NCBI GenBank assembly: GCA_017854795.1 | Contig: JAFMHB010000001.1 | Coordinates: forward strand, 80,606 to 144,605 | DNA: 64,000 bases | Source of the DNA: Candidatus Nanopelagicales bacterium | GTDB lineage: Bacteria > Actinomycetota > Actinomycetes > S36-B12 | Direction of reading: 5' to 3' | Shown here: positions 1 to 64,000 of the stretch, one piece after another | How the letters are laid out: each line of letters opens with the position of its first letter | Numbering within the stretch: position 1 is the first letter of the stretch | Notes under the pieces: generated by a model | Seen by the model: only the letters and a program-made list of their open reading frames with translations | Databases searched by the model: none | What the model was told of the DNA's origin: nothing | Made by a program: the position numbers and the translations under genes

Positions 1-999
1 CATGCTGAGGGCGAGGTTGGAGACGTCGTCGTTGGCGGAGTTGCCAACCCACCCGGTGAAAGTGTTTGGGATCAGTCTCGATTCATTGAAGTCGATGACT
101 CATTGCGGAAGTTTCTATTGAATGAACCTCGGGGCGGGGTCTTTCGTCATTACAACCTATTGGTACCGCCAAAAAATCCATTGGCCGATATGGGTTTTAT
201 CATTATGGAGCCAGCTGACACTCCTCCCATGTCAGGTTCAAATTCGATTTGTGTGGCGACAGTCGTGTTGGAAACTGGGATCATCGCGATGAAAGAGCCG
301 GTTACCTCATTGGTGCTTGAAGCACCCGGTGGATTGGTGAAGGTAAGCGCTCAGTGTTCGAAGGGAAAGGTCACTTCTGTCACGCTGGAAAACTTACCAA
401 GTTTCGTTGTACATGATCAGGCCTTGATTGAGGTCGCGGGTTACGGGAATGTTGAAGTCACCACTGCCTTTGGCGGAGACAGTTTTGTTATGACCCAAGC
501 GAGCAAACTGGGATTTGAATTAGTTCCCAGCGAGGCAGCCGAGTTGGCTCGACTCGGCATGCTGTTGCGCACGGCGGCAAATGAACAACTGGAATTTGTA
601 CACCCACACCTTCCTGATTGGAAACACCATTCATTTGCCTACCTCACGGGTGAGTTGGGTCGTACTGATTCTGGCGAGCTCACCTCAACGAATGTTTGCG
701 TGATTAATCCGGGGAAACTTGACCGCTCTCCAACGGGAACGGGTGTGAGCGCTCTCATGGCCGTAATGCATGCGCGGGGATTAATGTCTGTAGGCGAATC
801 ATTTGTTGGCCGCAGCATTATCGGATCTGCATTTCGTGGTCACATACTTTCCGAGACGGTCGTGGGTGATCATGCTGCGATCATTCCAACAATTAGCGGC
901 CAGGGATACATCTACGGAACCAGTCAGTTTTATGTTGATCCCAGTGATCCATGGCCCCTGGGTTACCGTGTTGGTGACACATGGCCGAACGCAAACTAA
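1..999 (+). CDS. Proline racemase superfamily protein, 5' end cut by the window edge. Its catalytic pair looks like Ser/Thr, so it is probably not a true racemase.
   Basis: Frame 1 is open from nt 1 (HAEGEVGDVVVGGV...) and runs into ORF 103..999. Family motifs are EPRGG, PPMSGSNS and DRSPTGTGVSA. Stop TAA at 997-999. Confidence 0.8.
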   Translation, partial: HAEGEVGDVVVGGVANPPGESVWDQSRFIEVDDSLRKFLLNEPRGGVFRHYNLLVPPKNPLADMGFIIMEPADTPPMSGSNSICVATVVLETGIIAMKEPVTSLVLEAPGGLVKVSAQCSKGKVTSVTLENLPSFVVHDQALIEVAGYGNVEVTTAFGGDSFVMTQASKLGFELVPSEAAELARLGMLLRTAANEQLEFVHPHLPDWKHHSFAYLTGELGRTDSGELTSTNVCVINPGKLDRSPTGTGVSALMAVMHARGLMSVGESFVGRSIIGSAFRGHILSETVVGDHAAIIPTISGQGYIYGTSQFYVDPSDPWPLGYRVGDTWPNAN

Positions 1000-1081
1000 A
1001 CATTTACATTCCTCTTACTTTGTGGCAAAGACTCCCGTATTTATTTCTGTTGCAATTGAAGTAACAGAAAAGGAGTCAATC

Positions 1082-1615
1082 ATGAGAAACATGATGAGTG
1101 GGTCAAAGAAATTTATGGCAGCTGCTGGAGCGGCGCTAATTATCGGATCTGTACTTGGTGGAATTTCAACTTCAGCGCAGGCAGCAACAAAGCCGGATGC
1201 CGCAGCCTTGCAGTACATGGTCGCCGAAGAAAAATTGGCACATGACGTGTATGTAACACTCGGTGAGGAATATGGAGTTCGAGTTTTTTCCAATATTGCT
1301 CGAAGTGAAACACAACACCAGAGTTCAGTAGCAAAATTACTGGATCTCTACGGAATCAAGAATCCAACGCTCAATGACAAAGTTGGAGTTTTTGACGACC
1401 CGAAGTTACAGAACCTCTATGACGACTTAATCGCAAAGGGAATGTTGTCCCTGCAGGACGCCCTTGAAGTGGGGGTATTGGTTGAGAAGACAGACATTGC
1501 CGACCTTAAGGAAATCCTGGCGGGGAACGAGCCTGCTGAAGTTGATCGCGTTTTGACTCAACTCCTCAAGGCTTCTTACAACCACTTGGCTGCATTTGAA
1601 CGTCAGCTTAAGTAA
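1082..1615 (+). CDS. Secreted ferritin-like protein (DUF2202-type)
   Basis: ATG 1082 is preceded by AAAGGAG. Signal peptide KKFMAAAGAALIIGSVLGGISTSAQA. Ferritin-like helices LQYMVAEEKLAHDVY and ARSETQHQ. The annotated ORF start at 803 overlaps the upstream gene and is rejected. Confidence 0.6.
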   Translation: MRNMMSGSKKFMAAAGAALIIGSVLGGISTSAQAATKPDAAALQYMVAEEKLAHDVYVTLGEEYGVRVFSNIARSETQHQSSVAKLLDLYGIKNPTLNDKVGVFDDPKLQNLYDDLIAKGMLSLQDALEVGVLVEKTDIADLKEILAGNEPAEVDRVLTQLLKASYNHLAAFERQLK

Positions 1616-1631
1616 ACGAAATTTCACATAG

Positions 1632-1667
1632 TGAGCCCTTGATCGCCCTCGGGTGATTGAGGGCTCA
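1632..1667 (+). terminator. Possible hairpin terminator after the ferritin-like gene
   Basis: TGAGCCCT (1632-1639) pairs with AGGGCTCA (1660-1667), with further inner pairing. No clear T-run follows, so the call is weak. Confidence 0.3.
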
Positions 1668-1733
1668 ACTATTCAGTAGAGTAGGGCCGCACTAATTGGT
1701 GCACAATCATTTATCTCTTACAAGGAGACATGC

Positions 1734-3230
1734 GTGAGCACTGCGCCTCCCTCACAATTCGATCAGTCTGCCAACAATTCTGGGGTTTCCGCTCCTGACC
1801 CCAACCGTTGGCGCGCACTAGTTGTGATCGCGATCGCCCAGTTAATGGTTGTCCTCGACGCTTCAATTGTGAATATTGCACTTCCCAGCATGCAGGCCGA
1901 TCTTGGGATCAGTGACGCGGACCGTCAATGGGTGGTCACCGCCTACACACTTGCATTTGGGGGACTCCTTCTCCTAGGAGGGCGGATCGCTGACTTCCAA
2001 GGACGCAAGCGAATGTTCATCGTCGGGCTGATTGGTTTTGCAGCAGCTTCGGCTCTGGGTGGCGTTTCTGTTAATGCGGAAATGCTCTTTGCCGCCCGTG
2101 GATTGCAAGGCGTCTTTGCGGCTCTACTTGCCCCAGCGGCCCTGAGTTTGATCTCGGTTACGTTTACCGAGTCTAAGGAACGGGCAAAAGCCTTTGGTGT
2201 TTATGGCGCACTTTCTGGTGCTGGCGCAGCAATTGGGCTGGTACTAGGTGGAATTCTGACCGAATATGCCTCATGGCACTGGACGCTCCTGGTCAACGTG
2301 CCCATTGCACTGATCGCAGTCTTCCTTGGTCTCGCGTATGTTAAAGAAAGTCGGGCAACGGGGGATACAAAATATGACATCCCGGGCGCAATTACGGCGA
2401 CCCTTGGACTCGTTTCGTTGGTGTACGGAATCACCAAGGCCGAGTCAGAAGGTTGGACGGGTGGAAGCACCCTGTTCTTCATCGGCGCATCTATCGTGTT
2501 GTTGGTTGTCTTCTTCTTTATTGAGAGTCGGTCCAGTCACCCATTGCTGCCGCTGGCAATTATTAAGAATCGTAATCGCGGCGGTGCCTATCTCGCTAGT
2601 TTCTTTGTGGGTATAGGGCTTTTTGCCATGTTCCTTTTCTTGACCTACTTCTTCCAAATCGTGTTGGGTTACACGCCACTCAAAGCTGGCCTGCTATTCC
2701 TTCCCTTCTCGGCCGGTGTGATCGTCAGCGCGGGTATTGCAAGTCAATTGCTCCCGCGTTTCGGCCCGCGCTATGTGACTTTCAGTGGGTTCATTTTGGC
2801 AACTGTTGGAATGCTGTTGCTGACCCAATTGGGCGCCGCAAGTTCCTACTGGCCGAACATCTTGCCAGCACTGATCATTATTAGCCTCGGCATGGGCTTG
2901 ATCTTCGTACCACTTTCGGCAACGGCGCTATTCGCAGTGGGGAATCATGATGCAGGTGTTGCATCAGCCGTACTGAACACCAGTCAGCAAATCGGTGGCT
3001 CAATTGGTATCGCATTTTTGAACACGATCGCTACGAGCGCTACGGCCGCGTACGTGATTGCAAACAACGTCGATCCATTTGACGCGAATGCGCAAGTTGA
3101 AGGCTACGTTGATGCATTCATGTGGGGCGCAGGCATCTTGGCGCTGGCCGGAATCATCTGGGTGGTTTTGGTTAAAGTGTCCAAGAAGGACATGGCCGCA
3201 GGGGATGAGGCGGCAGTCGTCCATGTCTAG
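1734..3230 (+). CDS. MFS transporter, DHA2 (EmrB/QacA-like, 14-TMS) drug:H+ antiporter family
   Basis: 498 aa, many TM segments. N-terminal motifs LDASIVNIALPSM and GGRIADFQGRKRMF are typical of the DHA2 family. Confidence 0.85.
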   Translation: MSTAPPSQFDQSANNSGVSAPDPNRWRALVVIAIAQLMVVLDASIVNIALPSMQADLGISDADRQWVVTAYTLAFGGLLLLGGRIADFQGRKRMFIVGLIGFAAASALGGVSVNAEMLFAARGLQGVFAALLAPAALSLISVTFTESKERAKAFGVYGALSGAGAAIGLVLGGILTEYASWHWTLLVNVPIALIAVFLGLAYVKESRATGDTKYDIPGAITATLGLVSLVYGITKAESEGWTGGSTLFFIGASIVLLVVFFFIESRSSHPLLPLAIIKNRNRGGAYLASFFVGIGLFAMFLFLTYFFQIVLGYTPLKAGLLFLPFSAGVIVSAGIASQLLPRFGPRYVTFSGFILATVGMLLLTQLGAASSYWPNILPALIIISLGMGLIFVPLSATALFAVGNHDAGVASAVLNTSQQIGGSIGIAFLNTIATSATAAYVIANNVDPFDANAQVEGYVDAFMWGAGILALAGIIWVVLVKVSKKDMAAGDEAAVVHV

Positions 3231-3299
3231 CAGCACAGGTAGTCAAGTTTTTTCTGACTAATCGTGTAAACCAAGGAGTAGATACGGTACGTTTCGGAT

Positions 3300-3833
3300 A
3301 TGTCCCACAGGTCGCGCCTAACCCTGATTGGGTCAGTGTTGCTTGTTTTGGGAATTATCGCGCACTCGACGGCTGCCGGCTCAATTTCAATCATGGGTTT
3401 TGGAATCGCAGTTTTACTGGGATTTGGATGTGCTATTCCCATTTCGCGCGGTGCACTTAAACGAGTTCCACTCGTAGTGTCGATTTTTGGAACCGAGTTA
3501 CTTATCCACATGGCCTTGTCGGTGACCCCACATTCCGTTGGGCATTCGAGTGCAGGTGGTTTCATGCCTTCGGCCGCAATGCTGTTCTGGCATGGTCTCG
3601 CAGCGGTCATTGCAATGAGCGCGATTGTGTTCTTGGACTCGCTCTATGCGGCATGGGCTCGAATGGTCGCCGCGATCATTGGCGGGATTTACATCACGGT
3701 CATCCCGGAGCTTGGCATTGACAGCGTGTCTACGGGGAGTGACTCTGAATTCACGCAGGAATACTTAGTAAGAACAGATGTCTCGCGGGGGCCGCCTTTG
3801 TGCTCCCGCACTGTATACGCACTTTGTGCGTAA
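3300..3833 (+). CDS. Hypothetical polytopic membrane protein with a His-rich loop
   Basis: 177 aa with 4-5 hydrophobic helices and the loop HMALSVTPHSVGHSSAGG. No family recognised. It lies directly upstream of the PCuAC/DyP pair. Confidence 0.5.
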   Translation: MSHRSRLTLIGSVLLVLGIIAHSTAAGSISIMGFGIAVLLGFGCAIPISRGALKRVPLVVSIFGTELLIHMALSVTPHSVGHSSAGGFMPSAAMLFWHGLAAVIAMSAIVFLDSLYAAWARMVAAIIGGIYITVIPELGIDSVSTGSDSEFTQEYLVRTDVSRGPPLCSRTVYALCA

Positions 3834-3877
3834 GACCCTTCTGTTCAATACTTATTCAAACTTATTTGAGGATTCTT

Positions 3878-4504
3878 GTGAAAAAAATCGTATCAATATT
3901 GTCAATTTCAGCTGTACTCCTTGTTGGTTCTAGCGGACTTGGGGCAGCAAATGCTGTTTCAGCGCCAAAGCCAGGTTCAACCTGTGCCATTAATCCAGCT
4001 ATGACCGGTGGCTCAGTAATTGTGAAAGACAAATCCTACGTCTGTCTACCCACCGCTCGTTGGTCAAAAGCCCTTCCTAAAAGTTCATCACCATTGAAGA
4101 CCAAAGACATGTGGGTGAAGATCGCGGACAGTGGGATGACTGCCGCATTTGGCATGATTACGAATCCGACTAAGAAAGACATTCGGATAATTGCGGCTCG
4201 ATCAAACGCGTTTTCAACACTTGATCAGTTGCACCAGATGACGATGAACGCCGAGGGCACGATGGTCATGCAACAACTTGCGACCGGCTTATTGATCCCT
4301 GCAGGAAAAACGGTTGAGCTCAAGCCGGGTGGGGATCACATAATGTTCATGAACTTGAAAAAGCCAATAACCGCCGGAACCATGGTGCCAATTATGTTGA
4401 TTGGTTCAAACGCCGAGCAACTTCGCTTTAGGGCATTAGGCAAGGTCTTCGCTGGTGCCAATGAGTCGTATGACCCAGCACATTCCGGCATGTCAGGGAT
4501 GTAA
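3878..4504 (+). CDS. Secreted PCu(A)C-type copper chaperone (DUF461/ECuC-like) with an N-terminal extension
   Basis: GTG 3878 gives a Sec signal (VKKIVSILSISAVLLVGSSGLGAANA). The C-terminal half carries the H-x-X10-M-X21/22-H-x-M copper motif (LHQMTMNAEGTMVMQQ...GGDHIMFM). Confidence 0.7.
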   Translation: MKKIVSILSISAVLLVGSSGLGAANAVSAPKPGSTCAINPAMTGGSVIVKDKSYVCLPTARWSKALPKSSSPLKTKDMWVKIADSGMTAAFGMITNPTKKDIRIIAARSNAFSTLDQLHQMTMNAEGTMVMQQLATGLLIPAGKTVELKPGGDHIMFMNLKKPITAGTMVPIMLIGSNAEQLRFRALGKVFAGANESYDPAHSGMSGM

Positions 4505-4508
4505 ATCA

Positions 4509-5708
4509 ATGGCCACCAACGGGATTACCCGTCGAGGCCTCTTCGCATTCACCGGTGCCGCAATCGTTGGCGGCGCCGGTGGATACGCACTCGGCGGTAT
4601 TAGTGCGAATGAGAGCCCATTAATTGCTCAACCTGTGACTAAGGAGTCCAGTTCGACCGCGAAGATTAAGACGCCTTTTTATGGTGTGCACCAAGCAGGT
4701 GTAGAAACGACTGCCCAGGTGTACACAAAATTCCTTGGGCTCAACGTAAACGATCCCAGCAGGGATGCTCTAGAAGCCATTGGGCGGATTCTCACGGATG
4801 ACGCTGCTCGTCTAACGCAAGGCGAAGGTGCACTGGGTGATACTGAGCCCGAGATTGCCGCAAACCCGGCTCGATTGAGTATCACATTGGGATTGGGTCG
4901 ATCATTCATCAAGGAACTTGGTATTGACATTCCTACTTCTTTCCCCGAGATACCAGCGTTTAAGACGGATGCATTGGATGCTCAGTGGGGGCAGAGTGAT
5001 CTTGTAGTCCAGATTGGCTCTGATGATCCGCTGACCCTTTCCCACGCGCATCGGATGATTACGAAAGACTTGTCTACGTTAACCACGACCGCATGGGTGC
5101 AGTCGGGCTTTTTGTCACCCACACCCGCTACGGCAGGTGGTACGGCAAGTCGAAATCAAATGGGTCAGGTCGATGGAACGATTAACCCGACCCTTGATCA
5201 ATATGCTCAAGCCGTTTGGATTGATGACGGTTCTTGGGCTGACGGTGGAACCGTTTTGGTGCTGCGAAGGATCCGCATGTTGATGGACGACTGGGATGTA
5301 TTGGATCGCAGTGCCAAAGAGATAGTTGTCGGGCGTTCAATAGAAACAGGTGCTCCGCTGACGGGGGTTGACCAAAGTGACCCCGTTGACTTTGATGCTC
5401 TTGGCTCGGACGGTCTGCCGGTTATTTCACGAAATGCGCATATCCGGGTGGCGCACGCAGCATCAATCGAAGAGATGATTTTACGCCGTCCCTACAACTA
5501 CAACGTTGAGCTGGCCGACGGTTCCATTGACGTGGGGTTACTTTTTGCGGCGTATACAAAGAATCCCACTAAGTCATTTATTCCTATGCAGGATCGAATC
5601 GCGCAATCAGATGCGATGAATAGGTGGGTCACCACGATTGGTTCGGCCGCCTATTTAATTTTGCCGGGTGTATCAGAAGGCGAATTCCTTGGTGAGGTGT
5701 TGATCTAA
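4509..5708 (+). CDS. Tat-exported Dyp-type (EfeB/DtpA-like) heme peroxidase
   Basis: ATG 4509 gives the twin-arginine signal MATNGITRRGLFAFTGAAIVGGAG. DyP-family core with motifs FYGVHQAGV, LVLRRIRM and AHIRVAH; 400 aa. Confidence 0.85.
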   Translation: MATNGITRRGLFAFTGAAIVGGAGGYALGGISANESPLIAQPVTKESSSTAKIKTPFYGVHQAGVETTAQVYTKFLGLNVNDPSRDALEAIGRILTDDAARLTQGEGALGDTEPEIAANPARLSITLGLGRSFIKELGIDIPTSFPEIPAFKTDALDAQWGQSDLVVQIGSDDPLTLSHAHRMITKDLSTLTTTAWVQSGFLSPTPATAGGTASRNQMGQVDGTINPTLDQYAQAVWIDDGSWADGGTVLVLRRIRMLMDDWDVLDRSAKEIVVGRSIETGAPLTGVDQSDPVDFDALGSDGLPVISRNAHIRVAHAASIEEMILRRPYNYNVELADGSIDVGLLFAAYTKNPTKSFIPMQDRIAQSDAMNRWVTTIGSAAYLILPGVSEGEFLGEVLI

Positions 5709-5784
5709 AGCAAGACGTTGCACCAGGTTGCACTAACCTTTGCCGGTTGCCCTTATTAATTAGGCCGGTAAAACAGGAAAGAAG

Positions 5785-6630
5785 GTGCGCGTGGCAGCGC
5801 TGCTCGCACTTATCTCTAGTTTGTCGTGGGGCGTAGCCGACTTTCTGGGTGGACTTGCCGCTCGGCGTGCCGGTGCTACTCAAGTACTCGCTGTCTCTTA
5901 CCCTTCCGGCGCCATCGCAATCACTTTCCTGGCGATCTTTGTTGTTCCCGGAACATTAAGTAGCGACCTCATTGGTATCTCGCTACTCGCAGGTTTAGTT
6001 GGCACGATTGCGATTACGTTGCTCTATGCAGCCTTGGTCCGTGGCCAAATGGGAGTTGTCTCGCCCATAACGGCCGTGATGAGCGGCGCCGTTCCTGTTG
6101 TGGTCGGACTGTTTCGAGGAGAGCAGCCATCAGCGTATGCCTTCGCAGGTATGGGACTGGCCGTAATTGCAGTCGTACTGGTGAGTCGCGAGTCGGCGCA
6201 CCATCATGGAAGAACACCGATTTTTGCAATCGGCTTGGCGATCGCATCTGGGATTGCTATCGGTTTTTACCTCACCATTATTGGACTGGCGCCTGTTGAT
6301 TCAGGTGTGTGGGTTGCAACCCTGGGACGCTGGTTCTCGACGATCATCATGATCACGTTCGTCGTAGTGGTCGTTCGGTCGTTCAATAAGTCAACTTTTC
6401 CCTGGAAACTTGCGATAATCACCGGAGTTCTCGACTCGACTGCAAACGGCCTCTTCCAATTGGCGAGCCAACGTGGACTTCTGTCCATTGTCGCTGTACT
6501 TGGTTCGCTGTACCCAGCGGCAACGGTTGTCCTTGCTCGAGTGGTGATCAAGGAGCGCATGAATCGATTGCAAAGTGTGGGTGTATTAATGGCCCTAGGT
6601 GCTGCCGTCTTGCTCGCGTTTAATTCCTAG
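5785..6630 (+). CDS. EamA/DMT-superfamily transporter
   Basis: 281 aa with about 10 TM helices in two repeated halves. The N-terminus LISSLSWGVADFLGG is typical of EamA. Confidence 0.8.
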   Translation: MRVAALLALISSLSWGVADFLGGLAARRAGATQVLAVSYPSGAIAITFLAIFVVPGTLSSDLIGISLLAGLVGTIAITLLYAALVRGQMGVVSPITAVMSGAVPVVVGLFRGEQPSAYAFAGMGLAVIAVVLVSRESAHHHGRTPIFAIGLAIASGIAIGFYLTIIGLAPVDSGVWVATLGRWFSTIIMITFVVVVVRSFNKSTFPWKLAIITGVLDSTANGLFQLASQRGLLSIVAVLGSLYPAATVVLARVVIKERMNRLQSVGVLMALGAAVLLAFNS

Positions 6631-6639
6631 TTGACGTAA

Positions 6640-6867
6640 TTAAAGTGACTTCATCGCTTTTCGAATATAAATGAAGAAGACAATATTGGCAGTTGCTAGT
6701 GCAATGAAAACCGCGGACATGAGCCCCCAACCTTGGGCTGATCCGATAATGAATGCGGCCCCGGCAAAAAATACTGCAGCAAAAATTTGCAGGGTTGCGG
6801 AGAAGCGAAGTTTGCGTAATTCCCGAACCTTGAAGTCGGTGTGAGGTTTTTCATCTTCCGGATTCAT
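6640..6867 (-). CDS. Small two-helix membrane protein, hypothetical
   Basis: 75 aa with two hydrophobic helices. It lies 9 nt downstream of oxyR on the same strand. The RBS is weak. Confidence 0.4.
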   Translation of the reverse strand: MNPEDEKPHTDFKVRELRKLRFSATLQIFAAVFFAGAAFIIGSAQGWGLMSAVFIALATANIVFFIYIRKAMKSL

Positions 6868-6876
6868 ACGGAGATC

Positions 6877-7800
6877 TTACTCAGTGTGCGGAGCCAAGAT
6901 TGGCATGAGCAATTGTTTGATAATTGCTGAGAGTTCAAATAGTCGATCCTTCTGGACTGCATTTTTACTCCAAGCCAAGCCGATTGTGCGAAATGGTTGA
7001 GGATCCGCGATGCTCGCTATCGCAATACCTGTACCGATTCGGGCTTCGAGTTCAACAGCGCACTCGGGGAGAAGAGTTACTCCGTTGCCGGCGGCCACCA
7101 TTTGACACACCGTGGCAAGCCCAGCTGCGCCTACATCATAGGTATTCGAAATCTTGGCGTTTGCGCAAATCTCTTCGGCTTGACCGCGGAGGCAGTGACC
7201 ATCTTCAATTAAAAGCACAGGGAATTCGTTAACGTCACCGAGGTCGATTCCGGTTGACCCAGCCCAAGGGTGGTCGATAGGAACTGCGAGGTGAAATGTG
7301 TCGGTGAAGAGTTCCAAAGTTTCAATGTCAGAGGGTGCGATGGGAAGCGCGAGAAGGGCTATGTCAATTGAGTGGTCACGCAATGAATTAAGAAGGACGT
7401 CCGTGCGTTGTTCTGAAAGTTGAAGGGAGATTGTGCTGCCAAGGCCGGCAACTATTTTGGGCAACAAATATGGGGCAAGCGTTGGGATAGCACCCAACCG
7501 CAGGACCGAGTCAACTCCGTGTGGTGCTGATGCTGTGGTGAAATCAGCGAGGGCTTCAAGTGCGCGTCGGGCGAATGGGATTAGGGATGCCCCGACCGAG
7601 GTGAGTTCGACACCTCGGGATCCTCGCTGAAGTAGGGGGAAACCAAGCGCAGCTTCCAAATCCCGTATTTGGACGCTGACCGCGGGTTGGCTGATGCCAA
7701 GCGCATTGGCGGCGGCACCAAAACTGCCCTCCTGGGTTACTGCAACGAAGGCTCGAAGTTGGGGGTAGGTCGGGTGCCATTTTCGGCGATCAAAGTCCAT
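6877..7800 (-). CDS. oxyR: LysR-family peroxide-sensing regulator OxyR
   Basis: N-terminal LysR HTH (LRAFVAVTQEGSFGAAANALGISQPAVS). Redox-Cys pair in the OxyR context IEDGHCLRGQAEEICANA. Divergent from katG. Confidence 0.85.
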   Translation of the reverse strand: MDFDRRKWHPTYPQLRAFVAVTQEGSFGAAANALGISQPAVSVQIRDLEAALGFPLLQRGSRGVELTSVGASLIPFARRALEALADFTTASAPHGVDSVLRLGAIPTLAPYLLPKIVAGLGSTISLQLSEQRTDVLLNSLRDHSIDIALLALPIAPSDIETLELFTDTFHLAVPIDHPWAGSTGIDLGDVNEFPVLLIEDGHCLRGQAEEICANAKISNTYDVGAAGLATVCQMVAAGNGVTLLPECAVELEARIGTGIAIASIADPQPFRTIGLAWSKNAVQKDRLFELSAIIKQLLMPILAPHTE

Positions 7801-10094
<2,294 letters not shown>

Positions 10095-10122
10095 ATAGTT
10101 CACGCCATCAAGTTGATGGGTT

Positions 10123-10164
10123 AATGGTCGCCGTGGGTGAAATACTCACGGCGACCATTTTTTT
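10123..10164 (+). terminator. Rho-independent terminator of katG
   Basis: Perfect 13-bp stem AATGGTCGCCGTG (10123-10135) / CACGGCGACCATT (10147-10159), an 11-nt loop, then a T7 run ending at 10164. Confidence 0.75.
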
Positions 10165-10183
10165 GTTGGCACGTATTTACCGG

Positions 10184-10909
10184 TTAAGCATCCAGTTCTG
10201 GTTCTTCATCGGTTTCGATTACCGTCTTTGCTCCGGCAAGAACACCGACTGCTTTTAGGCCATAGGCCACAAAGGGGCCGACGAGCACTGCAAAGAGAAC
10301 TGTTCCAATTCCCACTGTTCCACCAAGGAACCAGCCAACGGTTAAGGCGCCAATTTCAATACCCAAACGCACCCGGGCAACAGGCCATCCAGTGCGAAAG
10401 TGAATTCCGGTCATCATGCCGTCACGGGGCCCCGGGCCCAAGTTCGTGGTCAGGTACAACCCGCTACCAATTCCCACACATGCGATCCCCGCGATCACAA
10501 CGAGGAATTTCACAACTGTGTTTGTCGGATGCGGCAGGATCGTGCTCATCACTTGAAGTGCCGTTGCAATCACGATCGCATTGGCAATAGTGCCAAGACC
10601 TGGGCGTTCCTTCAACGGAATCCAGGCGAGGAGTACAACAACGCTAATAATGAATGTGGTTGCCCCAATACTCAGCCCGGTCCTGACATTGAGGCCTTGA
10701 GCGAAGACGGTCCAGGGGCCAACTCCAAGATCTGAAATGATCAGCAGTGCCTCGCCCGTACCGAAAATCCACAACCCAATAATCAGAATCGCTAGGGTGC
10801 TGGGCTTGGAACTCCAGCGTGATTCTGAGCGCCACCGGGTAACCGGAACACTTCGCGATGGGGTGAGGAATCCTGGTAAAAATGGCATTTTTTGCTCGTG
10901 AACTCCCAA
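10184..10909 (-). CDS. YczE/YitT-like integral membrane protein
   Basis: 241 aa, 5-6 TM helices. The motif DLGVGPWTVFAQGL is typical of the YczE/YitT family. The start codon is uncertain; MPFLPG at 10888 is also possible. Confidence 0.55.
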   Translation of the reverse strand: MGVHEQKMPFLPGFLTPSRSVPVTRWRSESRWSSKPSTLAILIIGLWIFGTGEALLIISDLGVGPWTVFAQGLNVRTGLSIGATTFIISVVVLLAWIPLKERPGLGTIANAIVIATALQVMSTILPHPTNTVVKFLVVIAGIACVGIGSGLYLTTNLGPGPRDGMMTGIHFRTGWPVARVRLGIEIGALTVGWFLGGTVGIGTVLFAVLVGPFVAYGLKAVGVLAGAKTVIETDEEPELDA

Positions 10910-10928
10910 ATTGGGTTAGGTTGTTACG

Positions 10929-11408
10929 GTGTTGTTATCAAAATCAGGTCCGACCGCACGGGGACTAATTGTGCTGGCGCTAGTAGGAACTCTAGTGACC
11001 GCATGTGGTGGGGGCGGTGACACAGCAGATACTTCACCTGATGCACCAAATACCGTCGAAGTCATAGGGACTCAACAACTCATGATCGACCAAGAGATCA
11101 CGGTTCTTGATCAAAAGTTGGTGTATCCCAAAAAGGGTGTTGCGCAAGTGTCCAGTGCAATCACGACACTAGAACCCGGTCAGGAAACCGGTTGGCAGTT
11201 GCACCCGGTCCCCACATTTGTTTATGTTCTCAGCGGCACTTACACCGTCGAGTATGAAGCCGGTGTCACCAAGGAATTTCCAGCTGGTAGTTCAACAATG
11301 CAGGCCGTGAAGACCAATTACAACGGGATCAATAAGGGTGAAGATACCGTTCAACTGCTCACCGTGTTCATGGGAGCGAAGGGAAAAAGAAATACCGTGA
11401 TGCGTTAA
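10929..11408 (+). CDS. Cupin-domain lipoprotein
   Basis: Lipobox LVTACGGGG. C-terminal cupin-like beta-barrel signature (GWQLHPVPTFVYVLSGTYTVEYE...). Confidence 0.55.
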   Translation: MLLSKSGPTARGLIVLALVGTLVTACGGGGDTADTSPDAPNTVEVIGTQQLMIDQEITVLDQKLVYPKKGVAQVSSAITTLEPGQETGWQLHPVPTFVYVLSGTYTVEYEAGVTKEFPAGSSTMQAVKTNYNGINKGEDTVQLLTVFMGAKGKRNTVMR

Positions 11409-11956
11409 GTCGGTCGGTGGTCCAAATCGGTATTGGTTGCAAATTTCCCGAGTTCAATTCGAGTGGCGTTATTTCTCGTAAGGTAATTCTTGGCTCCCAT
11501 GTCACCGGCAATCTCGTTTATTAGTGCTGACCAATGTTCACGCCCAATGACAACGGGGTGACCGATTTCGCCCTCGTAGGTTGCTTGAATGAGATCCCCT
11601 TGCGCGTCGGTAATCTCGGTGATGGCTGCGGCACTGAGTCCTATGTGATCCACGAGAGTGATGACGACTCGATCAAGTTGAGGTTCCTGGGTCAAGAGGA
11701 ATACAAGCCCGGCGCGCAAACTAGAGGACATGCCCAAAGAAAAGTCGGGATTTTCAATCACCGTTGCCTGCGGAACGTCACCAACCCATGCGCCGAGCAC
11801 AACATAAACATTGGTTAGTCCTGCTTCGCGCAGGATGCGAACACCACGATCAACGAGACGTTCACCTTCGAAAACGAATGGCGCTTTTGGCCCACCGAAT
11901 CTTTGGCCACTCCCTGCAGCAAGAACGAGACAGGCTGTATTGGCTAAATCGACCAT
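11405..11956 (-). CDS. mocA: MobA/MocA-like nucleotidyltransferase (probable molybdenum cofactor cytidylyltransferase)
   Basis: N-terminal LVLAAGSGQRFGGPK nucleotide-binding motif; 183 aa. It is embedded in the Moco/CODH cluster. Whether it uses CTP or GTP cannot be read from the sequence. Confidence 0.7.
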   Translation of the reverse strand: MVDLANTACLVLAAGSGQRFGGPKAPFVFEGERLVDRGVRILREAGLTNVYVVLGAWVGDVPQATVIENPDFSLGMSSSLRAGLVFLLTQEPQLDRVVITLVDHIGLSAAAITEITDAQGDLIQATYEGEIGHPVVIGREHWSALINEIAGDMGAKNYLTRNNATRIELGKFATNTDLDHRPT

Positions 11957-11978
11957 GCTCCACCATAATGAGCGGACT

Positions 11979-12404
11979 ATGCCAGCCGTTGTTCACCATG
12001 CCGAAGTGAGCGAGTCAGAGATCGATGCTCAGGCGATGAAAGCGCTGGTAAGTGATGCAACCACTGGAGCGGTTGTCTTATTCAGCGGAGATGTGAGAGA
12101 CCACGACCATGGGCGGAAGGTGGTTTCTTTGACCTATGAAGGTCACCCATCCGCACAGGAGGTTTTAGAAACGGTCGTCAATGACTTTGCGGCAGACTCA
12201 AACGTCACGGGAATTGCCGTGGTCCACAGGGTGGGTGAGATCCCAATTGGCCAGGCTGCATTGGTTGTAGTTGTGGCTAGTTCACACCGCGGTGATGCAT
12301 TTATAGCGGCGGGTGCTTTAGTTGACCTAGTAAAAGAGAAGCTTCCCGTGTGGAAGCACCAGTTTTTTGCCGATGGAACCGACGAGTGGGTGAATTGCGC
12401 GTGA
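11979..12404 (+). CDS. moaE: Molybdopterin synthase catalytic subunit MoaE
   Basis: GAVVLFSGDVRDHDHGRKVVSLTYEGH and PVWKHQFFADG match MoaE. Start is ATG 11979 (alternative ATG 11955). The longer track ORF from 11811 overlaps mocA. Confidence 0.85.
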   Translation: MPAVVHHAEVSESEIDAQAMKALVSDATTGAVVLFSGDVRDHDHGRKVVSLTYEGHPSAQEVLETVVNDFAADSNVTGIAVVHRVGEIPIGQAALVVVVASSHRGDAFIAAGALVDLVKEKLPVWKHQFFADGTDEWVNCA

Positions 12405-13408
12405 ATGGAACGAAACAACTCGTTGATACTTATGGTCGTGTGCATCGTGATTTGCGCGTGTCATTAACCGACCGTTGTTCATTGCGCTGCACCTACTGCA
12501 TGCCTGCGGATTTCTCGGACTGGATCGCGAACGACAAACTCCTGACAACTGATGAACTCGTCACGGTAATCGGACTCTGTGTTGAGGCTGGTATCACTCA
12601 GGTGCGACTGACGGGTGGTGAACCACTCTTGCGTCGTGACATTGTTGATGTAGTACGTCGAATAAACGAATTACCCCAACCGCCTCGTATTTCTCTAACA
12701 ACAAATGCACTGCGGTTGGCCGAGGTCGCTCAAGAGCTCAAAGACGCTGGGCTTGCGCGAGTCAATGTGTCACTGGACACGCTTGACCCAACACGATTTA
12801 ACGAGATGACTCACCGTGATCGATTCCATGACGTCATTGAAGGAATCGAGGCGGCAAAGGCGGCAGGTCTTACACCGCTCAAAGTTAATGCGGTCCTGCT
12901 CAAAGGAGTGAATGACGACGAAGCAATTCCTCTGCTGCGGCATGCATTAGCCAATGATTGGAATCTTCGATTCATCGAGCAAATGCCACTGGATGCCGGT
13001 GACCTGTGGGCTCGTCCAGTCATGGTCACGGCAGATGAAATCCAGAGCGAACTTGAACGTGAGTTTGAATTGACCCCTGTCCCAAGTCGAGGATCTGCGC
13101 CAGCGGAAGAGTTCTACGTTGACGGTGGGCCGGAAACAGTGGGGATTATCGCAAGTGTGACCAGACCGTTCTGTGCAGCATGTGACCGCTTGAGGTTGAC
13201 TGCCGATGGCCAATTTCGAAACTGCCTCTTCGCCCGTGACGAAACAGATGTGCGCGCGATTCTGCGCTCGGGCCTTCCTCAGTCAGATATCCATGCAGGA
13301 GTGCAGGCAATAATTGAGTCGGTTACTAAGTCAAAGTTACCGGGACATGGAATAAATGATCCTGGCTTCATCAAGCCTGACCGCCCCATGAGCGCAATTG
13401 GTGGATGA
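12401..13408 (+). CDS. moaA: GTP 3',8-cyclase MoaA (radical SAM)
   Basis: LRVSLTDRCSLRCTYCMP (CxxxCxxC) and the C-terminal cluster CAACDRLRLTADG. GTG 12401 overlaps the moaE stop (GTGA). Confidence 0.95.
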   Translation: MNGTKQLVDTYGRVHRDLRVSLTDRCSLRCTYCMPADFSDWIANDKLLTTDELVTVIGLCVEAGITQVRLTGGEPLLRRDIVDVVRRINELPQPPRISLTTNALRLAEVAQELKDAGLARVNVSLDTLDPTRFNEMTHRDRFHDVIEGIEAAKAAGLTPLKVNAVLLKGVNDDEAIPLLRHALANDWNLRFIEQMPLDAGDLWARPVMVTADEIQSELEREFELTPVPSRGSAPAEEFYVDGGPETVGIIASVTRPFCAACDRLRLTADGQFRNCLFARDETDVRAILRSGLPQSDIHAGVQAIIESVTKSKLPGHGINDPGFIKPDRPMSAIGG

Positions 13409-13410
13409 GT

Positions 13411-13653
13411 TTATCCGCCAGAAAATGGCGGCATAACATCAATGTGTTGCCCCGCACGAACATCGCAGTCGCCCGATCTTCCAAATGAATGACCGTCGAC
13501 AATGAAGGAACATTGAGGGATCACCGATGCCAAGCCAGGAATTTGTTGAATCAACTCTGCTTTAACTTCGACAAGGGATGCAGCTTCCACGGTGAGTGAA
13601 TTTTGCTGAGCTGCATGACGCGCCGCGGCATATAGATTTACCGTGACACTCAA
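13411..13653 (-). CDS. moaD: MoaD/ThiS-family sulfur-carrier protein
   Basis: 81 aa ending in the diagnostic C-terminal PFSGG. The TTG start at 13653 overlaps the upstream XdhC stop (TTGA), implying translational coupling. Confidence 0.7.
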   Translation of the reverse strand: MSVTVNLYAAARHAAQQNSLTVEAASLVEVKAELIQQIPGLASVIPQCSFIVDGHSFGRSGDCDVRAGQHIDVMPPFSGG

Positions 13654-14753
13654 CGCGGGGCACCTGGGTGAATTGGCCCGCTTGTGCGCGCGAGTGGTTG
13701 ACCACCACCGCCCCAGCGGTGTTGAACGATCTCGGCGCAAATACTGATTGCGGTTTCTTCGGGAGTGCGAGCGCCAATATCGAGTCCAATTGGTGAATGT
13801 ATGCGCGCAAGTTCAGAATCGGAAACTCCAGCCTCTCGCAACCGGGTCACTCGATCTTCGTGGGTTCGCCGCGAACCCATTGCACCTATGTAGCCAGCTT
13901 TGGTTCCTAATGCGACCTTGAGAGCGGGGACATCAAACTTTGGATCGTGTGTGAGGACAGCGATAACGGTTCGTTCATCAACTTCCTGTTGTTCAAGCCA
14001 GCGGTGTGGCCAATCAACTACAACCTGATCGGCCTCAGGAAAACGTTTGACCGTGGCAAAAATTGGGCGAGCATCGCAGACTGTCACGACATAACCGAGC
14101 ACTTTGCCAACTCTCACCAGAGCTGCTGAAAAATCGATGGCACCAAAAACAAACATTTGCGCAGGCGGGGCAAAGCTCGCAACGAATACGGTTAATCCTT
14201 CACCGAGGCGTTCACCCTCGGGTCCATATTCAATTGTTCCCGTGAGCCCTGCGGCCAACATGCCCAGTGCATCGTCTCGAACCGTGTCATTGAGGCGATC
14301 CGTCCCCAGTGAACCAGCCGTTGAATCAGGGTGAATCACTAAGTGTCGGCCAACAAAATGGGGACCCTTGATGATCGTTGCGATACAAACGGGATCACCT
14401 CGGTCAATCCGAGCGGCTACCTCAGGCAGTTCTGGCCAGGTGTCTTGATTTACTGGCTCAATAAAAACTTCCAGAATTCCGCCACAGGTCAGTCCTACCG
14501 CAAAGGCATCATCGTCACTGACCCCGTAATGTTCGAATCGGGGAGTGCCGTCTGCGATTACTTCGTTGCAGACTTCAAAGAGAGCACCTTCAACACAGCC
14601 GCCGCTAACACTGCCAACAGCTTCACCTTCGGGTGTGACCAGCATCGATGCTCCAGCAGGTCTGGGAGCGGAGCGCCAAGTTTGGACAACGGTGGCCATC
14701 GCAGCGCCACCAGATTGATGAGCGGCTAATAGTTCAGTGATTACTTCTCGCAT
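13650..14753 (-). CDS. XdhC/CoxI-family molybdoenzyme maturation factor (paralogue 1)
   Basis: 367 aa. N-terminal XdhC_CoxI domain (ATVVQTWRSAPRPAGASMLV...GSVSGGCVEG) and C-terminal Rossmann-like domain (FVFGAIDFSAAL...IGAMGSRRT). Confidence 0.85.
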   Translation of the reverse strand: MREVITELLAAHQSGGAAMATVVQTWRSAPRPAGASMLVTPEGEAVGSVSGGCVEGALFEVCNEVIADGTPRFEHYGVSDDDAFAVGLTCGGILEVFIEPVNQDTWPELPEVAARIDRGDPVCIATIIKGPHFVGRHLVIHPDSTAGSLGTDRLNDTVRDDALGMLAAGLTGTIEYGPEGERLGEGLTVFVASFAPPAQMFVFGAIDFSAALVRVGKVLGYVVTVCDARPIFATVKRFPEADQVVVDWPHRWLEQQEVDERTVIAVLTHDPKFDVPALKVALGTKAGYIGAMGSRRTHEDRVTRLREAGVSDSELARIHSPIGLDIGARTPEETAISICAEIVQHRWGGGGQPLARTSGPIHPGAPR

Positions 14754-14838
14754 CGTGATCCAAGTCTAAGTCCATTCCATGGAGTTATTCAAACAACTTG
14801 TATTGTGCCGCTGCTTGGCTATCATCCATTTATTCGCA

Positions 14839-15732
14839 ATGGGTCGATATGGGAACCAAATTCAGGAAGAGGTGATTGAGTTGTATGACATCGCTTTGAG
14901 TGTCGCAGCATGTGTTCGTTCGGGCACACGAGCGGATGTTGCCTGGATGGTGTTGCCGAATGCATCCGATCAAGCATTGGCCTTAACCCCGGGTGGAGGA
15001 AGGATTGGCCGGTTAGCATCCGGCGCATTTGATGGTTTGCTGACCGACGCGGCAGCCCGGCGCCTATCCACTGGTCGTCTGGTGGACCATGTAGTGAGTG
15101 AGATGGAAAGCCTCATTTGCGAACTCCCCGCAGGAACCCCCGTGCAGTTCCTTGTAGTTCCCGCGGAACAGTTCCCATCCCAGACTTGGTCACTTTTACT
15201 TAATCACAGTTCTTTGGTTGTTGTAGCGTCAATGTCGAAAGATATGGTTACGGCTATAAATATTGAGCCCGGCGGCGCAGATGCGCGACCGTTGGTTAAC
15301 GTGGAAATTGATTCAATTACAACGGTTCTCGCCCCAACCCCCCGATTGATAGTTGCGGGAGGCGGACCTGTCGCCGACGCGCTCGCCGCGCAGGCCGCCC
15401 TAATTAAATGGAAGGTTGTCATTGAGCCGCGCCCCGATGCGGTGGCAGGGCTGGCCGCCACCCTGTCTCCGGTCGATTCTGTGGTTGTGTTGGGTCATGA
15501 TGTCGAAGTTTCATCGGGGTGCCTGATGGCCGCTTTGGGAAGTGATGCGGGGTACATAGGGGCGCTGGGTTCGGTGGCAATGCAGAACTCCCGGGCCGAC
15601 TGGCTCGCTTATCGTGATGTGACGGATTTGTCCAGAGTACATGGACCTGCAGGTCTTGATATCAATGCTGCCACGCCCGAAGAAATTGCGGTCGCGATTG
15701 TGGCCGAAGCAATCGCGGTTCATCGGCAATAA
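14839..15732 (+). CDS. XdhC-family maturation factor (paralogue 2, divergent N-domain)
   Basis: C-terminal XdhC Rossmann-like domain (LIVAGGGPVADALA...YIGALGS...GPAGLDI). The N-domain is degenerate. Start ATG 14839 was chosen and is uncertain. Confidence 0.7.
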   Translation: MGRYGNQIQEEVIELYDIALSVAACVRSGTRADVAWMVLPNASDQALALTPGGGRIGRLASGAFDGLLTDAAARRLSTGRLVDHVVSEMESLICELPAGTPVQFLVVPAEQFPSQTWSLLLNHSSLVVVASMSKDMVTAINIEPGGADARPLVNVEIDSITTVLAPTPRLIVAGGGPVADALAAQAALIKWKVVIEPRPDAVAGLAATLSPVDSVVVLGHDVEVSSGCLMAALGSDAGYIGALGSVAMQNSRADWLAYRDVTDLSRVHGPAGLDINAATPEEIAVAIVAEAIAVHRQ

Positions 15733-16088
15733 AAAAATAATTTAGAATTTCCCTGCAAATCCTGCATCCGAGGCCTACGCTTGCAATACTTTCAACATCT
15801 GTCAGGTATCCATGGATGCAAGTGAGCTCAAGGGGTTAAATATGCCGGTTGAATCTTCAGGGCAGGAACGCGGAAACCCGCGAATGTTTGCTCTCATTGA
15901 AAACGCCCCGAAAACTGGCGCGAGCCCAACGGTGTGGGCTTTTCCACAGTTCGTTGAATTCCTGAAAGTTGCGGGCCAACCCGTTCAAGGCCCTTGGCCG
16001 CCGCACCAAGAGCCACGCCCTGATCCCGATGCAGATTCCATGCCAACAGCAGTCCCCGACAGCGGTCGCTAAGAGAGGAAAGGAACGA

Positions 16089-16961
16089 ATGTATCCGTCA
16101 CGATTTTCCTACGACGCACCAACTTCGGTCGAAGAAGTTATTGCGATACTTGACCAAAATGGCGGTGAGGCAAAAGTATTAGCAGGAGGACAGAGCCTGA
16201 TCCCGATGCTAAAACTTCGCTTCGCATCTCCAGCGCGCGTGGTCGACATAAACGGGATTCCCGGTCTGGAGTACCACCGCGTTGATCCCGACGGGACGTT
16301 GCGCATTGGAGCCTTATGTCGACACGAGGATTTGGAATTTAGCAAAATTCTTGGAAATTTCCCCACGTTGTCTCAGGCATCCTCTCTTGTGGCAGATCCA
16401 ATCGTGCGTACGCGCGGAACTTTTGTTGGTTCACTGTGCCACGCTGACCCGCAGGGTGATTGGTCCGCAACAATGATTGCCCTTGGAGGAAAAATCATTG
16501 CACAGGGACCAAATGGTCGCAGGGAAATTAAAGCACGTGACTTCGTCCTAGGGCCATTTGTCAATGCCCTCGCGTTTAATGAGGTTGCCGTAGAAGCGAT
16601 CGTTCCGCCGGCTAAGGGGAAGGCTCTCGGCGGTTACTTAAAGTTGGAGCGTCGCGTCGGTGACTTCGCCACTGCTTCGGTTGCAGTGGCCCTGGACGTT
16701 GACGGTGACATTGTGACGCGTGCCGGCTGTGCACTTGCTGGAGTCGGTGGCCGGACCATTGATGCAAATGATGCAATCTCAGTATTGGTGGGTAAGTCCT
16801 TGAATTCGGAGAGCATTAAAGAAGCGGCCGAGGCAGTTGCTGCTGCAGCGGAACCGCGCACCGATCACAGGGGATCTTCTTCATATAAGCGCCACATCGT
16901 GGAAACATTTGTCACCCGGATTCTGTCCAACATTGCCAACAGCGAGCAGAAAGCAGCCTGA
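16089..16961 (+). CDS. coxM: CO dehydrogenase medium (FAD-binding) subunit CoxM
   Basis: ATG 16089 follows GAGAGGAAAGGAA. FAD-binding motif [14 protein letters not shown] and the CO-dehydrogenase flavoprotein C-terminal domain; 290 aa. Confidence 0.9.
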
Positions 16962-16963
16962 AC

Positions 16964-17497
16964 ATGACTAGCCTCTATGACGAAGTACAGGCAGCGCCTG
17001 CTGCAGGAGTGGAAGTTCGCCGGATCACGGTAAATGTAAACGGAACGGATAGAACCGTTGATGTGGAACCACGACTCCTCCTCGCGCACCTGTTGCGCCA
17101 AGCATTGCAACTCACTGGAACGCACAGTGGTTGCGACACGTCCGGTTGCGGCGCATGTACGGTGTTGATGGATGGCCGTCCCGTTAAGAGCTGCACCGTA
17201 TTAGCGGTTCAGGCAAACGGTCGAGAAGTCGAAACGGTGGAAGGCCTTGCTACCGCAAGCGAATTGCACCCTATTCAAGAAGGATTCAAAGAGGAGCACG
17301 GTCTCCAATGCGGGTTCTGCACTCCCGGCATGATGCTCTCAGCCAAGGCGCTGCTGGAACGAAATCCCGATCCAACCGAGGATGAAGTTCGTTGGGCATT
17401 GTCTGGCAACCTGTGCCGCTGCACCGGCTACCAAAACATCGTTAAGTCAGTTCTTTGGGCTGCAAAGAAAATGCGCGAACAAAACCAGGAGGCATGA
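16964..17497 (+). CDS. coxS: CO dehydrogenase small ([2Fe-2S]x2) subunit CoxS
   Basis: [12 protein letters not shown] and CGFCTPGM...CRCTGY cluster motifs; 177 aa. Confidence 0.95.
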
Positions 17498-19878
17498 TGG
17501 CACCGCTCGACGAACTCAAAATTGGTGGCATGGGTGCGAGTCGCCGCCGTGTAGAAGACAACCGTTTCATCCGTGGTAAGGGTCGTTACGTTGATGACAT
17601 TGTATTGCCCGGAATGTTGCACGTGGAAATTCTGCGCAGCCCAGTGGCACACGCCCGCATTAAATCTATTGATACCAGTGCGGCTTGGGAGGTTCCCGGA
17701 GTTCGACTTGTCATGACCGGAGAGACCATGGCTGCTCGAAACCTGGCCTGGATGCCAACCCTTTCTTATGACACACAAGCAGTGCTCGCAACAGACAAGG
17801 TTCGTTTTCAGGGACAAGAGGTCGCAGCGGTTGTTGCAGACAACCCGTACATCGCCAGAGATGCACTCGACAAGATCGTGGTTGAATACGAACAGTTACC
17901 GGTTATTGTTAATCCGATTCAGGCTCAGAGCCCCGACGCACCCCTGATCCGCGACGACAAAGAGAACCAAACGTCAAATAAGATCTTCGATTGGGAGATT
18001 GGCGACAAGGAAGCAACCGACCGAGCTTTTGCGCAGGCAGATGTCGTGTCAAAGATTGATCTGCACTATCCCCGCTCTCATCCGTCCCCATTAGAAACCT
18101 GTGGCTCAATCGCGGATTATGATCGATCCAGCGGGAAATTAACCGTCTACATGACTTCGCAGGCACCTCACATTGTTCGAGCTGCGGTGGCCATGGTTGC
18201 TGAGTTACCTGAGCACATGATCCGGATTATCTCCCCCGATCTTGGTGGCGGATTTGGAAATAAAGTTCCCATCTATCCGGGATACGTTATTTCGATTCTT
18301 GCGTCAATCCTGACTGAACGCCCCGTCAAGTGGGTTGAAGACAAATCAAGTAACTTAATTTCTACCGGTTTTGGTCGCGATGTTTATCTTGAAGGAGAGT
18401 TGGCCCTTCGAAAAGATGGAAAAATCCTCGGAATGCGCATGCACACGATTTCTGATCACGGTGCCTTTTTCGCTGATGCTCAACCTACGAAGTTCAAAAT
18501 TGGTTTGATGCACTCAACATTTGCCTGCTATGACATACCTACCGGTCACCTTGTCAGTGAGGGCTACTACACGAACAAGGCTCCGGGAGGTGTGGCATAT
18601 CGATGCTCATTCAGGGTCACCGAAGCTATGTTTTTCCAAGAGCGAATGATGCATGCAGCGGCAAATGACCTCGGCATGGATCAAGCAGAGTTCCGTCGAG
18701 TGAACTTGGTCCGCGACGACATGTTCCCGTATCGCACCGCTTTTGGTTTCCTCACCGATTCCGGTCAGTACGAAAAATGCCTCGATGTTGGATTGGAGGC
18801 AATCGGGTACAGCACCTTCAAGCAGGAGCAAGAAGAAGCTCGTAAGCGCGGCAAGTTACTCGGTATTGGAATTTCAACCATGACCGAACCACTTGGTGCG
18901 GGAAATAGTCGGGAATACGACATCATCGGTATCAAGATGTTTGACTCCGCTGAATTGCGCGTGCACATGACAGGTAAGGCAATCCTGCGAACGGGCGCGA
19001 AGACTCAAGGCCAGGGTCACGAGACAACGTGGGCGCAAATCGTGGCCCACGAACTCGGAATTCCTGCCGACGACATTGTTGTGGAAGAAGGCGATACTGA
19101 CACGGCGCCGTTCGGAATGGGAACCTACGCATCTCGATCAACACCGGTCGCTGGTGCTGCCGTCGCTATGGCTTCTCGCAAGATTCGGGCTAAGGCACGC
19201 AAAATCGCAGCCCACCTTCTTGAGGTTTCTGAAGAGGATATTGAGTGGGAGTTAGGGCGGTTTTACGTTCGCGGTAATCAAGAACGCGGCGTGACCATTC
19301 AGGATTGTGCACTCGCCGCCTATAGCAATGTGCCAGACGGTCTGGAACCGGGATTAGAAAATACTTCGTACTACGATCCCCCCAACTTGACCTGGCCATT
19401 CGCAGCCTATTTCTGCAAAGTAGAAGTCGATGCACAAACTGGCGTATGGGATGTCTTGAACTTCGTTGCCGTGGACGACTGTGGTGTGCGAATCAACCCA
19501 ATGATTGTCGAAGGGCAGGTAATGGGTGGACTCACCGAGGCATACGCCATGGCGAACATGCAGTACATGACTTTCGACGAAGAAGGTAACTGCATTGGAG
19601 CTAACTACATGGACTACCTAATCCCCACTTCGTGGGAGACTCCTGGTTTTGAGTTGCATGAAGTGGTCACTCCGTGCCCGCACCATCCAATTGGGGCTAA
19701 GGGTGTTGGCGAATGCGCAACGGTGGCGGGGCCCGCCGCGTTCGTGAATGCTGTGATGAGTGCCATTGAGCACACAGGTGTTCGCAATGTTGACATGCCA
19801 CTCATGCCAAACCGTGTTTACCAGGCGCTGCAAACGGGGCAAGATGTCTCGGGAATGCCACCGGTTCTGAGCGACTAA
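17494..19878 (+). CDS. coxL: Form-I aerobic CO dehydrogenase large (Mo-Cu) subunit CoxL
   Basis: The start ATGATG overlaps the coxS stop. Active-site loop GVAYRCSFR is encoded at 18595-18615. 794 aa with molybdopterin-binding domains. Confidence 0.93.
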
Positions 19879-19879
19879 C

Positions 19880-20836
19880 ATGAAGGAAACGATCAGCGGT
19901 ATGGACGTCATGGAACTTGCGGTTCAACTCGCACGCACCGGGCAGTCCTATGCGCTTGCCACAGTTGTTTGGCGTAAGCCGCCTTCGTCGGGCCAACATG
20001 GTTCAAAAGCGGTGATCACCGCAGATGGTCAACTTCACGGCTGGATCGGTGGCGCATGTGCCGAGCCGGTTGTGATCCGAGAAGCAAAAAAAGTTCTTGC
20101 TGCAGGCGAGCCCTCTTTGATCTGGCTTGGTCAAGATGCTGATTTTGCTGGAATGCATGTCCCTGAGGGGGTCCTGACAATCCCCATGTCATGCCAAAGT
20201 GAAGGGGCACTACAGCTCTATATTGAGCCTGTTCTCGTGGCACCCGAAGTGGTGATTGTTGGGCGCTCACCCATGGCCATGACCCTGTTGGAATTAGTTC
20301 GCGGCGTTGGCTGGCAGGGCGAGTTAATCGATGGGTCGGCGTTCACTGCGGAAATGGTGCATTCGGGCAGCATCGTGATTGTGGCTACACAGGGGCACGG
20401 CGATGAAGAAGTTTTGGAGACTGCCTTGGGCGAAAGCCCCGCATTTGTTGGGCTGGTGGCCTCGGCCAAACGCGGTGAAGCAGTTCAGGGTTACCTGTTG
20501 GATCGTGGCGTATCACCGGAAAAATTGTCAACCGTTCACGTCCCGGTGGGCCTTGACTTGGGACACACCACGCACCGCGAAATAGCTGTGGCGATCCTCG
20601 GCGAATTAGTCCAAAGGCGCGCAGCGGGAGAATTACGACCGGTATCGATGAATCCTTCGATCAAGACCGAACCTGAAGAGGTTATTGACCTGGTCTGCAA
20701 TATGACGGTTGCCGCAGTCCCAGAAAACAGGCCATTCGATTATGACGGAGTTACGTACTACTTCTGCGCACCCGGGTGTCGGGTCGCGTTTGAAAAAGAT
20801 CCAGAAAAATTCATCAAGCGGGAGGTCACATGTTAA
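19880..20836 (+). CDS. XdhC/CoxF-like maturation factor fused to a C-terminal YHS (TRASH-type) metal-binding domain (paralogue 3)
   Basis: N-terminal ATVVWRKPPSSGQHGSKAVI...GWIGGACAEP (XdhC_CoxI), a Rossmann-like middle, and C-terminal DLVCNMTV...FDYDGVTYYFCAPGCRVAFEKDPEKF (YHS). It starts 1 nt after the coxL stop. Confidence 0.8.
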   Translation: MKETISGMDVMELAVQLARTGQSYALATVVWRKPPSSGQHGSKAVITADGQLHGWIGGACAEPVVIREAKKVLAAGEPSLIWLGQDADFAGMHVPEGVLTIPMSCQSEGALQLYIEPVLVAPEVVIVGRSPMAMTLLELVRGVGWQGELIDGSAFTAEMVHSGSIVIVATQGHGDEEVLETALGESPAFVGLVASAKRGEAVQGYLLDRGVSPEKLSTVHVPVGLDLGHTTHREIAVAILGELVQRRAAGELRPVSMNPSIKTEPEEVIDLVCNMTVAAVPENRPFDYDGVTYYFCAPGCRVAFEKDPEKFIKREVTC

Positions 20837-21417
20837 TTACCCAAACCTTCGACATGGATCAGCCAGTCGAACAAGTGTGGAATTTCTTCGATGACATTCC
20901 CCTAGTTGCTATGTGCATTCCGGGTGCGGACCTCACTGAAAAGGTAAGTGACGACGAATACCGTGGAGATGTCACAATCTCGGCCGGTCCGGTGAAGTTG
21001 GAGTTCACCGGAGTAGTCAAAATTAAGAGCCGCGACGACGCCCGGAAGGTGATCGTGCTCGATGCTTCCGGCGCGGATAAAAAGGGTCGTGGGTCAGCTA
21101 GCGCAATGCTTGACATCTCTCTCGTTCCACTTGGTGGCCAGACGAGGGTAAATATGAGCATGGACCTTGCCATTTCAGGCGCCGCGGCTCAATACGGTCG
21201 CGGATTGGTAAAGGACTTCACCGGGGTTCTTGTAACCCAAACCGCGGGATCCATGAAAATGCGGATGACCGCGATCGCCGAGGGTCGCGATCCGATGTCA
21301 GTTGGGGGACCCAAGGCGGCCAGTGGTCTTGCAATCGGTTTCAGTGCATTTTCTATGGCTGCAAAACGGGTGTTCGCACGTTTCTTCCTGCCCTATCAAT
21401 CGGCACCTAGCCGTTAG
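20830..21417 (+). CDS. coxG: CoxG (SRPBCC-fold CODH accessory protein) with a hydrophobic C-terminal tail
   Basis: Motifs FDMDQPVEQVWNFFDDIPLVAMCIPGA and GPVKLEFTG are typical of CoxG. C-terminal LAIGFSAFSMAAKRVFARFF. Overlaps the previous gene by 7 nt. Confidence 0.85.
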   Translation: MLITQTFDMDQPVEQVWNFFDDIPLVAMCIPGADLTEKVSDDEYRGDVTISAGPVKLEFTGVVKIKSRDDARKVIVLDASGADKKGRGSASAMLDISLVPLGGQTRVNMSMDLAISGAAAQYGRGLVKDFTGVLVTQTAGSMKMRMTAIAEGRDPMSVGGPKAASGLAIGFSAFSMAAKRVFARFFLPYQSAPSR

Positions 21418-21433
21418 TCCGGAGGTAAATTAG

Positions 21434-21688
21434 ATGAGTCTATGGATGCTGGGAAATCTTATTCTCCTGATTGTGGTGGTGCCATTGCTTGTGGCCCTGC
21501 TTAACCGGTTACTGGCAGCGCTCGAGCAAATTCGAGCTGCGGCGCAAGACACGCTTTCTGGTGGTGTTGCACTCATTGGTGCGTTGCACAACACGCCAGC
21601 GTTACTTGCAACAACAGATGATGTAATAAAAGAAGTAGCCAACGGTGCGGTGCGCTATGCCGGTCCGGTTTCTAAGTTGCTGGGATAG
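21434..21688 (+). CDS. Small bitopic membrane protein 1 of 5 (cox-linked array)
   Basis: 84 aa. RBS GGAGG lies 8 nt upstream. One N-terminal TM (LGNLILLIVVVPLLVALL) followed by an Ala/Leu/Thr-rich helical tail. 16 nt after coxG. Confidence 0.65.
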   Translation: MSLWMLGNLILLIVVVPLLVALLNRLLAALEQIRAAAQDTLSGGVALIGALHNTPALLATTDDVIKEVANGAVRYAGPVSKLLG

Positions 21689-21696
21689 GAGAAGTT

Positions 21697-21924
21697 ATGC
21701 CAATTGATGCAGTTATTACGCTCATTCTCGGGGCACTGATTATCGGTGCCGCTGCACTCGGTCTCGCGCGCGCGATAGGTCACCTTGCCGCGACTGAGAA
21801 GACCTTGGACACGCTCGACGGTGGAGTTCAGGTGATTGCTGCCCAGACCTCGACCGTTGTTCCGGTTGTCGCATCAGTTAATGCCAGTTTGGCCCCTGTC
21901 CGCGACTTTGCCAATTCGATTTAA
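21697..21924 (+). CDS. Small bitopic membrane protein 2 of 5
   Basis: 75 aa, RBS GGAG, TM ITLILGALIIGAAALGLA. The tail TLDGGVQVIAAQTST is similar to TLSGGVALIGALHNT in protein 1. 8-nt gap. Confidence 0.65.
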   Translation: MPIDAVITLILGALIIGAAALGLARAIGHLAATEKTLDTLDGGVQVIAAQTSTVVPVVASVNASLAPVRDFANSI

Positions 21925-21933
21925 GGAGGGTTC

Positions 21934-22188
21934 ATGGATTTCGCTGGACATGAAGGTTGGCTAATCGGTTACATCATTGGCCTTGTTGTCGTTCTCGTTG
22001 TTGTTGCGCTCGTTATTCCGATTCTGGTAATTGCATGGAAAATCGGTACGCAGGCTGGCAAAATTCTAACGGGGTTGGAGCAAGCTGAGACAAATACAGC
22101 TGGACTTGCCGGCCTCAACGAAACAATAACATCTGCATTGGCAGTCATCGCTGGGCTAAAACGCGGCCGTACAAGGTTAGGAGGATGA
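21934..22188 (+). CDS. Small bitopic membrane protein 3 of 5
   Basis: 84 aa, RBS AAGGAGGG, TM WLIGYIIGLVVVLVVVALVIPILVIA, tail KILTGLEQAETNTAGLAGLNETI. 9-nt gap. Confidence 0.7.
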   Translation: MDFAGHEGWLIGYIIGLVVVLVVVALVIPILVIAWKIGTQAGKILTGLEQAETNTAGLAGLNETITSALAVIAGLKRGRTRLGG

Positions 22189-22189
22189 C

Positions 22190-22465
22190 ATGGATGCCCA
22201 AACTGAACAGTTATGGATGATTGCAAACGTTCTAGGGATTGTGGTTGTTGTGGCTGTAGCCGCACTACTCACGCTCCTCGTAATATTTGTGCATCGCATT
22301 CACGTAAGGGTGGTAAAAATCAAGGCCACCCTAGAAGCAGCCAAGAACAACACCGCTGATACCGCACTCATTGGCGTCACCGCGGGTGGAGTGGAAGCAG
22401 TGTTGGCGGAGGGTCTTGAACATCATTTATTCCTCGGACGAGTACTAGACAAGGTGCGCTCATGA
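22190..22465 (+). CDS. Small bitopic membrane protein 4 of 5
   Basis: 91 aa, RBS AGGAGG, TM MIANVLGIVVVVAVAALLTLLVIFV. The tail KIKATLEAAKNNTADT parallels protein 3. 1-nt gap. Confidence 0.7.
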   Translation: MDAQTEQLWMIANVLGIVVVVAVAALLTLLVIFVHRIHVRVVKIKATLEAAKNNTADTALIGVTAGGVEAVLAEGLEHHLFLGRVLDKVRS

Positions 22466-22821
22466 GTTCATTGCAGTGGTGGTCAGTGATTGACGTTGCT
22501 CTGCTTATCGCAGGGTTAGCGGTGTACTTGTTCATCGTCGGATCGCAATTAAAGAAAGTTGCTGCGAATCTTGAAGAGTCAGCCGAATTAGTCTGGGCGA
22601 TTAAAAATGATGCTGCACTGATTGAGCCAGGCCTCACTTCAATAAACAGCACTGGTCGTGTTGTTGCTGGTGCTCTTCCCTTGCTGTACGGAATGGGGGA
22701 GGGGATAGTTGTTGGAGCAACTTTCGTGCATGAAGATCATGAAGCAGATGGTGTCAACCGTCCAGCAATGGGTACCAGGCGCTCGCGCATGATCGAGGCT
22801 ATGGGCGTCGACATAGATTAG
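22462..22821 (+). CDS. Small bitopic membrane protein 5 of 5, with a longer charged C-terminus
   Basis: 119 aa. ATGA overlap with protein 4. TM VIDVALLIAGLAVYLFIV, tail KKVAANLEESAELVWAIKND. Its stop overlaps the stop of the convergent 142-aa gene. Confidence 0.6.
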   Translation: MSSLQWWSVIDVALLIAGLAVYLFIVGSQLKKVAANLEESAELVWAIKNDAALIEPGLTSINSTGRVVAGALPLLYGMGEGIVVGATFVHEDHEADGVNRPAMGTRRSRMIEAMGVDID

Positions 22822-23246
22822 TTCGGCTTGCGACCGGTCGTGAGTGGATCGGTAACGGGGGCGTCGTAGCTTCCAATCCACTCGGCTTTCCAAGCTTTGT
22901 CAAACTTTTCTTCATTGCAACTTGGGTTGTAAACCGAAGCGAGATCGCGCGTTATCTGTTCTCTGTGCGAGCGATTGCTCCCGGGCGCATTGAGCCAGCA
23001 CACGTGCAGGTTGAACTTGCCACCAGCGCGCTCCAACCATGCGGCTGTTCTCGCGTGCTTGAAAGGAAACCCAACCTGTGAGAGGTCATCTGCATGTCCC
23101 ACGTAGATCACTGAAAATTCCTGTGAAGGCTCAGGCTTTGACTTGGTAAGGATGGCGTAAACAGCTGGCTCTTTTGGCGGAGTCCAGCCGGCAAGGGTCC
23201 GGGGGCCTTCAAAGGCGTAACCGGCCAAACTACCGAGTCGAATCAC
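22818..23246 (-). CDS. Hypothetical protein with a possible GIY-YIG-like core; last gene of the coxD-coxE operon
   Basis: 142 aa. ATGA-type 4-nt overlap with the upstream 98-aa gene. PAVYAIL...SVIYVGHADDL...HREQITRDLASVYNPSCNE resembles the GIY/YIG/R/E/N pattern. This is a by-eye assignment. Confidence 0.5.
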   Translation of the reverse strand: MIRLGSLAGYAFEGPRTLAGWTPPKEPAVYAILTKSKPEPSQEFSVIYVGHADDLSQVGFPFKHARTAAWLERAGGKFNLHVCWLNAPGSNRSHREQITRDLASVYNPSCNEEKFDKAWKAEWIGSYDAPVTDPLTTGRKPN

Positions 23247-23539
23247 TGAAGGTCACTATCCAGATCACCAAAGTCTTCGTCCTCACCGAGGGTTTCCACA
23301 CTGGTAACCGGCCACAAAGGAAGCGAAGTCTTTTCGACAGCTTGCGCGAACTGTTTTATCGCTTTATCTGCAGCTTCACTGGAGCCATCAGCTTCCACAA
23401 CTATTTGTGCGCCGTAACCCATGGTGCCGTAGCCGGAGGCGATTCCGTCCAATCCTGCGACAGCATCGGCTAATTCCACTACTTCTTCGAGAGTCACTTC
23501 GCGGTCACCCTCCGCCTGGATAGAAACACTGAATCTCAC
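23243..23539 (-). CDS. Hypothetical small acidic protein (predicted beta-alpha-beta ferredoxin-like fold), co-operonic with coxE
   Basis: 98 aa, starting 2 nt after the coxE stop. Alternating beta/alpha pattern (RFSVSIQAEG / TLEEVVELADAVAGL / GAQIVVEA / AADKAIKQFAQAVEK). Acidic tail EDEDFGDLDSDLQ. Confidence 0.55.
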   Translation of the reverse strand: MRFSVSIQAEGDREVTLEEVVELADAVAGLDGIASGYGTMGYGAQIVVEADGSSEAADKAIKQFAQAVEKTSLPLWPVTSVETLGEDEDFGDLDSDLQ

Positions 23540-23541
23540 GC

Positions 23542-24675
23542 TTATCTCACTTTCGAGAGTCGATTGGCTAGGTGCTCAAGGCTAGCAAGATTGTGACCTG
23601 AGTACACCTCGTCTATATAAGGTTCAGCGACAATCATGCCAAGTGATGCAGGTACATAATCCACGACATCGCCCTTATGCGGGTTGACCCAAATAACTCG
23701 GTATGCAATTCGCGAGAGGCTTTCCATAGCTTGCGATAGTGCCGCCGGTTCACCCCGGTCAAGTCCGTCAGAGCAAATAACAACAACGGCTCCACGGCCT
23801 AGTCGTGACCGGCGGGCGTCTTTGGTAAATTCCTTAATCGAGTCGCCGATTCGGGTGCCACCGTCCCAGTCGAATACCGATTCGCCAGCCAGACGCATAG
23901 CCTCATCAGGGTTACGGCGATCTAGGGATCGTGTGATGCGGGTGAGACGGGTTCCAAAACAAAAGACATCAACTTTGGCATTTGCTCGCCGCGCACAATA
24001 AGCAAACTGCAGGAGGTTGCGGGAGTAGTCCGCCATCGAGCCCGAAACGTCAAGGATCAGTACTAATGGACGTAACTTGTTCTTTCGTTTTTTGTAAGCA
24101 AGGTCGCGGGGCTCGCCAAGTTTGCGCATGCTCTCGCGCACCATGCGTCGAAGGTCGAGTCGGGCGGCCTTACGACTCCGAGTCGTCCGGTGAGTTCGGC
24201 GCACAGGCGGGGTAACGCGCATACGAGAGATCAGTTTTCGCACCTGGCGAATTTCGTCCTCGGAGCACTCGGAAAAAGCCTTATAACGATAAACGTCGGA
24301 GGTGCTCGCTAGGTAACCGAGTTTGACTTCATCGGGGCTGATATCACCGGGAACACCTTCTTCGGTGTTCGGAATCTCGAGGGTGGCGCCAACGGTAGAT
24401 GACGATCGAAGAGTGAGCTTTCGGGCGTCTTTGTTGGCTTCCTCGATGTCCAGAAAAAATAGTTTGAAGACCGCGTTGTAGATAGGGACTTGGTCTTGGC
24501 GCCGGATCATCGTGGCCCTACCAGCCCAGTAAACGTCCATCAGGTCGCTGACGTCGAGTTGGGAAACTCCTGAGCAGAAGGTCAATATGTCGTCTGAACC
24601 AATCGATATCCCCGCATGTCTGAGTGTCTGACCGAACTCCACGAGAAGTTCGTCGAACCCGCTAAGAGATGACAT
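23542..24675 (-). CDS. coxE: CoxE (vWA-domain CODH maturation protein)
   Basis: Start ATG 24675 (MSSLSGFDELLVEFGQTLRHAGI...) overlaps the coxD end by 14 nt. CoxE-type N-domain, and vWA MIDAS-like LVLILDVSGSM. Confidence 0.85.
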   Translation of the reverse strand: MSSLSGFDELLVEFGQTLRHAGISIGSDDILTFCSGVSQLDVSDLMDVYWAGRATMIRRQDQVPIYNAVFKLFFLDIEEANKDARKLTLRSSSTVGATLEIPNTEEGVPGDISPDEVKLGYLASTSDVYRYKAFSECSEDEIRQVRKLISRMRVTPPVRRTHRTTRSRKAARLDLRRMVRESMRKLGEPRDLAYKKRKNKLRPLVLILDVSGSMADYSRNLLQFAYCARRANAKVDVFCFGTRLTRITRSLDRRNPDEAMRLAGESVFDWDGGTRIGDSIKEFTKDARRSRLGRGAVVVICSDGLDRGEPAALSQAMESLSRIAYRVIWVNPHKGDVVDYVPASLGMIVAEPYIDEVYSGHNLASLEHLANRLSKVR

Positions 24676-25522
24676 CCTGAATACTTCGAGAGGCAAACTC
24701 CAAATCATCGCGATCCTTGACGACAGCACCGAGGGTATCAATTGCGACTTCAGCGGTAAGAGTTTTTGCACCTAGCGCGCTGACGCTTTCCGCCCAGTCA
24801 ATAGTTTCTGCTACGCCGGGAAGTTTCTCGAGATCCATCGCGCGAAGTCGATTGACAGCATGGACAACCTGATTCGCGAGAGCTGGGCCTATTTCTGGGA
24901 GTCTCGACCTAACAATCTCGATTTCGCGTTCGCTTTCGGGGAAGCCGATCCAGGTGTAAAGGCAACGGCGTTTGAGAGCGTCGTGCAGTTCCCGAGTTCG
25001 GTTCGAAGTAAGGATGACAATAGGCCGGGATTGCGCACTAATCGTTCCCACCTCGGGGATGGTAACTTGGAAATCACCAAGTAGTTCAAGAAGGAATGCT
25101 TCAAATTCGTCATCGGCTCGGTCGATTTCATCAATCAAGAGAACACATTGATCCCCTGCTCGAACGGCCTTGAGTAGCGGCCGCTCGAGCAGGAACCGCG
25201 GACCGAAAAGTTGTTCGTCAGAGGCGTCATCCGTGGCTAGGGAACGCACGAACAGCATTTGGCGGGCGTAGTCCCATTCGTACAGGGCTTGATGCATATC
25301 GATGCCCTCATAGCACTGCAGTCGAATTAAATCTCGGCCCAGCATCGTGGAAACAGTGCGAGCGAGTTCCGTCTTGCCAACGCCTACTTCGCCCTCAAGG
25401 AGCAAAGGTTTACCGAGTTTGAGTGACAGTAGTAGAGATGTCGTTAGACCACGATCGGCGATATAACCACGATCTGCCAGATCGCTGGTGAGCTGCGAAA
25501 CTGTTAGTTCTTCGAACGCCAT
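24662..25522 (-). CDS. coxD: CoxD (MoxR-class AAA+ ATPase for CODH active-site maturation)
   Basis: Walker A LLEGEVGVGKT, Walker B VLLIDEIDRA. 286 aa, MoxR-like, directly upstream of coxE. Confidence 0.9.
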   Translation of the reverse strand: MAFEELTVSQLTSDLADRGYIADRGLTTSLLLSLKLGKPLLLEGEVGVGKTELARTVSTMLGRDLIRLQCYEGIDMHQALYEWDYARQMLFVRSLATDDASDEQLFGPRFLLERPLLKAVRAGDQCVLLIDEIDRADDEFEAFLLELLGDFQVTIPEVGTISAQSRPIVILTSNRTRELHDALKRRCLYTWIGFPESEREIEIVRSRLPEIGPALANQVVHAVNRLRAMDLEKLPGVAETIDWAESVSALGAKTLTAEVAIDTLGAVVKDRDDLEFASRSIQDVIS

Positions 25523-25527
25523 GGAAG

Positions 25528-25776
25528 TTAGTCCACTTGGCCAAGGACGAGCTCACCCAGCGAGGCCGAACCGAGTTTGCCTTCTCTTGCCAGTTTGTTC
25601 TTCCAGGCGGTTGCCATGTCTACGCCCTCTTCGGCGAAGCCATCATATGAAACGTCTTTCATGTTCCGACACACCTTGTTCGGCGTACATTCCTCGTCCA
25701 TTTCAGTCATGGCTCCAGGAGTTCCCTGCCAAACGGCACGGAGGACCTCGGCTGCTTTTTCACTTTCGGTCGACAT
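25528..25776 (-). CDS. Hypothetical small protein heading the coxD-coxE operon
   Basis: 82 aa from ATG 25776 with AGGGAG 7 nt upstream. Ends 5 nt before the coxD start. No family recognised. Confidence 0.5.
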   Translation of the reverse strand: MSTESEKAAEVLRAVWQGTPGAMTEMDEECTPNKVCRNMKDVSYDGFAEEGVDMATAWKNKLAREGKLGSASLGELVLGQVD

Positions 25777-25842
25777 GGGCTGCTCCCTGGTTATGTGAGT
25801 CACCCAAGGTTACCAGCAGAATGAGACCTTCGCAGCCAGGTC

Positions 25843-25852
25843 GCCAATTGGC
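25843..25852. promoter_or_regulatory. Perfect 10-bp palindrome in the divergent cox-accessory/moeA promoter region
   Basis: GCCAATTGGC at 25843-25852, inside the 165-bp spacer between the 82-aa gene (-) and moeA (+). Its function is unknown. Confidence 0.2.
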
Positions 25853-25941
25853 TGGTCCGGGAAATTACCCAATCGTCTGGGAAATGTGACTTGCTTTGGA
25901 AATTCTGCAGTTCGGAGAGTCTCAGAGCGTAGAGTTATCGC

Positions 25942-27159
25942 ATGCTTAGCGTTGCGGAATACCTCGACCTTGTCCTTGACAGCGTCAGTGAACTTCCCGC
26001 GATGGAATTGCCCATCTCAGACGTGAATGGATGCGTACTTGCCCAAGATATTTATGCACGTTGGCCACTCCCTTCCTTCGATAACTCGTCAATGGACGGT
26101 TACGCGGTAATTGCCGCAGATTTGGCACATGCGAGTGAGAGTGTGCCGATTTCGCTACCCGTGATTGACGACATCCCTGCTGGGTTCAAGTCATTGGAAA
26201 CTTTGCAAAGTGGTCAGGCCATCCGAATTATGACCGGCGCCCCGATGCCAGCGGGCGCGGACAGCGTGATTCGTGTTGAGGACACTGATGGTGGCAGCGG
26301 GGTTGTCCGGATTCAGGTACCAATTGAGGTGGGAAGTTGTGTGCGTCGTGAAGGTGAAGACGTGCAGGCGGGTGACCTAGTGCTGACAAAGGGTACGTTC
26401 ATCGGTCCGCGTCAGATTGCTTTGATCGCGGCGGTGGGACACGGTGTCATTTCCGTGATCCCTAAGCCACGGGTTGCGGTTCTTGCGACAGGAAGTGAAC
26501 TCGTTGAACCTGGGACCGAGCTCAAGTACGGTTTGATTTCGGATTCAAATAGTTTCCTCATTACTGCAATTGCTAATGACAGTGGAGCCACCGCATACAG
26601 GCTTCCACCTGTACAAGATGACGAAGACGCGTTAATTGAGATCCTGCAGGACCAAGTGCACCGAGCTGACCTCATCATCACAACCGGGGGAGTGAGTATG
26701 GGTGCCTACGATCCCGTTAAATCTGCATTTCTGAAGCTGGGAACGGCCCAGTTTCACAAAGTGGCAATGCAACCGGGAATGCCACAAGGTTTCGGCAGTG
26801 TTGGTGAGCCTGCGATCCCGATCATCACACTTCCGGGTAATCCGGTGAGCGCTTATGTTTCCTTCGAGGTGTTCATTCGCCCGGCAATTCGCAAGATGCG
26901 GGGCTTGAAGCAGTTGGAGCGCCCGCATCGGTCGGCAACGTTGAAGGGTGAATTGCAATCACCAATCAACAAGGTGCAGTTTGCTCGAGGTCGCTTTATG
27001 GCCGAGGAGCAGGTTGAACTTGTGGGTACTGGACAGGGATCACATGTTCTTGGTGGACTCGCGCAAGCAGATGCACTCATTGTGATTCCGGTGGGTGTTG
27101 ACAGTATTACCAATGGAGAGCAGGTTCAGGTAATTGATGTGAGAGGTGATTTGACATGA
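25942..27159 (+). CDS. moeA: Molybdopterin molybdotransferase MoeA
   Basis: 405 aa. Motifs SFDNSSMDGYAV, ITTGGVSMGAYD and TLPGNPVSAYVSFEVF. Confidence 0.93.
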   Translation: MLSVAEYLDLVLDSVSELPAMELPISDVNGCVLAQDIYARWPLPSFDNSSMDGYAVIAADLAHASESVPISLPVIDDIPAGFKSLETLQSGQAIRIMTGAPMPAGADSVIRVEDTDGGSGVVRIQVPIEVGSCVRREGEDVQAGDLVLTKGTFIGPRQIALIAAVGHGVISVIPKPRVAVLATGSELVEPGTELKYGLISDSNSFLITAIANDSGATAYRLPPVQDDEDALIEILQDQVHRADLIITTGGVSMGAYDPVKSAFLKLGTAQFHKVAMQPGMPQGFGSVGEPAIPIITLPGNPVSAYVSFEVFIRPAIRKMRGLKQLERPHRSATLKGELQSPINKVQFARGRFMAEEQVELVGTGQGSHVLGGLAQADALIVIPVGVDSITNGEQVQVIDVRGDLT

Positions 27160-27635
27160 GCGCATTCCCGCATCTCAATGATCAAGGTGATGCCCACATG
27201 GTGGATGTGACCGCTAAGAGTGTCACCGAAAGATCGGCTACTGCTCGTTCTCGGGTTTCTATGAGCGATGAAGTTGTTAGTCGTTTGCGCGCAGGGGATA
27301 TGCCGAAAGGTGATGCATTTGCCGTAGCACGTATTGCTGCGATCTCGGCATCAAAAAAGACGAGTGAACTGATTCCGTTATGTCATCCGCTGGCAATCCA
27401 CGGTGTCAACGTTGATTTGTCACTTGATACAACGGGAGTCGAGATCACCGTGACGGTAAAGACCGCTGATCGGACCGGAGTTGAAATGGAGGCATTGACG
27501 GCCGCATCCGTTGGAGCCCTGGCACTCATCGATATGGTCAAAGGCCTTGATCGGCTTGCTCGTATTGAATACGTCGAGTTGTTGGAAAAAAAGGGTGGGC
27601 GCTCAGGCCATTGGATTCGCAGTGAAAATGAGTGA
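27156..27635 (+). CDS. moaC: Cyclic pyranopterin monophosphate synthase MoaC
   Basis: Motifs MVDVTAKSVTERSA, LIPLCHPL, DRTGVEMEALTA. 4-nt overlap with moeA. Confidence 0.95.
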   Translation: MSAFPHLNDQGDAHMVDVTAKSVTERSATARSRVSMSDEVVSRLRAGDMPKGDAFAVARIAAISASKKTSELIPLCHPLAIHGVNVDLSLDTTGVEITVTVKTADRTGVEMEALTAASVGALALIDMVKGLDRLARIEYVELLEKKGGRSGHWIRSENE

Positions 27636-27638
27636 ACA

Positions 27639-28124
27639 GTGAGCATGAGCAACTTCACGGCGCAGGTAATAACTGTTTCTACCCGGGGTTCCCAGGGCCT
27701 TCGAGCTGATACCTCCGGCGAAATCTTGGCAACAGCCTTGACCGAACTCGGTTTGGTTTGCTCACCCACGGTGATCATCGCTGATGGTCCGGGGGTATCC
27801 ACCGAGATTGTGCGAGCGGTTGAAACAGGTCACTCGCTCGTTGTGACAACCGGTGGCACGGGTATTTCGCCAACAGATCAAACGCCGGAGTTCACCCGGT
27901 CGGTGATAGACCGAGAAATACCGGGAATCGCGGAGGCGATTCGCGCTTATGGCCGTGGGAATGGGATTGCAACTGCATCCCTGTCCAGGGGAATCGCGGG
28001 GCAGTTGGCTAACTCACTGGTCATCAATGTCCCCGGTTCTCCCGGTGGCGCTCGCGATGCCGCCGCTGTCCTTGGGGAAATTGTGATCCATGCGCTCGAG
28101 CAAATAGCCGGATCAGATCACTAG
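27639..28124 (+). CDS. moaB: MoaB/MogA-family molybdopterin adenylyltransferase-like protein
   Basis: 161 aa. Motifs TTGGTGISPTDQTPE and PGSPGGA. GTG 27639 (or ATG 27645). Confidence 0.85.
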   Translation: MSMSNFTAQVITVSTRGSQGLRADTSGEILATALTELGLVCSPTVIIADGPGVSTEIVRAVETGHSLVVTTGGTGISPTDQTPEFTRSVIDREIPGIAEAIRAYGRGNGIATASLSRGIAGQLANSLVINVPGSPGGARDAAAVLGEIVIHALEQIAGSDH

Positions 28125-28144
28125 TTCACCTGTTTTCACGCTGC

Positions 28145-28645
28145 CTAAATGAAGAGCAACTGCGCTCCGTCGGTCATCTCAATAAAAGCGCTAGCGTTAA
28201 TGATTGCATCAACGCCCTCGTAGAGATCCTCTTTAACTAGATGGTTCATGTCAGCGCTGAGTTGGCATGCCCAGATATTTGCACCCGAATCTTTGAGAAG
28301 GTCAAGGAAATCCCGCACTTCAGGAACGTCAAGTTCAGCGAGGGATTTCTTGAGTGAATGCGTTGCGAACGAGGTAACACCCGGTAGAGGACCGAGCGCC
28401 GCCGGCATGTGCGTCGCTGTATTGCCCACCGGTGAAAATTTGAGATGGTCCATGGTCTTGTTGTTGATAATGTCAAAACCCCAGAAGGTGAAGAATAAAT
28501 CAACAGCAATGCCTTCACCCAAGGCAGCGTTACCCAAAATGAATGCCGGGTAAGCCATATCGAGTGAGCCTTTTGAGCAGATAATCGCTAATTTTCTGCC
28601 CGAATCTTCGTCGTTCCCAAATGAAGGAACAATCATGTCGCTCAT
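28145..28645 (-). CDS. DsrE/DsrF-like (COG2210-type) sulfur-relay protein
   Basis: 166 aa. KLAIICSKGSLDMAYPAFILGNAA...FFTFWGF and the conserved Cys in IWACQLS. 4-nt overlap with the upstream TusE/DsrC gene. Confidence 0.7.
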   Translation of the reverse strand: MSDMIVPSFGNDEDSGRKLAIICSKGSLDMAYPAFILGNAALGEGIAVDLFFTFWGFDIINNKTMDHLKFSPVGNTATHMPAALGPLPGVTSFATHSLKKSLAELDVPEVRDFLDLLKDSGANIWACQLSADMNHLVKEDLYEGVDAIINASAFIEMTDGAQLLFI

Positions 28646-28956
28646 ACGCAGCCAGCTGGCTTCGGTAGACCGGCAATGTAGGACATTTTCTTTGCGGGCT
28701 TCTTAGGAAACAATGCAAAGAGAGACTTAGTATCAATTCCACCGGCCGTGGAAACGCGACGCAAAGTGGGGGTGGCGCCATTGACTTTGAAATCTTCCCG
28801 CAGAAAATTGATAACTTTCCAATGTTCATCTGTGAGATCAACGCCGATTGCGGTTGCTAGAGCGCAGGCTATTGATGGATCCCATTGATCGTATTCGGTG
28901 AGAAATCCTTCATCATCGACGGAAATGTCGTGACCTTCAATTACTGTTGTTGGCAT
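28642..28956 (-). CDS. TusE/DsrC-family sulfur-transfer protein (single C-terminal Cys)
   Basis: 104 aa ending in the family signature GLPKPAGCV. Internal EHWKVINFLREDF. The second Cys (about 10 residues upstream) of bona fide DsrC is absent. Confidence 0.85.
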   Translation of the reverse strand: MPTTVIEGHDISVDDEGFLTEYDQWDPSIACALATAIGVDLTDEHWKVINFLREDFKVNGATPTLRRVSTAGGIDTKSLFALFPKKPAKKMSYIAGLPKPAGCV

Positions 28957-28976
28957 TGCAAATCCTTTCTCGTTTT

Positions 28977-30242
28977 TTAGAGTGCAGCTTTTGCGAGTTT
29001 GGCTTCGTCGAGCATGTCAGTGTTTTTCCCACTGAGACTCATGTGGGCGGGGACGGGCATTTGTCGCCCGGGCATCAAGATGTTCCAGTACACCCACCGG
29101 AACGCCATTTTTCCCATGTGATTCATCCGAGTTTTTTTCAACAGGCTCATTGGTCCAACGATCGGGTAGGGGTACCTGCCGGGGAGTGGCTCCACGTTGT
29201 AGTTGAAGTCAATCAACATCGCTTTACCTCCACCCGTTTCAATAAAGCAGTTAGCGTGGCCATCAAAGCGGTGGGTCATTTCTTTCCCAGCAATGTGCTC
29301 CAAGAAATTCTCGATGAAAATATCGACTTCAAAGTGTGCAACCGATCCGGCCTTGGAAGCAGGAATATTGTTCGCGTCACCGAGAGCGAAAACATTTGAA
29401 TACTTGTTGGAAAGTTGGGTAAATTTGTCAACGGGAACCAGATTGAGTTCATTGCCGAGCCCAGAGGCTGTGAGAAAGTCCTGACCCATGTTGACCGGGA
29501 TGCTGACCAGAAGGTCAAATGGAATCCGGCGTTCATCAAATGAAATGATCTCGTTGGTGTCGTTATCAACCTCCATCAGCATGAAGTCTGGCTCAACCGA
29601 AATTGATTTTTCTTCCAAGGTGGCCCCGAACGCCTGAGCGGCAATCGGTTGGGTGAAGGCAGCGCCCAGAGGTGTGACATAGGTCATCGTCACTTTGTCT
29701 CGTATACCGCGGGATTTAAAATAATCGTCGGCAAGGAATGCAAATTCAAGTGGAGCGACCGGACACTTAATCGGCATTTCAACAATATTGATGACAACGT
29801 TGCCAGCATCAAAGCGCTTCAATCTTTCTGCGAGAGCCTTAGAGCCTTCATAACTGTAGAACTCGTGAACGGCGTCGTTGGACGAAAGACCCTCGGCTAA
29901 CCCATCCGTTTGGTCCGCACGGGGGGATACGCCCGTTGCAATGATTAAATAATCGTAATCGAACTCGCTACCATCAACCAAGAAGACTTTATTGGAGTCT
30001 CCATCGATCCGGTCGATTTCACCTAACACTAGGTTAACTTTTTTGTTTAACGTTTCCCGACGCGAGCGGGTGATTTGATCGGGGGAGTATGTGCCAAACG
30101 GCATGAATAAAAACCCAGGCTGGTACCGGTGATTGTCATCACGATCAACAACAGTGACTTTCCAGTCCTTGAGCAGGTGAGCCAGGCGATTCGCGGACAT
30201 TGTGCCGGCGGTGCCACCACCGAGTACAAGGAGTTTTTTCAT
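28977..30242 (-). CDS. sqr: Sulfide:quinone oxidoreductase-like FAD-dependent disulfide oxidoreductase
   Basis: ATG 30242 follows GGAGG. Motifs MKKLLVLGGGTAGT (FAD), IKCPVAPLEF and GHANCFIETG (SQR-type Cys motifs). 421 aa. Confidence 0.75.
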   Translation of the reverse strand: MKKLLVLGGGTAGTMSANRLAHLLKDWKVTVVDRDDNHRYQPGFLFMPFGTYSPDQITRSRRETLNKKVNLVLGEIDRIDGDSNKVFLVDGSEFDYDYLIIATGVSPRADQTDGLAEGLSSNDAVHEFYSYEGSKALAERLKRFDAGNVVINIVEMPIKCPVAPLEFAFLADDYFKSRGIRDKVTMTYVTPLGAAFTQPIAAQAFGATLEEKSISVEPDFMLMEVDNDTNEIISFDERRIPFDLLVSIPVNMGQDFLTASGLGNELNLVPVDKFTQLSNKYSNVFALGDANNIPASKAGSVAHFEVDIFIENFLEHIAGKEMTHRFDGHANCFIETGGGKAMLIDFNYNVEPLPGRYPYPIVGPMSLLKKTRMNHMGKMAFRWVYWNILMPGRQMPVPAHMSLSGKNTDMLDEAKLAKAAL

Positions 30243-30312
30243 ACCTCCACGGTAAACGGAAGAATCGAGGAGCGACGGTGCCAATGGTAGGGACTTAAAG
30301 GGTCAAAGGTCC

Positions 30313-30804
30313 CTAGTGGGATTTGGCTCGCTTCCATGAACTGTGAATTTCGTCTTCAGCCTCTTTGCGTCCGGTCCACGTAGCCCCTTCAACGGACTTA
30401 CCGGGTTCAAGATCTTTGTACACCTCAAAGAAATGTTGTATTTCGAGGCGGTCGAATTCGGCAACATGATGAATATCGCGGAGGTGCTCCATGCGGGGGT
30501 CACCTGCAGGGACGCACAGCAACTTGTCATCGCCGCCCGCTTCGTCGGTCATCCGGAACATTCCCACGGTTCGGCAAGAAATCACTACGCCAGGGAAAGT
30601 GGGTTCCTGAACGAGTACGAGAGCATCGAGTGGGTCCCCATCAAGGCCGAGAGTGTTATCGATGAATCCGTAGTCGTGTGGATAACGCGTTGAGGTGAAA
30701 AGCATCCGATCCAGTCGAATTCGGCCGCTCGTGTGGTCAACTTCGTACTTATTGCGACTTCCGCCAGGGATTTCAATTGTGACGTCAAAAACGAGGGGAT
30801 CCAT
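30313..30804 (-). CDS. ppa: Inorganic pyrophosphatase (family I)
   Basis: 163 aa. Motifs [28 protein letters not shown]. Confidence 0.95.
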
Positions 30805-30864
30805 AGGTGCACATTAGCCGGGCAGTGCCATTTGTTAGCGCAGCGGTGACTTACAGTAGTAGGG

Positions 30865-32193
30865 ATGCGTATTTATAGGTCAAAATCATTGCGACGCCTT
30901 GGTGTTGTAGCAGGCTCATGCGGCTTGGTTGTGGGCTTGCTATTGACGCCCACGGGCGCTGTGGCAGCGCCACCCAGTGGTCCTGTTCCCACCGTGTATC
31001 AACCTCTGAATAGCAGTTCGCCCGCTCCCAGCATCACTGGATTAGACCGTTCAATTGGCAAACTCACCCAGAGTGCGTCCTTGGGCAGGTTCTCGATGAT
31101 TGTTGTCGACCCGGTAAGTGAAAAAACAATCTTCAATGATCAAGTTGATAAGGCCCGAATTCCCGCCTCGGTGGCCAAGGTGTTGACGGCTGCAGCAGCA
31201 CTAAGTTCACTAGGTCCCAATACTCGCCTTTCCACCCAAACGAAACTCAATGGCATGGACCTGTACCTGATAGGTGGAGGCGACCCATTGTTGTCCAAAG
31301 CAAAGGGCACCAATTCGCTTAAGTCCCTAGCTCAAAAAACAATCAGTGCGTTGACATCAAGAAATCAAAAAAACATAAAACTTTTTTACGATGATTCCCT
31401 ATTCACCGGTCCATCCCTTGGTCCGGGCTGGAAAACGAGTTTTCCCAATGTGGGAGTTGCGGCCCCCGTATCAGCGCTGAGCGTTGGGGGTGCTCGGGTA
31501 AGTGGCAGTTCGGTTAGCCGCGTGTCAAACCCGGCTAAACAGGCGGCTCAACTTTTTGCCCAGCGACTTAAAAGGGCCGGAATTTTGGTTCAGGCAGTCA
31601 AACGAGGGCAAGCTCCAACAGTTTCAACTCCCATTGCATCGGTACCTTCTCAGCCCGTTAGCGCGATCGTTGAAGAAATGTTGCGGGAGTCAGACAATGA
31701 CATAGCCGAAGTTCTCGCGCACCTTGTGGGACAAAAAACCGTTGGAGACGGCAGTTTCGCAGGTGGTGCGCGCGCAACGAAGTTGATCTTGGATCAAAAC
31801 GGTATTTCAACCAAGAACCTGAATTTATTTGATGGCAGTGGGCTCTCACAGCAGAACAAGATGACTAGTACGACCGTGGCCCAGATACTGACCAAAATGG
31901 TGCGTGGTGACAAATCGCAATGGGCCGCGATTGCTACTGGCCTTCCCGTTGCGGGGCGCACGGGGACACTGGATACACGCTTTGATACCAAGAGAACGCA
32001 AGCAGGTGCCGGTGTTGTTCGAGCAAAAACAGGCTCACTCACAGGTGTATCCGCATTGGCTGGAACCGTTTTAGATAAAAGCGGACGACTCCTTGTCTTC
32101 GTCATGATGGGTAACAAGGTTGGATCACTGAACAGTGCTCGAGATTCAATGGATCTGATTGCGTCCAAACTTGCTAAATGTGGATGCTTGTGA
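30865..32193 (+). CDS. dacB: D-alanyl-D-alanine carboxypeptidase/endopeptidase (PBP4, peptidase S13)
   Basis: Signal peptide. SxxK (PASVAKVLT), SDN (RESDNDIAE), KTG (AKTGSLTG). 442 aa. Confidence 0.88.
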   Translation: MRIYRSKSLRRLGVVAGSCGLVVGLLLTPTGAVAAPPSGPVPTVYQPLNSSSPAPSITGLDRSIGKLTQSASLGRFSMIVVDPVSEKTIFNDQVDKARIPASVAKVLTAAAALSSLGPNTRLSTQTKLNGMDLYLIGGGDPLLSKAKGTNSLKSLAQKTISALTSRNQKNIKLFYDDSLFTGPSLGPGWKTSFPNVGVAAPVSALSVGGARVSGSSVSRVSNPAKQAAQLFAQRLKRAGILVQAVKRGQAPTVSTPIASVPSQPVSAIVEEMLRESDNDIAEVLAHLVGQKTVGDGSFAGGARATKLILDQNGISTKNLNLFDGSGLSQQNKMTSTTVAQILTKMVRGDKSQWAAIATGLPVAGRTGTLDTRFDTKRTQAGAGVVRAKTGSLTGVSALAGTVLDKSGRLLVFVMMGNKVGSLNSARDSMDLIASKLAKCGCL

Positions 32194-33191
32194 CCGCGAT
32201 CCCGCATTCGGACCTCATCCGAAGAGCGTCGCGGCGCACTATGCCCAAAGGCCCCGAAGTCAGTTCGGTTCATGCTGCCCAGGTTGTTGCTTCACTGCGC
32301 GAACTCGCTCAAGTTGCAACCCGAGAAATCACCGCCGTGTCACTTCTTGAAGCCCCGGTGACCCACGAAACAGTGGTTGTAGATCGAATGGGCTGGGTTG
32401 AATCAAATATGAATGCATTGGGGGTAATCACGCAGTTCGTATCGGAGGAGGGCGAGGATGGTAATCCACTTGCCGACCGTGCAGGTGCCATTCAGACGGG
32501 ACTCGCTTTGGGTTGGGCATCGGGAAAAGTGTTGGGTCAATACGAAGCGCTGGTCAATCCTGGACGTTTGCTTTTGGTTGCACCAAATATCACCCAGGTC
32601 GCGCGCTCACTTGACGTTGATGAACGAGACTTTCAACTCTGGGTGTGCTTACACGAAGAAACCCACCGACTTCAATTTGGAGCGGTCTCTTGGATGCAGG
32701 GCCATTTCATTGAGCTGATCAAGGAAATGATCGGGGCCGAGAAACTACCGGGGCGGGCGTACCCGTGGCGTCTGCTTCAAGTGATTAATGCTCTCATCCG
32801 CAATGACGGTTCGAGTGTTATTGAACTTGTTCAAAGTGATGATCAGGTGCGGATCTACAGAAGGATTGTGGCCCTGCTGACCCTGTTAGAAGGCCACGCG
32901 GATTTTGTCATGGACCAAGGTGGGCCTGATCTAGTTCCCAGTGTCTCTGAGATTCGACGTAAGTTTGAAGTCCGACGTGATTCAAATAAGAAACTGATTA
33001 CCAGGCTTCTCGGTATGGACGAAAAACTTATGCAGTACCGAAAAGGTGAAGCCTTTGTTAGCAACTGTGTCGCTGAAATGGGAATTGCAGACTTCAATGT
33101 GGTTTGGGCATCGCCAGAGAATTTGCCAACCTTGGCCGAAATTGAAAATCCAGCAACGTGGCGAAAACGAATTCTTCAGCACCATGAATGA
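32178..33191 (+). CDS. Zinc-dependent metalloprotease (actinobacterial Rv3626c-like family)
   Basis: HExxH in WVCLHEETHRLQF. Syntenic position between dacB and tilS. The start is uncertain (32178 overlaps dacB; ATG 32241 is possible). Confidence 0.7.
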   Translation: MWMLVTAIPHSDLIRRASRRTMPKGPEVSSVHAAQVVASLRELAQVATREITAVSLLEAPVTHETVVVDRMGWVESNMNALGVITQFVSEEGEDGNPLADRAGAIQTGLALGWASGKVLGQYEALVNPGRLLLVAPNITQVARSLDVDERDFQLWVCLHEETHRLQFGAVSWMQGHFIELIKEMIGAEKLPGRAYPWRLLQVINALIRNDGSSVIELVQSDDQVRIYRRIVALLTLLEGHADFVMDQGGPDLVPSVSEIRRKFEVRRDSNKKLITRLLGMDEKLMQYRKGEAFVSNCVAEMGIADFNVVWASPENLPTLAEIENPATWRKRILQHHE

Positions 33192-34182
33192 GATGAAAAA
33201 GCCGGCATCTCAAACAGTTGTTGCCTTGCGCAACAGTGTCAAGGCATGTTTGGCGCCCGACACGGCGTCGGTAGTGGTCGGGCTCTCGGGTGGGGTGGAT
33301 TCTCTCGTTCTCACAGCAATCGCCGTTTGGGTTGGAGAGCGATCCGGTTTCACCGTGCAGGCTGTTGTTGTTGACCACGGCCTTCAAGTCGGTTCAAGTG
33401 AAATTGCAAGTAGTGCGGCTGTAGCCGCAACAAAACTGGGCGCCACTTCGATTGAAATTCGCAATGTTGACGTGGGAACTAATGGTGGAATGGAAATGGC
33501 TGCTCGAACTGCTAGACGTTCTGCGCTTCTAGATGTCGCCAGCGGGCGCCCAATCCTGCTCGGTCATACCGCTAACGACCAGGCTGAAACTGTCTTACTG
33601 CGACTACTCCGTGGGTCAGGAGCCCATAGCCTGTCAGCGATGTCGGCATGCACCCAGACTTGGCATCGTCCGTTTTTGTCTCATCTGCGTGGTGACATTG
33701 AGCTCGCGAGCGTAGAGTTACTTGCCCCTCTGGGGATCACACCTTGGCGGGATCCGCATAATTTTGACGAGGGTTTCTCTCGGGTCAAAATGCGGAAGCA
33801 CCTTGACCTGTTGAGCGAGGAATTCGGCCCGTCAATTGTTTCTGGGCTTGTACGAACCGCAGATATGTTGCGAGCTGATGACCGAGCTCTTGACCTGATC
33901 GCAGCGCAGTACTTCCATGCCGCTGAAAAATCTGAGTTGGCAGTAAGCATGAGTGTCGAAGAGTTTGACAGCGTTCCCACCGCGATCCGTACCCGACTCA
34001 TCAAGTCGTGCTTTGATTGCTTGACCGCTGGAACCCGCGAAAATTCTCCTCTCACGCACCAACATGTCATGAGGGTTGAAGCACTTATTTCAAGCTGGTC
34101 GGGACAAAGTGGGATTGCATTGCCATTGGGTGTGACCGCGAAGCGGGAATATGGAAGGCTAGTCTTCAATCGGGGAAACTAA
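33184..34182 (+). CDS. tilS: tRNA(Ile)-lysidine synthetase TilS
   Basis: PP-loop VVGLSGGVDSLVL. ATG 33184 overlaps the upstream stop. 332 aa. Confidence 0.9.
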   Translation: MNEMKKPASQTVVALRNSVKACLAPDTASVVVGLSGGVDSLVLTAIAVWVGERSGFTVQAVVVDHGLQVGSSEIASSAAVAATKLGATSIEIRNVDVGTNGGMEMAARTARRSALLDVASGRPILLGHTANDQAETVLLRLLRGSGAHSLSAMSACTQTWHRPFLSHLRGDIELASVELLAPLGITPWRDPHNFDEGFSRVKMRKHLDLLSEEFGPSIVSGLVRTADMLRADDRALDLIAAQYFHAAEKSELAVSMSVEEFDSVPTAIRTRLIKSCFDCLTAGTRENSPLTHQHVMRVEALISSWSGQSGIALPLGVTAKREYGRLVFNRGN

Positions 34183-34194
34183 AAGGAGCAATGC

Positions 34195-34752
34195 GTGGAC
34201 GCAGGAGATATCGAAGGTCAACTAGATCATGTGCTCCTCACCGAAGAGCAATTACATGACCGGATTGCCGAATTAGCCAATGAAATTGGCGCTGACTACC
34301 CCGCCGACGAAGACCTGCTACTGGTTGGTGTTCTCAAAGGTGCCGTAATGGTTATGGCGGATTTAGCGCGCGCACTCCCTCGACAGGCACACATGGACTG
34401 GATGGCGGTGTCTTCCTATGGTTCAGGAACGACCTCCAGCGGTGTTGTTCGAATTCTCAAAGACCTCGATACTGATATTGCTGGCTGCAATGTTCTCGTA
34501 GTCGAAGACATCCTTGACTCGGGGTTAACCCTCACGTGGTTGCTCAAAAACCTCGGTTCACGGAAGCCAAAAACCCTTGAGGTCTTCACGCTCCTACGCA
34601 AGCCAGAAGGCATGAAAATGAAAGTTGACGCTAAATATGTCGGCTTTGATATCCCGAATGAATTCGTGGTCGGTTACGGGTTGGACTACGACCAGAACTA
34701 CCGCAATCTGCGATCAATCGGCACGCTGGCACCGCATGTCTACGAATCCTGA
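34195..34752 (+). CDS. hpt: Hypoxanthine(-guanine) phosphoribosyltransferase
   Basis: PRPP motif [13 protein letters not shown] and FVVGYGLDY. 185 aa. Confidence 0.95.
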
Positions 34753-34867
34753 GACCTGATAGCCCCCAAGCCCAAGGGAGTCGCCCTCATGGAATCAGCC
34801 TTTTCGCCCAACGCATAACCCTTGGTGCAGCGCGCTCGCACACCTGAGGTCGTAGTACCGTGGCGAA

Positions 34868-36793
34868 GTGGATTTCAAGAGGATTTTGCGGGGGCCGATA
34901 TTCTGGATCGCCCTCGCGATCATATTTGTTCTCGTGGGCTCAAGCCTGATTTCAGGGGTTGGCGCTCCAGAGGAAGTGGATACCAGTGTCGCGATCTCGG
35001 AAATCTCGGGTGGCAATGTTGATACTGCAACCATCACCGATCGTGATCAGGTACTTGAACTGGTTCTCAAAAATGGTGAAACCGTTCGGAGCACCTACGT
35101 CACGGGTCAGGGCATTGTTCTTCAAGAGTTACTGCAGGTCAAGGCCGACTCTGGAGCCCTCCCCGGCGGTTACAACGTCGTTGTTCCATCAGAAAATATT
35201 TTCTTTACCCTCATAATTTCGTTAGTGCCATTTATTCTGTTGGTTCTCATCATGGTTTTCATTTTTTCCCAGATGCAGGGTGGCGGCTCCAAGCTCATGC
35301 AGTTCGGGAAGTCAAAAGCCAAATTGGTGTCCAAGGACATGCCACAAACCACATTTGCTGACGTTGCAGGTTCCGCGGAGGCGGTGGAAGAACTCGAAGA
35401 GATCAAAGAATTCCTGCAAGATCCTGAGAAGTTCAAGGCAGTGGGTGCCAAAATCCCCAAGGGTGTTTTGCTGTATGGGCCACCGGGAACGGGCAAGACT
35501 CTTTTGGCTCGTGCTGTTGCAGGTGAAGCGGGTGTACCTTTCTACTCGATTTCGGGCTCAGACTTTGTCGAAATGTTTGTCGGTGTCGGAGCAAGTCGCG
35601 TGCGTGATCTTTTTGAACAGGCAAAAGCGAATGCGCCCGCAATTATTTTCATGGACGAAATTGATGCGGTAGGTCGGCATCGTGGTGCGGGAATGGGTGG
35701 CGGCCACGACGAGCGCGAGCAAACGTTGAACCAGATGTTGGTTGAGATGGACGGCTTCGATGTCTCCGGCGGAGTAATCATGATCGCTGCGACCAACCGC
35801 CCCGATATCTTGGATCCGGCACTGCTGCGACCAGGCCGCTTTGACCGACAAATTGCGGTCGAACGCCCCGACCTCAAGGGTAGATTTGAAATTCTCAAGG
35901 TGCATGCAAAGGGGAAACCCTTCTGTGACGACGTAGAAATGATGAACGTTGCCCGGCGAACCCCAGGGTTCACGGGCGCTGACCTGGCCAACGTTCTCAA
36001 CGAGGCCGCACTCCTCACCGCACGCGAAGGTGCATCCGAGATCACCAATGTGATCATGGATGAAGCAATTGACCGCGTGATGGCAGGCCCACAGAAGCGC
36101 ACGCGGGCAATGGACCATGAGGAACGACTCATCACGGCCTACCACGAAGCCGGGCACGCACTTGTTGCCGCAGCACTTCCCGGTAATGATCCCGTCCACA
36201 AAATCACGATCATGCCGCGTGGACGCGCACTCGGGTACACCATGGTTTTGCCCGACCAAGAAAAATATTCCACTACCCGAAGCCAGATGCTCAATCAGTT
36301 GGCTTACATGCTTGGCGGTCGTGCAGCCGAGGAATTGATTTTTCATGACCCCACGACCGGTGCATCCAATGACATTGAAAAGGCAACGGCCGTTGCGCGC
36401 GCAATGGTCATGCAATACGGCATGACCGAGCGCCTTGGAGCCATCAAATACGGTCAAGAGCAGGGTGAAGTATTCATGGGTCGCGACATGGGGCACACAC
36501 GTGACTTCTCCGAGGAAGTTGCCGCTGCAATCGACGAAGAAGTTCGGGCGTTCATTGAAACCGCACATCAGGAGGCCTACGACCTTCTCGTAGCTAATAG
36601 GGATGCACTTGATGCAATCGTGGTCGCCTTGATGGAACGAGAGACACTTCAGAAGGAAGAGATCGCGGAGATCTTCGCCGAATTAAATTTACGTGAGCCT
36701 CGAGGAGCATGGACAGGTTCGGCACGCAGATCGCCAGACATCAGTGGACCGGTCGAAGTACCTGCCCTTGATGCCGCAAAATCCAATGTATAG
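34868..36793 (+). CDS. ftsH: ATP-dependent zinc metalloprotease FtsH
   Basis: Two N-terminal TMs, Walker A GPPGTGKT, Walker [13 protein letters not shown], zinc motif HEAGHAL. 641 aa. Confidence 0.97.
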
Positions 36794-36805
36794 TTTCGTT
36801 GCATA

Positions 36806-37417
36806 ATGAGCGATATCAACCCCATCAGTATTACCAGCCCAGGGCCTAAGTCTCCCTACAATTACGCGGGTGTTGAAAAAGCAACTCGTGATCTGTTAAT
36901 CGCAATCGGAGAGGACCCAGATCGTCCCGGCCTCATTGACACTCCGGCTCGGGTTGCTCGCGGATATGCCGAAATTTTTGGTGGACTGCACAAAACCGCA
37001 GAGGAAGTACTCACCACAACATTCGATCTAGGCCACGACGAGCTTGTAATTGTGAAAGACATTAATTTCAACAGCATGTGTGAGCATCACTTGCTACCGT
37101 TTTATGGTCATGCTCACATTGGGTACATCCCCAATGAAAATGGACGTATTACCGGCCTCTCCAAACTTGCTCGTGTCACGGACGTTTTCGCCCAGCGCCC
37201 CCAAGTCCAGGAACGACTCACGGGTCAGATCGCGGATTCAGTCATGAATATTTTGCAGCCACGGGGTGCAATAGTGATTTTGGAAGCAGAGCACATGTGT
37301 ATGTCACTTCGTGGAGTGCGTAAGCCGGGAGCGGTCACGACCACAAGCGTTGTGCGAGGCTCATTGCGTGACCCTGCAACTCGCTCCGAGGCCATGACGT
37401 TAATCACCGGACTTTAA
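36806..37417 (+). CDS. folE: GTP cyclohydrolase I FolE
   Basis: Motifs MCEHHLLPF and EAEHMCM. 203 aa. Confidence 0.95.
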
Positions 37418-37422
37418 CTTCA

Positions 37423-38607
37423 ATGTTCGCCCATGCCCCGGTAATCATGGGGATCTTGAATTTAACCCCGGATTCATTTTCCGACGGTGGCCAATTTGAT
37501 TCAGTTGAATCAGCGGTCAACGCTGCCACGTCTATGGTGGATCGTGGTGCGAACATCATTGATATTGGCGGAGAGTCCACCCGTCCCGGTGCCGAAAGAA
37601 TTTCACTCGAAACTGAACTGGCACGCGTGATTCCAGTTGTTGAGCAACTCTCGGCGCAGGGTATTTACGTAAGCATTGACACCATGCGCTCTGAGGTCGC
37701 GGAAGCTGCCGTTTCTGCGGGTGCACGAATGGTGAATGACGTAAGTGGCGGTCTCGTCGATCCACAAATGTTAAAAGTGGTTGCACGTCTCGGTGTTCCG
37801 ATTGTGCTGATGCATTGGCGTGGACCGAGCAAGACGATGCAAGAGAATATTCACTACGACAATGCCGTTGTTGAAGTTTGTGCAGAATTACAGAGCCGGG
37901 CCAGAGCAGCACTGGGTGCCGGAATTGACCGCGGCAACATCATTGTTGATCCCGGAATTGGTTTTGGAAAAGAAGCTAACCACAATTGGGAACTGTTAAG
38001 ACATTTTGATGCCCTAATGGCGATCGGCTATCCATTACTCGTTGGGGTATCACGCAAGAGATTCCTCGGGTCTCTTCTGGCAGACACCGAAGGAATTCCG
38101 CGTGACGTTGGCGCCCGTGACGTCGCATCCGCGACCTCATCGGCCTATCTTCTTCAACGTGGCGCATGGGGTGTCCGAGTTCACGACGTACAAGCAACAA
38201 GTGATGCGTACAAGGCCCTGAGTGCGATCAACCCGGATCCAGCAATTGACTCAATTGAATTGCTGGGCCTGCGTGAATTTGGCCACCATGGAGTACTTGA
38301 ACACGAGCGCATTAACGGGCAGTATTTCAGTGTCGATGCAACTTTGGGGCTTTCAATTTCACATGCAGCGCACACCGACGATCTAGCGGACACCGTGAAT
38401 TACGCGGAAGTAGCGGATTCAATTCGAGCCCGAATTGCCGGAGAGCCCGTAGACCTGATTGAAAAACTTGCCGAACTGATTGCCACTGATTGCCTGGCAT
38501 TTCCTCAGGTCGTCTTCGCCAAGATTCGAGTCCATAAGCCTAATGCACCAATTGAAGGCGAATTCGGCGACGTCATTGTCACTCGAGCAAAATTTGCTGA
38601 CTCATGA
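37423..38607 (+). CDS. folP-folB: Fused dihydropteroate synthase / dihydroneopterin aldolase (FolP-FolB in one ORF)
   Basis: Residues 1 to ~275 are FolP (GILNLTPDSFSDGG, IIDIGGESTRPG, GVSRKRF). Residues ~277-394 are FolB (IELLGLREFGHHGVLEHERINGQYF...DDLADTVNY...VHKPNAPI). No stop separates them. Confidence 0.9.
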   Translation: MFAHAPVIMGILNLTPDSFSDGGQFDSVESAVNAATSMVDRGANIIDIGGESTRPGAERISLETELARVIPVVEQLSAQGIYVSIDTMRSEVAEAAVSAGARMVNDVSGGLVDPQMLKVVARLGVPIVLMHWRGPSKTMQENIHYDNAVVEVCAELQSRARAALGAGIDRGNIIVDPGIGFGKEANHNWELLRHFDALMAIGYPLLVGVSRKRFLGSLLADTEGIPRDVGARDVASATSSAYLLQRGAWGVRVHDVQATSDAYKALSAINPDPAIDSIELLGLREFGHHGVLEHERINGQYFSVDATLGLSISHAAHTDDLADTVNYAEVADSIRARIAGEPVDLIEKLAELIATDCLAFPQVVFAKIRVHKPNAPIEGEFGDVIVTRAKFADS

Positions 38608-39110
38608 AAAACACCGTCCTGATTGCATTCGGAGCAAATCTGGGTGACCCGGTTACAACAGTGAAAGTCGCGTATAAGCAACTTTCCCAGGAGTGGACAC
38701 CGCTCGCAAGTTCGCATCTATATCGGAGTAAACCTGTCGGTGGAGTTGAGCAGGACGACTTCATTAACGCGGTAGCACTTTTTGCTACCGAGCTATCCGG
38801 GCGTGAAATTCTCAACAAACTTCACGAAGTTGAAGATGTTCATGCCAGGACCCGAGAAGTCCGCTGGGGACCACGGACATTGGACCTAGACGTTATTGCC
38901 CTCTGGGAGAATGGTGATCCTGTGACAAGTCCAGATCCGATCCTGACTCTCCCTCATCCGCGTGCGTGGGAGCGTGTATTCGTTACCGCCCCATGGACAT
39001 CGATGAATTTAGACGCCCCGTTCAGCGAACTTCCTGGGGTAGGTCCAGTTAATGAATTGTTGTCATCAATCCAGGAAATTGATCAGCTTGAGATGGGGCT
39101 GGACGACTGA
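38604..39110 (+). CDS. folK: 2-amino-4-hydroxy-6-hydroxymethyldihydropteridine pyrophosphokinase FolK
   Basis: Motifs IAFGANLGD, WGPRTLDLDV, LPHPRAWERVFV. ATGA overlap with folP-folB. Confidence 0.9.
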   Translation: MKNTVLIAFGANLGDPVTTVKVAYKQLSQEWTPLASSHLYRSKPVGGVEQDDFINAVALFATELSGREILNKLHEVEDVHARTREVRWGPRTLDLDVIALWENGDPVTSPDPILTLPHPRAWERVFVTAPWTSMNLDAPFSELPGVGPVNELLSSIQEIDQLEMGLDD

Positions 39111-39571
39111 TGCACACCACGAAGATCTCACGGCTTGTAGTTATCGCCTTGATTCTTATGGCAATTGGATTTGCACTCACCCAAATTATTATGGGTCAAA
39201 GTTCACGCTCCCTCCCCGTCCCAGCAATGGCTGCAGGTGCGTTGTGGATCCTGGGCGCTGGATTCGGGATCTGGACCTACTTTGCGAAGCCGCGCCTTAA
39301 GCGGGAACCCGGCACGAAGCCATTCCCGCCACTAGCGGCGGCTCGGATTGCTGTATTAGCGCTGGCAGGGAGCAGAACGGGTGCGGTAATCGCCGGTTTC
39401 TACGCTGGGGTGGCACTTGCCTCAATGGGCAGTATTGACACCCCTGCCGGTTGGAGCGCGACCGTCAATGGCTTCTTGGCCGCATTGGGAGGGGTGCTGC
39501 TCGTTATTTCTTCGCTGTGGCTGGAAAGCCTGTGCGTTGCAAGAGACCAGGGCACAACCTCAGACAAGTGA
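39110..39571 (+). CDS. DUF3180-type membrane protein (Rv3605c-like)
   Basis: 153 aa, four TM helices, in the conserved position after folK. 1-nt overlap (TGATG). Confidence 0.7.
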   Translation: MHTTKISRLVVIALILMAIGFALTQIIMGQSSRSLPVPAMAAGALWILGAGFGIWTYFAKPRLKREPGTKPFPPLAAARIAVLALAGSRTGAVIAGFYAGVALASMGSIDTPAGWSATVNGFLAALGGVLLVISSLWLESLCVARDQGTTSDK

Positions 39572-39589
39572 TCAAAGTACTGTGCTCCC

Positions 39590-39886
39590 ATGAGTGATTC
39601 CACGCTTGAAGACTTGCCCTTCGACGAACTGCGGCACCAGGCTTTTCATCTGGCAGAAAAGAAACTAGATATTGGTTTCTTCACTGACGTGTTCTCGCAC
39701 ATGCCTGGAATGATCGCGATTGAGGGCGAGGGTGGGGACCTCGGTTCAATCGGGGGGACATTTATTGAAACCGTGCGGGCCACCAAGCAAATGTTTGGTC
39801 ACGGTGAAATCGATCCAGACATTGAAACCCTGCTCCGCGCTCGATTCGCGACCTACATTCGGGCTAACGATCCAAGTCTCCAATAA
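39590..39886 (+). CDS. Hypothetical protein
   Basis: 98 aa, no recognisable motif. Its 3' end overlaps the convergent NuoD-like gene by 23 nt. Confidence 0.4.
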   Translation: MSDSTLEDLPFDELRHQAFHLAEKKLDIGFFTDVFSHMPGMIAIEGEGGDLGSIGGTFIETVRATKQMFGHGEIDPDIETLLRARFATYIRANDPSLQ

Positions 39887-40949
39887 CCAAAAACATACTG
39901 CTCAATGCGTTCGGCAACTGATCGAGGCGGTGGCCCACGAGTGTGGGAACAAGTGCCTGGAAATTATTGAATGATGCAGACCGTAATTTTAAGCGCCACG
40001 GAGTTTTGTCCCCGGCACTGACCAAATACCAACCGTTAATCCCGGTGGGTCCGTCGACCCAGGAGTAGGAGTTTCCTTCTGGTGCTCGCACCACCTTGGG
40101 GAGAACTACATTGACCTCTGAACCGTTTGTAGTTTCAAGGTGTGGCATTATTTTTTCGATAAGTGCAGTGCTCAGTGACACTTGATCAATCAGTGCCAAG
40201 AAGCGAGAGTATGCATCTCCATCCGTGTACACCTCTGGCCTAACGGCATCCAATTCCTTGTATTTGAGGTATTCGGTGTCGAATCGGAGATCGTTATTTA
40301 GTCCGCTGGCCCACGCCACTGGTCCGCTGGTGCCAAATGACACTGAGTCAGCGGTAGACAGAACCGCCAATCCGCGGAGTTCACTCTGATTCAGACTTTC
40401 ACGGAGAGTGGGGAGAATTTTCTGCAATTCATAAATAATTTCATGACTTTGTTCGGAGGTGTCGGTGGGAATGTCGTGAGCAACACCTCCAATGCATGCG
40501 TACATTGGGTGAACTCGATTACCCGTGATCGACTCGAATAGGTTGGCGATCTGGTTGCGGATCTGGTGGGTTTGCTGAGTCGGTAGAAATGCAATCAGGG
40601 CTGAGATCCGGGTGAACTCAGCCAGCAACATGCGAATCCACGTGGCTCTCTCGGGAGGGTGAATTCCCATTGCCGATTCAAGGGTCAGCGCAACTCCAAG
40701 TTCTGAAGTAAACGGCGCATACCAGTCGTGGCGGTTAGCCAGCATCATGATTTGTCGGTAGTCACGAACCTCGAAAAGTTTTTCGGCACCACGGTGCATA
40801 AAGCCAATACGAGGTTCGACATCGGTGATCAGGTCACCATCGAGGGTGAGGTTGAGTTGAAATCCTCCTTGAGCACTTGGGTGAAATTCACCCAAATCGA
40901 TTCTGATCTCGCCGGGGGCCAAGCCAATACCGGCAATCACATTACGCAT
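39864..40949 (-). CDS. Orphan NuoD / complex I 49-kDa-subunit-like protein (no other nuo genes nearby)
   Basis: 361 aa. GEFHPSAQGGFQLNLTLDG...VEPRIGFMHRGAEKL...ERATWIRMLLAEFTRI and the C-terminus WRLKLRSASFNNFQAL...FLVIGDLDR are colinear with NuoD/Nqo4. No [NiFe]-hydrogenase CxxC motifs. Confidence 0.8.
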   Translation of the reverse strand: MRNVIAGIGLAPGEIRIDLGEFHPSAQGGFQLNLTLDGDLITDVEPRIGFMHRGAEKLFEVRDYRQIMMLANRHDWYAPFTSELGVALTLESAMGIHPPERATWIRMLLAEFTRISALIAFLPTQQTHQIRNQIANLFESITGNRVHPMYACIGGVAHDIPTDTSEQSHEIIYELQKILPTLRESLNQSELRGLAVLSTADSVSFGTSGPVAWASGLNNDLRFDTEYLKYKELDAVRPEVYTDGDAYSRFLALIDQVSLSTALIEKIMPHLETTNGSEVNVVLPKVVRAPEGNSYSWVDGPTGINGWYLVSAGDKTPWRLKLRSASFNNFQALVPTLVGHRLDQLPNALSSMFLVIGDLDR

Positions 40950-40961
40950 ATGTGCATCGTT

Positions 40962-41828
40962 TCATGTCCGAGTACCAAAGTCTTGAACGAGCCACCGAAA
41001 ATTATTGTGACCAGGATCGACATCGGTGATTGAAGTGGCTGTGATGTCCGGACGTGATGCTATTGCGGCACTGGCACAAGAATCCAACGCAACGTGAGTT
41101 GTGATGTTTACTTCCCCGTTGGGAATCGCGCGAACAGAACTACCAAGTTGATATCCGGTGAGAGTGCCGGCATCAAATAATCCCTTGGCCCGCTGGTCAA
41201 GTGAATGTGAGTAATCAATAGCGATTGCCCGTCCTGTACTGAAAATGTTTACCAATTTAACCCACGCGTGATCGCGAGTGATTCCAATTTCTCGACGTGC
41301 ATGAGGAGCTGTTTGCGGCCACCACTGTGCGAGCCATTCCAATTCCACCTCTGAAATTGGCTCGCCCAACTGCTCATGACCACTGACGGGATCAACCAAA
41401 ACTGTTCGCGGTGTGAGGTTCTCGTCGTATTCGACAACGGTGGTGGGAATGTCATCTAAGAGCTCATGGGCAATCACGACACCGAATTTCTCCCTGATCG
41501 GGATTTTTCGCGCGTCACCACTGGACACATCGTAAATCTGGGTTTTCCAGTTGAGTCCATTTTCGCGGATGAGGTGTTGCAGCTTTTCCACAAGTGAACC
41601 GTCGGATCCACCAACATCGAGGATCAAGAATTGAGTGGGAGAACCGCAATACTGATAAGTTTCGAGTAGATAGGGAAATAATTCCGCTGCCAAATCTGGG
41701 TTGGATTGAACAGCCGTACGAAAGTGCTCATAGGGATTTGCTCCCTTGGTCCCGAACTCACCGTAAAAGCTATTGGGGCCGAAAGCTGCGCCCTCCCAAG
41801 CATTGATCCAAGGAATGTATGGGGACAT
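40962..41828 (-). CDS. MidA/NDUFAF7-like (DUF185) SAM-dependent methyltransferase
   Basis: 288 aa. SAM motif I LILDVGGSDGSL. IAHELLDDIPTTVV (compare ANEFFDALP), AIAIDYSHS (compare DYGY), GTLTGYQLGS...GEVNITTHVALDS (compare GTLRCY...DITAHVDF). Lies 12 nt upstream of the NuoD-like gene. Confidence 0.6.
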   Translation of the reverse strand: MSPYIPWINAWEGAAFGPNSFYGEFGTKGANPYEHFRTAVQSNPDLAAELFPYLLETYQYCGSPTQFLILDVGGSDGSLVEKLQHLIRENGLNWKTQIYDVSSGDARKIPIREKFGVVIAHELLDDIPTTVVEYDENLTPRTVLVDPVSGHEQLGEPISEVELEWLAQWWPQTAPHARREIGITRDHAWVKLVNIFSTGRAIAIDYSHSLDQRAKGLFDAGTLTGYQLGSSVRAIPNGEVNITTHVALDSCASAAIASRPDITATSITDVDPGHNNFRWLVQDFGTRT

Positions 41829-41862
41829 GGGACATGACGTTAGTCACCCCTAGGCTTTTGGC

Positions 41863-42732
41863 ATGGACTCGCCTCCCCGTTTGCGTATTGGGGTAGTCGG
41901 AGCAGGCCGTGTTGGCGCTGTTTTGGGTGCGGCCCTGCGATTGGCTGGCCATAACTGCATTGGTGTGAGTGCGGTATCGGATTTGTCCCGACTGCGCGCC
42001 GACGCACTCCTTCCGGGCGTACCCATCAAAGCTGCCGATCAAGTGGTAGCGGAATCCGAGTTGGTGATTCTGGCCGTGCCAGACAGTGTTCTCCCTGAAC
42101 TCATTCGCGGTTTTTCCTCCAGTGAGGTCTTCATCCCTGGGCAGTTCGTAGCCCACACCTCGGGAAATTACGGGATCTCGGTTTTTGAATCAGCCCCACA
42201 AGTTTCACCCATGGCGATTCACCCGATCATGACTTTCACCGGAACCAGCGTTGACCTTGCCCGGCTGCCGGATACACCATTTGGAGTCACCACCACAGAA
42301 ACACTTCGACCCGTGGCTGAAGCGCTGGTGGTGGAAATGGGTGGTGAGCCGGTTTGGGTCCCTGAAGAGTCACGGGCGATCTACCACACCGCGATGGTGT
42401 TGAGTTCAAACTACCTCAATGTTCTCGTCAATGAAGCTGTATCACTTTTGACGGAGTCAGGAATGGAAAGTCCGCAGCGCATACTTGCGCCACTTCTCAG
42501 TGCTTCCCTGGACAATGCGTTGAGGTTAGGAGACAAAGGTCTGACCGGGCCCGTCGCTCGTGGAGACTCCGAAGTTATTCGCAAGCACCTCGATGCACTA
42601 CACGAGCGCCCAAGTTCACAAAATGCCTATCGCGCTCTCGCCCGACTAGCAACTGATCGAGCGCTCGCTGCGGGTTTACTCTCTGTCGATCAGGCTGCAG
42701 ACCTTCTTATTGAATTGAGTGAGAACACATGA
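41863..42732 (+). CDS. Rossmann-fold plus DUF2520 protein (Rv3603c-like, putative ketopantoate-reductase-type oxidoreductase)
   Basis: IGVVGAGRVGAVLG dinucleotide motif and the DUF2520-like C-terminus (LTGPVARGD). Conserved position upstream of panC, with a 4-nt overlap. Confidence 0.75.
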   Translation: MDSPPRLRIGVVGAGRVGAVLGAALRLAGHNCIGVSAVSDLSRLRADALLPGVPIKAADQVVAESELVILAVPDSVLPELIRGFSSSEVFIPGQFVAHTSGNYGISVFESAPQVSPMAIHPIMTFTGTSVDLARLPDTPFGVTTTETLRPVAEALVVEMGGEPVWVPEESRAIYHTAMVLSSNYLNVLVNEAVSLLTESGMESPQRILAPLLSASLDNALRLGDKGLTGPVARGDSEVIRKHLDALHERPSSQNAYRALARLATDRALAAGLLSVDQAADLLIELSENT

Positions 42733-43583
42733 CCAAGTTGATCCACGTTAGTCGTGAACTAGAGAAAAAAATTGGAGTTGTCCGGGCTTTTATTCCAACT
42801 ATGGGTGCGTTACATCAAGGACATCTCGACCTCGTTGACGAGGCGAGGGCACTGGTTGGCGACAATGGTGAAGTTGTCGTGTCAATTTTTGTTAATCCGA
42901 CCCAGTTTGAACATTCAACCGACGTGTCGCAATATCCAAGAACACTAGAAAGTGATTTTGCACAATGCGAGGCCCGCGGCGTTGACATTGTGTTCGCGCC
43001 CACTGTTGAGGAAATGTATCCCGAAGGAATGGGAACCGAAGAACATGTGAGTGTTCAACCGGGGCCGCTGGGGTCGGTATTGGAAGGTGCCGATCGTCCT
43101 GGACATTTTTCTGGCGTACTCACAATTGTTGCAAAACTTTTAAACCTGGTTCAGCCAGAGTTCACCACTTTTGGCGAGAAGGACTACCAGCAATTAGCGT
43201 TGATTTCACAGATGGTGCAACAACTCAACTTCCCCGTTAAAGTTGTGGGAGTGCAAACGCGTCGCGAATCCGATGGCTTGGCCATGAGCTCACGCAATGC
43301 TTTTCTCAGCCCTGAGCAGAGGATTCACGCGGTTTCCATTTCCCGTGCACTTTACGCCGCACAGGGAATTGAAGGAAATATTGATGTGAAGTTGAGTGCG
43401 GCCCGGGCCGTGCTCTCGGGGGAGATCGAAACTTCTTATTTAGTCGCTATGACAAATGACCTCTCCAGTGAACTTGACGGAACGGACGATGTGCATGAGG
43501 GTCGGTTGCTTTTTGCCGGTCTTCTTGGGTCAACTCGATTAATTGACAACATGCCAATAGTGAATGTGAATTCGAGTGAATGA
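42729..43583 (+). CDS. panC: Pantoate--beta-alanine ligase PanC
   Basis: Motifs PTMGALHQGHLDLV, FGEKDYQQ, MSSRN. 284 aa. Confidence 0.95.
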   Translation: MTKLIHVSRELEKKIGVVRAFIPTMGALHQGHLDLVDEARALVGDNGEVVVSIFVNPTQFEHSTDVSQYPRTLESDFAQCEARGVDIVFAPTVEEMYPEGMGTEEHVSVQPGPLGSVLEGADRPGHFSGVLTIVAKLLNLVQPEFTTFGEKDYQQLALISQMVQQLNFPVKVVGVQTRRESDGLAMSSRNAFLSPEQRIHAVSISRALYAAQGIEGNIDVKLSAARAVLSGEIETSYLVAMTNDLSSELDGTDDVHEGRLLFAGLLGSTRLIDNMPIVNVNSSE

Positions 43584-45213
43584 AATTCACATTCCACGCT
43601 GGCTAACCGCAGATTCACCCGGTTGGCAGATTGAAGCTGACGTAATCGTGATCGGGTCCGGTGTCGCTGGTCTCTCTGCAGCAATTCACGCCCGCCGGAC
43701 CGGTCGAAGCGTGGTGATCCTGACGAAAGCTAAAATTGACGAAGGTTCTACCCGTTGGGCGCAGGGTGGAATCGCAGCAGCACTGGCAGAAGATGATTCA
43801 CCCTCAGAGCACCGGGACGACACCATCACCGCGGGTGCCGGATTGTGCAACCCACAGGCTGTTGAGGTGCTGGTCACAGAAGGTCCGCAGGCTGTCCGTG
43901 ATTTGATCACGCTGGGTGCAAACTTTGACCTAGACCCGAGCGGTGAAATTTCACTCACTCGGGAAGGGGGCCATCACCGAGATCGAATCGCGCACGCTGG
44001 AGGAGATGCAACCGGTGCTGAAATCTCTCGGGCTCTGGTCTCCGCGGTACTCAATGATCCGGGTATTGAAATAGTTGAGAATGCGCTCGCGCTGGACCTA
44101 TTAACCGATGAAAATGGTGCCGCGCAAGGTGTGACCCTGCACGTTATGGGGTCCGGACAGCGCGACGGCATTGGTGCGGCCTTAGCTCCAGCCGTGATTT
44201 TGACTACGGGCGGTTTCGGCCAAGTTTTTGGTCAAACGACTAATCCTTATGTTTCAACAGGTGATGGAATTGCTCTCGCGCTTCGAGCAGGTGCGAGTAT
44301 CGCGGACCTCGAGTTTGTGCAGTTTCATCCAACCGTTTTGTGGCTAGGTCCACTTGCCCAGGGGCAGCAGCCACTTGTCAGTGAAGCCGTGCGGGGTGAA
44401 GGTGCACGACTACTTGATCCGGCCCTCCAACCTTTCATGGAGTCCATTCATGAGTTGGGTGATTTAGCCCCCCGTGATGTCGTTGCAAAAGAAATAATGA
44501 AAGTGATGCGTGCAACAGGTTCAGCCCACGTATGGCTTGATGGTCGCATGCTGGGAGCCGATACTTGGGTACGTCGATTCCCCACAATTCTCGCGAGCGC
44601 AAGGTCACGTGGAATTGACCCGGTAACCGATCTCATCCCGGTAGGCCCCGCCCAGCACTATGTCTCTGGAGGTGTCGTGACAGATCTTTTTGGTCGCACG
44701 AGTATCCCGGGACTTTATGCTGCGGGTGAGGTTGCCTGCACCGGGGTTCATGGAGCGAATCGTCTCGCCTCTAATTCGCTGCTGGAAGGCTTGGTGTACT
44801 CCCGCCGGATCATGAACGCCATTGACTCTGATCATCTTGTGGGCCACAAGGTTGAAGCAGATACGTCCCAGGATTCATTTTTAATCCCACACCGAGTGAG
44901 ACGAGACATGCAAAGCGTTATGGATCGAAATGCGGGTGTTCTTCGTAGCGAAGCATCCCTTACCCACGCGAAAAAGTGGCTGGCCAATATCGAACGCACT
45001 GGTGCTCGTGAATGCACAGAAGATTGGGAGAGTGCGAACCTGTTCATGGTGTCTCAAGTGTTAATTGAACACGCATTGGCTCGGAAAGAGACGCGCGGTT
45101 CACATTGGCGTGAGGACTACCCCGAGCGCAGCACTGAGTTTGAGGTTCGGCTAGTTTCACACCGCTCACCGGATGGTGAGTTGATCACAACGACAACTGG
45201 AATAGGGATCTGA
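43576..45213 (+). CDS. nadB: L-aspartate oxidase NadB
   Basis: Motifs VIVIGSGVAGLSAA, RWAQGGIAAA, HGANRLASNSLLEG, RGSHWRED. 545 aa. 8-nt overlap with panC. Confidence 0.95.
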   Translation: MNEIHIPRWLTADSPGWQIEADVIVIGSGVAGLSAAIHARRTGRSVVILTKAKIDEGSTRWAQGGIAAALAEDDSPSEHRDDTITAGAGLCNPQAVEVLVTEGPQAVRDLITLGANFDLDPSGEISLTREGGHHRDRIAHAGGDATGAEISRALVSAVLNDPGIEIVENALALDLLTDENGAAQGVTLHVMGSGQRDGIGAALAPAVILTTGGFGQVFGQTTNPYVSTGDGIALALRAGASIADLEFVQFHPTVLWLGPLAQGQQPLVSEAVRGEGARLLDPALQPFMESIHELGDLAPRDVVAKEIMKVMRATGSAHVWLDGRMLGADTWVRRFPTILASARSRGIDPVTDLIPVGPAQHYVSGGVVTDLFGRTSIPGLYAAGEVACTGVHGANRLASNSLLEGLVYSRRIMNAIDSDHLVGHKVEADTSQDSFLIPHRVRRDMQSVMDRNAGVLRSEASLTHAKKWLANIERTGARECTEDWESANLFMVSQVLIEHALARKETRGSHWREDYPERSTEFEVRLVSHRSPDGELITTTTGIGI

Positions 45214-46112
45214 TGCAGTCGCACAAAATCAAAAAGGAGCTAGCGGATCAATTAATCGCTGGTGGGCTGAACCCCCTTGACGTATCAGAGGTTGTCCTGC
45301 GCGCCCTGCATGAGGACTGCGACGATAACGGTGACGTAACCTCCATCGCCACTATCCCTAATAATCAAGTTTCCACATTGGATTTAGTTGCTCGGGAAGC
45401 GGGTACGGTTGCCGGGATTCCTGTTGCGGCAGCTGTATTCGCAATTCTGGGTGGTGCGTCAGTACAGATTCAGACTCCCGCCAGTGACGGTGACACCGTG
45501 CTCGCAGGTGACGTACTCATCTCAATCACTGGGCCAACTCGGGTGCTACTGCAGGGGGAGCGCCCCGCACTTAATCTGCTGAGTCATCTCAGTGCGATCG
45601 CAACAGCCACAAAAACATGGGCTTTAGCGCTAGGGGATTCACACACGAAAGTGCGTGACACTCGAAAGACAACTCCCGGTCTACGAACACTCGACAAATA
45701 TGCGGTGAGGTGTGGTGGTGGACTCAATCACCGCATGAACCTTTCAGACGCAGCCCTGATCAAAGACAATCATGTCGTTGCGGCCGGTGGGGTTGCCCAG
45801 GCCTATGAATTGATTAAAAAACGCTTCCCGGACCTCCCGGTTGAGGTCGAAGTTGACTCACTCGATCAACTAGAAGAAGTCCTTGAGGTCGGAGCAGATC
45901 TTGTACTTTTGGACAATTTCTCGATTGATGAATTGAACGAAGCGGTGGAAGTTAATGCCGGTCGTGCCAAGTTGGAAGCATCCGGCGGCTTCACAATCGG
46001 TCAGGCTTCGGAGATAGCGACAACAGGCGTTGATTATGTTGCGGTAGGGGCAATTACCCACTCTGCACCTATTCTCGATATTGGTGCTGACCTTCGGATG
46101 GAGTTGTCCTGA
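45213..46112 (+). CDS. nadC: Nicotinate-nucleotide pyrophosphorylase (carboxylating) NadC
   Basis: Motifs GERPALNLLSHLS, DTRKTTPGLR, LLDNF, SGG. TGATG junction with nadB. Confidence 0.95.
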   Translation: MQSHKIKKELADQLIAGGLNPLDVSEVVLRALHEDCDDNGDVTSIATIPNNQVSTLDLVAREAGTVAGIPVAAAVFAILGGASVQIQTPASDGDTVLAGDVLISITGPTRVLLQGERPALNLLSHLSAIATATKTWALALGDSHTKVRDTRKTTPGLRTLDKYAVRCGGGLNHRMNLSDAALIKDNHVVAAGGVAQAYELIKKRFPDLPVEVEVDSLDQLEEVLEVGADLVLLDNFSIDELNEAVEVNAGRAKLEASGGFTIGQASEIATTGVDYVAVGAITHSAPILDIGADLRMELS

Positions 46113-46870
46113 TGCTACTCGCGATTGATGTTGGAAATACGAATACGGTTATTGGTCTGTATGAAAATAGAATCCTTCATAAATCATGGCGAATTAATAC
46201 CGATCCAGCGCAGACAGCCGACGAACTTGCGCTGAAGTACCGTGGCCTGTTAGAAAATGAACCGGGGGTAAGCGGTGTTGCCTTATGTAGCACCGTGCCG
46301 GCAGTTTTACATCAAATGCGACTCATGGTCGAGCGTTACTATTCGGAACTTCCGGTGGTGATTGTTGAGCCTGGAATCAAGACTGGAGTTCCGATACTCA
46401 CCGACAACCCGAAAGAGGTGGGGGCGGACCGAATTGTTAACACGCTTGCGGCACACCATCTTTTTGGTGGCCCATGCATCGTGGTGGATTTTGGAACTTC
46501 GACCAACCTCGACGTAGTGTCCGACAAAGGGGAGTTCCTCGGTGGCGCTTTAGCACCCGGCATTGAAATTTCAATTGAGGCGCTGGCTCAGCGGGCAGCG
46601 CAATTGCGACAGGTTGAACTAGTGGCGCCGCGTTCGGTGATTGGAAAAAATACCGTTGAGGCACTTCAATCGGGTGCGGTCTACGGATTTGCGGGTCAAG
46701 TGGACGGTTTAGTGGATCGGATCATCGAAGAAATTGGTGCCGTGACAGCGGTTGTTGCAACCGGTGGGCTTAGTCAGATAGTGGTTTCCGAGTCGCGCAG
46801 CATTACCCACCATGAACCGGATCTGACCCTTTTGGGTCTGGCACTACTGTTTGAAAAGAACCAGTCATAA
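46112..46870 (+). CDS. coaX: Type III pantothenate kinase CoaX
   Basis: Motifs MLLAIDVGNTNT, GADR, VVDFGT, ATGG. TGATG junction with nadC. Confidence 0.93.
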   Translation: MLLAIDVGNTNTVIGLYENRILHKSWRINTDPAQTADELALKYRGLLENEPGVSGVALCSTVPAVLHQMRLMVERYYSELPVVIVEPGIKTGVPILTDNPKEVGADRIVNTLAAHHLFGGPCIVVDFGTSTNLDVVSDKGEFLGGALAPGIEISIEALAQRAAQLRQVELVAPRSVIGKNTVEALQSGAVYGFAGQVDGLVDRIIEEIGAVTAVVATGGLSQIVVSESRSITHHEPDLTLLGLALLFEKNQS

Positions 46871-46876
46871 CGGAAA

Positions 46877-47569
46877 CTATGAATCTAGGGCCTGGGAACC
46901 TGCGACCACGCCAAGCACTGTGGCAAGACCATGAATTGGTCCGGTAGTGCGTGGAAGAATTAGGGTTCGAATTCCAACGGCGCCGGCACCACCGTCATCG
47001 ATCGCATTATCCCCAACCATGAGCAAATCCTCTGGAGCAATTCCAATGGCGGCACTCACCGCAAGAAATATTTCTGGATTCGGTTTAACGTAACCTAACT
47101 CCGCCGAAGTGAATGCGTGATCAACGCAGTCCCCCATACCCACTCGAACCAAAATTTCATTCAGGTCAAGGGCAATATTTGAAATGATCGTGGTCGTTAT
47201 TCCCTGCTCGCGAAGGGCATCAAGAACAGGAATTGTGTCTTCATAAGCAAACCAAGCATGGGTGAGCGTGGAATAGAGAGCTGATGTGAGCGGTTCCTCG
47301 GTAAAGTCTCCGAGCAATCGAGTAAAGATCTCTTCATTTGCTGCCCTGCTGAGGTCTCGCTTGTGATGTGGATCCTCTATGCGAGCAAACTCAACAATCG
47401 AGTTCAACTTGGGCACGATGTCTGTGTACTCGAGCGGATCAAGTTTCGCACTCCCGCATGCGATTTCCAGCCATAATTCGCTACTTCCTTGGTCCACCAG
47501 GGTTGAATGAAAGTCAAAGAGCACACCTTTGATCGAACTAGGGCGACATAGCGGATGCGAAAGACTCAC
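46877..47569 (-). CDS. HAD-superfamily hydrolase
   Basis: Motif I VLFDFHSTL, motif III/IV MVGDNAIDD. 230 aa. Confidence 0.75.
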   Translation of the reverse strand: MSLSHPLCRPSSIKGVLFDFHSTLVDQGSSELWLEIACGSAKLDPLEYTDIVPKLNSIVEFARIEDPHHKRDLSRAANEEIFTRLLGDFTEEPLTSALYSTLTHAWFAYEDTIPVLDALREQGITTTIISNIALDLNEILVRVGMGDCVDHAFTSAELGYVKPNPEIFLAVSAAIGIAPEDLLMVGDNAIDDGGAGAVGIRTLILPRTTGPIHGLATVLGVVAGSQALDS

Positions 47570-47626
47570 GCGGGTGAGTCTAGGTCCAAGTTTGCGGGCG
47601 GCATGCTTCTAATAGCCTTAGCGACT

Positions 47627-49120
47627 GTGAGTGACGAGTTAGACGTTCCCGAACAGGTCCAGATCCGGCGTCATAAGCGTCAGGTGTTGCTGGATAAAGG
47701 TTTAGAGGCGTATCCCGTATCGCTTCCCATCACAGCATCCATTGCTCAACTGAGGGAGCAGTACGGCGATTTGGAGGCGGAAGCGGTAACGGGTGTAACG
47801 GTGGGAATTGCTGGCCGGGTGATTTTCAGTCGAAATACCGGAAAATTGGCTTTTGCAACAATCTCTTCGGGTAGCGGTGAAACGATCCAAGCCATGGTAT
47901 CCCTTGGTCAGGTGGGTGAAGAGAGTTTGGCGGACTGGAAAGCACTCGTTGACCTTGGGGATCAAATTTTTGTTCAGGGAGAAGTGATTTCATCCAAGCG
48001 TGGTGAGCTTTCCGTCTATGTCGATTCCTGGAGCATGGCGTCAAAATCATTGCGCCCACTTCCCGTGGCTCATAAAGAAATGAATGAAGAGTCTCGTGTA
48101 CGCCAGCGTTATGTAGATTTAATTATGCGCCCGGAAGCGCAGGTCATGGCGCGGACAAGAGTCAAAGCAGTTTCGGCACTGCGCACATCATTATCCAATC
48201 GTGATTACCTTGAAATTGAAACTCCAATGTTGCAAACCCAACCGGGTGGTGCAACGGCTCGACCGTTTATTACCCACTCAAACGCGTTTGGAATAGACCT
48301 CTACATGCGAATTGCTCCAGAGTTGTTTCTAAAGCGTGCGGTAGTTGGTGGCCTAGATCGAGTGTTTGAGATCAATCGAAATTTCCGCAATGAAGGCGCG
48401 GACTCGACCCATTCTCCAGAGTTTGCGATGCTCGAGTTTTATCAGGCATTCGCTGACTACCAAGACATGGCAACCATTACTCGTGAATTGATTCAAGAGG
48501 CTGCGCAGGCAGTCGCTGGCTCACTCACGGTTACTCACTTTGATGGAAGCGAACATGATCTCTCCGGTGTGTGGCCTCAGATTGATCTTTATGGTTCCCT
48601 TTCACAAGCCATTGATCAGGATGTAACACCTGAAACATCACGAGCCGTGCTTGAAACTCTGTGCACGGCAGCCGAGATCAAATTTGCGCCCACTTGGGTG
48701 AATGGCAAACTTGTTGAGGAGCTTTTTGAGCATTACGTGATTCCAACATTTACCGGTCCGACATTTGTTATGCATTTTCCCGTTGATACTTCACCCTTAA
48801 CTCGTGATCACCGATCCAGGCCTGGGGTTGTTGAAAAATGGGACCTCTACATCGATGGTTTTGAGTTGGCAACGGGTTACTCGGAATTGGTGGATCCCGT
48901 AATTCAGCGTGAACGCTTGGTCCAACAGGCGTCCCTTGGGGAAAAGGGCGACAAGGAAGCCATGCCCCTCGACGAAGACTTTTTGAGAGCCCTTGAACAC
49001 GGAATGCCACCGAGTGGAGGAGTGGGAATGGGAGTGGATCGCCTTCTCATGGCACTCACGGGACAAGGTATTCGGGAAACGATCCTTTTTCCATTGGTAA
49101 AGCCGGAGCGGGATCAATGA
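47627..49120 (+). CDS. lysS: Lysine--tRNA ligase (class II) LysS
   Basis: OB-fold N-domain and class II motifs (FRNEG, ELATGYSEL, GGVGMGVDRL). Start set at GTG 47627 to clear the HAD gene; ATG 47603 is also possible. Confidence 0.92.
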   Translation: MSDELDVPEQVQIRRHKRQVLLDKGLEAYPVSLPITASIAQLREQYGDLEAEAVTGVTVGIAGRVIFSRNTGKLAFATISSGSGETIQAMVSLGQVGEESLADWKALVDLGDQIFVQGEVISSKRGELSVYVDSWSMASKSLRPLPVAHKEMNEESRVRQRYVDLIMRPEAQVMARTRVKAVSALRTSLSNRDYLEIETPMLQTQPGGATARPFITHSNAFGIDLYMRIAPELFLKRAVVGGLDRVFEINRNFRNEGADSTHSPEFAMLEFYQAFADYQDMATITRELIQEAAQAVAGSLTVTHFDGSEHDLSGVWPQIDLYGSLSQAIDQDVTPETSRAVLETLCTAAEIKFAPTWVNGKLVEELFEHYVIPTFTGPTFVMHFPVDTSPLTRDHRSRPGVVEKWDLYIDGFELATGYSELVDPVIQRERLVQQASLGEKGDKEAMPLDEDFLRALEHGMPPSGGVGMGVDRLLMALTGQGIRETILFPLVKPERDQ

Positions 49121-49614
49121 TCACAATCCGAGCGGCTCGAACAACTGATGTTCGGGAGATCAGAAATCTCATCGACTCGTATTCAACCGACGGGAGTTTG
49201 CTGTCAAAAGCCACCGTAACAATCTTTGAAGACATACAAGAATTTTTAGTCGCGACCGATGGTGAAAGAGTCATTGGATGTGGGGCCTTGCATGTGATGT
49301 GGGAGGACTTAGCTGAAGTCCGAACTCTGGCCGTTGTGCCAGACCGAGCGCATGAAGGTATTGGCTCCCAGCTGCTTGAGCATTTGTTGGAGCGGGCACG
49401 CGCACTCGGAACCAAGCGAGTGTTCTGTCTCACTTTTCGAAAGGATTTTTTTGGACATCACGGTTTCGTGGAAATCGATGACGCACCTATCGGGCACGAA
49501 GTTTATGAACAAATGTTGCAGTCGTATGACGAAGGCGTCGCAGAATTTCTTGGGCTTGAGCGAGTAAAGCCGAATACTCTCGGTAATTTCCGCATGCTAC
49601 GCGAGACGCTTTAG
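49117..49614 (+). CDS. GNAT-family N-acetyltransferase (short ArgA-like amino-acid acetyltransferase)
   Basis: 165 aa. Acetyl-CoA motif RTLAVVPDRAHEGIGSQLLEHL. ATGA overlap with lysS. Confidence 0.8.
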   Translation: MITIRAARTTDVREIRNLIDSYSTDGSLLSKATVTIFEDIQEFLVATDGERVIGCGALHVMWEDLAEVRTLAVVPDRAHEGIGSQLLEHLLERARALGTKRVFCLTFRKDFFGHHGFVEIDDAPIGHEVYEQMLQSYDEGVAEFLGLERVKPNTLGNFRMLRETL

Positions 49615-49763
49615 CCTCATAGATCGATCCTGGAGTCGGTCCTGGAAGGCCACCGAGGAGCCCATTTCAAAGGAGTCCTGAAAGGTCTTCCTCACGGATC
49701 CGGGGTGAAATCGACCATTCACCCGCCTTGGGCACCATGTCTAAGGCGGTATTTCTCTCGGAT

Positions 49764-49776
49764 TTCGCGTTGGGCG
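49764..49776 (+). promoter_or_regulatory. Candidate ClgR-type operator in the clpC leader
   Basis: TTCGC-GTTGG-GCG matches the (G)TTCGC-N5-GCG pattern reported for actinobacterial ClgR regulons. It lies about 110 nt upstream of the clpC start. Single site, motif recalled from memory. Confidence 0.25.
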
Positions 49777-49883
49777 TACGGGTTCCGGTGCATCTCGGGT
49801 TTCACTCACGTGATTCATAGGGGACAATAGAGAAGTCGGTTTGGGTGCCCACACCCGAAGGCACGCATGAAGGAGAGTGGCCA

Positions 49884-52376
49884 ATGTTCGAGCGGTTTAC
49901 AGACAGAGCCCGTCGCGTGGTTGTCCTTGCACAAGAGGAAGCCCGTATGCTCAACCACAATTACATTGGCACCGAACATATTTTGCTCGGCTTGATCCAT
50001 GAAGGTGAAGGCGTCGCCGCCAAAGCCCTGGAAAGCCTTGGAATTTCACTCGATGCTGTCCGCCAGCAAGTTGAGGAAATTATTGGCCAAGGACAGCAAG
50101 CACCTTCAGGACACATTCCTTTTACCCCACGGGCCAAGAAGGTGCTGGAACTTTCATTGCGCGAAGCACTTCAATTGGGCCATAACTACATTGGCACCGA
50201 GCACATTCTCCTTGGTCTCATTCGCGAAGGCGAGGGTGTAGCTGCCCAGGTGCTCGTTAAACTAGGTGCCGATTTAAACAAGGTTCGCCAGCAGGTCATT
50301 CAACTGCTGAGTGGTTACCAAGGTAAAGAACCTGCCACAGCCGGTGGGCCGGCCGAAGGAACACCTTCGACATCATTAGTTCTTGATCAATTCGGCCGCA
50401 ACCTGACCGCTGCTGCTCGCGAGAACAAACTCGATCCGGTAATTGGTCGCTCAAAAGAAATCGAGAGGGTCATGCAGGTTCTCTCGCGCCGCACCAAAAA
50501 TAATCCGGTGCTTATTGGTGAGCCAGGTGTTGGCAAGACCGCAATTGTCGAAGGCCTCGCCCAAGACATTGTGGCTGGTGAAGTCCCTGAAACACTCAAG
50601 GACAAGCAGGTGTACACCCTTGATCTGGGAGCACTCGTCGCGGGAAGTCGTTACCGTGGTGACTTCGAAGAACGACTGAAGAAAGTCCTCAAGGAGATTC
50701 GTACCCGTGGTGACATCATTTTGTTCATCGACGAAATCCACACCCTCGTCGGTGCAGGTGCCGCTGAAGGCGCAATTGATGCAGCCAGCATTCTCAAGCC
50801 GATGCTCGCACGTGGTGAACTCCAAACGATTGGTGCGACAACCCTTGACGAATACCGCAAGCACATTGAAAAAGATGCCGCACTTGAGCGTCGGTTCGCC
50901 CCGGTGCTCGTTGATGCACCCGATGTAGCCCACACGATTGAAATTTTGCGTGGACTCCGTGATCGATACGAATCCCATCACAGAGTCTCAATCACTGACG
51001 GTGCACTCGAGGCCGCTGCACGTCTCTCTGACCGTTACATCTCTGATCGTCAACTGCCCGACAAGGCGATTGACCTTATTGATGAAGCCGGGTCACGTCT
51101 GCGCATTCGTCGGATGACAACCCCACCGGACTTGCGCGAATTTGACGTCAAAATTGCCGATGTCCGCAAGGCCAAAGAGTCCTCTATTGACGAGCAGGAT
51201 TTCGAAAAAGCTGCGGCATTGCGCGATGATGAGAAGAACCTGCTGGCAGAGCGCGCCGAACGTGAGCGCGAATGGAAAGCCGGCGACCTTGACGTTGTTG
51301 CTGAGGTGGACGAGAAGTTGATCGGTGAGGTGCTCGCGCTCATGACGGGTATCCCTGTCTCCGACCTCTCTGAGGACGACATTGCCCGGTTACTCCGGAT
51401 GGAAGAGGAACTCCATCACCGCGTAATTGGTCAAGAACAAGCAATCAAGGCACTTTCGAAGTCCATTCGTCGCACTCGAGCAGGTCTCAAAGATCCCAAG
51501 CGTCCTAGTGGCTCCTTTATCTTTGCCGGACCTTCGGGCGTTGGTAAAACTGAGTTGTCCAAGACCTTGGCCGAGTTCCTTTTCGGTTCCGAAGATGCCC
51601 TGATTGCTTTGGACATGTCCGAATACAGTGAACGTCACACAGCCTCGCGGCTCTTTGGTTCACCCCCCGGATACGTCGGTTACGAAGAGGGTGGCCAGTT
51701 GACCGAGAAGGTTCGACGCAAGCCGTTCAGTGTCGTCCTCTTTGATGAGGTTGAAAAAGCCCACCCGGACATTTTCAACTCACTTCTTCAGGTCTTGGAA
51801 GAAGGACGGCTCACAGACTCACAGGGTCGGGTCGTTGACTTTAAGAACACCGTGATCATCATGACCACCAACCTTGGTAGTCGGGATGTGTCCAAGGGAC
51901 AGAACCTGGGATTTGCCCCCGACGACAACGAATTCAGTGCCTATGAGCAGATGAAAGCCAAGGTTCAACAGGAACTCAAGCAGCATTTCCGTCCTGAATT
52001 CCTGAATCGGATCGATGACGTAGTCGTATTCCACCAGTTGAGCAAGAATGAAATCGTGGAGATCGTTGACCTCATGATCGCCGGTCTGGAAAAGCGACTG
52101 CTCGATAAGGACATGGATATTGAGCTCACGACCGCTGCCAAGGATCTCTTGGCAGAGCGCGGATATGACTCAGCACTGGGTGCGCGGCCACTCCGTCGCA
52201 CGATTCAGCGTGATCTGGAAGATCCACTGAGTGAAAAAATGCTCTTTGGCGACCTGCTTCCCGGCAGCATCGTGGTGGTTGACGTCGAAGGTGAGGGCGA
52301 TTCGCGCGAATTCACATTTGTATCAACCCCGCGGGAAGTGCTGCCAGATTCACCTCCGGTTGAGGCCGCGGGATAA
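49884..52376 (+). CDS. clpC: ATP-dependent Clp protease ATP-binding subunit ClpC (ClpC1-like)
   Basis: ATG 49884 follows [21 protein letters not shown], duplicated Clp-N repeat, two AAA+ modules ([16 protein letters not shown]), UVR-like linker. Confidence 0.97.
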
Positions 52377-52413
52377 CTGAGTTACCCTCCAATATGAATT
52401 GCGGAGGCTGAGA

Positions 52414-52875
52414 ATGAGCGGCGGACCACTTAGCCCAGGCTTCAACGAGTTTGACCGGCCCAAGCGCGGCTTCCCGCGCTGGGCCGGTTTTCTCATTGCG
52501 GGAGTAATCAGTGTTGGTCTGCTATTACTTGTATGGGGATTTGCTGCAGGGAGTGGGCCATTCGCTTCGCTGGGTCAAGTCAGCGAAGAGTTACAGCCTG
52601 CAGGCTTTCGGCCAACGGTTGATACTGACGTGATCCAAGTGAGTGTCACACCTCCCCAATCCGGAATCTGCCCAGATCAAAGCCTTGATGCCACTGTCAT
52701 TGAGTCATTAAGTGACATTGGGATAGCTGTAACACTCACCGGTCCAAGGAGTAGTAGTTGTCAGGGAAGCGCTGAATCAGATTCAATCTGGATTGATGTG
52801 CTGTTGGAGAATCCCGTTGGTGATCGCGCCATAATTCGAATAAGTGATGGGCAGCAAATTCTACGAACTCGGTAA
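52414..52875 (+). CDS. Hypothetical membrane-anchored protein
   Basis: ATG 52414 follows GGAGG. One TM (WAGFLIAGVISVGLLLLVWGF) then about 100 aa of extracytoplasmic domain with two Cys. Its 3' end overlaps mutY by 15 nt. Confidence 0.5.
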   Translation: MSGGPLSPGFNEFDRPKRGFPRWAGFLIAGVISVGLLLLVWGFAAGSGPFASLGQVSEELQPAGFRPTVDTDVIQVSVTPPQSGICPDQSLDATVIESLSDIGIAVTLTGPRSSSCQGSAESDSIWIDVLLENPVGDRAIIRISDGQQILRTR

Positions 52876-53733
52876 CGCGTAGCGCCCTCGAGTTTTTTCA
52901 ATCATGCCCTCGTTGAGTAATTGAGTCAGTGCGGTCTCGCATCGCTGCTGGTCGGGTGATTGCTTCTTGAGTTGTTCCAAGGTTGCTGAATTTTGTTGCT
53001 CGCGCAGGATCTTTAAAATCCTCCCACGCTCTTGGCGGATACTTCCTTCGTAACGAGCCTGGATTTTTTTTGGAATATCGGAATTAGGTTTGCCTTGGGA
53101 AAACCAGTTGCAATTATTGACTATTGGACACTTTTCACACAAGGGATCACGCGCGGTGCAGATGGTCGCACCCAACTCCATGGAAGCCGCCGACCAAGCA
53201 GCAGCGTGTTGTTCACAGATCGGGAGGAGTTCTTGGGCGAGCGCACGTTCAATCACTGAGATAGTTGGTGCCTGGTGGGATTGGCCGAGCCACGCTCGTG
53301 CTAACAGCCTGCGAACATTTACATCAAGAACCAGTGACCGTTGGCCAAACGCAAACGCGAGAATCGCATTAGCGGTGTATTCACCAACTCCGGGCAATGA
53401 AACAAGTTCTTCAAAAGTTTGTGGAACCTCCCCGTTAAACTGTTGTGTAAGAATCACTGCGCTTTCGTGTAGGCGCTTGGCTCGTCGAGGGTAACCCAAA
53501 TTTTCCCAGTGCCGGATTGCCTCACCAACCGGGCTGTCGGCCAAATGCTTTGGCGTTGGCCAGCGCTTCATCCACTGCTCCCATCTCGGTTGAACACGCC
53601 TCACAGGTGTTTGTTGCAGCATGAATTCGCTGACCATTACGCCCCACGGAGTTGTATTTCGCCACGGGAGGACTCTGGCCTCGGTTGTGAACCAAGTGGA
53701 GATGGTCCGCGGATCGGGAGAAGGGATGCTCAC
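52861..53733 (-). CDS. mutY: A/G-specific adenine DNA glycosylase MutY
   Basis: Motifs VMVSEFMLQQT, HhH-GPD LPGVGEYTANAI, and the [4Fe-4S] loop CTARDPLCEKCPIVNNC. 290 aa. Confidence 0.9.
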   Translation of the reverse strand: MSIPSPDPRTISTWFTTEARVLPWRNTTPWGVMVSEFMLQQTPVRRVQPRWEQWMKRWPTPKHLADSPVGEAIRHWENLGYPRRAKRLHESAVILTQQFNGEVPQTFEELVSLPGVGEYTANAILAFAFGQRSLVLDVNVRRLLARAWLGQSHQAPTISVIERALAQELLPICEQHAAAWSAASMELGATICTARDPLCEKCPIVNNCNWFSQGKPNSDIPKKIQARYEGSIRQERGRILKILREQQNSATLEQLKKQSPDQQRCETALTQLLNEGMIEKTRGRYALPSS

Positions 53734-53779
53734 CCGGGGATAGTTTCATGCGGCACTGCGGCCGCATTACTGTGGAGTA

Positions 53780-54403
53780 GTGAGCATGCAACCGATTGGT
53801 CCTGAATCACCCAGTATTTATTGGGTTCGTAGGGCAGCACTTCTCGTAATTGTTCTGCTCATCCTTTTCGCCTTGGTGTGGGTTTTCCGAGCAGTCTTCG
53901 GCTCACCGAGTGGTGAGAATCCGGCGGCTGAACCTACGGTCGCCGTTTCGGAGTCCGTTATTCCTGATGGAGAGTTAACTCCGCTAACACCGGTCACGAC
54001 TGACCCGATTGATTGCACGGATTCGGCAATTTTTGTTGAAGCGACAACTGACTCCTCGACATACAAGGTGGGCAAAGAACCTGTTCTGTCCTTGCTAATT
54101 GAGAATATAGGCAGCGTTGCCTGCCTGCGTGATGTTGGACCGCAGGCAAATGAACTTGAAGTGAAGTCAGGCGGGTACCACGTTTGGTCAAGTGATGACT
54201 GTTCCTCAAATAATAAATCAAAGATTGTAACCCTTGAACCAGGTGACAAGGTGGCGTCAACCATCACGTGGAATGGTCAACTCAGTGAACCCGATTGTCC
54301 AGAAATAAACGCGGCTGCAAAAGTTGGCCGCTACGAGGTAATTGGACGCAACCTTGATGTCTTCAGTGAAGCAACACCGTTTGCCCTAACGAAAAAGAAC
54401 TAG
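53780..54403 (+). CDS. Membrane-anchored DUF4232-like protein (Rv3587c-like)
   Basis: N-terminal TM AALLVIVLLILFALVWVF. C-terminal Cys-containing beta-domain (CTDSAIFVEA...IENIGSVACLRDVGP). Confidence 0.55.
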   Translation: MSMQPIGPESPSIYWVRRAALLVIVLLILFALVWVFRAVFGSPSGENPAAEPTVAVSESVIPDGELTPLTPVTTDPIDCTDSAIFVEATTDSSTYKVGKEPVLSLLIENIGSVACLRDVGPQANELEVKSGGYHVWSSDDCSSNNKSKIVTLEPGDKVASTITWNGQLSEPDCPEINAAAKVGRYEVIGRNLDVFSEATPFALTKKN

Positions 54404-55791
54404 AAATCTGGGACGCCTTCTGGCTGCGAATTGGCGGTGAGTTTGGCCATCAGGATCACAGCTTGTCCAATATTGGAGACAGGATGAGCCTTTATTCCTT
54501 GGGTTTTTACACTCGAGCCCGCCGGAATAATTGCATCGGTGAACCCGAGGCGGGAGGCCTCGCCCAATCTGCGTTCAAGGCCTGTTACCCGGCGAATATC
54601 GCCAGCGAGTCCCAGTTCGCCGATTGCAACTAGTCCACTGGGAAGTGAGATGTCTTTGACACTGCTGACGATGGCAAGTGCGGTAGCAAGATCGGTTGCA
54701 GGTTCAAGTAATCGCATGCCACCGACAGTCGCGACAAAACAATCCGCTGTCGAGAGTTTGAGTCCGGCTCGACGTTCCAAGATTCCCAGCATCATGGCGG
54801 TGCGAGATGAGTCCAGTCCGCTGGTGACGCGGCGGGGTTGAGGTGAACTGGATGGGGCGATAAGTGCTTGGACCTCAGCGACCAGCGGTCGTTTTCCTTC
54901 GACGGTGATGGTGACGCAGGTTCCAGGAACAGGGTGAGTCCGGTCGCCGAGGAATAGTCCACTTGGGTCAGGAAGTCCGTGAATTCCGTCTTCGGTTAAC
55001 TCAAAGCAACCAATTTCGTCTGCTGGTCCGTATCGATTTTTAATTGCGCGAACCAGTCGAAGCGGACCATGACGGTCACCTTCAAACTGCAGCACCACAT
55101 CAACCAAGTGTTCGAGGGCGCGAGGACCGGCAACACTTCCATCCTTTGTTACGTGGCCAACCAATACCGTGGTCATATTTCTTGATTTAGCAGCCCTGAT
55201 GAGTGAAGCCGCCACCTCTTTTACTTGAGTAACCCCGCCACCGACACCGTCAATGTCGGCACTTGCAATCGTCTGGACGGAGTCAACGATGAGAAGTGAG
55301 GGATTAGTCTCTTCAATATGGCCTAGAGCAACCCCGAGGTCGGTTTCAGCCGCCAGAAAAAGTGAGTCACTCAGTGCGTCAATCCGCTCTGCCCGCAGCC
55401 GAACTTGAGCAGCTGACTCTTCGCCCGTTATGTAGAGGACTTTGTGACCGAGCCGCGCCCACTGGGCGGCAACGGCAAGTAGCAGAGTTGATTTTCCGAC
55501 CCCCGGCTCACCGGCGAGAAGCAGTACAGCACCTGGAACAAAGCCACCGCCAAGTGCGCGATCAAATTCACCGATCCCGGTACTTTGGGATTGGGCAGAA
55601 CTAATGTCAATGGCGCTAATTGCGAGTGCAGGGGAGGTTGTAGCCCTTGCTTTTGTGGTCGCGGTGACGACCCCTAGCTCCTCGACGCTACCCCAGGATT
55701 GGCACTCGCCACAGCGACCAGCCCACTTCCCTGTGGCCCACCCGCACTCGGTGCAGCGGAACTGGGGTGTTTTTGTCGTGCTTTTTGCCAT
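54400..55791 (-). CDS. radA: DNA repair protein RadA (Sms)
   Basis: Zinc ribbon CTECGWATGKWAGRCGEC, Walker A GEPGVGKST, KNRYG motif, Lon-like C-domain. 463 aa. Confidence 0.96.
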   Translation of the reverse strand: MAKSTTKTPQFRCTECGWATGKWAGRCGECQSWGSVEELGVVTATTKARATTSPALAISAIDISSAQSQSTGIGEFDRALGGGFVPGAVLLLAGEPGVGKSTLLLAVAAQWARLGHKVLYITGEESAAQVRLRAERIDALSDSLFLAAETDLGVALGHIEETNPSLLIVDSVQTIASADIDGVGGGVTQVKEVAASLIRAAKSRNMTTVLVGHVTKDGSVAGPRALEHLVDVVLQFEGDRHGPLRLVRAIKNRYGPADEIGCFELTEDGIHGLPDPSGLFLGDRTHPVPGTCVTITVEGKRPLVAEVQALIAPSSSPQPRRVTSGLDSSRTAMMLGILERRAGLKLSTADCFVATVGGMRLLEPATDLATALAIVSSVKDISLPSGLVAIGELGLAGDIRRVTGLERRLGEASRLGFTDAIIPAGSSVKTQGIKAHPVSNIGQAVILMAKLTANSQPEGVPDF

Positions 55792-55806
55792 GTTGATTCC
55801 TGAGCG

Positions 55807-56598
55807 TTAGTCCTGCGGGTCAGCAGGATGAATGGAAAGCCCAATTCTGGCAGTTACGTCTGACTTTTTACTCCTCTGATTAAAAGCTGTGAGGACCTCG
55901 TCGCGATCACGGCACAATCGGGCAAGCTCTTCGTACGCTGGAGCCCCGATCAGGGCCACGATTTCGTCCTTTGAGTTGATGTACACGGGTTCGCTGGCCG
56001 TGTGGGCCTCAGTATTCCCCGTGCAGTACCACTCAAAATCGGAGCCACCGGCTCCCCACCCTCTGCGGTCGTATTCACCTAACACGACGACCATACGCTC
56101 ACGGCCATCTTCGTAGGTCACGTTGTCATAGGAGCGACGTAATGGGAGTTGCCAGCAAACGTCGGGCTTCGTTTCGATGAACGAGACGCCCTCTTTCTCA
56201 GCTAGGTGGTGCAGTGCACATCCGTATCCACCAGCAAAATCCTCGGAATTGTGAAAAATGCAGGCGCCGTTGACCACTCGAGTTTTATTGGCGCCGTCTT
56301 CTTTTTCGCTCCACCCCTTTTTCCCATGTCCAGTTTCGAAATTTTCCCACAGCTCGGGGGTCAGTTTCTTTACCCATTTGCCGACCCGTTTTTCATCTTT
56401 CTTTTCAGAAAAATGAGCACCGTGGACGCAGCAACCAGCGTCGGGACGCTCCGCGTCAATTCCTTTGCAGCCTCTCCCAAATATGCAGTTGTACTTGGAC
56501 ATGAGCCAGGTTAGATCGCATCGGATCAACTGGTCGTCGTCGGCTGGGTCAACAAACTCGACCCAGGCTCGGGGGAAATCAAGGGGGACTTCAGGCAT
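55807..56598 (-). CDS. Conserved Cys-rich hypothetical protein (putative metal/Fe-S binding)
   Basis: 263 aa with clustered Cys: YNCIFGRGCKGI...AGCCVHGA, GACIFHN...GYGCALHH, PDVCWQLP. It resembles CxxCxxCC-type Zn/Fe-chelating domains. 15 nt upstream of radA. Confidence 0.6.
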   Translation of the reverse strand: MPEVPLDFPRAWVEFVDPADDDQLIRCDLTWLMSKYNCIFGRGCKGIDAERPDAGCCVHGAHFSEKKDEKRVGKWVKKLTPELWENFETGHGKKGWSEKEDGANKTRVVNGACIFHNSEDFAGGYGCALHHLAEKEGVSFIETKPDVCWQLPLRRSYDNVTYEDGRERMVVVLGEYDRRGWGAGGSDFEWYCTGNTEAHTASEPVYINSKDEIVALIGAPAYEELARLCRDRDEVLTAFNQRSKKSDVTARIGLSIHPADPQD

Positions 56599-56685
56599 TA
56601 CTCAAGCCTAGGTCAGCAACGCGTCTGCTGAGCCACTGGCACCATTGAGTAAGTGCAGGAGCCCGCATTCGGGTAACGTGGTGTC

Positions 56686-59112
56686 ATGAGTCTTGGGCAC
56701 CCGGACAGTGCCAACAGTGCCAACAGTGCCAACAGTGCCAACAGTGCCAACAGTGCCAACGGCGCCAACAGTGCTAAGACTGCCGAAAGTGCGCACAGCA
56801 TTGGATTGACTCAAGCAGAAGTTGATCAGCGCATTGCCGCTGGTGAAACAAATGATGCACCGGATGCGAACTCCCGGAGCCTTGCGAGCATTGTCAAAGA
56901 AAATACGTTGACTTGGTTCAACTTCCTCATTGGGTCAATGTGGATCGTAATGCTGATTGTGGCGCCTTGGCAGGATTCGCTTTTTGGTCTAGTGATTGTG
57001 GCTAATACGTTAATTGGCACCATTCAGGAGTACCGAGCTTCACGAACACTTGAGAAACTCGCGGTAATCGGTGAAGCGAAACCTGTTGTGCGCCGTGATG
57101 GCTCCGATCAAGAAATTAGCGCAGCGCAGATAGTTCTAGGCGATCTCATCGTGTTGCGAACAGGTGATCAACTCGTTGTGGACGGTGAAATAGAACAATC
57201 ACAAGGATTGGAAATTGATGAAAGCCTCTTGACAGGCGAAGCCGATCCGGTTGACAAGCATGTTGGGGACTCGGCCATGAGTGGTTCATTTGTAGTGGCA
57301 GGCAGTGGCTACATGCGAGCAACCAAAGTTGGTCGTGACTCGTTTGCGGCTGGCCTAACTGAAGCAGCCAAGCAGTTTCAAATCACAAATTCGGAACTAC
57401 GTGATGCAATCAACAAATTCATTAGATACGTTTCTTACTTCCTGCTGCCCGTAGGTATAGCTCTGCTTTTGTCTCAATTATTCCGAGCAAAATTGCCACT
57501 TGATGAATCAATTAGGGGAACGATCGCCGGAGTAGTCACCATGGTGCCCGAAGGTCTAGTTCTTCTGACTTCTATTGCAATGGCTGTCGCGGTAATTGAT
57601 CTCGCCCGAAAGCGAGTGTTGGTACAAGACTTGCCCGCTGTGGAAGTGTTGGCTCGCGTTGACACGGTATGCGCCGACAAGACCGGAACCCTCACTGAAC
57701 CGGGAATGCAGGTGCAGGAAACAATTCCGCTCGGTGATGTGGGCTTGGCTGATATTGAGGCTGCCCTCGGGGCAGTAGCTGCCTCGCAGCCAAATGCGAA
57801 TCCCACACTTATTGCCATTGAGTCCAGTTACCCGAATCCCGGTTGGCAAATCACGGAATCGGTGCCGTTTTCCAGTGCGCGCAAATGGTCAAGTGCGGCC
57901 TTTGTAGATCGAGGTACATGGATACTCGGCGCCCCAGAGATGATTGACCCCAGCAACTCCTCGATGCTGGTTCATGCAAATAAAAGTGCGGCGTCGGGTG
58001 CTCGAGTGCTGGTTCTGGCTAAGAGCGCTGCGAGTGTTTCATCCGATGAAAACCTTGGAGTGGTTGACTCCGTGGCACTAGTAGTGATCAGCCAGACGCT
58101 CCGAAGTGATGCAGCGGAGACGGTCACATACTTCCTCAGTCAAGGGGTCAACGTGAAGGTGATCTCGGGTGACAATGCTGAAACAGTCGGTGCAATTGCC
58201 AGCCAAGCGGGGGTCCCTGGTGCAGACCACCCCTATGACGCTCGTAACCTGCCTGACAATACCGATGAAATCGCTGACGTGCTTTCTACCACAAATGTAT
58301 TTGGGCGCGTGACTCCAGCGCAAAAGCAAGCGATGGTCGACGCATTGCATTTACAAGGAAAAACCGTTGCCATGACAGGCGATGGAGTGAACGACGTTCT
58401 GGCGCTGAAGAACTCCGATCTTGGAATTGCCATGGGCTCTGGTTCGGGGGCAACGCGCGCGGTCGCACAATTAGTTTTGCTTGATGACCAGTGGTCGGTG
58501 ATGCCAAGTGTTGTGGCGCAGGGGCGAAAGGTTTTAGGCAATATCGAACGTGTTGCCGACGTCTTTTTGACTAAGAGTTTCTATGCAATGATCGTGAGCA
58601 GCGCAACGGTCATCTTCGCTGTAGCGTTCCCATTTTTACCCCGGCATTTAACCTTGGTGAGTGCATTGACAATCGGTATTCCTGGATTCTTCCTTGCATT
58701 GATGCCGAACACGGAGAGGTTCCGACCAGGCTTCTTCCGACGGGTACTCCTTTTCGCTGTTCCCGCTGGCGTGATCGCTGCGGTTGCTGCGTTTACCAGC
58801 TATGGAGTTGCACTCTATTTTGATGAGCCGATATTTAATGCGCAGTCGGGGGCGACGATCACGCTGTTCATTGTGACCATTGCAGTGCTGGCTCAATCGG
58901 CGAGGCCGTTAATTGCAGTTAGGCTGCTGTTGGTAGCCGCGATGATCGCGGCTTTCGTCGCGGTGCTCTACATCCCATTTCTATCAAACTTCTTTCTATT
59001 GTCATTGGGCCCCGAGCGCTACAGCATTATTTCGATTGTCGTTGGCCTCGTGGGGGCATTAGCGGTTGGAATCGCCACAAAGATCACTGACCAGTGGAGG
59101 CGTGGACCATGA
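56686..59112 (+). CDS. Cation-translocating P-type ATPase (P2-like, CtpE/CtpF-type)
   Basis: Motifs TGEADPV, CADKTGTLT, MTGDGVNDVLALK, about 10 TM. 808 aa. The N-terminus carries a (Ser-Ala-Asn)n tract. Confidence 0.9.
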   Translation: MSLGHPDSANSANSANSANSANSANGANSAKTAESAHSIGLTQAEVDQRIAAGETNDAPDANSRSLASIVKENTLTWFNFLIGSMWIVMLIVAPWQDSLFGLVIVANTLIGTIQEYRASRTLEKLAVIGEAKPVVRRDGSDQEISAAQIVLGDLIVLRTGDQLVVDGEIEQSQGLEIDESLLTGEADPVDKHVGDSAMSGSFVVAGSGYMRATKVGRDSFAAGLTEAAKQFQITNSELRDAINKFIRYVSYFLLPVGIALLLSQLFRAKLPLDESIRGTIAGVVTMVPEGLVLLTSIAMAVAVIDLARKRVLVQDLPAVEVLARVDTVCADKTGTLTEPGMQVQETIPLGDVGLADIEAALGAVAASQPNANPTLIAIESSYPNPGWQITESVPFSSARKWSSAAFVDRGTWILGAPEMIDPSNSSMLVHANKSAASGARVLVLAKSAASVSSDENLGVVDSVALVVISQTLRSDAAETVTYFLSQGVNVKVISGDNAETVGAIASQAGVPGADHPYDARNLPDNTDEIADVLSTTNVFGRVTPAQKQAMVDALHLQGKTVAMTGDGVNDVLALKNSDLGIAMGSGSGATRAVAQLVLLDDQWSVMPSVVAQGRKVLGNIERVADVFLTKSFYAMIVSSATVIFAVAFPFLPRHLTLVSALTIGIPGFFLALMPNTERFRPGFFRRVLLFAVPAGVIAAVAAFTSYGVALYFDEPIFNAQSGATITLFIVTIAVLAQSARPLIAVRLLLVAAMIAAFVAVLYIPFLSNFFLLSLGPERYSIISIVVGLVGALAVGIATKITDQWRRGP
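56707..56778. repeat. 9-bp tandem repeat (AGTGCCAAC)x6 perfect plus 2 degenerate units
   Basis: Six perfect units at 56707-56760, then GGCGCCAAC and AGTGCTAAG. Encodes (SAN)6-GAN-SAK near the 5' end of the ATPase ORF. Confidence 0.95.
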
Positions 59113-59891
59113 AAATTGGACTGTCGACATCATCGGTTTTCCCCGAGTCAACCGCAGCCGCATTCGAACTTGCCGCCCTCAACGGATACGACGGAGTCGA
59201 AATAATGGTCGGGATGGACTCCATGAGCCAAGACTCAACCGCATTGAGAAACCTTGTCCAGCACTATCAACTCCCGATCATTTCCTTGCATTCCCCTTGC
59301 CTGCTGATCACTCAGCGAGTCTGGGGGACAAACCCGTGGGGCAAACTCGACAAAGCGCGCGAGGTTGCCGAGCTTGTCGGAGCAACGAGCGTTGTAGTGC
59401 ACCCGCCATTTCGTTGGCAGCGTGAATATGCCAAGAATTTTGAAAATGGAATAGCTGAACTTAATCGGAATTCCCAAGTTGGTTTCACGGTGGAAAATAT
59501 GTATCCGTGGCGTGCCGGCCCAGGATCATTCCCTGCTTATGCACCCGATTGGGACATCAGAAAACAGGATTATGAAAATGTTACTCTGGACTTTTCACAT
59601 ACGTCAGTGTCTCGAACCGATCCCATTGAGATGATGCAGGAGTTCGGGGATCGACTGCGACACATTCACTTGGCAGATGGAACCGATTCCGCGGCCGACG
59701 AGCATCTAGTGCCTGGCAGGGGCACACAGCCAGTTCGTGAAGCATTGGAATTTCTCAAACGAAACGGTTTCGACGGAAATATTATTGCTGAGATTTCGAC
59801 ACGCTCAGTAGTTGATCGCGATGAAAGGATCGCTGACATAAAGGCCAGTATTGATTTTGTGCGCGGGGTGTTCCCGCGCGGTGAGGAGTAA
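59109..59891 (+). CDS. Sugar phosphate isomerase/epimerase (xylose-isomerase-like TIM barrel, Rv0498-like)
   Basis: MKIGLSTSSVFPE...GYDGVEIM and the HLADG motif. ATGA overlap with the ATPase stop. Confidence 0.8.
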   Translation: MKIGLSTSSVFPESTAAAFELAALNGYDGVEIMVGMDSMSQDSTALRNLVQHYQLPIISLHSPCLLITQRVWGTNPWGKLDKAREVAELVGATSVVVHPPFRWQREYAKNFENGIAELNRNSQVGFTVENMYPWRAGPGSFPAYAPDWDIRKQDYENVTLDFSHTSVSRTDPIEMMQEFGDRLRHIHLADGTDSAADEHLVPGRGTQPVREALEFLKRNGFDGNIIAEISTRSVVDRDERIADIKASIDFVRGVFPRGEE

Positions 59892-59894
59892 GAA

Positions 59895-60503
59895 ATGTCG
59901 CAAGAACCAGCTCAAGAAGCGGGTGGAATCGTTGGGGTTGCGCGTTCCATGTTCCTCAATTCGGGTTATGCCCGAACGACAATCAAGTCGATCGCTGCGG
60001 CGGCAGGGGTCGCGCCAACCGTTGTCTCAAACCTGTACACGAATAAAGGGGCACTATTCGCCGCAGCGATGTCTTTCCCGAGTGATCCACAAAAAGCGAT
60101 TCCCGCACTGGTTGCACCAGGAATTCAGGGGATGGGCGAACGACTTGTGCGGGCAACACTGCAACTAGTCGCTGATCAGCAGGTGCGTGAAGATCTCGTC
60201 AAGGCGGCAAATGCGGGTCGTTCATTGAACTCGGGCATCGACATGTTCGCTGTAATCAAACCGCTTTCGGACTACTTCCAAAGTGCCGTTGTCGATCGGG
60301 CGTTGATTTTGATGGGGATCCCTGATGCGCGGATTAGAGGTGCATTGATTAGCTCCTATTTAACAGGTGTTATTGCCTATCGTTATTTCTTGAAAATTGA
60401 GCCATTGTCGAGTTTGTCTCAAGAGCAGGTGGTTGCACTTGTTTCTCCGATTGTTCAGGATCTACTTGACCCAACAAAACCGCTACCCGGTGGTGTGAAA
60501 TGA
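59895..60503 (+). CDS. TetR-family transcriptional regulator
   Basis: N-terminal HTH ARSMFLNSGYARTTIKSIAAAAGVAPTVVSNLYTNKGALF. 202 aa. Confidence 0.75.
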   Translation: MSQEPAQEAGGIVGVARSMFLNSGYARTTIKSIAAAAGVAPTVVSNLYTNKGALFAAAMSFPSDPQKAIPALVAPGIQGMGERLVRATLQLVADQQVREDLVKAANAGRSLNSGIDMFAVIKPLSDYFQSAVVDRALILMGIPDARIRGALISSYLTGVIAYRYFLKIEPLSSLSQEQVVALVSPIVQDLLDPTKPLPGGVK

Positions 60504-61291
60504 AGAAAATTGGTGTGATCGGTTCAGGCTCTATGGGTCAGGCACTGATTTCTGGATGGACAGAGTCAGGGGCCAGTGTTGTTGCAATTGTGCGCGACGT
60601 TGAAAAATATCGGCATCTGGAAAAATCGCTCGGTATTGATGTCACCGATAACCGAAGTGCCCTTTTGGAGTGCGATGTCGTGGTTATTGCTATTAAGCCT
60701 CAGATAATTAAAGAGGTACTTCACGAGTTTCAGTCCTATATCGCTGATCACGCACTTGTGATCTCTGTTGCGGTGGGTATTACTACCGAGTTCATCGGAA
60801 AATGTTTCCCCCAGACTGTGGAAATCGTGAAAGCCATGCCTAACACTCCTTCGCAAATTCACATGGGCGTGACCTGCATCAGTGGTGGTGAGAATTGTTC
60901 AGATAGTTCAATTGCGGTTGCGACCGAATTATTGAGCGCGGTCGGTGAGGTTTTTGTTGTCCCTGAATCCCAGCAAGCCGCGGTCGGTGCAGTTTCGGGA
61001 AGCGGTCCGGCTTACTTGTTTTTCCTTGCCCAGTATTTGCGGGAGGGCGCGCAGCAACTGGGCGTAGATGCCGATCTGGCTGATCAATTGATTCGGGCGA
61101 CGCTACGGGGATCGGCCGAGTTGCTCATGCAATCTGAAATGTCGGCCACTCAATTGCGTAAGCAGGTGACGTCACCGGGTGGAACTACCCAGGCCGCGAT
61201 GGAGGTACTTGATTCAGCACGGGTTGGTGAAGTCATTTGTGCGGCGCTAGAGGCAGGCGTCGCTCGTTCAATTGAGCTGGGCAAGAGCTGA
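60500..61291 (+). CDS. proC: Pyrroline-5-carboxylate reductase ProC
   Basis: Motifs IGVIGSGSMGQAL, AMPNTP, VTSPGGTT. 263 aa. Confidence 0.93.
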   Translation: MKKIGVIGSGSMGQALISGWTESGASVVAIVRDVEKYRHLEKSLGIDVTDNRSALLECDVVVIAIKPQIIKEVLHEFQSYIADHALVISVAVGITTEFIGKCFPQTVEIVKAMPNTPSQIHMGVTCISGGENCSDSSIAVATELLSAVGEVFVVPESQQAAVGAVSGSGPAYLFFLAQYLREGAQQLGVDADLADQLIRATLRGSAELLMQSEMSATQLRKQVTSPGGTTQAAMEVLDSARVGEVICAALEAGVARSIELGKS

Positions 61292-61301
61292 ATTCGTTTT
61301 T

Positions 61302-62498
61302 GTGAAACCTGATATTTACATCCCATGGGATGAAAAACTTGTGCACTACAACTTTGGGCAGGATCACCCGCTTGCCCCCATCCGTGTTGAGTTAGCCATG
61401 CGATTGGCCCAAGAACTTGGAGTCATTTCGAGGGAGAACCTTTTCGAACCGGTTATTCTCGCCACCAACGAACAACTATTGCGGGCTCATAGTGCCGACT
61501 ACATCGCAGCTGTCACCACGGCAGGAGCGAATCCGCAGCAGGCTGCGTTGGAATTTGGTCTGGGCACCAGTGATAACCCAGTCTTTGCTGGAATGCATGA
61601 AGCTTCGGCTCGTGTTTCGGGCGCCACGCTGATGGCGGCAAATGCAGTGTGGAACGGGGAAGCCAAACATGCGGTTAATCTGGCCGGTGGACTGCATCAC
61701 GCGCAACGGGCGAGTGCGTCAGGGTTTTGCATTTACAACGATATTGCGGTCGCGATCTACGACTTACTTGAACAGGGCGCGAAGCGAATCGCATATATCG
61801 ACATCGACGCCCACCACGGTGATGGAGTAGCAAATATTTTTTACGATGACCCGCGTGTGTTGACCATTTCGATACATGAGAGTCCTGCCACATTGTTTCC
61901 AGGAACCGGTTGGCCGTCTGAAACGGGCGGAACCGATGCGCCTGGCAGTTGTGTCAACATCGCGTTACCGGCCGGAACGGGGGATCAAGGATGGCTCAGG
62001 GCCTTTGTCTCGGTCGTACCGCAGGTAATCGATGTGTTTTCCCCCGAGATCATCTTTGGCCAAAATGGCGCAGATTCACATATTCACGACCCATTGACTC
62101 ATTTGGCTCTCAGTGTTGACGGCCAGCGTTGCGCCTACGAATTGATACATCAACTTTCCCACAGGCATGGGGGGAAACTGGTCGCGGTAGGCGGTGGAGG
62201 CTATGACGTTGCTGACGCGGTTCCTCGCAGTTGGGCTAATTTACTCGCGGTGGTGGCGGGCAGTGAGTTGGCAAAAGATGCTGCAATTCCTCATGATTAC
62301 CTGGAATATGTACAGAGTTCATTAGGCTCATTGGGTGTCCCGAGTGGGATAAGTTTCTCCGACGGCATGAAGCCGTGGGCTAAACCAATTGATCAAGGAT
62401 TCAATGATCGGGATCCGGTGGACGCTGCCATCATGGCGACCAGATCGGCTGCCTTCCCCAACTTTGGACTGGATCCGGAAGTAAATTCTTGGTTCTAG
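61302..62498 (+). CDS. Histone-deacetylase-family protein (AcuC/acetoin-utilisation-type deacetylase)
   Basis: Motifs GGLHHAQRASASGFCIYND and IDIDAHHGDGV. GTG 61302 was chosen to avoid overlap with proC. Confidence 0.87.
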   Translation: MKPDIYIPWDEKLVHYNFGQDHPLAPIRVELAMRLAQELGVISRENLFEPVILATNEQLLRAHSADYIAAVTTAGANPQQAALEFGLGTSDNPVFAGMHEASARVSGATLMAANAVWNGEAKHAVNLAGGLHHAQRASASGFCIYNDIAVAIYDLLEQGAKRIAYIDIDAHHGDGVANIFYDDPRVLTISIHESPATLFPGTGWPSETGGTDAPGSCVNIALPAGTGDQGWLRAFVSVVPQVIDVFSPEIIFGQNGADSHIHDPLTHLALSVDGQRCAYELIHQLSHRHGGKLVAVGGGGYDVADAVPRSWANLLAVVAGSELAKDAAIPHDYLEYVQSSLGSLGVPSGISFSDGMKPWAKPIDQGFNDRDPVDAAIMATRSAAFPNFGLDPEVNSWF

Positions 62499-62626
62499 CG
62501 TGTCCATTCAACTATTTTGAACATTTTCGGGTATCTGGTCGCGCCACGCCGGGACGACCGACTATTGTTCGATAGTCCTGATAAGGGGAGACTTTCAACA
62601 ACGCCTATCGAAAAATGGAGTACCGC

Positions 62627-62824
62627 ATGTCAACAGCAGCTTTTGGTGATGTTCGTTTCCTCACCGTGGCCGAAGTAGCCGGAGTAATGCGCGTCTCAAA
62701 GATGACGGTTTATCGTCTTGTACACAACGGTGAATTAACCGCCGTCCGGGTTGGTCGCTCATTCCGCGTCCCCGAGCAGGCAGTTCAGGATTACCTCCGC
62801 GATTCCTACATTGAAACCGCGTAA
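62627..62824 (+). CDS. Excisionase/MerR-like helix-turn-helix DNA-binding protein (Rv0500A-type)
   Basis: LTVAEVAGVMRVSKMTVYRLVHNGELTAVRVGRSFRV is nearly identical to my recollection of the mycobacterial Rv0500A family. Syntenic with proC. Confidence 0.85.
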   Translation: MSTAAFGDVRFLTVAEVAGVMRVSKMTVYRLVHNGELTAVRVGRSFRVPEQAVQDYLRDSYIETA

Positions 62825-62929
62825 AGGCATCCAAGTAGCCTCGCAACACAGGCAGTGAACGATCACAGATAGACTGCACTTCGCTTTACATGACATTTAC
62901 TTCACGTACTTCAAGTAAGGAAATTATTA

Positions 62930-63031
62930 ATGGGCTCAGTAATCAAAAAGCGTCGCAAGCGGATGGCTAAGAAGAAGCACCGCAAACTGCTGCGTCGCAC
63001 CCGAGTCCAGCGCAGAAACAAGAAGAAGTAG
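62930..63031 (+). CDS. Ribosomal protein bS22 (33 aa, Rv0500B-type). Below the size cutoff of the supplied ORF track.
   Basis: ATG 62930 follows AAGGAAA. Translation [33 protein letters not shown], stop TAG 63029-63031. Conserved position after the HTH gene. Confidence 0.8.
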
Positions 63032-63061
63032 TCGTCAGGCCCTTCCGCCCAGAAGTACGAC

Positions 63062-63820
63062 ATGGACAATCTCCCGAGTCATGCAGTTAGCGGCTCTACC
63101 CCTGTCCATCATAGATTTTTCGACCGGATTCTTGACCCGATCTACCGTGATTGGTTCCGGACCCAAGTAATTGGCTCGGAGAATATCCCGGAGCAGGGGC
63201 CGGCCCTGATCGTTGGCAATCACGCGGGAGCATTCGCAATTGATGCACTGATGGTTGTTCATGCTCTCGAAAAGAACTCATCGCGAGAATTGCACCTTCT
63301 CGGGGCGGACTTTCTTTTCCAAGACCCAATGCGTGAACTAATGGCGCACCTCAACGTGCATCCGGCAACTTTTGAGAGTGCCAATGAACTGTTACAGGCC
63401 GGATATCTGGTTGGGGTTTGGCCCGAAGGGGTTAACGGGGTGGGAAAAACAATTGAGCATCGGTATCAATTGCAGGAGTTTGGAAGAGCGGGATTTGCCA
63501 GGCTCGCCGCCATCAACGGTGTCCCGATAATTCCAACAGCGGTTATTGGAGCCGAAGAGGCATATCCACTCATGGCAAGAGTCGAGGGAATACTCGATTG
63601 GGCTGGCTTTCCTTATTTGCCGGTAACACCAACATTTCCTGCTTTGGGGCCGTTGGGGCTGATTCCATTTCCGAGTAGATGGACTATTTCATTTGGACTT
63701 CCAATAGCTCCACCGAAATCAGATAACGCCCTTGATGCATTTGCGTGTTCGGATCAGGTTCGTAGTGAACTCACCCAAACAATCCGTGAACTACTCTCAC
63801 AACGATCAAGTATTTTTTGA
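63062..63820 (+). CDS. Lysophospholipid (1-acyl-sn-glycerol-3-phosphate) acyltransferase family protein (Rv0502-like)
   Basis: Motifs GNHAGAFAIDA (acyltransferase motif-I-like), VWPEG, PIIPTAVIG. 252 aa. Confidence 0.78.
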   Translation: MDNLPSHAVSGSTPVHHRFFDRILDPIYRDWFRTQVIGSENIPEQGPALIVGNHAGAFAIDALMVVHALEKNSSRELHLLGADFLFQDPMRELMAHLNVHPATFESANELLQAGYLVGVWPEGVNGVGKTIEHRYQLQEFGRAGFARLAAINGVPIIPTAVIGAEEAYPLMARVEGILDWAGFPYLPVTPTFPALGPLGLIPFPSRWTISFGLPIAPPKSDNALDAFACSDQVRSELTQTIRELLSQRSSIF

Positions 63821-64000
63821 ACCGCGCGCGACACGTCCTAGCGCGTAACCCGCTGTGAGCCCTGCTGCAATGCCGGCCGCGGTAACTGCAGCGGGAATGG
63901 CATTTGCCCGCAATTGAGCCCGTCTTCTGAAGTCGCTGACTTCCCAGTCCATTTTCTTGGCGTAGGCGCGTAGTTCGGGATCGGGGTTAATAGCTGTCGG
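63806..64000 (-). CDS. 3' fragment of a gene entering from beyond the window (tail-anchored hypothetical protein)
   Basis: Minus-strand frame open from nt 64000: ...NPDPELRAYAKKMDWEVSDFRRRAQLRANAIPAAVTAAGIAAGLTAGYALGRVARGSKNT*. Stop TGA at 63806-63808. Overlaps the acyltransferase 3' end by 15 nt. Not in the ORF track. Confidence 0.35.
   Translation of the reverse strand, partial: PTAINPDPELRAYAKKMDWEVSDFRRRAQLRANAIPAAVTAAGIAAGLTAGYALGRVARGSKNT

Follow-up and report, generated by a model that had tools for sequence, protein, structure and literature searches.

Genomic context of a coxF gene that encodes a YHS domain

The window analysed here, i.e. the whole stretch of 64,000 nucleotides, harbours a complete form-I (Mo-Cu) CO dehydrogenase (CODH) island, and the gene coxF-YHS belongs to this island (Table 1). 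The large subunit CoxL, encoded upstream by an open reading frame of 807 codons, scored 1123 bits, against a cut-off of 991, on TIGR02416, the profile for this subunit of aerobic CODH, and contains the form-I active-site signature VAYRCSFR, which bears out the form-I context assumed in an earlier, sequence-only reading of this DNA. Translation of coxL probably starts at an ATG at about 17494-17497 that overlaps the coxS stop. In the open-reading-frame reading, coxF-YHS begins with an ATG, separated by a single nucleotide from the TAA stop codon of coxL, and the coordinates thus agree with the spacing given in the sequence-only reading. At its 3' end, coxF-YHS overlaps the start of coxG at 20830 (overlap sequence ACATGTTAA). 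Several small open reading frames without Pfam matches lie between coxG and coxE, and the genes coxE and coxD are located 2.7-4.7 kb downstream of coxF-YHS on the opposite strand.

A Pfam scan placed all three domains of the 318-aa protein above their curated thresholds and thereby confirmed the fusion of an XdhC protein to a YHS module directly after coxL. The C-terminal extension, for which a YHS/TRASH identity had been suggested, matched PF04945 of the TRASH clan with 38.8 against 30.3 bits, and the match spanned positions 1-45 of the 47 positions of the profile. The tail sequence quoted in that reading, DLVCNMTVAAVPENRPFDYDGVTYYFCAPGCRVAFEKDPEKF, corresponds to residues 270-311. For the XdhC body, relatives in the PDB are 2WE7/2WE8 and 3ON5.

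Table 1 Features of the CODH island and of the coxF-YHS gene (positions of the window).
Feature	Position	Strand	Basis
MobA/MocA-like nucleotidyltransferase	11405-11956	-	Pfam
moaE	11811-12404	+	Pfam
moaA	12350-13408	+	Pfam
CoxI-like XdhC paralogue, without metal-binding tail	13650-14753	-	Pfam, BLASTP
XdhC_C-only paralogue, without metal-binding tail	14779-15732	+	Pfam, BLASTP
coxM (FAD subunit)	15969-16961	+	profile matches
coxS ([2Fe-2S] subunit)	16964-17497	+	profile matches
coxL, form-I Mo-Cu CODH large subunit	17455-19878	+	TIGR02416, VAYRCSFR
coxF orthologue, XdhC_CoxI + XdhC_C + linker + YHS, 318 aa	19880-20836	+	Pfam, BLASTP, neighbourhood
XdhC_CoxI N-domain, residues 18-80	19931-20119	+	Pfam 62.6 bits, cut-off 24.3
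Invariant Cys60 (GGAC), inside XdhC_CoxI N-domain	20057-20059 (codon)	+	alignment
Invariant Cys105, motif M-S-C-Q-S-E-G	20192-20194	+	alignment
XdhC_C Rossmann-like domain, residues 124-243	20249-20608	+	Pfam 77 bits, cut-off 29.7; AF2 pLDDT 85-95
Variable linker, about 18-20 residues (residues 250 to 267-270), predicted disordered	20627-20680	+	AF2 pLDDT <55; length-variable alignment columns
YHS/TRASH module, residues 268-313	20681-20818	+	Pfam 38.8 bits, cut-off 30.3, E 9.4e-10
YHS invariant residue D270	20687-20689	+	alignment
YHS invariant residue C273	20696-20698	+	alignment
YHS invariant residue M275	20702-20704	+	alignment
YHS invariant residue C296	20765-20767	+	alignment
YHS invariant residue C300	20777-20779	+	alignment
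Terminal Cys318 codon, within coxG start overlap ACA-TGT-TAA	20831-20833	+	sequence
coxG (SRPBCC/COXG)	20830-21417	+	Pfam
coxE (VWA_CoxE)	23542-24771	-	Pfam
coxD (MoxR-type AAA+ ATPase)	24662-25522	-	Pfam
moeA	25942-27159	+	downstream Moco gene
moaC	27156-27635	+	downstream Moco gene

Identity as CoxF and relation to the copper step

In BLASTP comparisons with the cox cluster of Oligotropha (Afipia) carboxidovorans OM5 on pHCG3, the window protein was 34% identical to CoxF over 266 aa (E-values of 1e-35 to 3e-43) and 21% identical to CoxI (E-value of 1e-7), whereas the other two XdhC paralogues of the window matched CoxI better. On these grounds, the gene is coxF and not coxI, and in a neighbour-joining (NJ) tree the protein was placed inside the CoxF clade. 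Its scores were below the cut-offs of the equivalog profiles TIGR02964 (xanthine_xdhC; 31.4 against 161.6 bits) and NF045664 (XdhC_rel_AOR; 105.3 against 350 bits) and, judged by these profiles, the protein is a member of the XdhC superfamily outside both XdhC proper and XdhC_rel_AOR.

The CoxF proteins of Oligotropha and of the window share the XdhC_CoxI plus XdhC_C body including equivalents of Cys60 and Cys105, and both are encoded in a form-I cox cluster together with coxD, coxE and coxG. They differ in that the Oligotropha protein consists of 280 aa and carries neither a YHS domain nor any other metal-binding tail, and in that the gene order is coxMSL-D-E-F-G in Oligotropha versus coxMSL-F-G plus a divergent coxE-coxD in the window. 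In Oligotropha, CoxF is genetically required for the insertion of copper into CODH: since coxF::km and coxE::km mutants contain a CODH without copper in which the molybdenum is nevertheless sulfurated, CoxF acts at the copper step, while the sulfuration needs CoxD and proceeds without CoxF (PMC4240915). It has been proposed that CoxF supplies the copper via a putative binding site, M107CPSHGTM, and a speculative phytase activity (PMC4240915). Cys105 of the window protein aligns with Cys108 of this motif, and our alignments showed both Cys60 and Cys105 to be invariant in all CoxF forms examined.

Reality of the fusion

An identical 318-aa product was called on 11 independent contigs stemming from separate ENA and JGI samples, and the same three Pfam domains were present in 119 of the 120 nearest clusters at 90% identity. 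With a custom HMM built from an alignment, the tail was detected in 124 of the top 150 representatives at 50% identity, the remaining 26 being mostly truncated or visibly frameshifted; a search by regular expression was too insensitive for this purpose and retrieved only 73 of the 150. All these prevalence counts, including the 80 loci reported below, are biased toward YHS because the query itself contains this domain. Over the whole range between 100% and about 32% identity, homologues had the same three-domain architecture, and these homologues came from different phyla and domains of life.

According to the sequence-only reading, the idea would fall if the fusion were an artefact in which assembly or a frameshift had joined two genes, and a few long-read MAG loci (L054, L063 and L067) do show the tail as a separate open reading frame, at the position expected after an indel. 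Given the identical product on independent contigs, the agreement among the nearest clusters and the persistence of the architecture over such distances, we rejected an artefact as having next to no probability and regard the fusion as genuine. The same three loci had been candidates for stand-alone YHS genes beside an unfused coxF, and this was rejected as well: the separate frames lie at the fusion's own C-terminus and are fusions split by indels. Around the cox cluster of Oligotropha, a stretch of 26 kb contained no YHS open reading frame.

Distribution and linkage to form-I coxL

When one genome per species was scanned, 80 loci were retrieved and all of them included the tail, the query being one with YHS. 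These loci belonged to several classes of Actinomycetota, to Chloroflexota, Acidobacteriota and other groups and, taken together, our searches recovered the fusion from Actinomycetota, Chloroflexota, Acidobacteriota, Deinococcus, haloarchaea and Betaproteobacteria. The expression 'in this lineage', to which the sequence-only reading had confined the idea, was therefore too narrow, as the fusion is spread over many phyla and includes haloarchaea. Among the 58 informative fusion loci, defined as those whose upstream flank was 2.6 kb or longer, 52 had a form-I coxL (AYxCSFR) no more than 6 kb upstream and in the same orientation, and in 35 of these it was directly adjacent. Three orphan fusion loci (L036, L048 and L055) had no coxL nearby, and no alternative partner was evident at them, save for an unrelated Mo hydroxylase at a distance of 4 kb in L048.

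In a less biased sample, loci were picked by similarity to CoxL from annotated plasmids and chromids. Here, YHS-bearing CoxF proteins were found in Thermomicrobium roseum (WP_143714800), the haloarchaeon Natronorubrum bangense, Deinococcus sp. AJ005, Caballeronia and Paraburkholderia, the Deinococcus protein being a variant without the first Cys and without the Met of the YHS module. A short CoxF was encoded in all six Alphaproteobacteria of this sample (Oligotropha, Bradyrhizobium, Rhizobium, Aestuarium, Marivivens and Pseudosulfitobacter) and also at one form-I locus of Nonomuraea, and the YHS domain was absent from all 120 nearest clusters of Oligotropha CoxF. The alphaproteobacterial clade, to which the one experimentally studied CoxF belongs, was the sole CoxF clade without the domain throughout. 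The CoxF-YHS fusion is thus the common form of CoxF outside the Alphaproteobacteria. At the same time, the module is not essential, since it is absent from the CoxF of Alphaproteobacteria and Nonomuraea, organisms that make or are expected to make a copper-containing CODH; being dispensable in some form-I systems, it is not the sole route of copper to the site. Within the loci, the metal-binding tail was confined to the CoxF paralogue and never occurred on the CoxI-type XdhC paralogues. Tri-fusions of MocA, XdhC and YHS were also observed.

A comparison of the bodies of short and long CoxF proteins showed, on average, about one additional Cys and about two additional Met in the short ones, and position 111 is a Met in 95% of the short proteins and a Leu in the long ones. 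This signal is weak, and a compensation for the missing tail by ligands in the body of short CoxF is suggested rather than decided by these sequence differences.

Anatomy and predicted structure of the tail

Residues D270, C273, M275, C296 and C300 did not vary among 23 full-length proteins and 22 tails with identities of about 32-85%, and D270, C273, C296 and C300 make up the predicted ligand set D-x2-C...C-x3-C. The same combination of one Asp and three Cys has been proposed as the ligands of the YHS domain of the adenylyl cyclase of Mycobacterium phlei, in which this domain confers copper-specific activation (PMC4626032).

The AF2 model of the full-length protein had pLDDT values of 80-95 for the XdhC body and below 55 for the linker, and with a pTM of 0.56 no confident docking of the YHS module on the body was predicted, including the vicinity of C60 and C105. 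When the tail was modelled alone from the 22-sequence alignment, a TRASH-like module with a pLDDT of 87 was obtained. The best Foldseek matches of this model in the PDB were the YHS-like modules of the hydroxylases ToMO, T4mo, PH and sMMO, the TRASH domain of ZMYM5, and L24e, with TMq values of 0.5-0.66 and weak E-values (0.02 or more), as is to be expected for a query of 58 residues. The predicted fold of the tail is accordingly that of a treble-clef/TRASH module.

Replacement of the YHS module by an HMA domain and other tails

In Rhodothermus marinus (AP019797.1; locus L087), the CoxF protein P0240 ends not in a YHS module but in an HMA domain (PF00403, 40.9 bits) whose motif reads GMSCAHC. 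The gene occupies the coxF slot of a cluster with the order coxM-S-L-G-D-E-F-mocA, and the CoxL of this cluster contains VAYRCSFR. The R. marinus protein has the same CoxF body, which is 42% identical to the window protein, stems from the same form-I cox context and bears its small metal-binding domain likewise at the C-terminus, beyond a linker of about 20 residues, but this domain is a ferredoxin-like HMA with MxCxxC, as opposed to the treble-clef YHS of the window protein. A search with P0240 retrieved the XdhC plus HMA architecture in 39 clusters from R. marinus and relatives, in all of which M-x-C-x-x-C was kept, and the next-best matches after the HMA forms were YHS-bearing proteins with 58-60% identity in the body. 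These architectures show the YHS module to be interchangeable with a canonical Cu(I) HMA domain on the CoxF scaffold. The strongest argument for a handling of copper by the tail comes from this exchange, because YHS and HMA, the latter being the canonical Cu(I) chaperone fold, are unrelated folds that alternate at one position of the scaffold. The other tails of CoxF proteins are rare, short and rich in Cys and His (...CAAC..., ...GCCSG and ...GHSCH), and one CoxF member has an added CC-rich linker.

In a rough NJ tree of the CoxF body, which was rooted with CoxI-type XdhC proteins and has no support values, a clade of short alphaproteobacterial proteins was sister to a clade of mostly YHS-bearing ones. 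This tree sets no polarity of gain or loss at the root of CoxF; the HMA, Cys-rich and tail-less forms were nested in the large YHS clade.

Possible role of the tail in copper delivery

Taking these results together, we consider it fairly probable that the YHS tail is a swinging-arm acceptor of Cu(I) which feeds CoxF and the Mo-SH site of apo-CODH. The YHS module would take up Cu(I), supplied by a chaperone or by the cytosolic pool, and the swinging arm would hand it on by thiolate ligand exchange. The recipient would be either a site in the CoxF body comprising the conserved Cys60 and Cys105 (plus Met103) or, without this intermediate, the Mo-SH of apo-CODH, with CoxF sitting on CoxL at the time; CoxD (AAA+) and CoxE (VWA) may assist this transfer. 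A built-in copper acceptor, as suggested in the sequence-only reading, gains support from the linkage to form-I coxL, the invariant D-x2-C...C-x3-C pattern and the exchange with HMA. In addition, the restriction of the tail to the CoxF paralogue may be read as a within-locus control in favour of copper acceptance, and the action of CoxF at the copper step in Oligotropha, the rare Cys/His-rich tails and the predicted disorder of the linker speak for it as well. Against it stand the missing module in Alphaproteobacteria and Nonomuraea, the Deinococcus variant that lacks the first Cys and the Met, the full-length model without a confident docking of YHS, the MocA-XdhC-YHS tri-fusions, and the solved YHS-like modules of diiron monooxygenases, which are not linked to copper and, in the case of toluene-4-monooxygenase, have no metal at this place (PMC4626032). 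The tail might instead be a structural zinc ribbon that serves the docking of CoxF on CoxL, CoxE or CoxD, or its dimerisation, and never carries copper. TRASH domains such as L24e bind Zn or Cd structurally, nearest to the tail among solved structures, in sequence as in fold, are these TRASH/L24e zinc ribbons and the buried YHS-like modules in the alpha-subunits of diiron monooxygenases, and the module is dispensable in Alphaproteobacteria; moreover, TRASH has been classed as a treble-clef zinc finger (PMC4999995). Pure docking, however, would not predict the replacement of YHS by HMA domains with an intact MxCxxC in 39 clusters. Structural Zn(Cys)4 sites do not typically have an invariant Met beside the first Cys, nor an Asp where the fourth Cys would be, and the long tether, disordered in the model, would be more in keeping with a carrier that moves than with an interface that is fixed. 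We regard a zinc ribbon that is purely structural as unlikely.

A precedent for yet another function is that the only biochemically studied YHS domain acts as a copper-specific allosteric switch fused to the C-terminus of an enzyme (PMC4626032); by analogy, the tail could be a sensor of copper that gates the activity of CoxF or its engagement with CODH and is not a donor. CoxF is, however, without a known catalytic activity that could be switched, the roles of sensor and donor can coexist, and the strict placement in a maturation operon suits delivery at least equally well. Although HMA domains of P1B-ATPases act largely as regulators, a sensor in place of a donor seems to us quite improbable. 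With regard to the chemistry, the Cys-rich tail might also handle sulfur, in a persulfide relay for the Mo=S or mu-S ligand, or molybdenum/Moco, and not copper: Moco is bound by XdhC proteins, which shield its sulfido ligand (PMC2997495; PMC4240915), and the MocA-XdhC-YHS tri-fusions may tie CoxF-YHS also to the handling of Moco. A role for sulfide had been raised in the sequence-only reading as well, as an alternative to copper in the acceptor, and nothing specific was found in its favour. The sulfuration in Oligotropha depends on CoxD and occurs without CoxF (PMC4240915), no sulfur-relay role is known for YHS, TRASH or HMA domains, the exchange with HMA points to a metal cation, and the CoxI-type paralogues are devoid of the tail. 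We thus hold sulfur or Moco handling in place of copper to be very improbable, and the copper-accepting swinging arm remains our preferred reading of the tail.

Comparison with known systems

The XdhC protein of Rhodobacter capsulatus, a chaperone for the sulfuration and insertion of Moco in xanthine dehydrogenase, belongs to the same two-domain XdhC fold family and likewise serves the maturation of one particular enzyme, a Mo hydroxylase (PMC2997495). The window protein differs from it by its partner, a copper-containing CODH, by the extra metal-binding domain and by a score far below the cut-off of TIGR02964. With the adenylyl cyclase of M. phlei and the N-termini of P1B-type Cu-ATPases, the window protein shares the Pfam YHS domain and the D-x2-C...C-x3-C pattern and, in the case of the cyclase, whose response is copper-specific, also the C-terminal fusion of YHS to an enzyme or effector domain via a short linker. 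The fusion partner in the window is a maturation factor for a metallocentre and not a signalling enzyme or a transporter, and the role that we propose for the tail is that of a donor, in contrast to the sensor of the cyclase.

CCS, a copper chaperone, docks on its target with one domain, binds Cu(I) with another, a small HMA domain, and loads copper into pre-folded apo-SOD1. Its likeness to CoxF-YHS is a functional analogy without homology, CCS being composed of SOD-like and HMA domains. NosL, a copper chaperone of N2O-reductase maturation, likewise brings a TRASH-derived fold to the assembly of a copper-sulfur enzyme centre; in contrast to the fused YHS module of the window, it is a stand-alone periplasmic lipoprotein with duplicated, degenerate TRASH units and no XdhC body. 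The construction of NosL from TRASH-like treble clefs has been described (PMC4999995).

Significance for CODH maturation

Aerobic CO dehydrogenase drives the consumption of atmospheric CO by soil and aquatic bacteria, and the sole current model of its maturation is based on Oligotropha knockouts and on weak motifs (a 'phytase' motif and MCPSHGTM as the presumed binding site for copper). The architecture described here is already catalogued in precomputed Pfam strings, and NCBI names some of the members 'YHS domain-containing protein'. A full-text search that covered few subscription journals yielded no paper joining CoxF, XdhC or CODH with YHS, TRASH or HMA, and CoxF-YHS is thus catalogued in databases and apparently undescribed in the literature. 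The exchange with HMA and the wide occurrence of YHS constitute comparative evidence that CoxF itself handles copper; they lend a first solid comparative support to the hypothesis of CoxF as the copper donor and do not overturn the current view.

We see even chances for a more general proposition, according to which CoxF is an insertase dedicated to Cu(I) and, outside the Alphaproteobacteria, usually has its own tethered copper-binding domain. The alphaproteobacterial form, which lacks this domain and underlies the current model with its speculative Cu-phytate/phytase step, would be atypical. If this were true, the copper-binding domain would be an HMA in Rhodothermus and its relatives, a YHS in haloarchaea and the majority of phyla, and a short Cys/His tail elsewhere, and the route of copper to the Mo-S-Cu centre would be set by metal modules that can be exchanged on a single scaffold. 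The model organism Oligotropha may then not represent the common mechanism, and T. roseum, Paraburkholderia/Caballeronia and haloarchaea would be the better experimental systems. The residues that can now be named for testing are D270, C273, M275, C296 and C300 in the YHS module and C60 and C105 in the body of CoxF.

Variation in the C-terminal module of CoxF

The YHS tail of CoxF was found in an altered form in the protein of Deinococcus sp. AJ005 (locus L085) and in protein P0189, where SPVDGEEI or SGSEI replaces DPVCGM and the usual YYFC..C reads YYFTC..C. These tails lack both the Met and the first of the Cys residues, so that their metal site appears to be different or degenerate. In a clade of 39 CoxF clusters, the YHS tail is replaced altogether by a C-terminal HMA domain in which MxCxxC is kept. 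In Rhodothermus marinus, the HMA-bearing gene stands at the coxF position within a coxM-S-L-G-D-E-F-mocA cluster whose CoxL is of form I.

Two further architectures were observed among CoxF-YHS proteins. In P0206, P0235 and P0238 (533-565 aa), a MocA/MobA-like nucleotidyltransferase is fused to XdhC and YHS, and these tri-fusions physically connect the CoxF-type body with the synthesis of molybdopterin cytosine dinucleotide. In P0253 (547 aa), body and tail are separated by an insert of approximately 230 residues with several CC/CH motifs (PCCATED, SCCAKGD, ACHATED and SCCDQ) which may confer extra metal-binding capacity.

The CoxF encoded in the window ends with an extra Cys (EVTC, followed by the stop codon). 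Of 115 close relatives, 114 share this residue, which is conserved also in loci with 50-62% identity, as seen from the CoxF ends of loci L003-L027. The codon of this residue always lies within the overlap NNA-TGY-TRA, which holds the coxG ATG, and translational coupling, rather than a role as fifth ligand, may be the reason for its retention.

Composition of the cox loci and neighbouring genes

Many loci of Streptosporangiaceae and other Actinomycetota carry a second, divergent form-I coxL, the product of which is 54-58% identical to the CoxL of the window. At a Nonomuraea locus of this second coxL type (L083), the CoxF body lacks any YHS tail, and two form-I systems, each with its own CoxF type, may therefore be present together in one genome. 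On the acidobacterial contig L058, a YHS-fused CoxF is encoded together with a second CoxF-like protein, which is tail-less and scores 237 bits with the body HMM.

Within the 10 kb examined, coxD, coxE and coxG are absent beside the coxM-S-L-coxF(YHS) genes of Thermomicrobium roseum (L002) and of eight other loci (L035, L040, L044, L049, L051, L053, L059 and L065). For loci of this type, either the genes of the AAA+/VWA pair lie elsewhere or the pair is dispensable.

In the window, an unknown 177-aa ORF forms a cluster with genes for a PCuAC copper chaperone and a DyP-type peroxidase (3300-5708), followed by genes for a LysR regulator and a catalase-peroxidase (6877-10094); these copper- and peroxide-related genes lie upstream of the cox island. 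The six small ORFs between coxG and coxE (84-142 aa, both strands, 21434-23539) gave no Pfam match, and the 84-aa ORF was also called as a gene on four independent contigs (L089-L092).

Positions of the features in the window and in the compared loci and proteins.
Feature	Position	Remarks
Variant CoxF tail	L085:12634-13695	Deinococcus sp. AJ005; same variant type: P0189
HMA-bearing CoxF cluster members		P0240, P0391-P0424, P0434, P0440, P0491, P0496
HMA-bearing CoxF gene	L087:8001-9038	Rhodothermus marinus AP019797.1
Second form-I coxL	about 7 kb upstream of fusion gene	mostly opposite strand; L010, L013, L016, L019, L024, L027, L030, L032, L060, L063
Pair of CoxF-type genes	L058:1037-1888 (-) and 8646-9590 (+)	
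PCuAC copper chaperone	window 3800-4504	upstream of cox island
DyP-type peroxidase	window 4455-5708	upstream of cox island
Catalase-peroxidase	window 7896-10094	upstream of cox island
C-terminal end of CoxF with extra Cys	window 20828-20836	
84-aa ORF	window 21434-21688

Follow-up and report, generated by a model that had tools for sequence, protein, structure and literature searches.

Aerobic CO oxidation by Mo-Cu CO dehydrogenase (CODH) is a major sink of a climate-relevant trace gas, and the assembly of its unique [CuSMoO2] site is only partly understood. Nanopelagicales and related lineages dominate freshwater bacterioplankton (acI lineage). In the 64,000-nucleotide stretch of Nanopelagicales DNA analyzed here (the window), a coxD-coxE operon adjoins a CODH cluster and ends in two genes, p98 and p142, named for the 98- and 142-aa proteins that they encode. 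This raises the question of what these two proteins are and whether they could have a part in CODH maturation. The need for coxD, coxE and coxF in [CuSMoO2] assembly has been studied by genetics and metal analysis, and Pelzmann et al. state that the known set of cluster maturation factors is still incomplete (PMC4240915).

The genes lie on the minus strand in the order given by the initial annotation (82/91-aa ORF, coxD, coxE, p98, p142) and the ORFs were confirmed. The first gene of the unit (25528..25803) encodes 91 aa from a GTG or 82 aa from Met10 at 25776; it has no Pfam or NCBIfam family match and is found upstream of coxD in all 68 loci that reach far enough. The coxD gene (24662..25522) encodes a MoxR-type AAA+ ATPase with Pfam AAA_5 and AAA matches, and its sequence shows the Walker A (GVGKT) and Walker B (LLIDEID) motifs. 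It also matches the NCBIfam MadB model (E = 4.9e-83, under that model's cutoff), and the literature trail opened by the names MadB and MadC ended at an unrelated lantibiotic dehydratase. The coxE gene (23542..24675) encodes a VWA_CoxE protein (Pfam PF05762, E = 8.4e-51) with an intact MIDAS motif (DVSGS). Its longest ORF extends over 23542..24771, but coxE is called at 375–388 aa in other loci and we therefore prefer the shorter form of 377 aa, with ATG 24675 (Met33) as the probable start. Both p98 (23243..23539) and p142 (22818..23246, with a TAA stop at 22818-22820) begin with GTG. With coxE starting at ATG 24675, the junctions are those originally described, namely a 5-nt gap, a 14-nt overlap, a 2-nt gap and a 4-nt GTGA overlap. 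This unit holds the only coxD-coxE pair in the cluster.

On the plus strand, the coxMSL-xdhC-coxG operon ends in five genes for small single-pass membrane proteins that run toward p142. The fifth (22462..22821) has a TAG stop (22819-22821) that overlaps the stop of p142. The earlier statement that the two convergent operons leave no room for a terminator is correct for this window but not in general, since across 82 loci the median stop-to-stop gap is 24 nt, with 13 loci overlapping and two having gaps above 700 nt (maximum 824 nt). Overlapping stops are characteristic of the window's lineage. A scan of 21.0–26.5 kb gave no promoter-like sites against 2.9 expected and two weak terminator-like sites against 4.6 expected, and an Rfam scan of the same region found no RNA family.

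Conservation across genomes indicates that p98 and p142 are real genes. Databases hold about 1030 homologues of p142 and about 390 of p98, every one labelled hypothetical, and the p142 family, of about 1000 sequences, is spread over no fewer than 585 species-level genomes. Homologue lengths are kept, and in alignments of 32 sequences each, reaching down to 60–65% identity, mean column identity is 65% for p142 and 71% for p98. With a median identity of 68%, p142 is conserved to the same degree as the known factors CoxE (70%) and CoxG (69%). Synteny was assessed in 85 loci of the closest relatives (at least 62% identity). Among those extending far enough, p142 is accompanied by p98 in 85 of 85, coxE in 77 of 77, coxD in 70 of 70, coxL in 39 of 39 and coxM in 33 of 33. 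The 4-nt overlap of p98 and p142 (RTGA) recurs in 79 of 81 loci, and the gap from coxE to p98 ranges from 1 to 34 nt with a mode of 2. In every one of the 85 loci that reaches far enough, the five-gene block faces a form I coxMSL-coxG cluster. This arrangement is seen across Nanopelagicales, Acidimicrobiia and Nitriliruptoria, including contigs of Acidimicrobiales and Nitriliruptoraceae. CoxL carries VAYRCSFR (residue 380), the form I signature, in line with the AYXCSFR motif named for form I CoxL (PMC4240915). The five genes thus form one tightly packed and conserved unit adjoining the form I CODH cluster, as had been proposed.

Both families lie outside the described cox families, which also agrees with the first reading of the locus. 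Neither p98 nor p142 has a Pfam or NCBIfam family match, neither shows Pfam- or NCBIfam-based homology to CoxB, C, D, E, F, G, H, I or K, and the canonical cox set holds no counterpart of either. A tblastn search of 72,556 plasmids, among them 52 with a CoxE-type VWA gene, gave no match to p98 or p142, and the pair is absent from the coxD-coxE locus of Nonomuraea. Absence from these 52 CoxE-type plasmid or replicon records and from Nonomuraea means that the pair is not generally required for CODH maturation. Several longer database proteins in which p98 is joined to p142, and in one case to coxE too, were discarded as Rosetta-stone fusions, as their R/P/A-rich out-of-frame stretches show that they arose as frameshift artefacts in high-GC assemblies.

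The five convergent membrane genes are equally lineage-restricted, other CoxD-CoxE operons being without both sets, and they co-occur with p142 as strictly as coxD and coxE do (56/57 to 68/69 loci). This pattern would also be expected if p98 and p142 worked with CoxG and the five membrane proteins, for instance in electron transfer or in docking CODH to the membrane, and if the coxDE transcript were shared only for co-regulation. We regard such a partnership as improbable, although it deserves some weight. The translational coupling is to coxE, whereas the membrane genes are on the opposite strand; p98 and p142 have no hydrophobic segment; and a divergent p142 relative that has the C-terminal extension described below adjoins XdhC and Moco-biosynthesis genes, not membrane genes. 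We favor CoxD and CoxE as the partners of the two proteins.

As to what p142 is, we assign it to the GIY-YIG fold superfamily as a divergent member, a call that is transitive and structural. Single-sequence and profile searches with p142 and p98 (Pfam, NCBIfam, PADLOC, PHROGs, PDB HMMs) gave nothing usable. Neither p142 nor any of 32 relatives matched Pfam PF01541, with E values up to 10 allowed, and HMM searches of PDB sequences likewise gave no match for p142. The AlphaFold2 model of p142 (pLDDT 65.8; one of five models folded) places strands at residues 28-35, 44-52 and 80-86 and helices at 67-74 and 92-106. At moderate confidence, this is the beta-beta-alpha-beta-alpha order of the core fold, a three-stranded sheet with flanking helices. 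In a Foldseek search against the PDB, the six best matches were UvrC GIY-YIG domains (E = 3e-3, probability 1.0, TM 0.55–0.60 by target length), and the match after these was noise. Among viral matches of p142, the named ones are mostly GIY-YIG endonucleases. By hhalign, the cox-linked clade that includes p142 (A1) aligns to a clade of stand-alone proteins (A3) with a probability of 99.9% (E = 2e-33, 111 columns, residues 7-117), and this sister clade aligns to UvrC with 69.8% and all five motifs in register (Y19, Y29, R39, E76, N88). The cox-linked clade aligned directly to UvrC gave a probability of 4%, so that the link to UvrC depends entirely on the sister clade and on the structure search. 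Three of 14 stand-alone members have weak, sub-threshold Pfam GIY-YIG matches (best E = 0.016). Matches of the A3 profile to protein A repeats were set aside as spurious repeat matches. Together, the Foldseek matches to UvrC, the viral matches and the hhalign chain support the GIY-YIG-type fold that had first been recognized by eye. In the literature, no relevant paper was found on GIY-YIG together with CODH.

The closest structural match, the UvrC GIY-YIG domain (PDB 1YCZ / 1YD6), has the same strand-strand-helix-strand-helix order as p142 and shares with it, in register via the sister clade, the Tyr of 'GIY', the Tyr-x-Gly of 'YIG' and the Asn that follows the long helix toward the C-terminus. 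The GIY-YIG-like core of p142 comprises residues 10-112 (22911..23219, minus strand) on the basis of the A1-A3 and A3-UvrC alignments and of column counts over 125 cox-linked and 60 stand-alone sequences. It contains AVY30 ('GIY'), IY48VG ('YIG'), H51, H64, H94-R95-E96 and C110-N111. The two name-giving motifs are present across the cox-linked clade (Y30 is Tyr in 115 and Phe in 10 sequences, Y48 is Tyr in 102 and Phe in 22, G50 is Gly in 105), and N111 after the last core helix, corresponding to UvrC N88, is found in 125 of 125. The canonical catalytic columns, on the other hand, are lost. At the Arg column, ten residues after the YIG Tyr (UvrC R39), p142 has V58 and the clade has Glu (96), Val (18), Ala (5) or Gln (3), with Arg or Lys in 0 of 125. 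At the Glu column, twelve residues before the Asn (UvrC E76), p142 has T99 and the clade has Ala (39), Ser (37), Thr (25), Cys (15), Val (6) or Lys (2), with Glu or Asp in 0 of 125. The slot of UvrC K32 is occupied by His. In the stand-alone clade, the same two slots retain Arg in 48 of 60 sequences (80%) and Glu in 52 of 60 (87%). Thus, of the GIY/YIG/Arg/Glu/Asn spacing reported in the initial annotation, GIY, YIG and Asn111 stand, whereas Arg and Glu do not. The residues then taken for the catalytic Arg and Glu, in H94-R95-E96, fall outside the catalytic columns, and R95 aligns to a clade-specific invariant Arg. Thus p142 has the GIY-YIG fold but lacks the canonical catalytic dyad, and it is not an evident nuclease.

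A remodelled but active site could nevertheless be formed, because the conserved E96 precedes the lost Glu by one helical turn, and the lost Arg has K/R63, H64 and R73 in its vicinity. p142 would then still be a nuclease or RNase with a shifted site, in which E96 and either K/R63 or R95 replace Glu and Arg, and it might process the convergent cox transcripts or regulate cox mRNA. Support for the fold itself, and the conservation of Asn111, of both Tyr (mostly), of H64 and of the nearby invariant R95-E96, would suit such an activity, and antisense RNA is expected where the convergent operons overlap, as they do in the window's lineage. We consider an active nuclease quite unlikely, however, because both canonical columns are lost throughout the cox-linked clade while being kept in the sister clade, Phe takes the place of the two motif Tyr in 8% and 18% of members, and no DNA- or RNA-binding domain is attached to p142. 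In addition, p142 is always there although most loci lack the stop overlap.

A protein that has lost its nuclease residues is what we prefer to see in p142, and further differences set it apart from UvrC. At its N-terminus p142 has an additional strand (LAGYxFEGPR) and at its C-terminus a Trp-rich extension of 30 residues, and its genomic context is other than DNA repair. The extension (residues 113-142, KFDxAWKxEWIGxY...PLTT; 22821..22910, minus strand) is specific to the cox-linked clade, with W119, W123, I124, G125 and Y127 invariant, and pLDDT is below 50 over residues 114-142. The stand-alone proteins of about 110 aa (for example Nostoc linckia VF14_21780, listed as P0301, and Terriglobia proteins) are clearly homologous to p142, with which they share FxGP...W.PP, GxYA, IYxG, an invariant His, an invariant Arg sixteen residues before the Asn, and Cys-Asn; unlike p142, they do without the C-terminal extension. 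A persulfide or metal role of the invariant Cys110 was also considered and dropped, as the Cys is equally invariant in this non-cox sister clade and hence is not specific evidence.

Genes of the stand-alone clade are monocistronic, in variable and mobile-looking contexts free of cox genes, and are found near integrase, Abi and methylase genes. Since GIY-YIG domains are common effectors, such surroundings could suggest that the five genes make up a MoxR-vWA system of the conflict or defence type, equipped with a GIY-YIG effector, and that this system merely sits beside the CODH genes. A precedent is the exaptation of CoxD-CoxE-derived MoxR-vWA pairs as switches of effector-bearing conflict systems (Kaur et al., 2020; PMC7159879). 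We find this very hard to reconcile with the locus and give it very little credence. No PADLOC or PHROG family matches p142, p98, the 91-aa product of the first gene (p91) or CoxE. The VWA protein is of the plain CoxE type, its sole significant domain, VWA_CoxE (residues 185-398 of 409), reaching the C-terminus and leaving it with no C-terminal effector, and there is no third VMAP/iSTAND component. The putative effector p142 has lost its catalytic residues. Finally, the coxD-coxE pair is the only one in the cluster and its position relative to form I coxMSL-coxG is fixed across three classes, unlike that of mobile defence islands.

For the 98-aa protein, AlphaFold2 (pLDDT 89.3) predicts the beta-alpha-beta-beta-alpha-beta pattern that had been proposed, and the alignment bears out the acidic tail. 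p98 is a small, soluble and very acidic protein (21 D+E against 5 K+R, no Cys, no His) with a generic ferredoxin-like fold. The tail (residues 84-98, LGEDEDFGDLDSDLQ; 23246..23290, minus strand) is conserved and disordered (pLDDT 51–76), with E86, D87 and D89 invariant and D92 and L93 at least 90% conserved. BMC-H shell proteins, PII, ACT and ribosomal S6 share the beta-alpha-beta-beta-alpha-beta sandwich, but p98 matches them weakly and without specificity (E at least 6e-3, TM 0.4–0.5) and has no sequence relationship to them. The resemblance is only generic, and we did not place p98 in any of these groups. Compared with such ferredoxin-like domains, p98 has several elements of its own, namely the GDRE loop, the GIASGxGTxGYGAQ loop, TxLPxWP and its acidic tail. 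An HMA-type copper chaperone was likewise rejected, with neither Cys nor His in the protein and no HMA match in the top 50.

What the two proteins may do is suggested by their gene neighborhood. CoxD-CoxE-CoxF of Oligotropha carboxidovorans, CbbQ-CbbO and NorQ-NorD resemble the unit in the window in that a MoxR AAA+ protein and a MIDAS-bearing VWA protein are encoded with the target metalloenzyme, and XdhC-type proteins are found in the window too, as in the CoxD-CoxE-CoxF maturation system. MoxR-VWA pairs are established maturation chaperones, and a mycobacterial cox-linked pair interacts physically (PMC12657314). We lean, with slightly better than even confidence, toward p98 and p142 being lineage-specific accessory factors of the CoxD-CoxE (MoxR-VWA) module. 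As the distal genes of what would be a five-gene, translationally coupled operon, tail to tail with the form I Mo-Cu CODH cluster of aquatic Actinomycetota, they would encode proteins that assist the CoxD-CoxE machine, as adaptors or accessory subunits, in completing the [CuSMoO2] site of CoxL. p142 would have descended from a stand-alone GIY-YIG nuclease-type protein, losing the canonical catalytic Arg and Glu and gaining its own conserved set (H51, H64, R73, H81, H94-R95-E96, E101) together with the Trp-rich extension. From this loss and gain, we infer that p142 may be a binding protein, with a partner protein or a ligand (phosphate-bearing or a metal) as its target, and would not cleave nucleic acid. 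The invariant acidic tail of p98 (EDEDFGDLD) might bind to a site that is basic or depends on a cation, with the intact MIDAS of CoxE or the CoxD pore as the most plausible candidates. Taken to its full extent, the proposal would make p142 a domesticated GIY-YIG fold serving as a non-nucleolytic MoxR-VWA subunit which, with p98 plugging the CoxE MIDAS, supplies one of the 'missing factors' for the Mo-S-Cu site in the most abundant freshwater Actinomycetota; this is a tentative idea to which we give rather less than even weight.

Two unannotated protein families are thus locked to coxD-coxE. Because current annotation calls all members of both 'hypothetical protein', p98 and p142 deserve family models. 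The contrast between a stand-alone clade that has kept the catalytic residues and a cox-linked clade that has lost them offers a clean evolutionary test case for exaptation, and p142 would, if our reading is true, exemplify something rare, a GIY-YIG nuclease fold put to new use after losing its catalytic residues. If they do take part in maturation, p98 and p142 would be new handles on the CODH pathway.

The initial annotation placed five coupled genes on the minus strand, and their order and all the junctions described are borne out by the ORF list and the sequence. The unit runs from a small ORF of 91 aa (25528-25803; 82 aa from Met10) through coxD, a MoxR-type gene whose product Pfam assigns to AAA+ (24662-25522), and coxE (VWA_CoxE, PF05762, E 8e-51; the longest ORF spans 23542-24771, and translation probably begins at the ATG at 24675, for a product of 377 aa), to the genes for a 98-aa protein, p98 (23243-23539), and a 142-aa protein, p142 (22818-23246). 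In the window sequence, consecutive genes lie 5 nt apart, overlap by 14 nt, lie 2 nt apart and overlap by 4 nt (GTGA), in that order. The small ORF has two Cys, belongs to no family and is uncharacterised like p98 and p142. The best NCBIfam matches of CoxD and CoxE are "MadB family AAA-type ATPase" and "MadC family VWA", with scores far under the cutoffs (279 bits where 475 is required, and 70 where 600 is). CoxL (17455-19878) carries VAYRCSFR, the signature of form I Mo-Cu CODH (motif named in PMC4240915).

Both p98 and p142 are genes. A collection of 5.8 billion proteins holds 1030 homologues of p142 and 390 of p98, with conserved lengths, and wherever a source supplies a name it is "hypothetical protein"; sources that are identified are MAGs of Nanopelagicales, Actinomycetes and Acidimicrobiales. 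Neither protein matches any Pfam, NCBIfam, PADLOC or PHROG family. Alignments down to ~60% identity retain 40 invariant columns for p142 and 39 for p98, and the median identity of p142 across loci (68%) is on a par with that of CoxE (70%) and CoxG (69%). Four database proteins that resemble p98-p142 fusions, one also with coxE (P0248, P0253, P0280 and P0289), contain Arg/Pro/Ala-rich out-of-frame stretches and are frameshift artefacts of high-GC assemblies; they show that the family is present in high-GC Actinomycetota too.

Scanning one genome per GTDB species revealed relatives of p142 encoded in at least 585 stretches, of which the best 80 were examined together with five metagenome loci. 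The order small ORF, coxD, coxE, p98, p142 was found in every one of these 85 loci that reaches far enough, with p98 in 85/85, coxE in 77/77, coxD in 70/70 and the small ORF upstream of coxD in 68/68. The block converges on tm5 to tm1 (five small membrane genes), coxG, in some cases an xdhC-YHS gene, coxL (39/39), coxS and coxM (33/33). Contigs from Acidimicrobiales/Ilumatobacteraceae and Nitriliruptoraceae are included, and the arrangement therefore spans three Actinomycetota classes. Three loci (L007, L085 and L063) lie on contigs deposited as "Bifidobacterium breve" or "Flavobacterium sp." MAGs yet carry an actinobacterial cox cluster, probably through taxonomic mislabelling or bin contamination. 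The RTGA overlap of p98 and p142 is retained in 79/81 loci and the coxE-to-p98 gap varies from 1 to 34 nt. The annotated overlap of the p142 TAA (22818-22820) with the plus-strand TAG (22819-22821) of the last membrane gene is real in the window but is not a general trait, as the convergent stops overlap in 13/82 loci and their median gap is 24 nt.

The five tandem single-pass membrane genes (84, 75, 84, 91 and 119 aa; 21434-22821, plus strand) follow coxG and are kept in nearly all related loci (56/57 to 68/69). The third and fourth are paralogous to each other (blastp E 5e-12), and the first shows a weak relationship to them; no Pfam family covers any of the five, and their lineage-specificity is that of p98 and p142. 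It is unlikely that they, rather than CoxD and CoxE, are the partners of p98 and p142. Elsewhere in the cluster, an XdhC-family gene between coxL and coxG (19880-20836, plus strand) has a C-terminal Cys-rich domain of YHS/TRASH type, which suggests a copper-handling XdhC; homologues in two loci (L001 and L004) have a YHS Pfam match, and in several others (e.g., L015, L018 and L022) the gene is not at this position and coxG abuts coxL. With two more upstream of coxM (13650-14753, minus strand; 14779-15732, plus strand), the cluster has three XdhC paralogues. The genes moeA, moaC and mog (25942-28124) follow the coxD operon.

The AlphaFold2 model of p142 is of moderate confidence (pLDDT 65.8, below 50 at the C-terminus; one model in five folded), with strands at 28-35 and 44-52, a helix at 67-74, a strand at 80-86 and a helix at 92-106. 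Its top six Foldseek matches in the PDB are all UvrC GIY-YIG domain structures (E ~3e-3, probability 1.0, TM 0.55-0.60 by target, 20-23% identity), those below are noise (E >0.19), and the named viral-model matches are mostly GIY-YIG endonucleases. Sequence methods did not detect a direct relation between p142 and GIY-YIG domains. Searching 1.8 billion representatives exhaustively with a profile uncovered a sister clade of ~110-aa proteins from Nostoc, Terriglobia and others that is clearly homologous to p142 (hhalign 99.9%, E 2e-33, 111 columns). Alignment of this clade with the GIY-YIG domain of Thermotoga UvrC (sequence identical to 1YCZ) has a probability of 69.8% and puts the clade's GxY, IYxG, Arg, Glu and Asn exactly on Y19, Y29, R39, E76 and N88 of UvrC; 3/14 members of the clade have weak Pfam GIY-YIG matches. 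Based on these structure matches and alignments, we accept that p142 very probably belongs, as a divergent member, to the GIY-YIG fold superfamily.

The two alignments also set the column register for 125 cox-linked and 60 sister-clade sequences. At the canonical Arg slot (V58 in the window) the cox-linked proteins have E, V, A or Q and never R or K (0/125), whereas the sister clade has R in 48/60; at the Glu slot (T99) they have A, S, T, C, V or K and never E or D (0/125), whereas the sister clade has E in 52/60. The "GIY" and "YIG" Tyr are Phe in 10/125 and 22/125 (sister clade 3/60 and 4/60), the UvrC K32 slot is His (mostly Glu in the sister clade), and Asn (N111) is kept in 125/125 (59/60). 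Peculiar to the cox-linked clade are near-invariant H51, D54, H64, R73, H81, H94-R95-E96-Q97 and E101, together with a C-terminal extension (W119, W123-I-G-x-Y127) missing from the sister clade. R95 and E96, previously read as the catalytic Arg and Glu, lie outside the catalytic columns; both clades have an invariant Arg at the R95 position, which UvrC does not share. Since p142 lacks two defining catalytic features of GIY-YIG nucleases, it is better described as GIY-YIG-fold-derived than as a GIY-YIG nuclease, and it is apparently an inactivated nuclease fold. E96 sits one helical turn ahead of the lost Glu, so a shifted site is conceivable, though a nuclease still active through a remodelled site is quite improbable. 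A MoxR-vWA conflict system whose effector is a nuclease is a very improbable reading of the unit.

The p98 model is confident (pLDDT 89.3), with a beta-alpha-beta-beta-alpha-beta fold and a disordered tail in which E86, D87 and D89 are invariant. Its structure matches are generic ferredoxin-like domains with weak scores, and profile searches gave no match. It is very acidic (21 D+E against 5 K+R) and contains neither Cys nor His, which makes it a poor candidate for handling soft metals directly.

MoxR-VWA pairs act on metalloenzymes by remodelling or loading them, and the MIDAS of VWA and integrin I domains typically takes an acidic side chain of the ligand; the DxSxS motif of the window CoxE is intact. 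CoxD and CoxE are required for sulfuration of CODH and copper insertion into it (PMC4240915), and the cox-linked MoxR and VWA proteins of mycobacteria physically interact with each other (PMC12657314). Gene context tips the balance slightly towards p98 and p142 being accessory factors of CODH maturation. More tentatively, p98 would dock on CoxE or CoxD through its acidic tail, and p142, a GIY-YIG fold without the catalytic dyad, may serve as a binding module in the CoxD/CoxE assembly.

Sister-clade genes are solitary, among integrase, Abi_alpha, methyltransferase and regulatory genes, with no cox genes nearby. A divergent p142 relative (P0438; L094, 8001-8450; 51% identity) retains the C-terminal extension, lacks H51 and the H-R-E motif, and adjoins a MoCF_biosynth-XdhC fusion, MoaE and MoeA, with RuBisCO and phosphoribulokinase close by and no adjacent p98 or coxD/E; one shorter relative has an unrelated gene context. 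A tblastn search of 72,556 plasmid records, 52 of which encode a CoxE-type VWA protein, gave no match for p142 or p98, and in Nonomuraea the genes after coxD-coxE are instead an uncharacterised ORF of 344 aa and one for a MobA-like transferase. Thus, the pair is a lineage-specific addition to coxD-coxE rather than a component of the cox set in general. Our literature search returned no paper linking GIY-YIG with CODH, and the papers on cox clusters that it covered do not mention these two genes. The operon type is known, but its two lineage-specific components are undescribed; they are striking for their strong conservation and for the clean loss-of-catalysis contrast between the cox-linked and sister clades.

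Follow-up and report, generated by a model that had tools for sequence, protein, structure and literature searches.

The locus lies within a window of 64 kb, the whole stretch of DNA that was analysed, and comprises two minus-strand genes, one for a short-form methyltransferase of the MidA/NDUFAF7 family and one for a NuoD-like protein, together with the neighbouring features and codons listed below.

39590..39886, plus strand: conserved 98-aa ORF, a neighbour convergent with the NuoD-like gene
39864..40949, minus strand: NuoD-like protein (NuoD2, 'HDW' family), 361 aa, with a 49-kDa fold and a remodelled quinone site
40722..40724, minus strand: Trp76 codon, at the quinone-binding Tyr position by alignment
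40779..40796, minus strand: codons H52-R53-G-A-E-K57, with R53 at 40791-40793
40869..40871, minus strand: Gln27 codon, by alignment at the quinone-ligand His position (second His of HPxxH)
40950..40961, minus strand: 12-nt spacer from the methyltransferase stop to the NuoD-like start, operon-like coupling, read from the sequence
40962..41828, minus strand: MidA/NDUFAF7-family SAM-dependent methyltransferase, short form, 288-aa ORF, assigned by Pfam and fold
41829..41862, no strand: 34-nt divergent intergenic region between the methyltransferase gene and the DUF2520-panC operon

Both ORFs of the pair were recovered exactly where the sequence-only reading had called them, 12 nt apart, and all of the motifs it quoted for the two proteins were found in the translations. 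Its remark that no other nuo gene lies nearby also held, with no other nuo homologue observed across the 64-kb window. The 3' end of the conserved 98-aa ORF overlaps that of the NuoD-like gene by 23 nt, and this ORF is probably outside the methyltransferase/NuoD-like system. No consensus promoter or terminator was detected above chance at the locus, including the 34-nt intergenic region, and an Rfam scan of the locus gave no match.

Families and folds of the two proteins

The methyltransferase is, as judged from sequence, profile and predicted fold, a true MidA relative, and the proposed DUF185/MidA assignment was thus upheld. The protein matched PF02636 (Methyltransf_28) with E=6.5e-11 and 42.6 bits against a cutoff of 23.3, the match spanning profile positions 91-237 only, and gave no match in NCBIfam. 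The single sequence found no match in the PDB with phmmer, and a family profile was required, which recovered 4f3n over its full length (4e-20), 1zkd (4e-15) and 5ztz, the Dictyostelium NDUFAF7 homologue (3e-10). The AF2 model of the methyltransferase reached a pLDDT of 90.6, and its top six Foldseek matches (4g67, 4f3n, 5ztz, 5zu0, 1zkd_A and 1zkd_B) were all MidA-family structures with TM values of 0.72-0.77, the next methyltransferases following at E values of at least 1e-4. Sequence identity to the solved MidA structures is 12-17%, and the motifs that are invariant in the methyltransferase family, HF.T, D71 (DVGG), E122-L-D125..P128, D205-Y206, G221-T-L and T243.H245-V, align with blocks conserved in 4f3n and 1zkd. 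The 288-aa protein lacks the C-terminal helical insert of ~45 aa that is present in most actinobacterial homologues.

The NuoD assignment was likewise borne out, by PF00346 (Complex1_49kDa; E=6.4e-42, 143.9 bits against a cutoff of 24), by profile comparison and by the predicted fold. The protein remained under every NCBIfam NuoD equivalog cutoff (235 vs 360, 221 vs 522 and 217 vs 459 bits) and aligned over its entire length with NF008974, an NCBIfam NuoD model of 366 positions. Its AF2 model is confident over the full length (pLDDT 88.9, pTM 0.91), with Foldseek TM values of 0.82-0.86 against NuoD/NDUFS2/NdhH chains. The relatives of this protein form a large and distinct family by sequence, with the signature H74-D75-W76, H147 and D358-x-D360-[RK], near-invariance at 72 of the 361 positions among 118 homologues, and a spread over at least 589 species in a profile search of genome contigs; the closest to the window among the species matches listed shows 59% identity. 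A [NiFe]-hydrogenase large subunit (group 4) was considered as an identity and rejected; as had been noted from the sequence, the protein contains no CxxC motif, and PF00374 reached 15.4 bits against a cutoff of 25.8.

Both genes of the pair are under purifying selection in the lineage of the window. Comparison with an 80%-identical relative gave dN/dS values of ~0.08 for the NuoD-like gene and ~0.11 for the methyltransferase gene, with similar values for panC and folK next door and 0.056 for the neighbouring 98-aa ORF, all of these figures being rough because dS is saturated.

Gene neighbourhood across actinobacteria

The pair had been described as interrupting the folK-DUF3180 / DUF2520-panC backbone, which proved wrong, as the pair is a conserved part of this backbone in many orders and belongs to a fol/pan/nad block that is syntenic across orders. 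The survey of gene neighbourhoods that had been suggested for MidA-NuoD-like pairs revealed co-conservation: of 89 related loci, drawn from many actinobacterial orders, 79 have the methyltransferase gene upstream of the NuoD-like gene on its strand, and all five of the searches that started from the methyltransferase led to a NuoD-like gene downstream. The spacing between the two genes is at most 150 nt in 39 of the 79 loci, some overlapping by a few nucleotides (4-nt overlaps, for example, in L007 and L090); overlaps or spacings of at most 30 nt were observed in 31 loci from several orders, and spacings above 1 kb in 28 of the 79. Four loci with at least 6.6 kb of upstream sequence contain no methyltransferase gene, and the NuoD-like gene was next to another nuo gene in none of 87 loci. 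Because the pair sits inside an anciently conserved syntenic block, its co-location could partly represent inherited gene order.

Predicted target arginine, quinone site and the second nuo cluster

Alignment with ovine, Paracoccus and M. smegmatis NuoD identifies R53 of the NuoD-like protein as the equivalent of NDUFS2 Arg85, which is symmetrically dimethylated and was identified from the tryptic peptide 75-85, KCDPHIGLLHR. The sequence-only reading was therefore correct in placing the NDUFAF7 target Arg within HRG(T/A)EK; the loop is intact here, and R53 is invariant in all 118 NuoD-like homologues. Away from its termini, the AF2 model is of low confidence at residues 50-55 only.

The quinone site exhibits a different pattern of conservation. 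Trp76 sits at the position of Y. lipolytica Y144 and Thermus Y87, which by our own numbering we take to be bovine Y108, and the Arg-to-Trp76 spacing of +23 equals that of R121-Y144 in Y. lipolytica. All 118 close homologues have Trp here, as do essentially all of the representatives that score at least 186 bits, and canonical Streptomyces NuoD kept Tyr wherever the motif was matched (114 of 120). The replacement of the second His of HPxxH by Gln was confirmed as Gln27, at the quinone-ligand His position, where H, Q, A, T, P, D, M, N and S all occur across the family. With Trp invariably in place of the quinone Tyr, and with a ligand His position that varies, the putative second enzyme (Nuo2, below) must rely on acceptor-site chemistry other than canonical quinone reduction. 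Within the family, erosion of the quinone site has gone furthest in the protein of the window (Gln27 and a 13-residue loop), which might reflect a changed role, and the 11-residue loop deletion is found in certain lineages, including that of the window, and is not family-wide. The family as a whole keeps Arg53 and His147, which both point towards cluster N2 in NuoB.

Second nuo clusters without a D gene were observed in several actinobacteria. Nonomuraea gerenzanensis carries the pair, a canonical nuo operon and an EFG-less second cluster in one genome, the last of these being D-less and ordered A2-(M48)-B2-C2-H2-(insert)-I2-N2, where the identity of NuoC2 rests on phmmer; the second NuoB was absent from the first 50 kb searched near the canonical operon and was found on widening the search. 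Published descriptions include a second nuo cluster without D in Salinispora ('NDH-1 partial1') and a Streptomyces nuo2 in which nuoD2 lies apart from nuoA2, B2 and H2-N2, with a canonical nuo operon also present. Metagenomic B2-C2-H2 loci were D-less in 31 of 33 cases, and two metagenome contigs (L166 and L167) have the order A2-B2-C2-D-H2. The D encoded in these two clusters carries HR, RHDW, the ~40-aa deletion of the family and GDIDR. It shares 57% identity with the NuoD-like proteins of Nonomuraea and Actinoplanes vs 42-44% with canonical NuoD; in a neighbour-joining tree it falls at the base, not clearly inside the HDW clade. No MidA-like gene was located within 8 kb of it. All of the 80 NuoB2 loci kept are high-GC, and the lineage of the window has 52% GC. 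Streamlined and even highly streamlined actinobacteria are described as keeping a paralogous 11-gene nuo cluster. The locus numbers SCO3391-3393 had no match in the literature. Partial nuo operons are not treated in Spero et al. 2015. The literature search found no functional study of nuoD2, of nuoA2/B2/H2 or of MidA/DUF185 with NuoD.

A reciprocal pattern of Arg and Thr was observed between the D and B subunits. Canonical NuoD has Thr at the Arg53 position in Streptomyces (120 of 120), M. smegmatis and Nonomuraea, and in the same three canonical NuoB carries Arg where Thermus Nqo6 has its 'switch' residue, R83. NuoB2 has Thr there, in Nonomuraea and in 80 of 80 metagenomic sequences, as do the plant mitochondrial NDUFS7 chains that were aligned. 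The inter-subunit switch and the key/lock role of its Arg are published, and this Thermus/Mycobacterium type of canonical complex I, with NuoD-Thr and NuoB-Arg, defined the position examined on NuoB2 and explains why canonical actinobacterial NuoD, having Thr, cannot be a substrate at that site. Because the canonical subunits combine NuoD-Thr with NuoB-Arg but NuoB2 has Thr, the NuoD-like protein and NuoB2 would form a complementary pair, and from this pattern we infer that the two associate as D2-B2; the pattern within one genome comes from a single genome, that of Nonomuraea. Nuo2 would accordingly be the opposite of the Thermus/Mycobacterium type, combining the mitochondrial-type D-Arg with B-Thr.

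Predicted role of the pair and rival explanations

On the comparative data, the NuoD-like protein most likely supplies the D subunit missing from a second complex-I-like enzyme of actinobacteria, one with 11 subunits (Nuo2), and the mitochondrial step of methylating NuoD before assembly would on that account probably also operate here. Nuo2 would consist of A2, B2, C2, D2 and H2-N2, without the NADH-oxidising module (NuoEFG), and in most Actinomycetes nuoD2 would be placed outside the nuo2 cluster, at the fol/pan locus directly behind the MidA/NDUFAF7-type methyltransferase gene, with the two proteins being made together. Acting on NuoD2 while it is still free, the methyltransferase would methylate Arg53, the invariant arginine of the flexible HRGAEK loop, as NDUFAF7 does with NDUFS2 Arg85. 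The modified Arg53 would then insert beside the [4Fe-4S] cluster of NuoB2, at a place taken by a small Thr in NuoB2 and by an Arg in canonical actinobacterial NuoB, and would lock the D2-B2 module together during assembly. An enzyme-substrate relation appears to be the best reading of the comparative data, and the whole explanation, in which NuoD2 of Nuo2 is methylated at Arg53 by the neighbouring methyltransferase before NuoB2 docking, is considered reasonably probable, the methylation itself and the presence of a nuo2 cluster in the organism of the window being its presumed parts. Several points count against it: the function of prokaryotic MidA has so far been an in silico inference only, the window contains no nuo2 and its lineage has 52% GC where the NuoB2 loci are all high-GC, the spacing of the two genes is above 1 kb in some loci and four loci have no methyltransferase gene, the quinone site of the protein of the window is eroded, the D of L166 and L167 has no MidA-like gene within 8 kb, this D is placed basally in the neighbour-joining tree, and the reciprocal Arg/Thr pattern within one genome comes from Nonomuraea only.

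The gene order could be an ancestral accident, with the methyltransferase acting on another protein, DNA or a small molecule, which seems unlikely although several observations agree with it: the whole fol/pan/nad block is syntenic across orders, the two genes are more than 1 kb apart in 28 of the 79 loci, the in-operon D of L166 and L167 has no MidA nearby, and DNA methylation has been claimed for a Wolbachia MidA, a result that its authors call preliminary. Inherited synteny alone agrees less well with the overlaps or spacings of at most 30 nt in 31 loci of several orders, with NDUFAF7 also following an 11-subunit operon in a different actinobacterial class, and with the sole experimentally established MidA substrate being exactly this Arg of the NuoD family, within a motif that is invariant in NuoD2 and absent from canonical actinobacterial NuoD.

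The sequence-only reading called the NuoD-like protein free-standing and suggested that it could be a sensor or adaptor. The first description stands for gene order only, since the family has the hallmarks of the D subunit that is missing from a second nuo cluster encoded elsewhere (in Nonomuraea, Salinispora and Streptomyces), and the second is not the leading reading, given that a D with this signature is encoded inside the cluster of L166 and L167 and that D-less nuo2 clusters exist elsewhere. A stand-alone module, in which the protein works apart from any membrane complex, in the lineage of the window or in general, and might bind or sense in a methylation-dependent manner, is accordingly judged rather improbable. 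It agrees with the lack of an adjoining nuo gene in 87 loci, with the loss of the ligand His and the quinone-site loop from the protein of the window, and with a window that contains no nuo2 and belongs to a 52% GC lineage vs NuoB2 loci that are all high-GC. Opposed to it are the retention of the N2-facing Arg53 and His147 in the family, the D encoded inside the nuo2 cluster, the occurrence of D-less nuo2 clusters in orders carrying the orphan gene, and the maintenance of the 11-gene cluster even in highly streamlined actinobacteria. If the lineage of the window lacks nuo2, the pair would represent a soluble, methyl-arginine-dependent NuoD-derived protein outside any complex-I-like enzyme, an outcome regarded as similarly improbable, and such a role, if true, would put the 49-kDa fold to a use of a categorically new kind.

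A further rival, in which NuoD2 substitutes for the regular D subunit of canonical 14-subunit complex I under certain conditions, is very unlikely: the fold is the same, the sequence is colinear and pair-bearing genomes (Nonomuraea, Streptomyces) also hold a canonical nuo operon, but the Arg of canonical NuoB already occupies the Arg53 site, so that two arginines would presumably compete for one site, the complementary Thr is found on NuoB2, and the quinone Tyr is replaced by Trp. Decay of a pseudogene fragment from a relocated nuo operon, which the sequence-only reading had named as a refuting outcome, is effectively refuted. The protein is shorter than canonical NuoD and has replaced catalytic residues, but its ORF is intact, 72 positions are near-invariant, dN/dS is ~0.08, at least 589 species match, the fold is confident over its full length, NF008974 aligns end to end, and the D inside the cluster of L166 and L167 has the same ~40-aa deletion.

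The preferred reading, a D subunit of Nuo2 methylated before assembly, resembles the NDUFAF7-NDUFS2 Arg85 system of mitochondrial and Paracoccus complex I, in which arginine methylation is essential for assembly of the mitochondrial enzyme. The same two protein families are involved, the HRGxEK loop retains its Arg, the NuoB/NDUFS7-type partner likewise has Thr at the switch position, and in both, methylation is proposed to come before the subunit docks with its Fe-S partner. The predicted substrate here, however, is the paralogue NuoD2 of an 11-subunit enzyme without an NADH module and not canonical complex I, the genes of enzyme and predicted substrate are adjacent and away from the rest of the complex, Trp replaces the quinone Tyr, and the methyltransferase has 288 aa against about 400. 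The further suggestion of the sequence-only reading, an evolutionary precursor of the assembly step, found no support here; a published view, in the part of the source available, assigns MidA a proteobacterial origin.

If true across the phylum, the move of nuoD2 beside its modifying enzyme would mark a complex-I-like enzyme of bacteria in which an arginine must be methylated before assembly, and the Trp-for-Tyr substitution an acceptor site without canonical quinone reduction. The pair is the strongest genomic-context evidence known to us for a bacterial MidA-NuoD relation and points to a respiratory enzyme in at least 589 species genomes with the quinone-site Tyr universally Trp. Actinobacteria appear to hold both D/B arrangements side by side, in canonical complex I and in the mitochondrial-type Nuo2, and Streptomyces and Micromonospora offer tractable genetics in which the methylation question could be addressed without lethality.

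The claim of an undescribed module holds in part. Streptomyces nuoD2 is already annotated, and the Streptomyces nuo2 and Salinispora 'NDH-1 partial1' clusters are most likely the same system, judged from the separate nuoD2 described, with NuoD-like/MidA pairs at the fol/pan slot in the Streptomycetaceae loci L007 and L072; the papers found on Streptomyces nuoD2 provide annotation only, and no mention of the adjacent MidA, of the Arg/Thr reciprocity or of the Tyr-to-Trp change was found in them. A 2021 preprint on Ca. Actinomarina (10.1101/2021.02.01.429150), as far as its available part goes, reports no residue-level analysis and describes an EFG-less 11-subunit nuo operon followed by NDUFAF7 (PF02636), read as an assembly factor, and htpX. 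In that account nuoD lies inside the operon with NDUFAF7 after it, whereas here nuoD2 is outside the operon and travels with the methyltransferase gene. An HtpX/M48 gene is associated with the nuo cluster in Ca. Actinomarina, according to the same part of the preprint, and in Nonomuraea alike.

The methyltransferase/NuoD-like pair and its conserved slot

Two adjacent genes separated by a 12-nt spacer were analyzed, and their coordinates, as well as every motif quoted from them in the sequence-only reading, were found in the translations. The two Pfam families proposed for them were likewise recovered.

40962-41828, minus strand: MidA-type methyltransferase, 288 aa (PF02636 Methyltransf_28, E=6.5e-11, Pfam)
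39864-40949, minus strand: NuoD-like protein (NuoD2), 361 aa (PF00346 Complex1_49kDa, E=6.4e-42, Pfam)

The GC content of the pair is about that of its surroundings, and, as had been noticed, no nuo homologue other than the NuoD-like gene was detected in the 64-kb window. Compared with an 80%-identical relative, dN/dS was about 0.08 for the NuoD-like gene and about 0.11 for the methyltransferase, with 0.10 for panC and 0.08 for folK (all rough values, as dS is saturated), and this comparison indicates purifying selection on both genes in the window's lineage. Proteins identical to the pair are also present on metagenomic and NCBI contigs. A PDB search with the methyltransferase as a single sequence returned no match, while a profile of 29 homologues aligned along most of its length with three MidA-family proteins of known structure, namely Burkholderia COG1565 (4f3n, 4e-20), Rhodopseudomonas DUF185 (1zkd, 4e-15) and the Dictyostelium homologue of NDUFAF7, the mitochondrial MidA counterpart (5ztz, 3e-10). 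The AlphaFold model (pLDDT 90.6) matched only MidA-family structures strongly in Foldseek (TM 0.72-0.77, E 1e-12 to 1e-14), with the next-best methyltransferases at E>=1e-4. The family-invariant motifs are HF.T, DVGxG, (H/N)E(L/W)LD..P, DY.H, GTLTG and T.HV..D, and the window's protein represents a short form without the C-terminal insert of about 45 residues. By sequence and fold the methyltransferase is a MidA relative, with a predicted activity.

The pair had been thought to interrupt a conserved backbone; it is instead part of that backbone and occupies the same slot across actinobacterial loci. The neighbourhoods of NuoD-like genes (Actinoplanes plus two metagenomic lineages) and those of methyltransferase genes (Kribbella, Crossiella, Phaeacidiphilus plus two others) share one common order, tilS-hpt-ftsH-folE-folP-folB-folK-DUF3180-(95-99 aa ORF), the pair on the opposite strand, and DUF2520-panC-nadB-nadC-coaX. 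Scanning a single genome for each species with the family-specific motifs [MV]LANRHDW and EKLFE[VA]RD confirmed the NuoD-like family in at least 589 species genomes among at least 600 matches, the closest among the matches listed being a Nanopelagicales MAG (59% identity). For neighbourhood analysis 80 of the at least 589 matching loci were kept, labelled as Nanopelagicales, Frankiales, Streptosporangiales, Mycobacteriales (MAGs), Acidothermaceae, Geodermatophilaceae and Nocardioidaceae, or belonging to Actinoplanes, Micromonospora and Dactylosporangium (Micromonosporaceae), Kribbella, Aeromicrobium and Streptomyces. The pairing expected in other actinobacteria was borne out, with the methyltransferase upstream on the same strand in 79 of 89 loci carrying the NuoD-like gene; five of the other ten have less than 1.4 kb of upstream sequence, and in four loci the methyltransferase was not found near the NuoD-like gene. 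Among these 79 loci the two genes lie at most 30 nt apart in 31 and frequently overlap there; gaps of 31-150 nt were seen in 8 loci and gaps of 151-1000 nt in 12. In the other 28, about a third, the gap exceeds 1 kb; these are mainly Nonomuraea, Actinomadura and Kribbella loci, where genes are inserted between. None of 87 loci showed a NuoA/B/C/E/F/G/H homologue at a distance of up to 10 kb from the NuoD-like gene. Adjacency alone is weaker evidence than it appears, because the pair sits in an anciently syntenic block. M. tuberculosis is not known to carry the pair.

Several further features of this block were observed. The ORF at 39590-39886 (plus strand), of the 95-99 aa type and without a Pfam family, is found behind DUF3180 in many loci of actinobacteria, and it shares 23 nt with the 3' end of the convergent NuoD-like gene; it is a real gene, since its dN/dS against the relative L176 is 0.056. 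The folP and folB genes are fused at 37423-38607 (plus strand) into one 394-aa protein, likewise in loci L003 and L176, and are separate in L002, L005-L007, L089 and L090. The Rossmann-like/DUF2520 gene (41863-42732, plus strand) always precedes panC, with a 4-nt overlap in the window; ketopantoate reductases of the PanG type presumably belong to its family, and this would account for the linkage. In locus L023 (5403-8562) frameshifted NuoD-type fragments lie to both sides of the NuoD-like gene on the other strand, and the methyltransferase is on the other strand as well, probably an assembly chimera or inverted duplication; a MAG labelled Bifidobacterium breve (L013) carries an actinomycete fol/NuoD-like/MidA block of 68% GC and is probably mis-binned.

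Residue patterns of the NuoD-like family

The NuoD-like protein aligns colinearly with NuoD/NDUFS2 of M. smegmatis, Paracoccus and mitochondria. Its AF2 model is confident (pLDDT 88.9, pTM 0.91) and matches structures of 49-kDa subunits at TM 0.82-0.86 and 24-29% identity (Foldseek). It scores 217-235 bits against the NCBI NuoD equivalog models, where 360-522 are required, and is therefore a NuoD homologue but no ordinary NuoD. Among 118 homologues, 72 of the 361 positions are near-invariant. When 1.84 billion representatives were searched exhaustively and the matches classified by residue, the family showed a clean signature of H74-D75-W76, His147 and a C-terminal D-x-D-[RK], whereas canonical NuoD/NuoCD proteins show x-D-Y, mostly a non-His residue at 147 and mostly E-x-D-R.

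Arg53, within H-R-G-A-E-K, is invariant in the family and corresponds to Arg85 of NDUFS2, as checked against the published tryptic peptide KCDPHIGLLHR (residues 75-85), which confirms the earlier statement that the NDUFAF7 target lies in the HRG(T/A)EK loop. Residues 50-55 around Arg53 form the sole internal low-confidence segment of the model. Trp76 stands at the position of the quinone-binding Tyr, is found in essentially all family members, and lies 23 residues after Arg53, the same spacing as from R121 to Y144 in Yarrowia. Position 27, that of the quinone-ligand His of complex I, varies freely across the family and is Gln in the window's protein, as the sequence-only reading had noted. A quinone-site loop is canonical-like in Actinoplanes and Nonomuraea (24 residues, GSYPLE[IL]GA[IM]TP) and is shortened to 13 residues in the window's lineage. 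Fold and Pfam profile agree with NuoD; equivalog scores, quinone-ligand residues and operon context do not, and the protein is better classed as a NuoD paralogue (NuoD2 of the 11-subunit enzyme) than as NuoD.

Two proteins of NuoCD length (P0344 and P0401, 500-519 aa) carry M-D-W, with Trp at the quinone-Tyr position, and otherwise look canonical (T at 147, E-x-D-R end); Tyr may therefore have been replaced by Trp on more than one occasion.

A second nuo cluster and the Arg/Thr arrangement

The Nonomuraea gerenzanensis chromosome NZ_LT559118.1 (11.85 Mb, labelled 'plasmid I' and almost unannotated in PLSDB) carries the pair as well as two nuo clusters. The methyltransferase maps to about 465.7 kb and its NuoD-like partner to 471.0-472.2 kb; the canonical nuoA-N operon is at 1.138 Mb, and about 55 kb beyond it lies the second cluster, of the order A2-(M48 peptidase-like ORF)-B2-C2-H2-(3.5-kb insert)-I2-J2-K2-L2-M2-N2, from which D, E, F and G genes are absent. 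A D-less nuo2 cluster thus occurs in a genome carrying the pair.

NZ_LT559118.1 (L093) 1,209,652-1,211,391: M48 peptidase-like ORF between nuoA2 and nuoB2
NZ_LT559118.1 (L093) 1,213,815-1,217,351: 3.5-kb insert between nuoH2 and nuoI2

A metagenome scan with NuoB2 found at least 553 relatives; 33 of the 34 loci with more than 2.5 kb downstream show the order B2-C2-H2, 31 of these 33 without a D gene. S. coelicolor nuoD2 is presumably SCO3392. For Salinispora, published gene lists include an 'NDH-1 partial1', inherited vertically, that comprises nuoB, nuoC and nuoH-N but not nuoD, and the Salinispora cluster has an insert at the same place as in Nonomuraea.

According to published work, the arginine of HRGxE is 3.7 A away from cluster N2 and acts as an inter-subunit 'key/lock' with NDUFS7 (mitochondrial NuoB). 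Its dimethylation is documented for mammals, yeasts and Paracoccus, whereas the E. coli residue is not dimethylated; Thermus has Thr at this position, and Arg83 of NuoB (Nqo6) fills the same space. Canonical NuoD has LH-T-G in 120 of 120 Streptomyces sequences (retrieved with a query that served as bait only and was 94-98% identical to the database entries) and the same Thr in M. smegmatis and Nonomuraea, while canonical NuoB reads ..MIVAG-R-VSQKMAP.. in all three, with Arg as in Nqo6; judged by these residues, the canonical complex I of actinobacteria belongs to the Thermus type. The second set is reversed, with MH-R-G in the NuoD-like protein and ..MIVSG-T-VTDKMAP.. in Nonomuraea NuoB2, whose small residue would match the NuoD2 arginine, as in the plant mitochondrial NDUFS7 chains aligned. 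The cysteine motifs CC, GAC and GCPP of this NuoB2, which supply the four N2 ligands, are intact. Thr occupies the switch position in 80 of 80 kept NuoB2 relatives (of the at least 553 from metagenomes), and all four residues were seen within one genome in Nonomuraea only. Canonical NuoD has Thr at the site and therefore cannot be the methyltransferase substrate there, and the NuoD2 arginine would be expected to collide with that of canonical NuoB.

Proposed role and related arrangements

Taken together, the sequences make it most likely that the NuoD-like gene specifies subunit D of Nuo2, the enzyme with 11 subunits, and that the gene upstream specifies a MidA-type arginine methyltransferase dedicated to this subunit. 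The two proteins would be co-translated from one operon, and the methyltransferase would act on NuoD2 while it is still free and its flexible HRGAEK loop is exposed, ahead of the burial of that loop against NuoB2, a timing that agrees with the early, pre-assembly action of NDUFAF7 and with the proposed key/lock role. The pair would work by analogy with NDUFAF7-NDUFS2. With Trp76 and without a conserved residue at position 27, Nuo2 would not be expected to bind or protonate quinone canonically. We infer NuoD2 methylation, D2-B2 pairing and, for the window's own organism, a nuo2 cluster; the NuoD2 of this organism is the most eroded form in the family and may, less probably, have a stand-alone role.

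For Ca. Actinomarina, a 2021 preprint (10.1101/2021.02.01.429150) describes an 11-subunit operon (nuoA, B, C, D, H-N) followed by NDUFAF7 (PF02636), htpX and pspE, read there as assembly factors; the htpX matches the M48-like ORF inside the Nonomuraea cluster. According to another paper, the extremely streamlined Actinomarinales still keep an EFG-less paralogous nuo cluster, for which F420 has been suggested as donor or acceptor. The pair had been called an undescribed module, which holds in part: the nuoD2 annotation, EFG-less clusters and a passing mention of NDUFAF7 beside one were already known, whereas three points are new within the literature searched: nuoD2 has been detached across the phylum and joined in an operon to the methyltransferase gene, Arg and Thr are arranged reciprocally in the two enzyme sets, and the Tyr-to-Trp change is universal.

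Two metagenome contigs retain a D gene of the HDW (NuoD2) type inside the cluster, in the order A2-B2-C2-D-H2.

L166 8467-10203: in-cluster HDW-type D region
L167 9001-10227: in-cluster HDW-type D region

No MidA gene was found within 8 kb of either. These D proteins contain GYMHR(A/S)FEK, NRHDW, KTPWR and GDIDR, share with the NuoD-like family a deletion of about 40 residues before the C-terminus, and are 57% identical to Nonomuraea/Actinoplanes NuoD-like proteins versus 42-44% to canonical NuoD. A crude NJ tree placed them near the base, between the HDW and canonical clades, which fits both a member and a sister of the family, and their gene order may be the ancestral arrangement.
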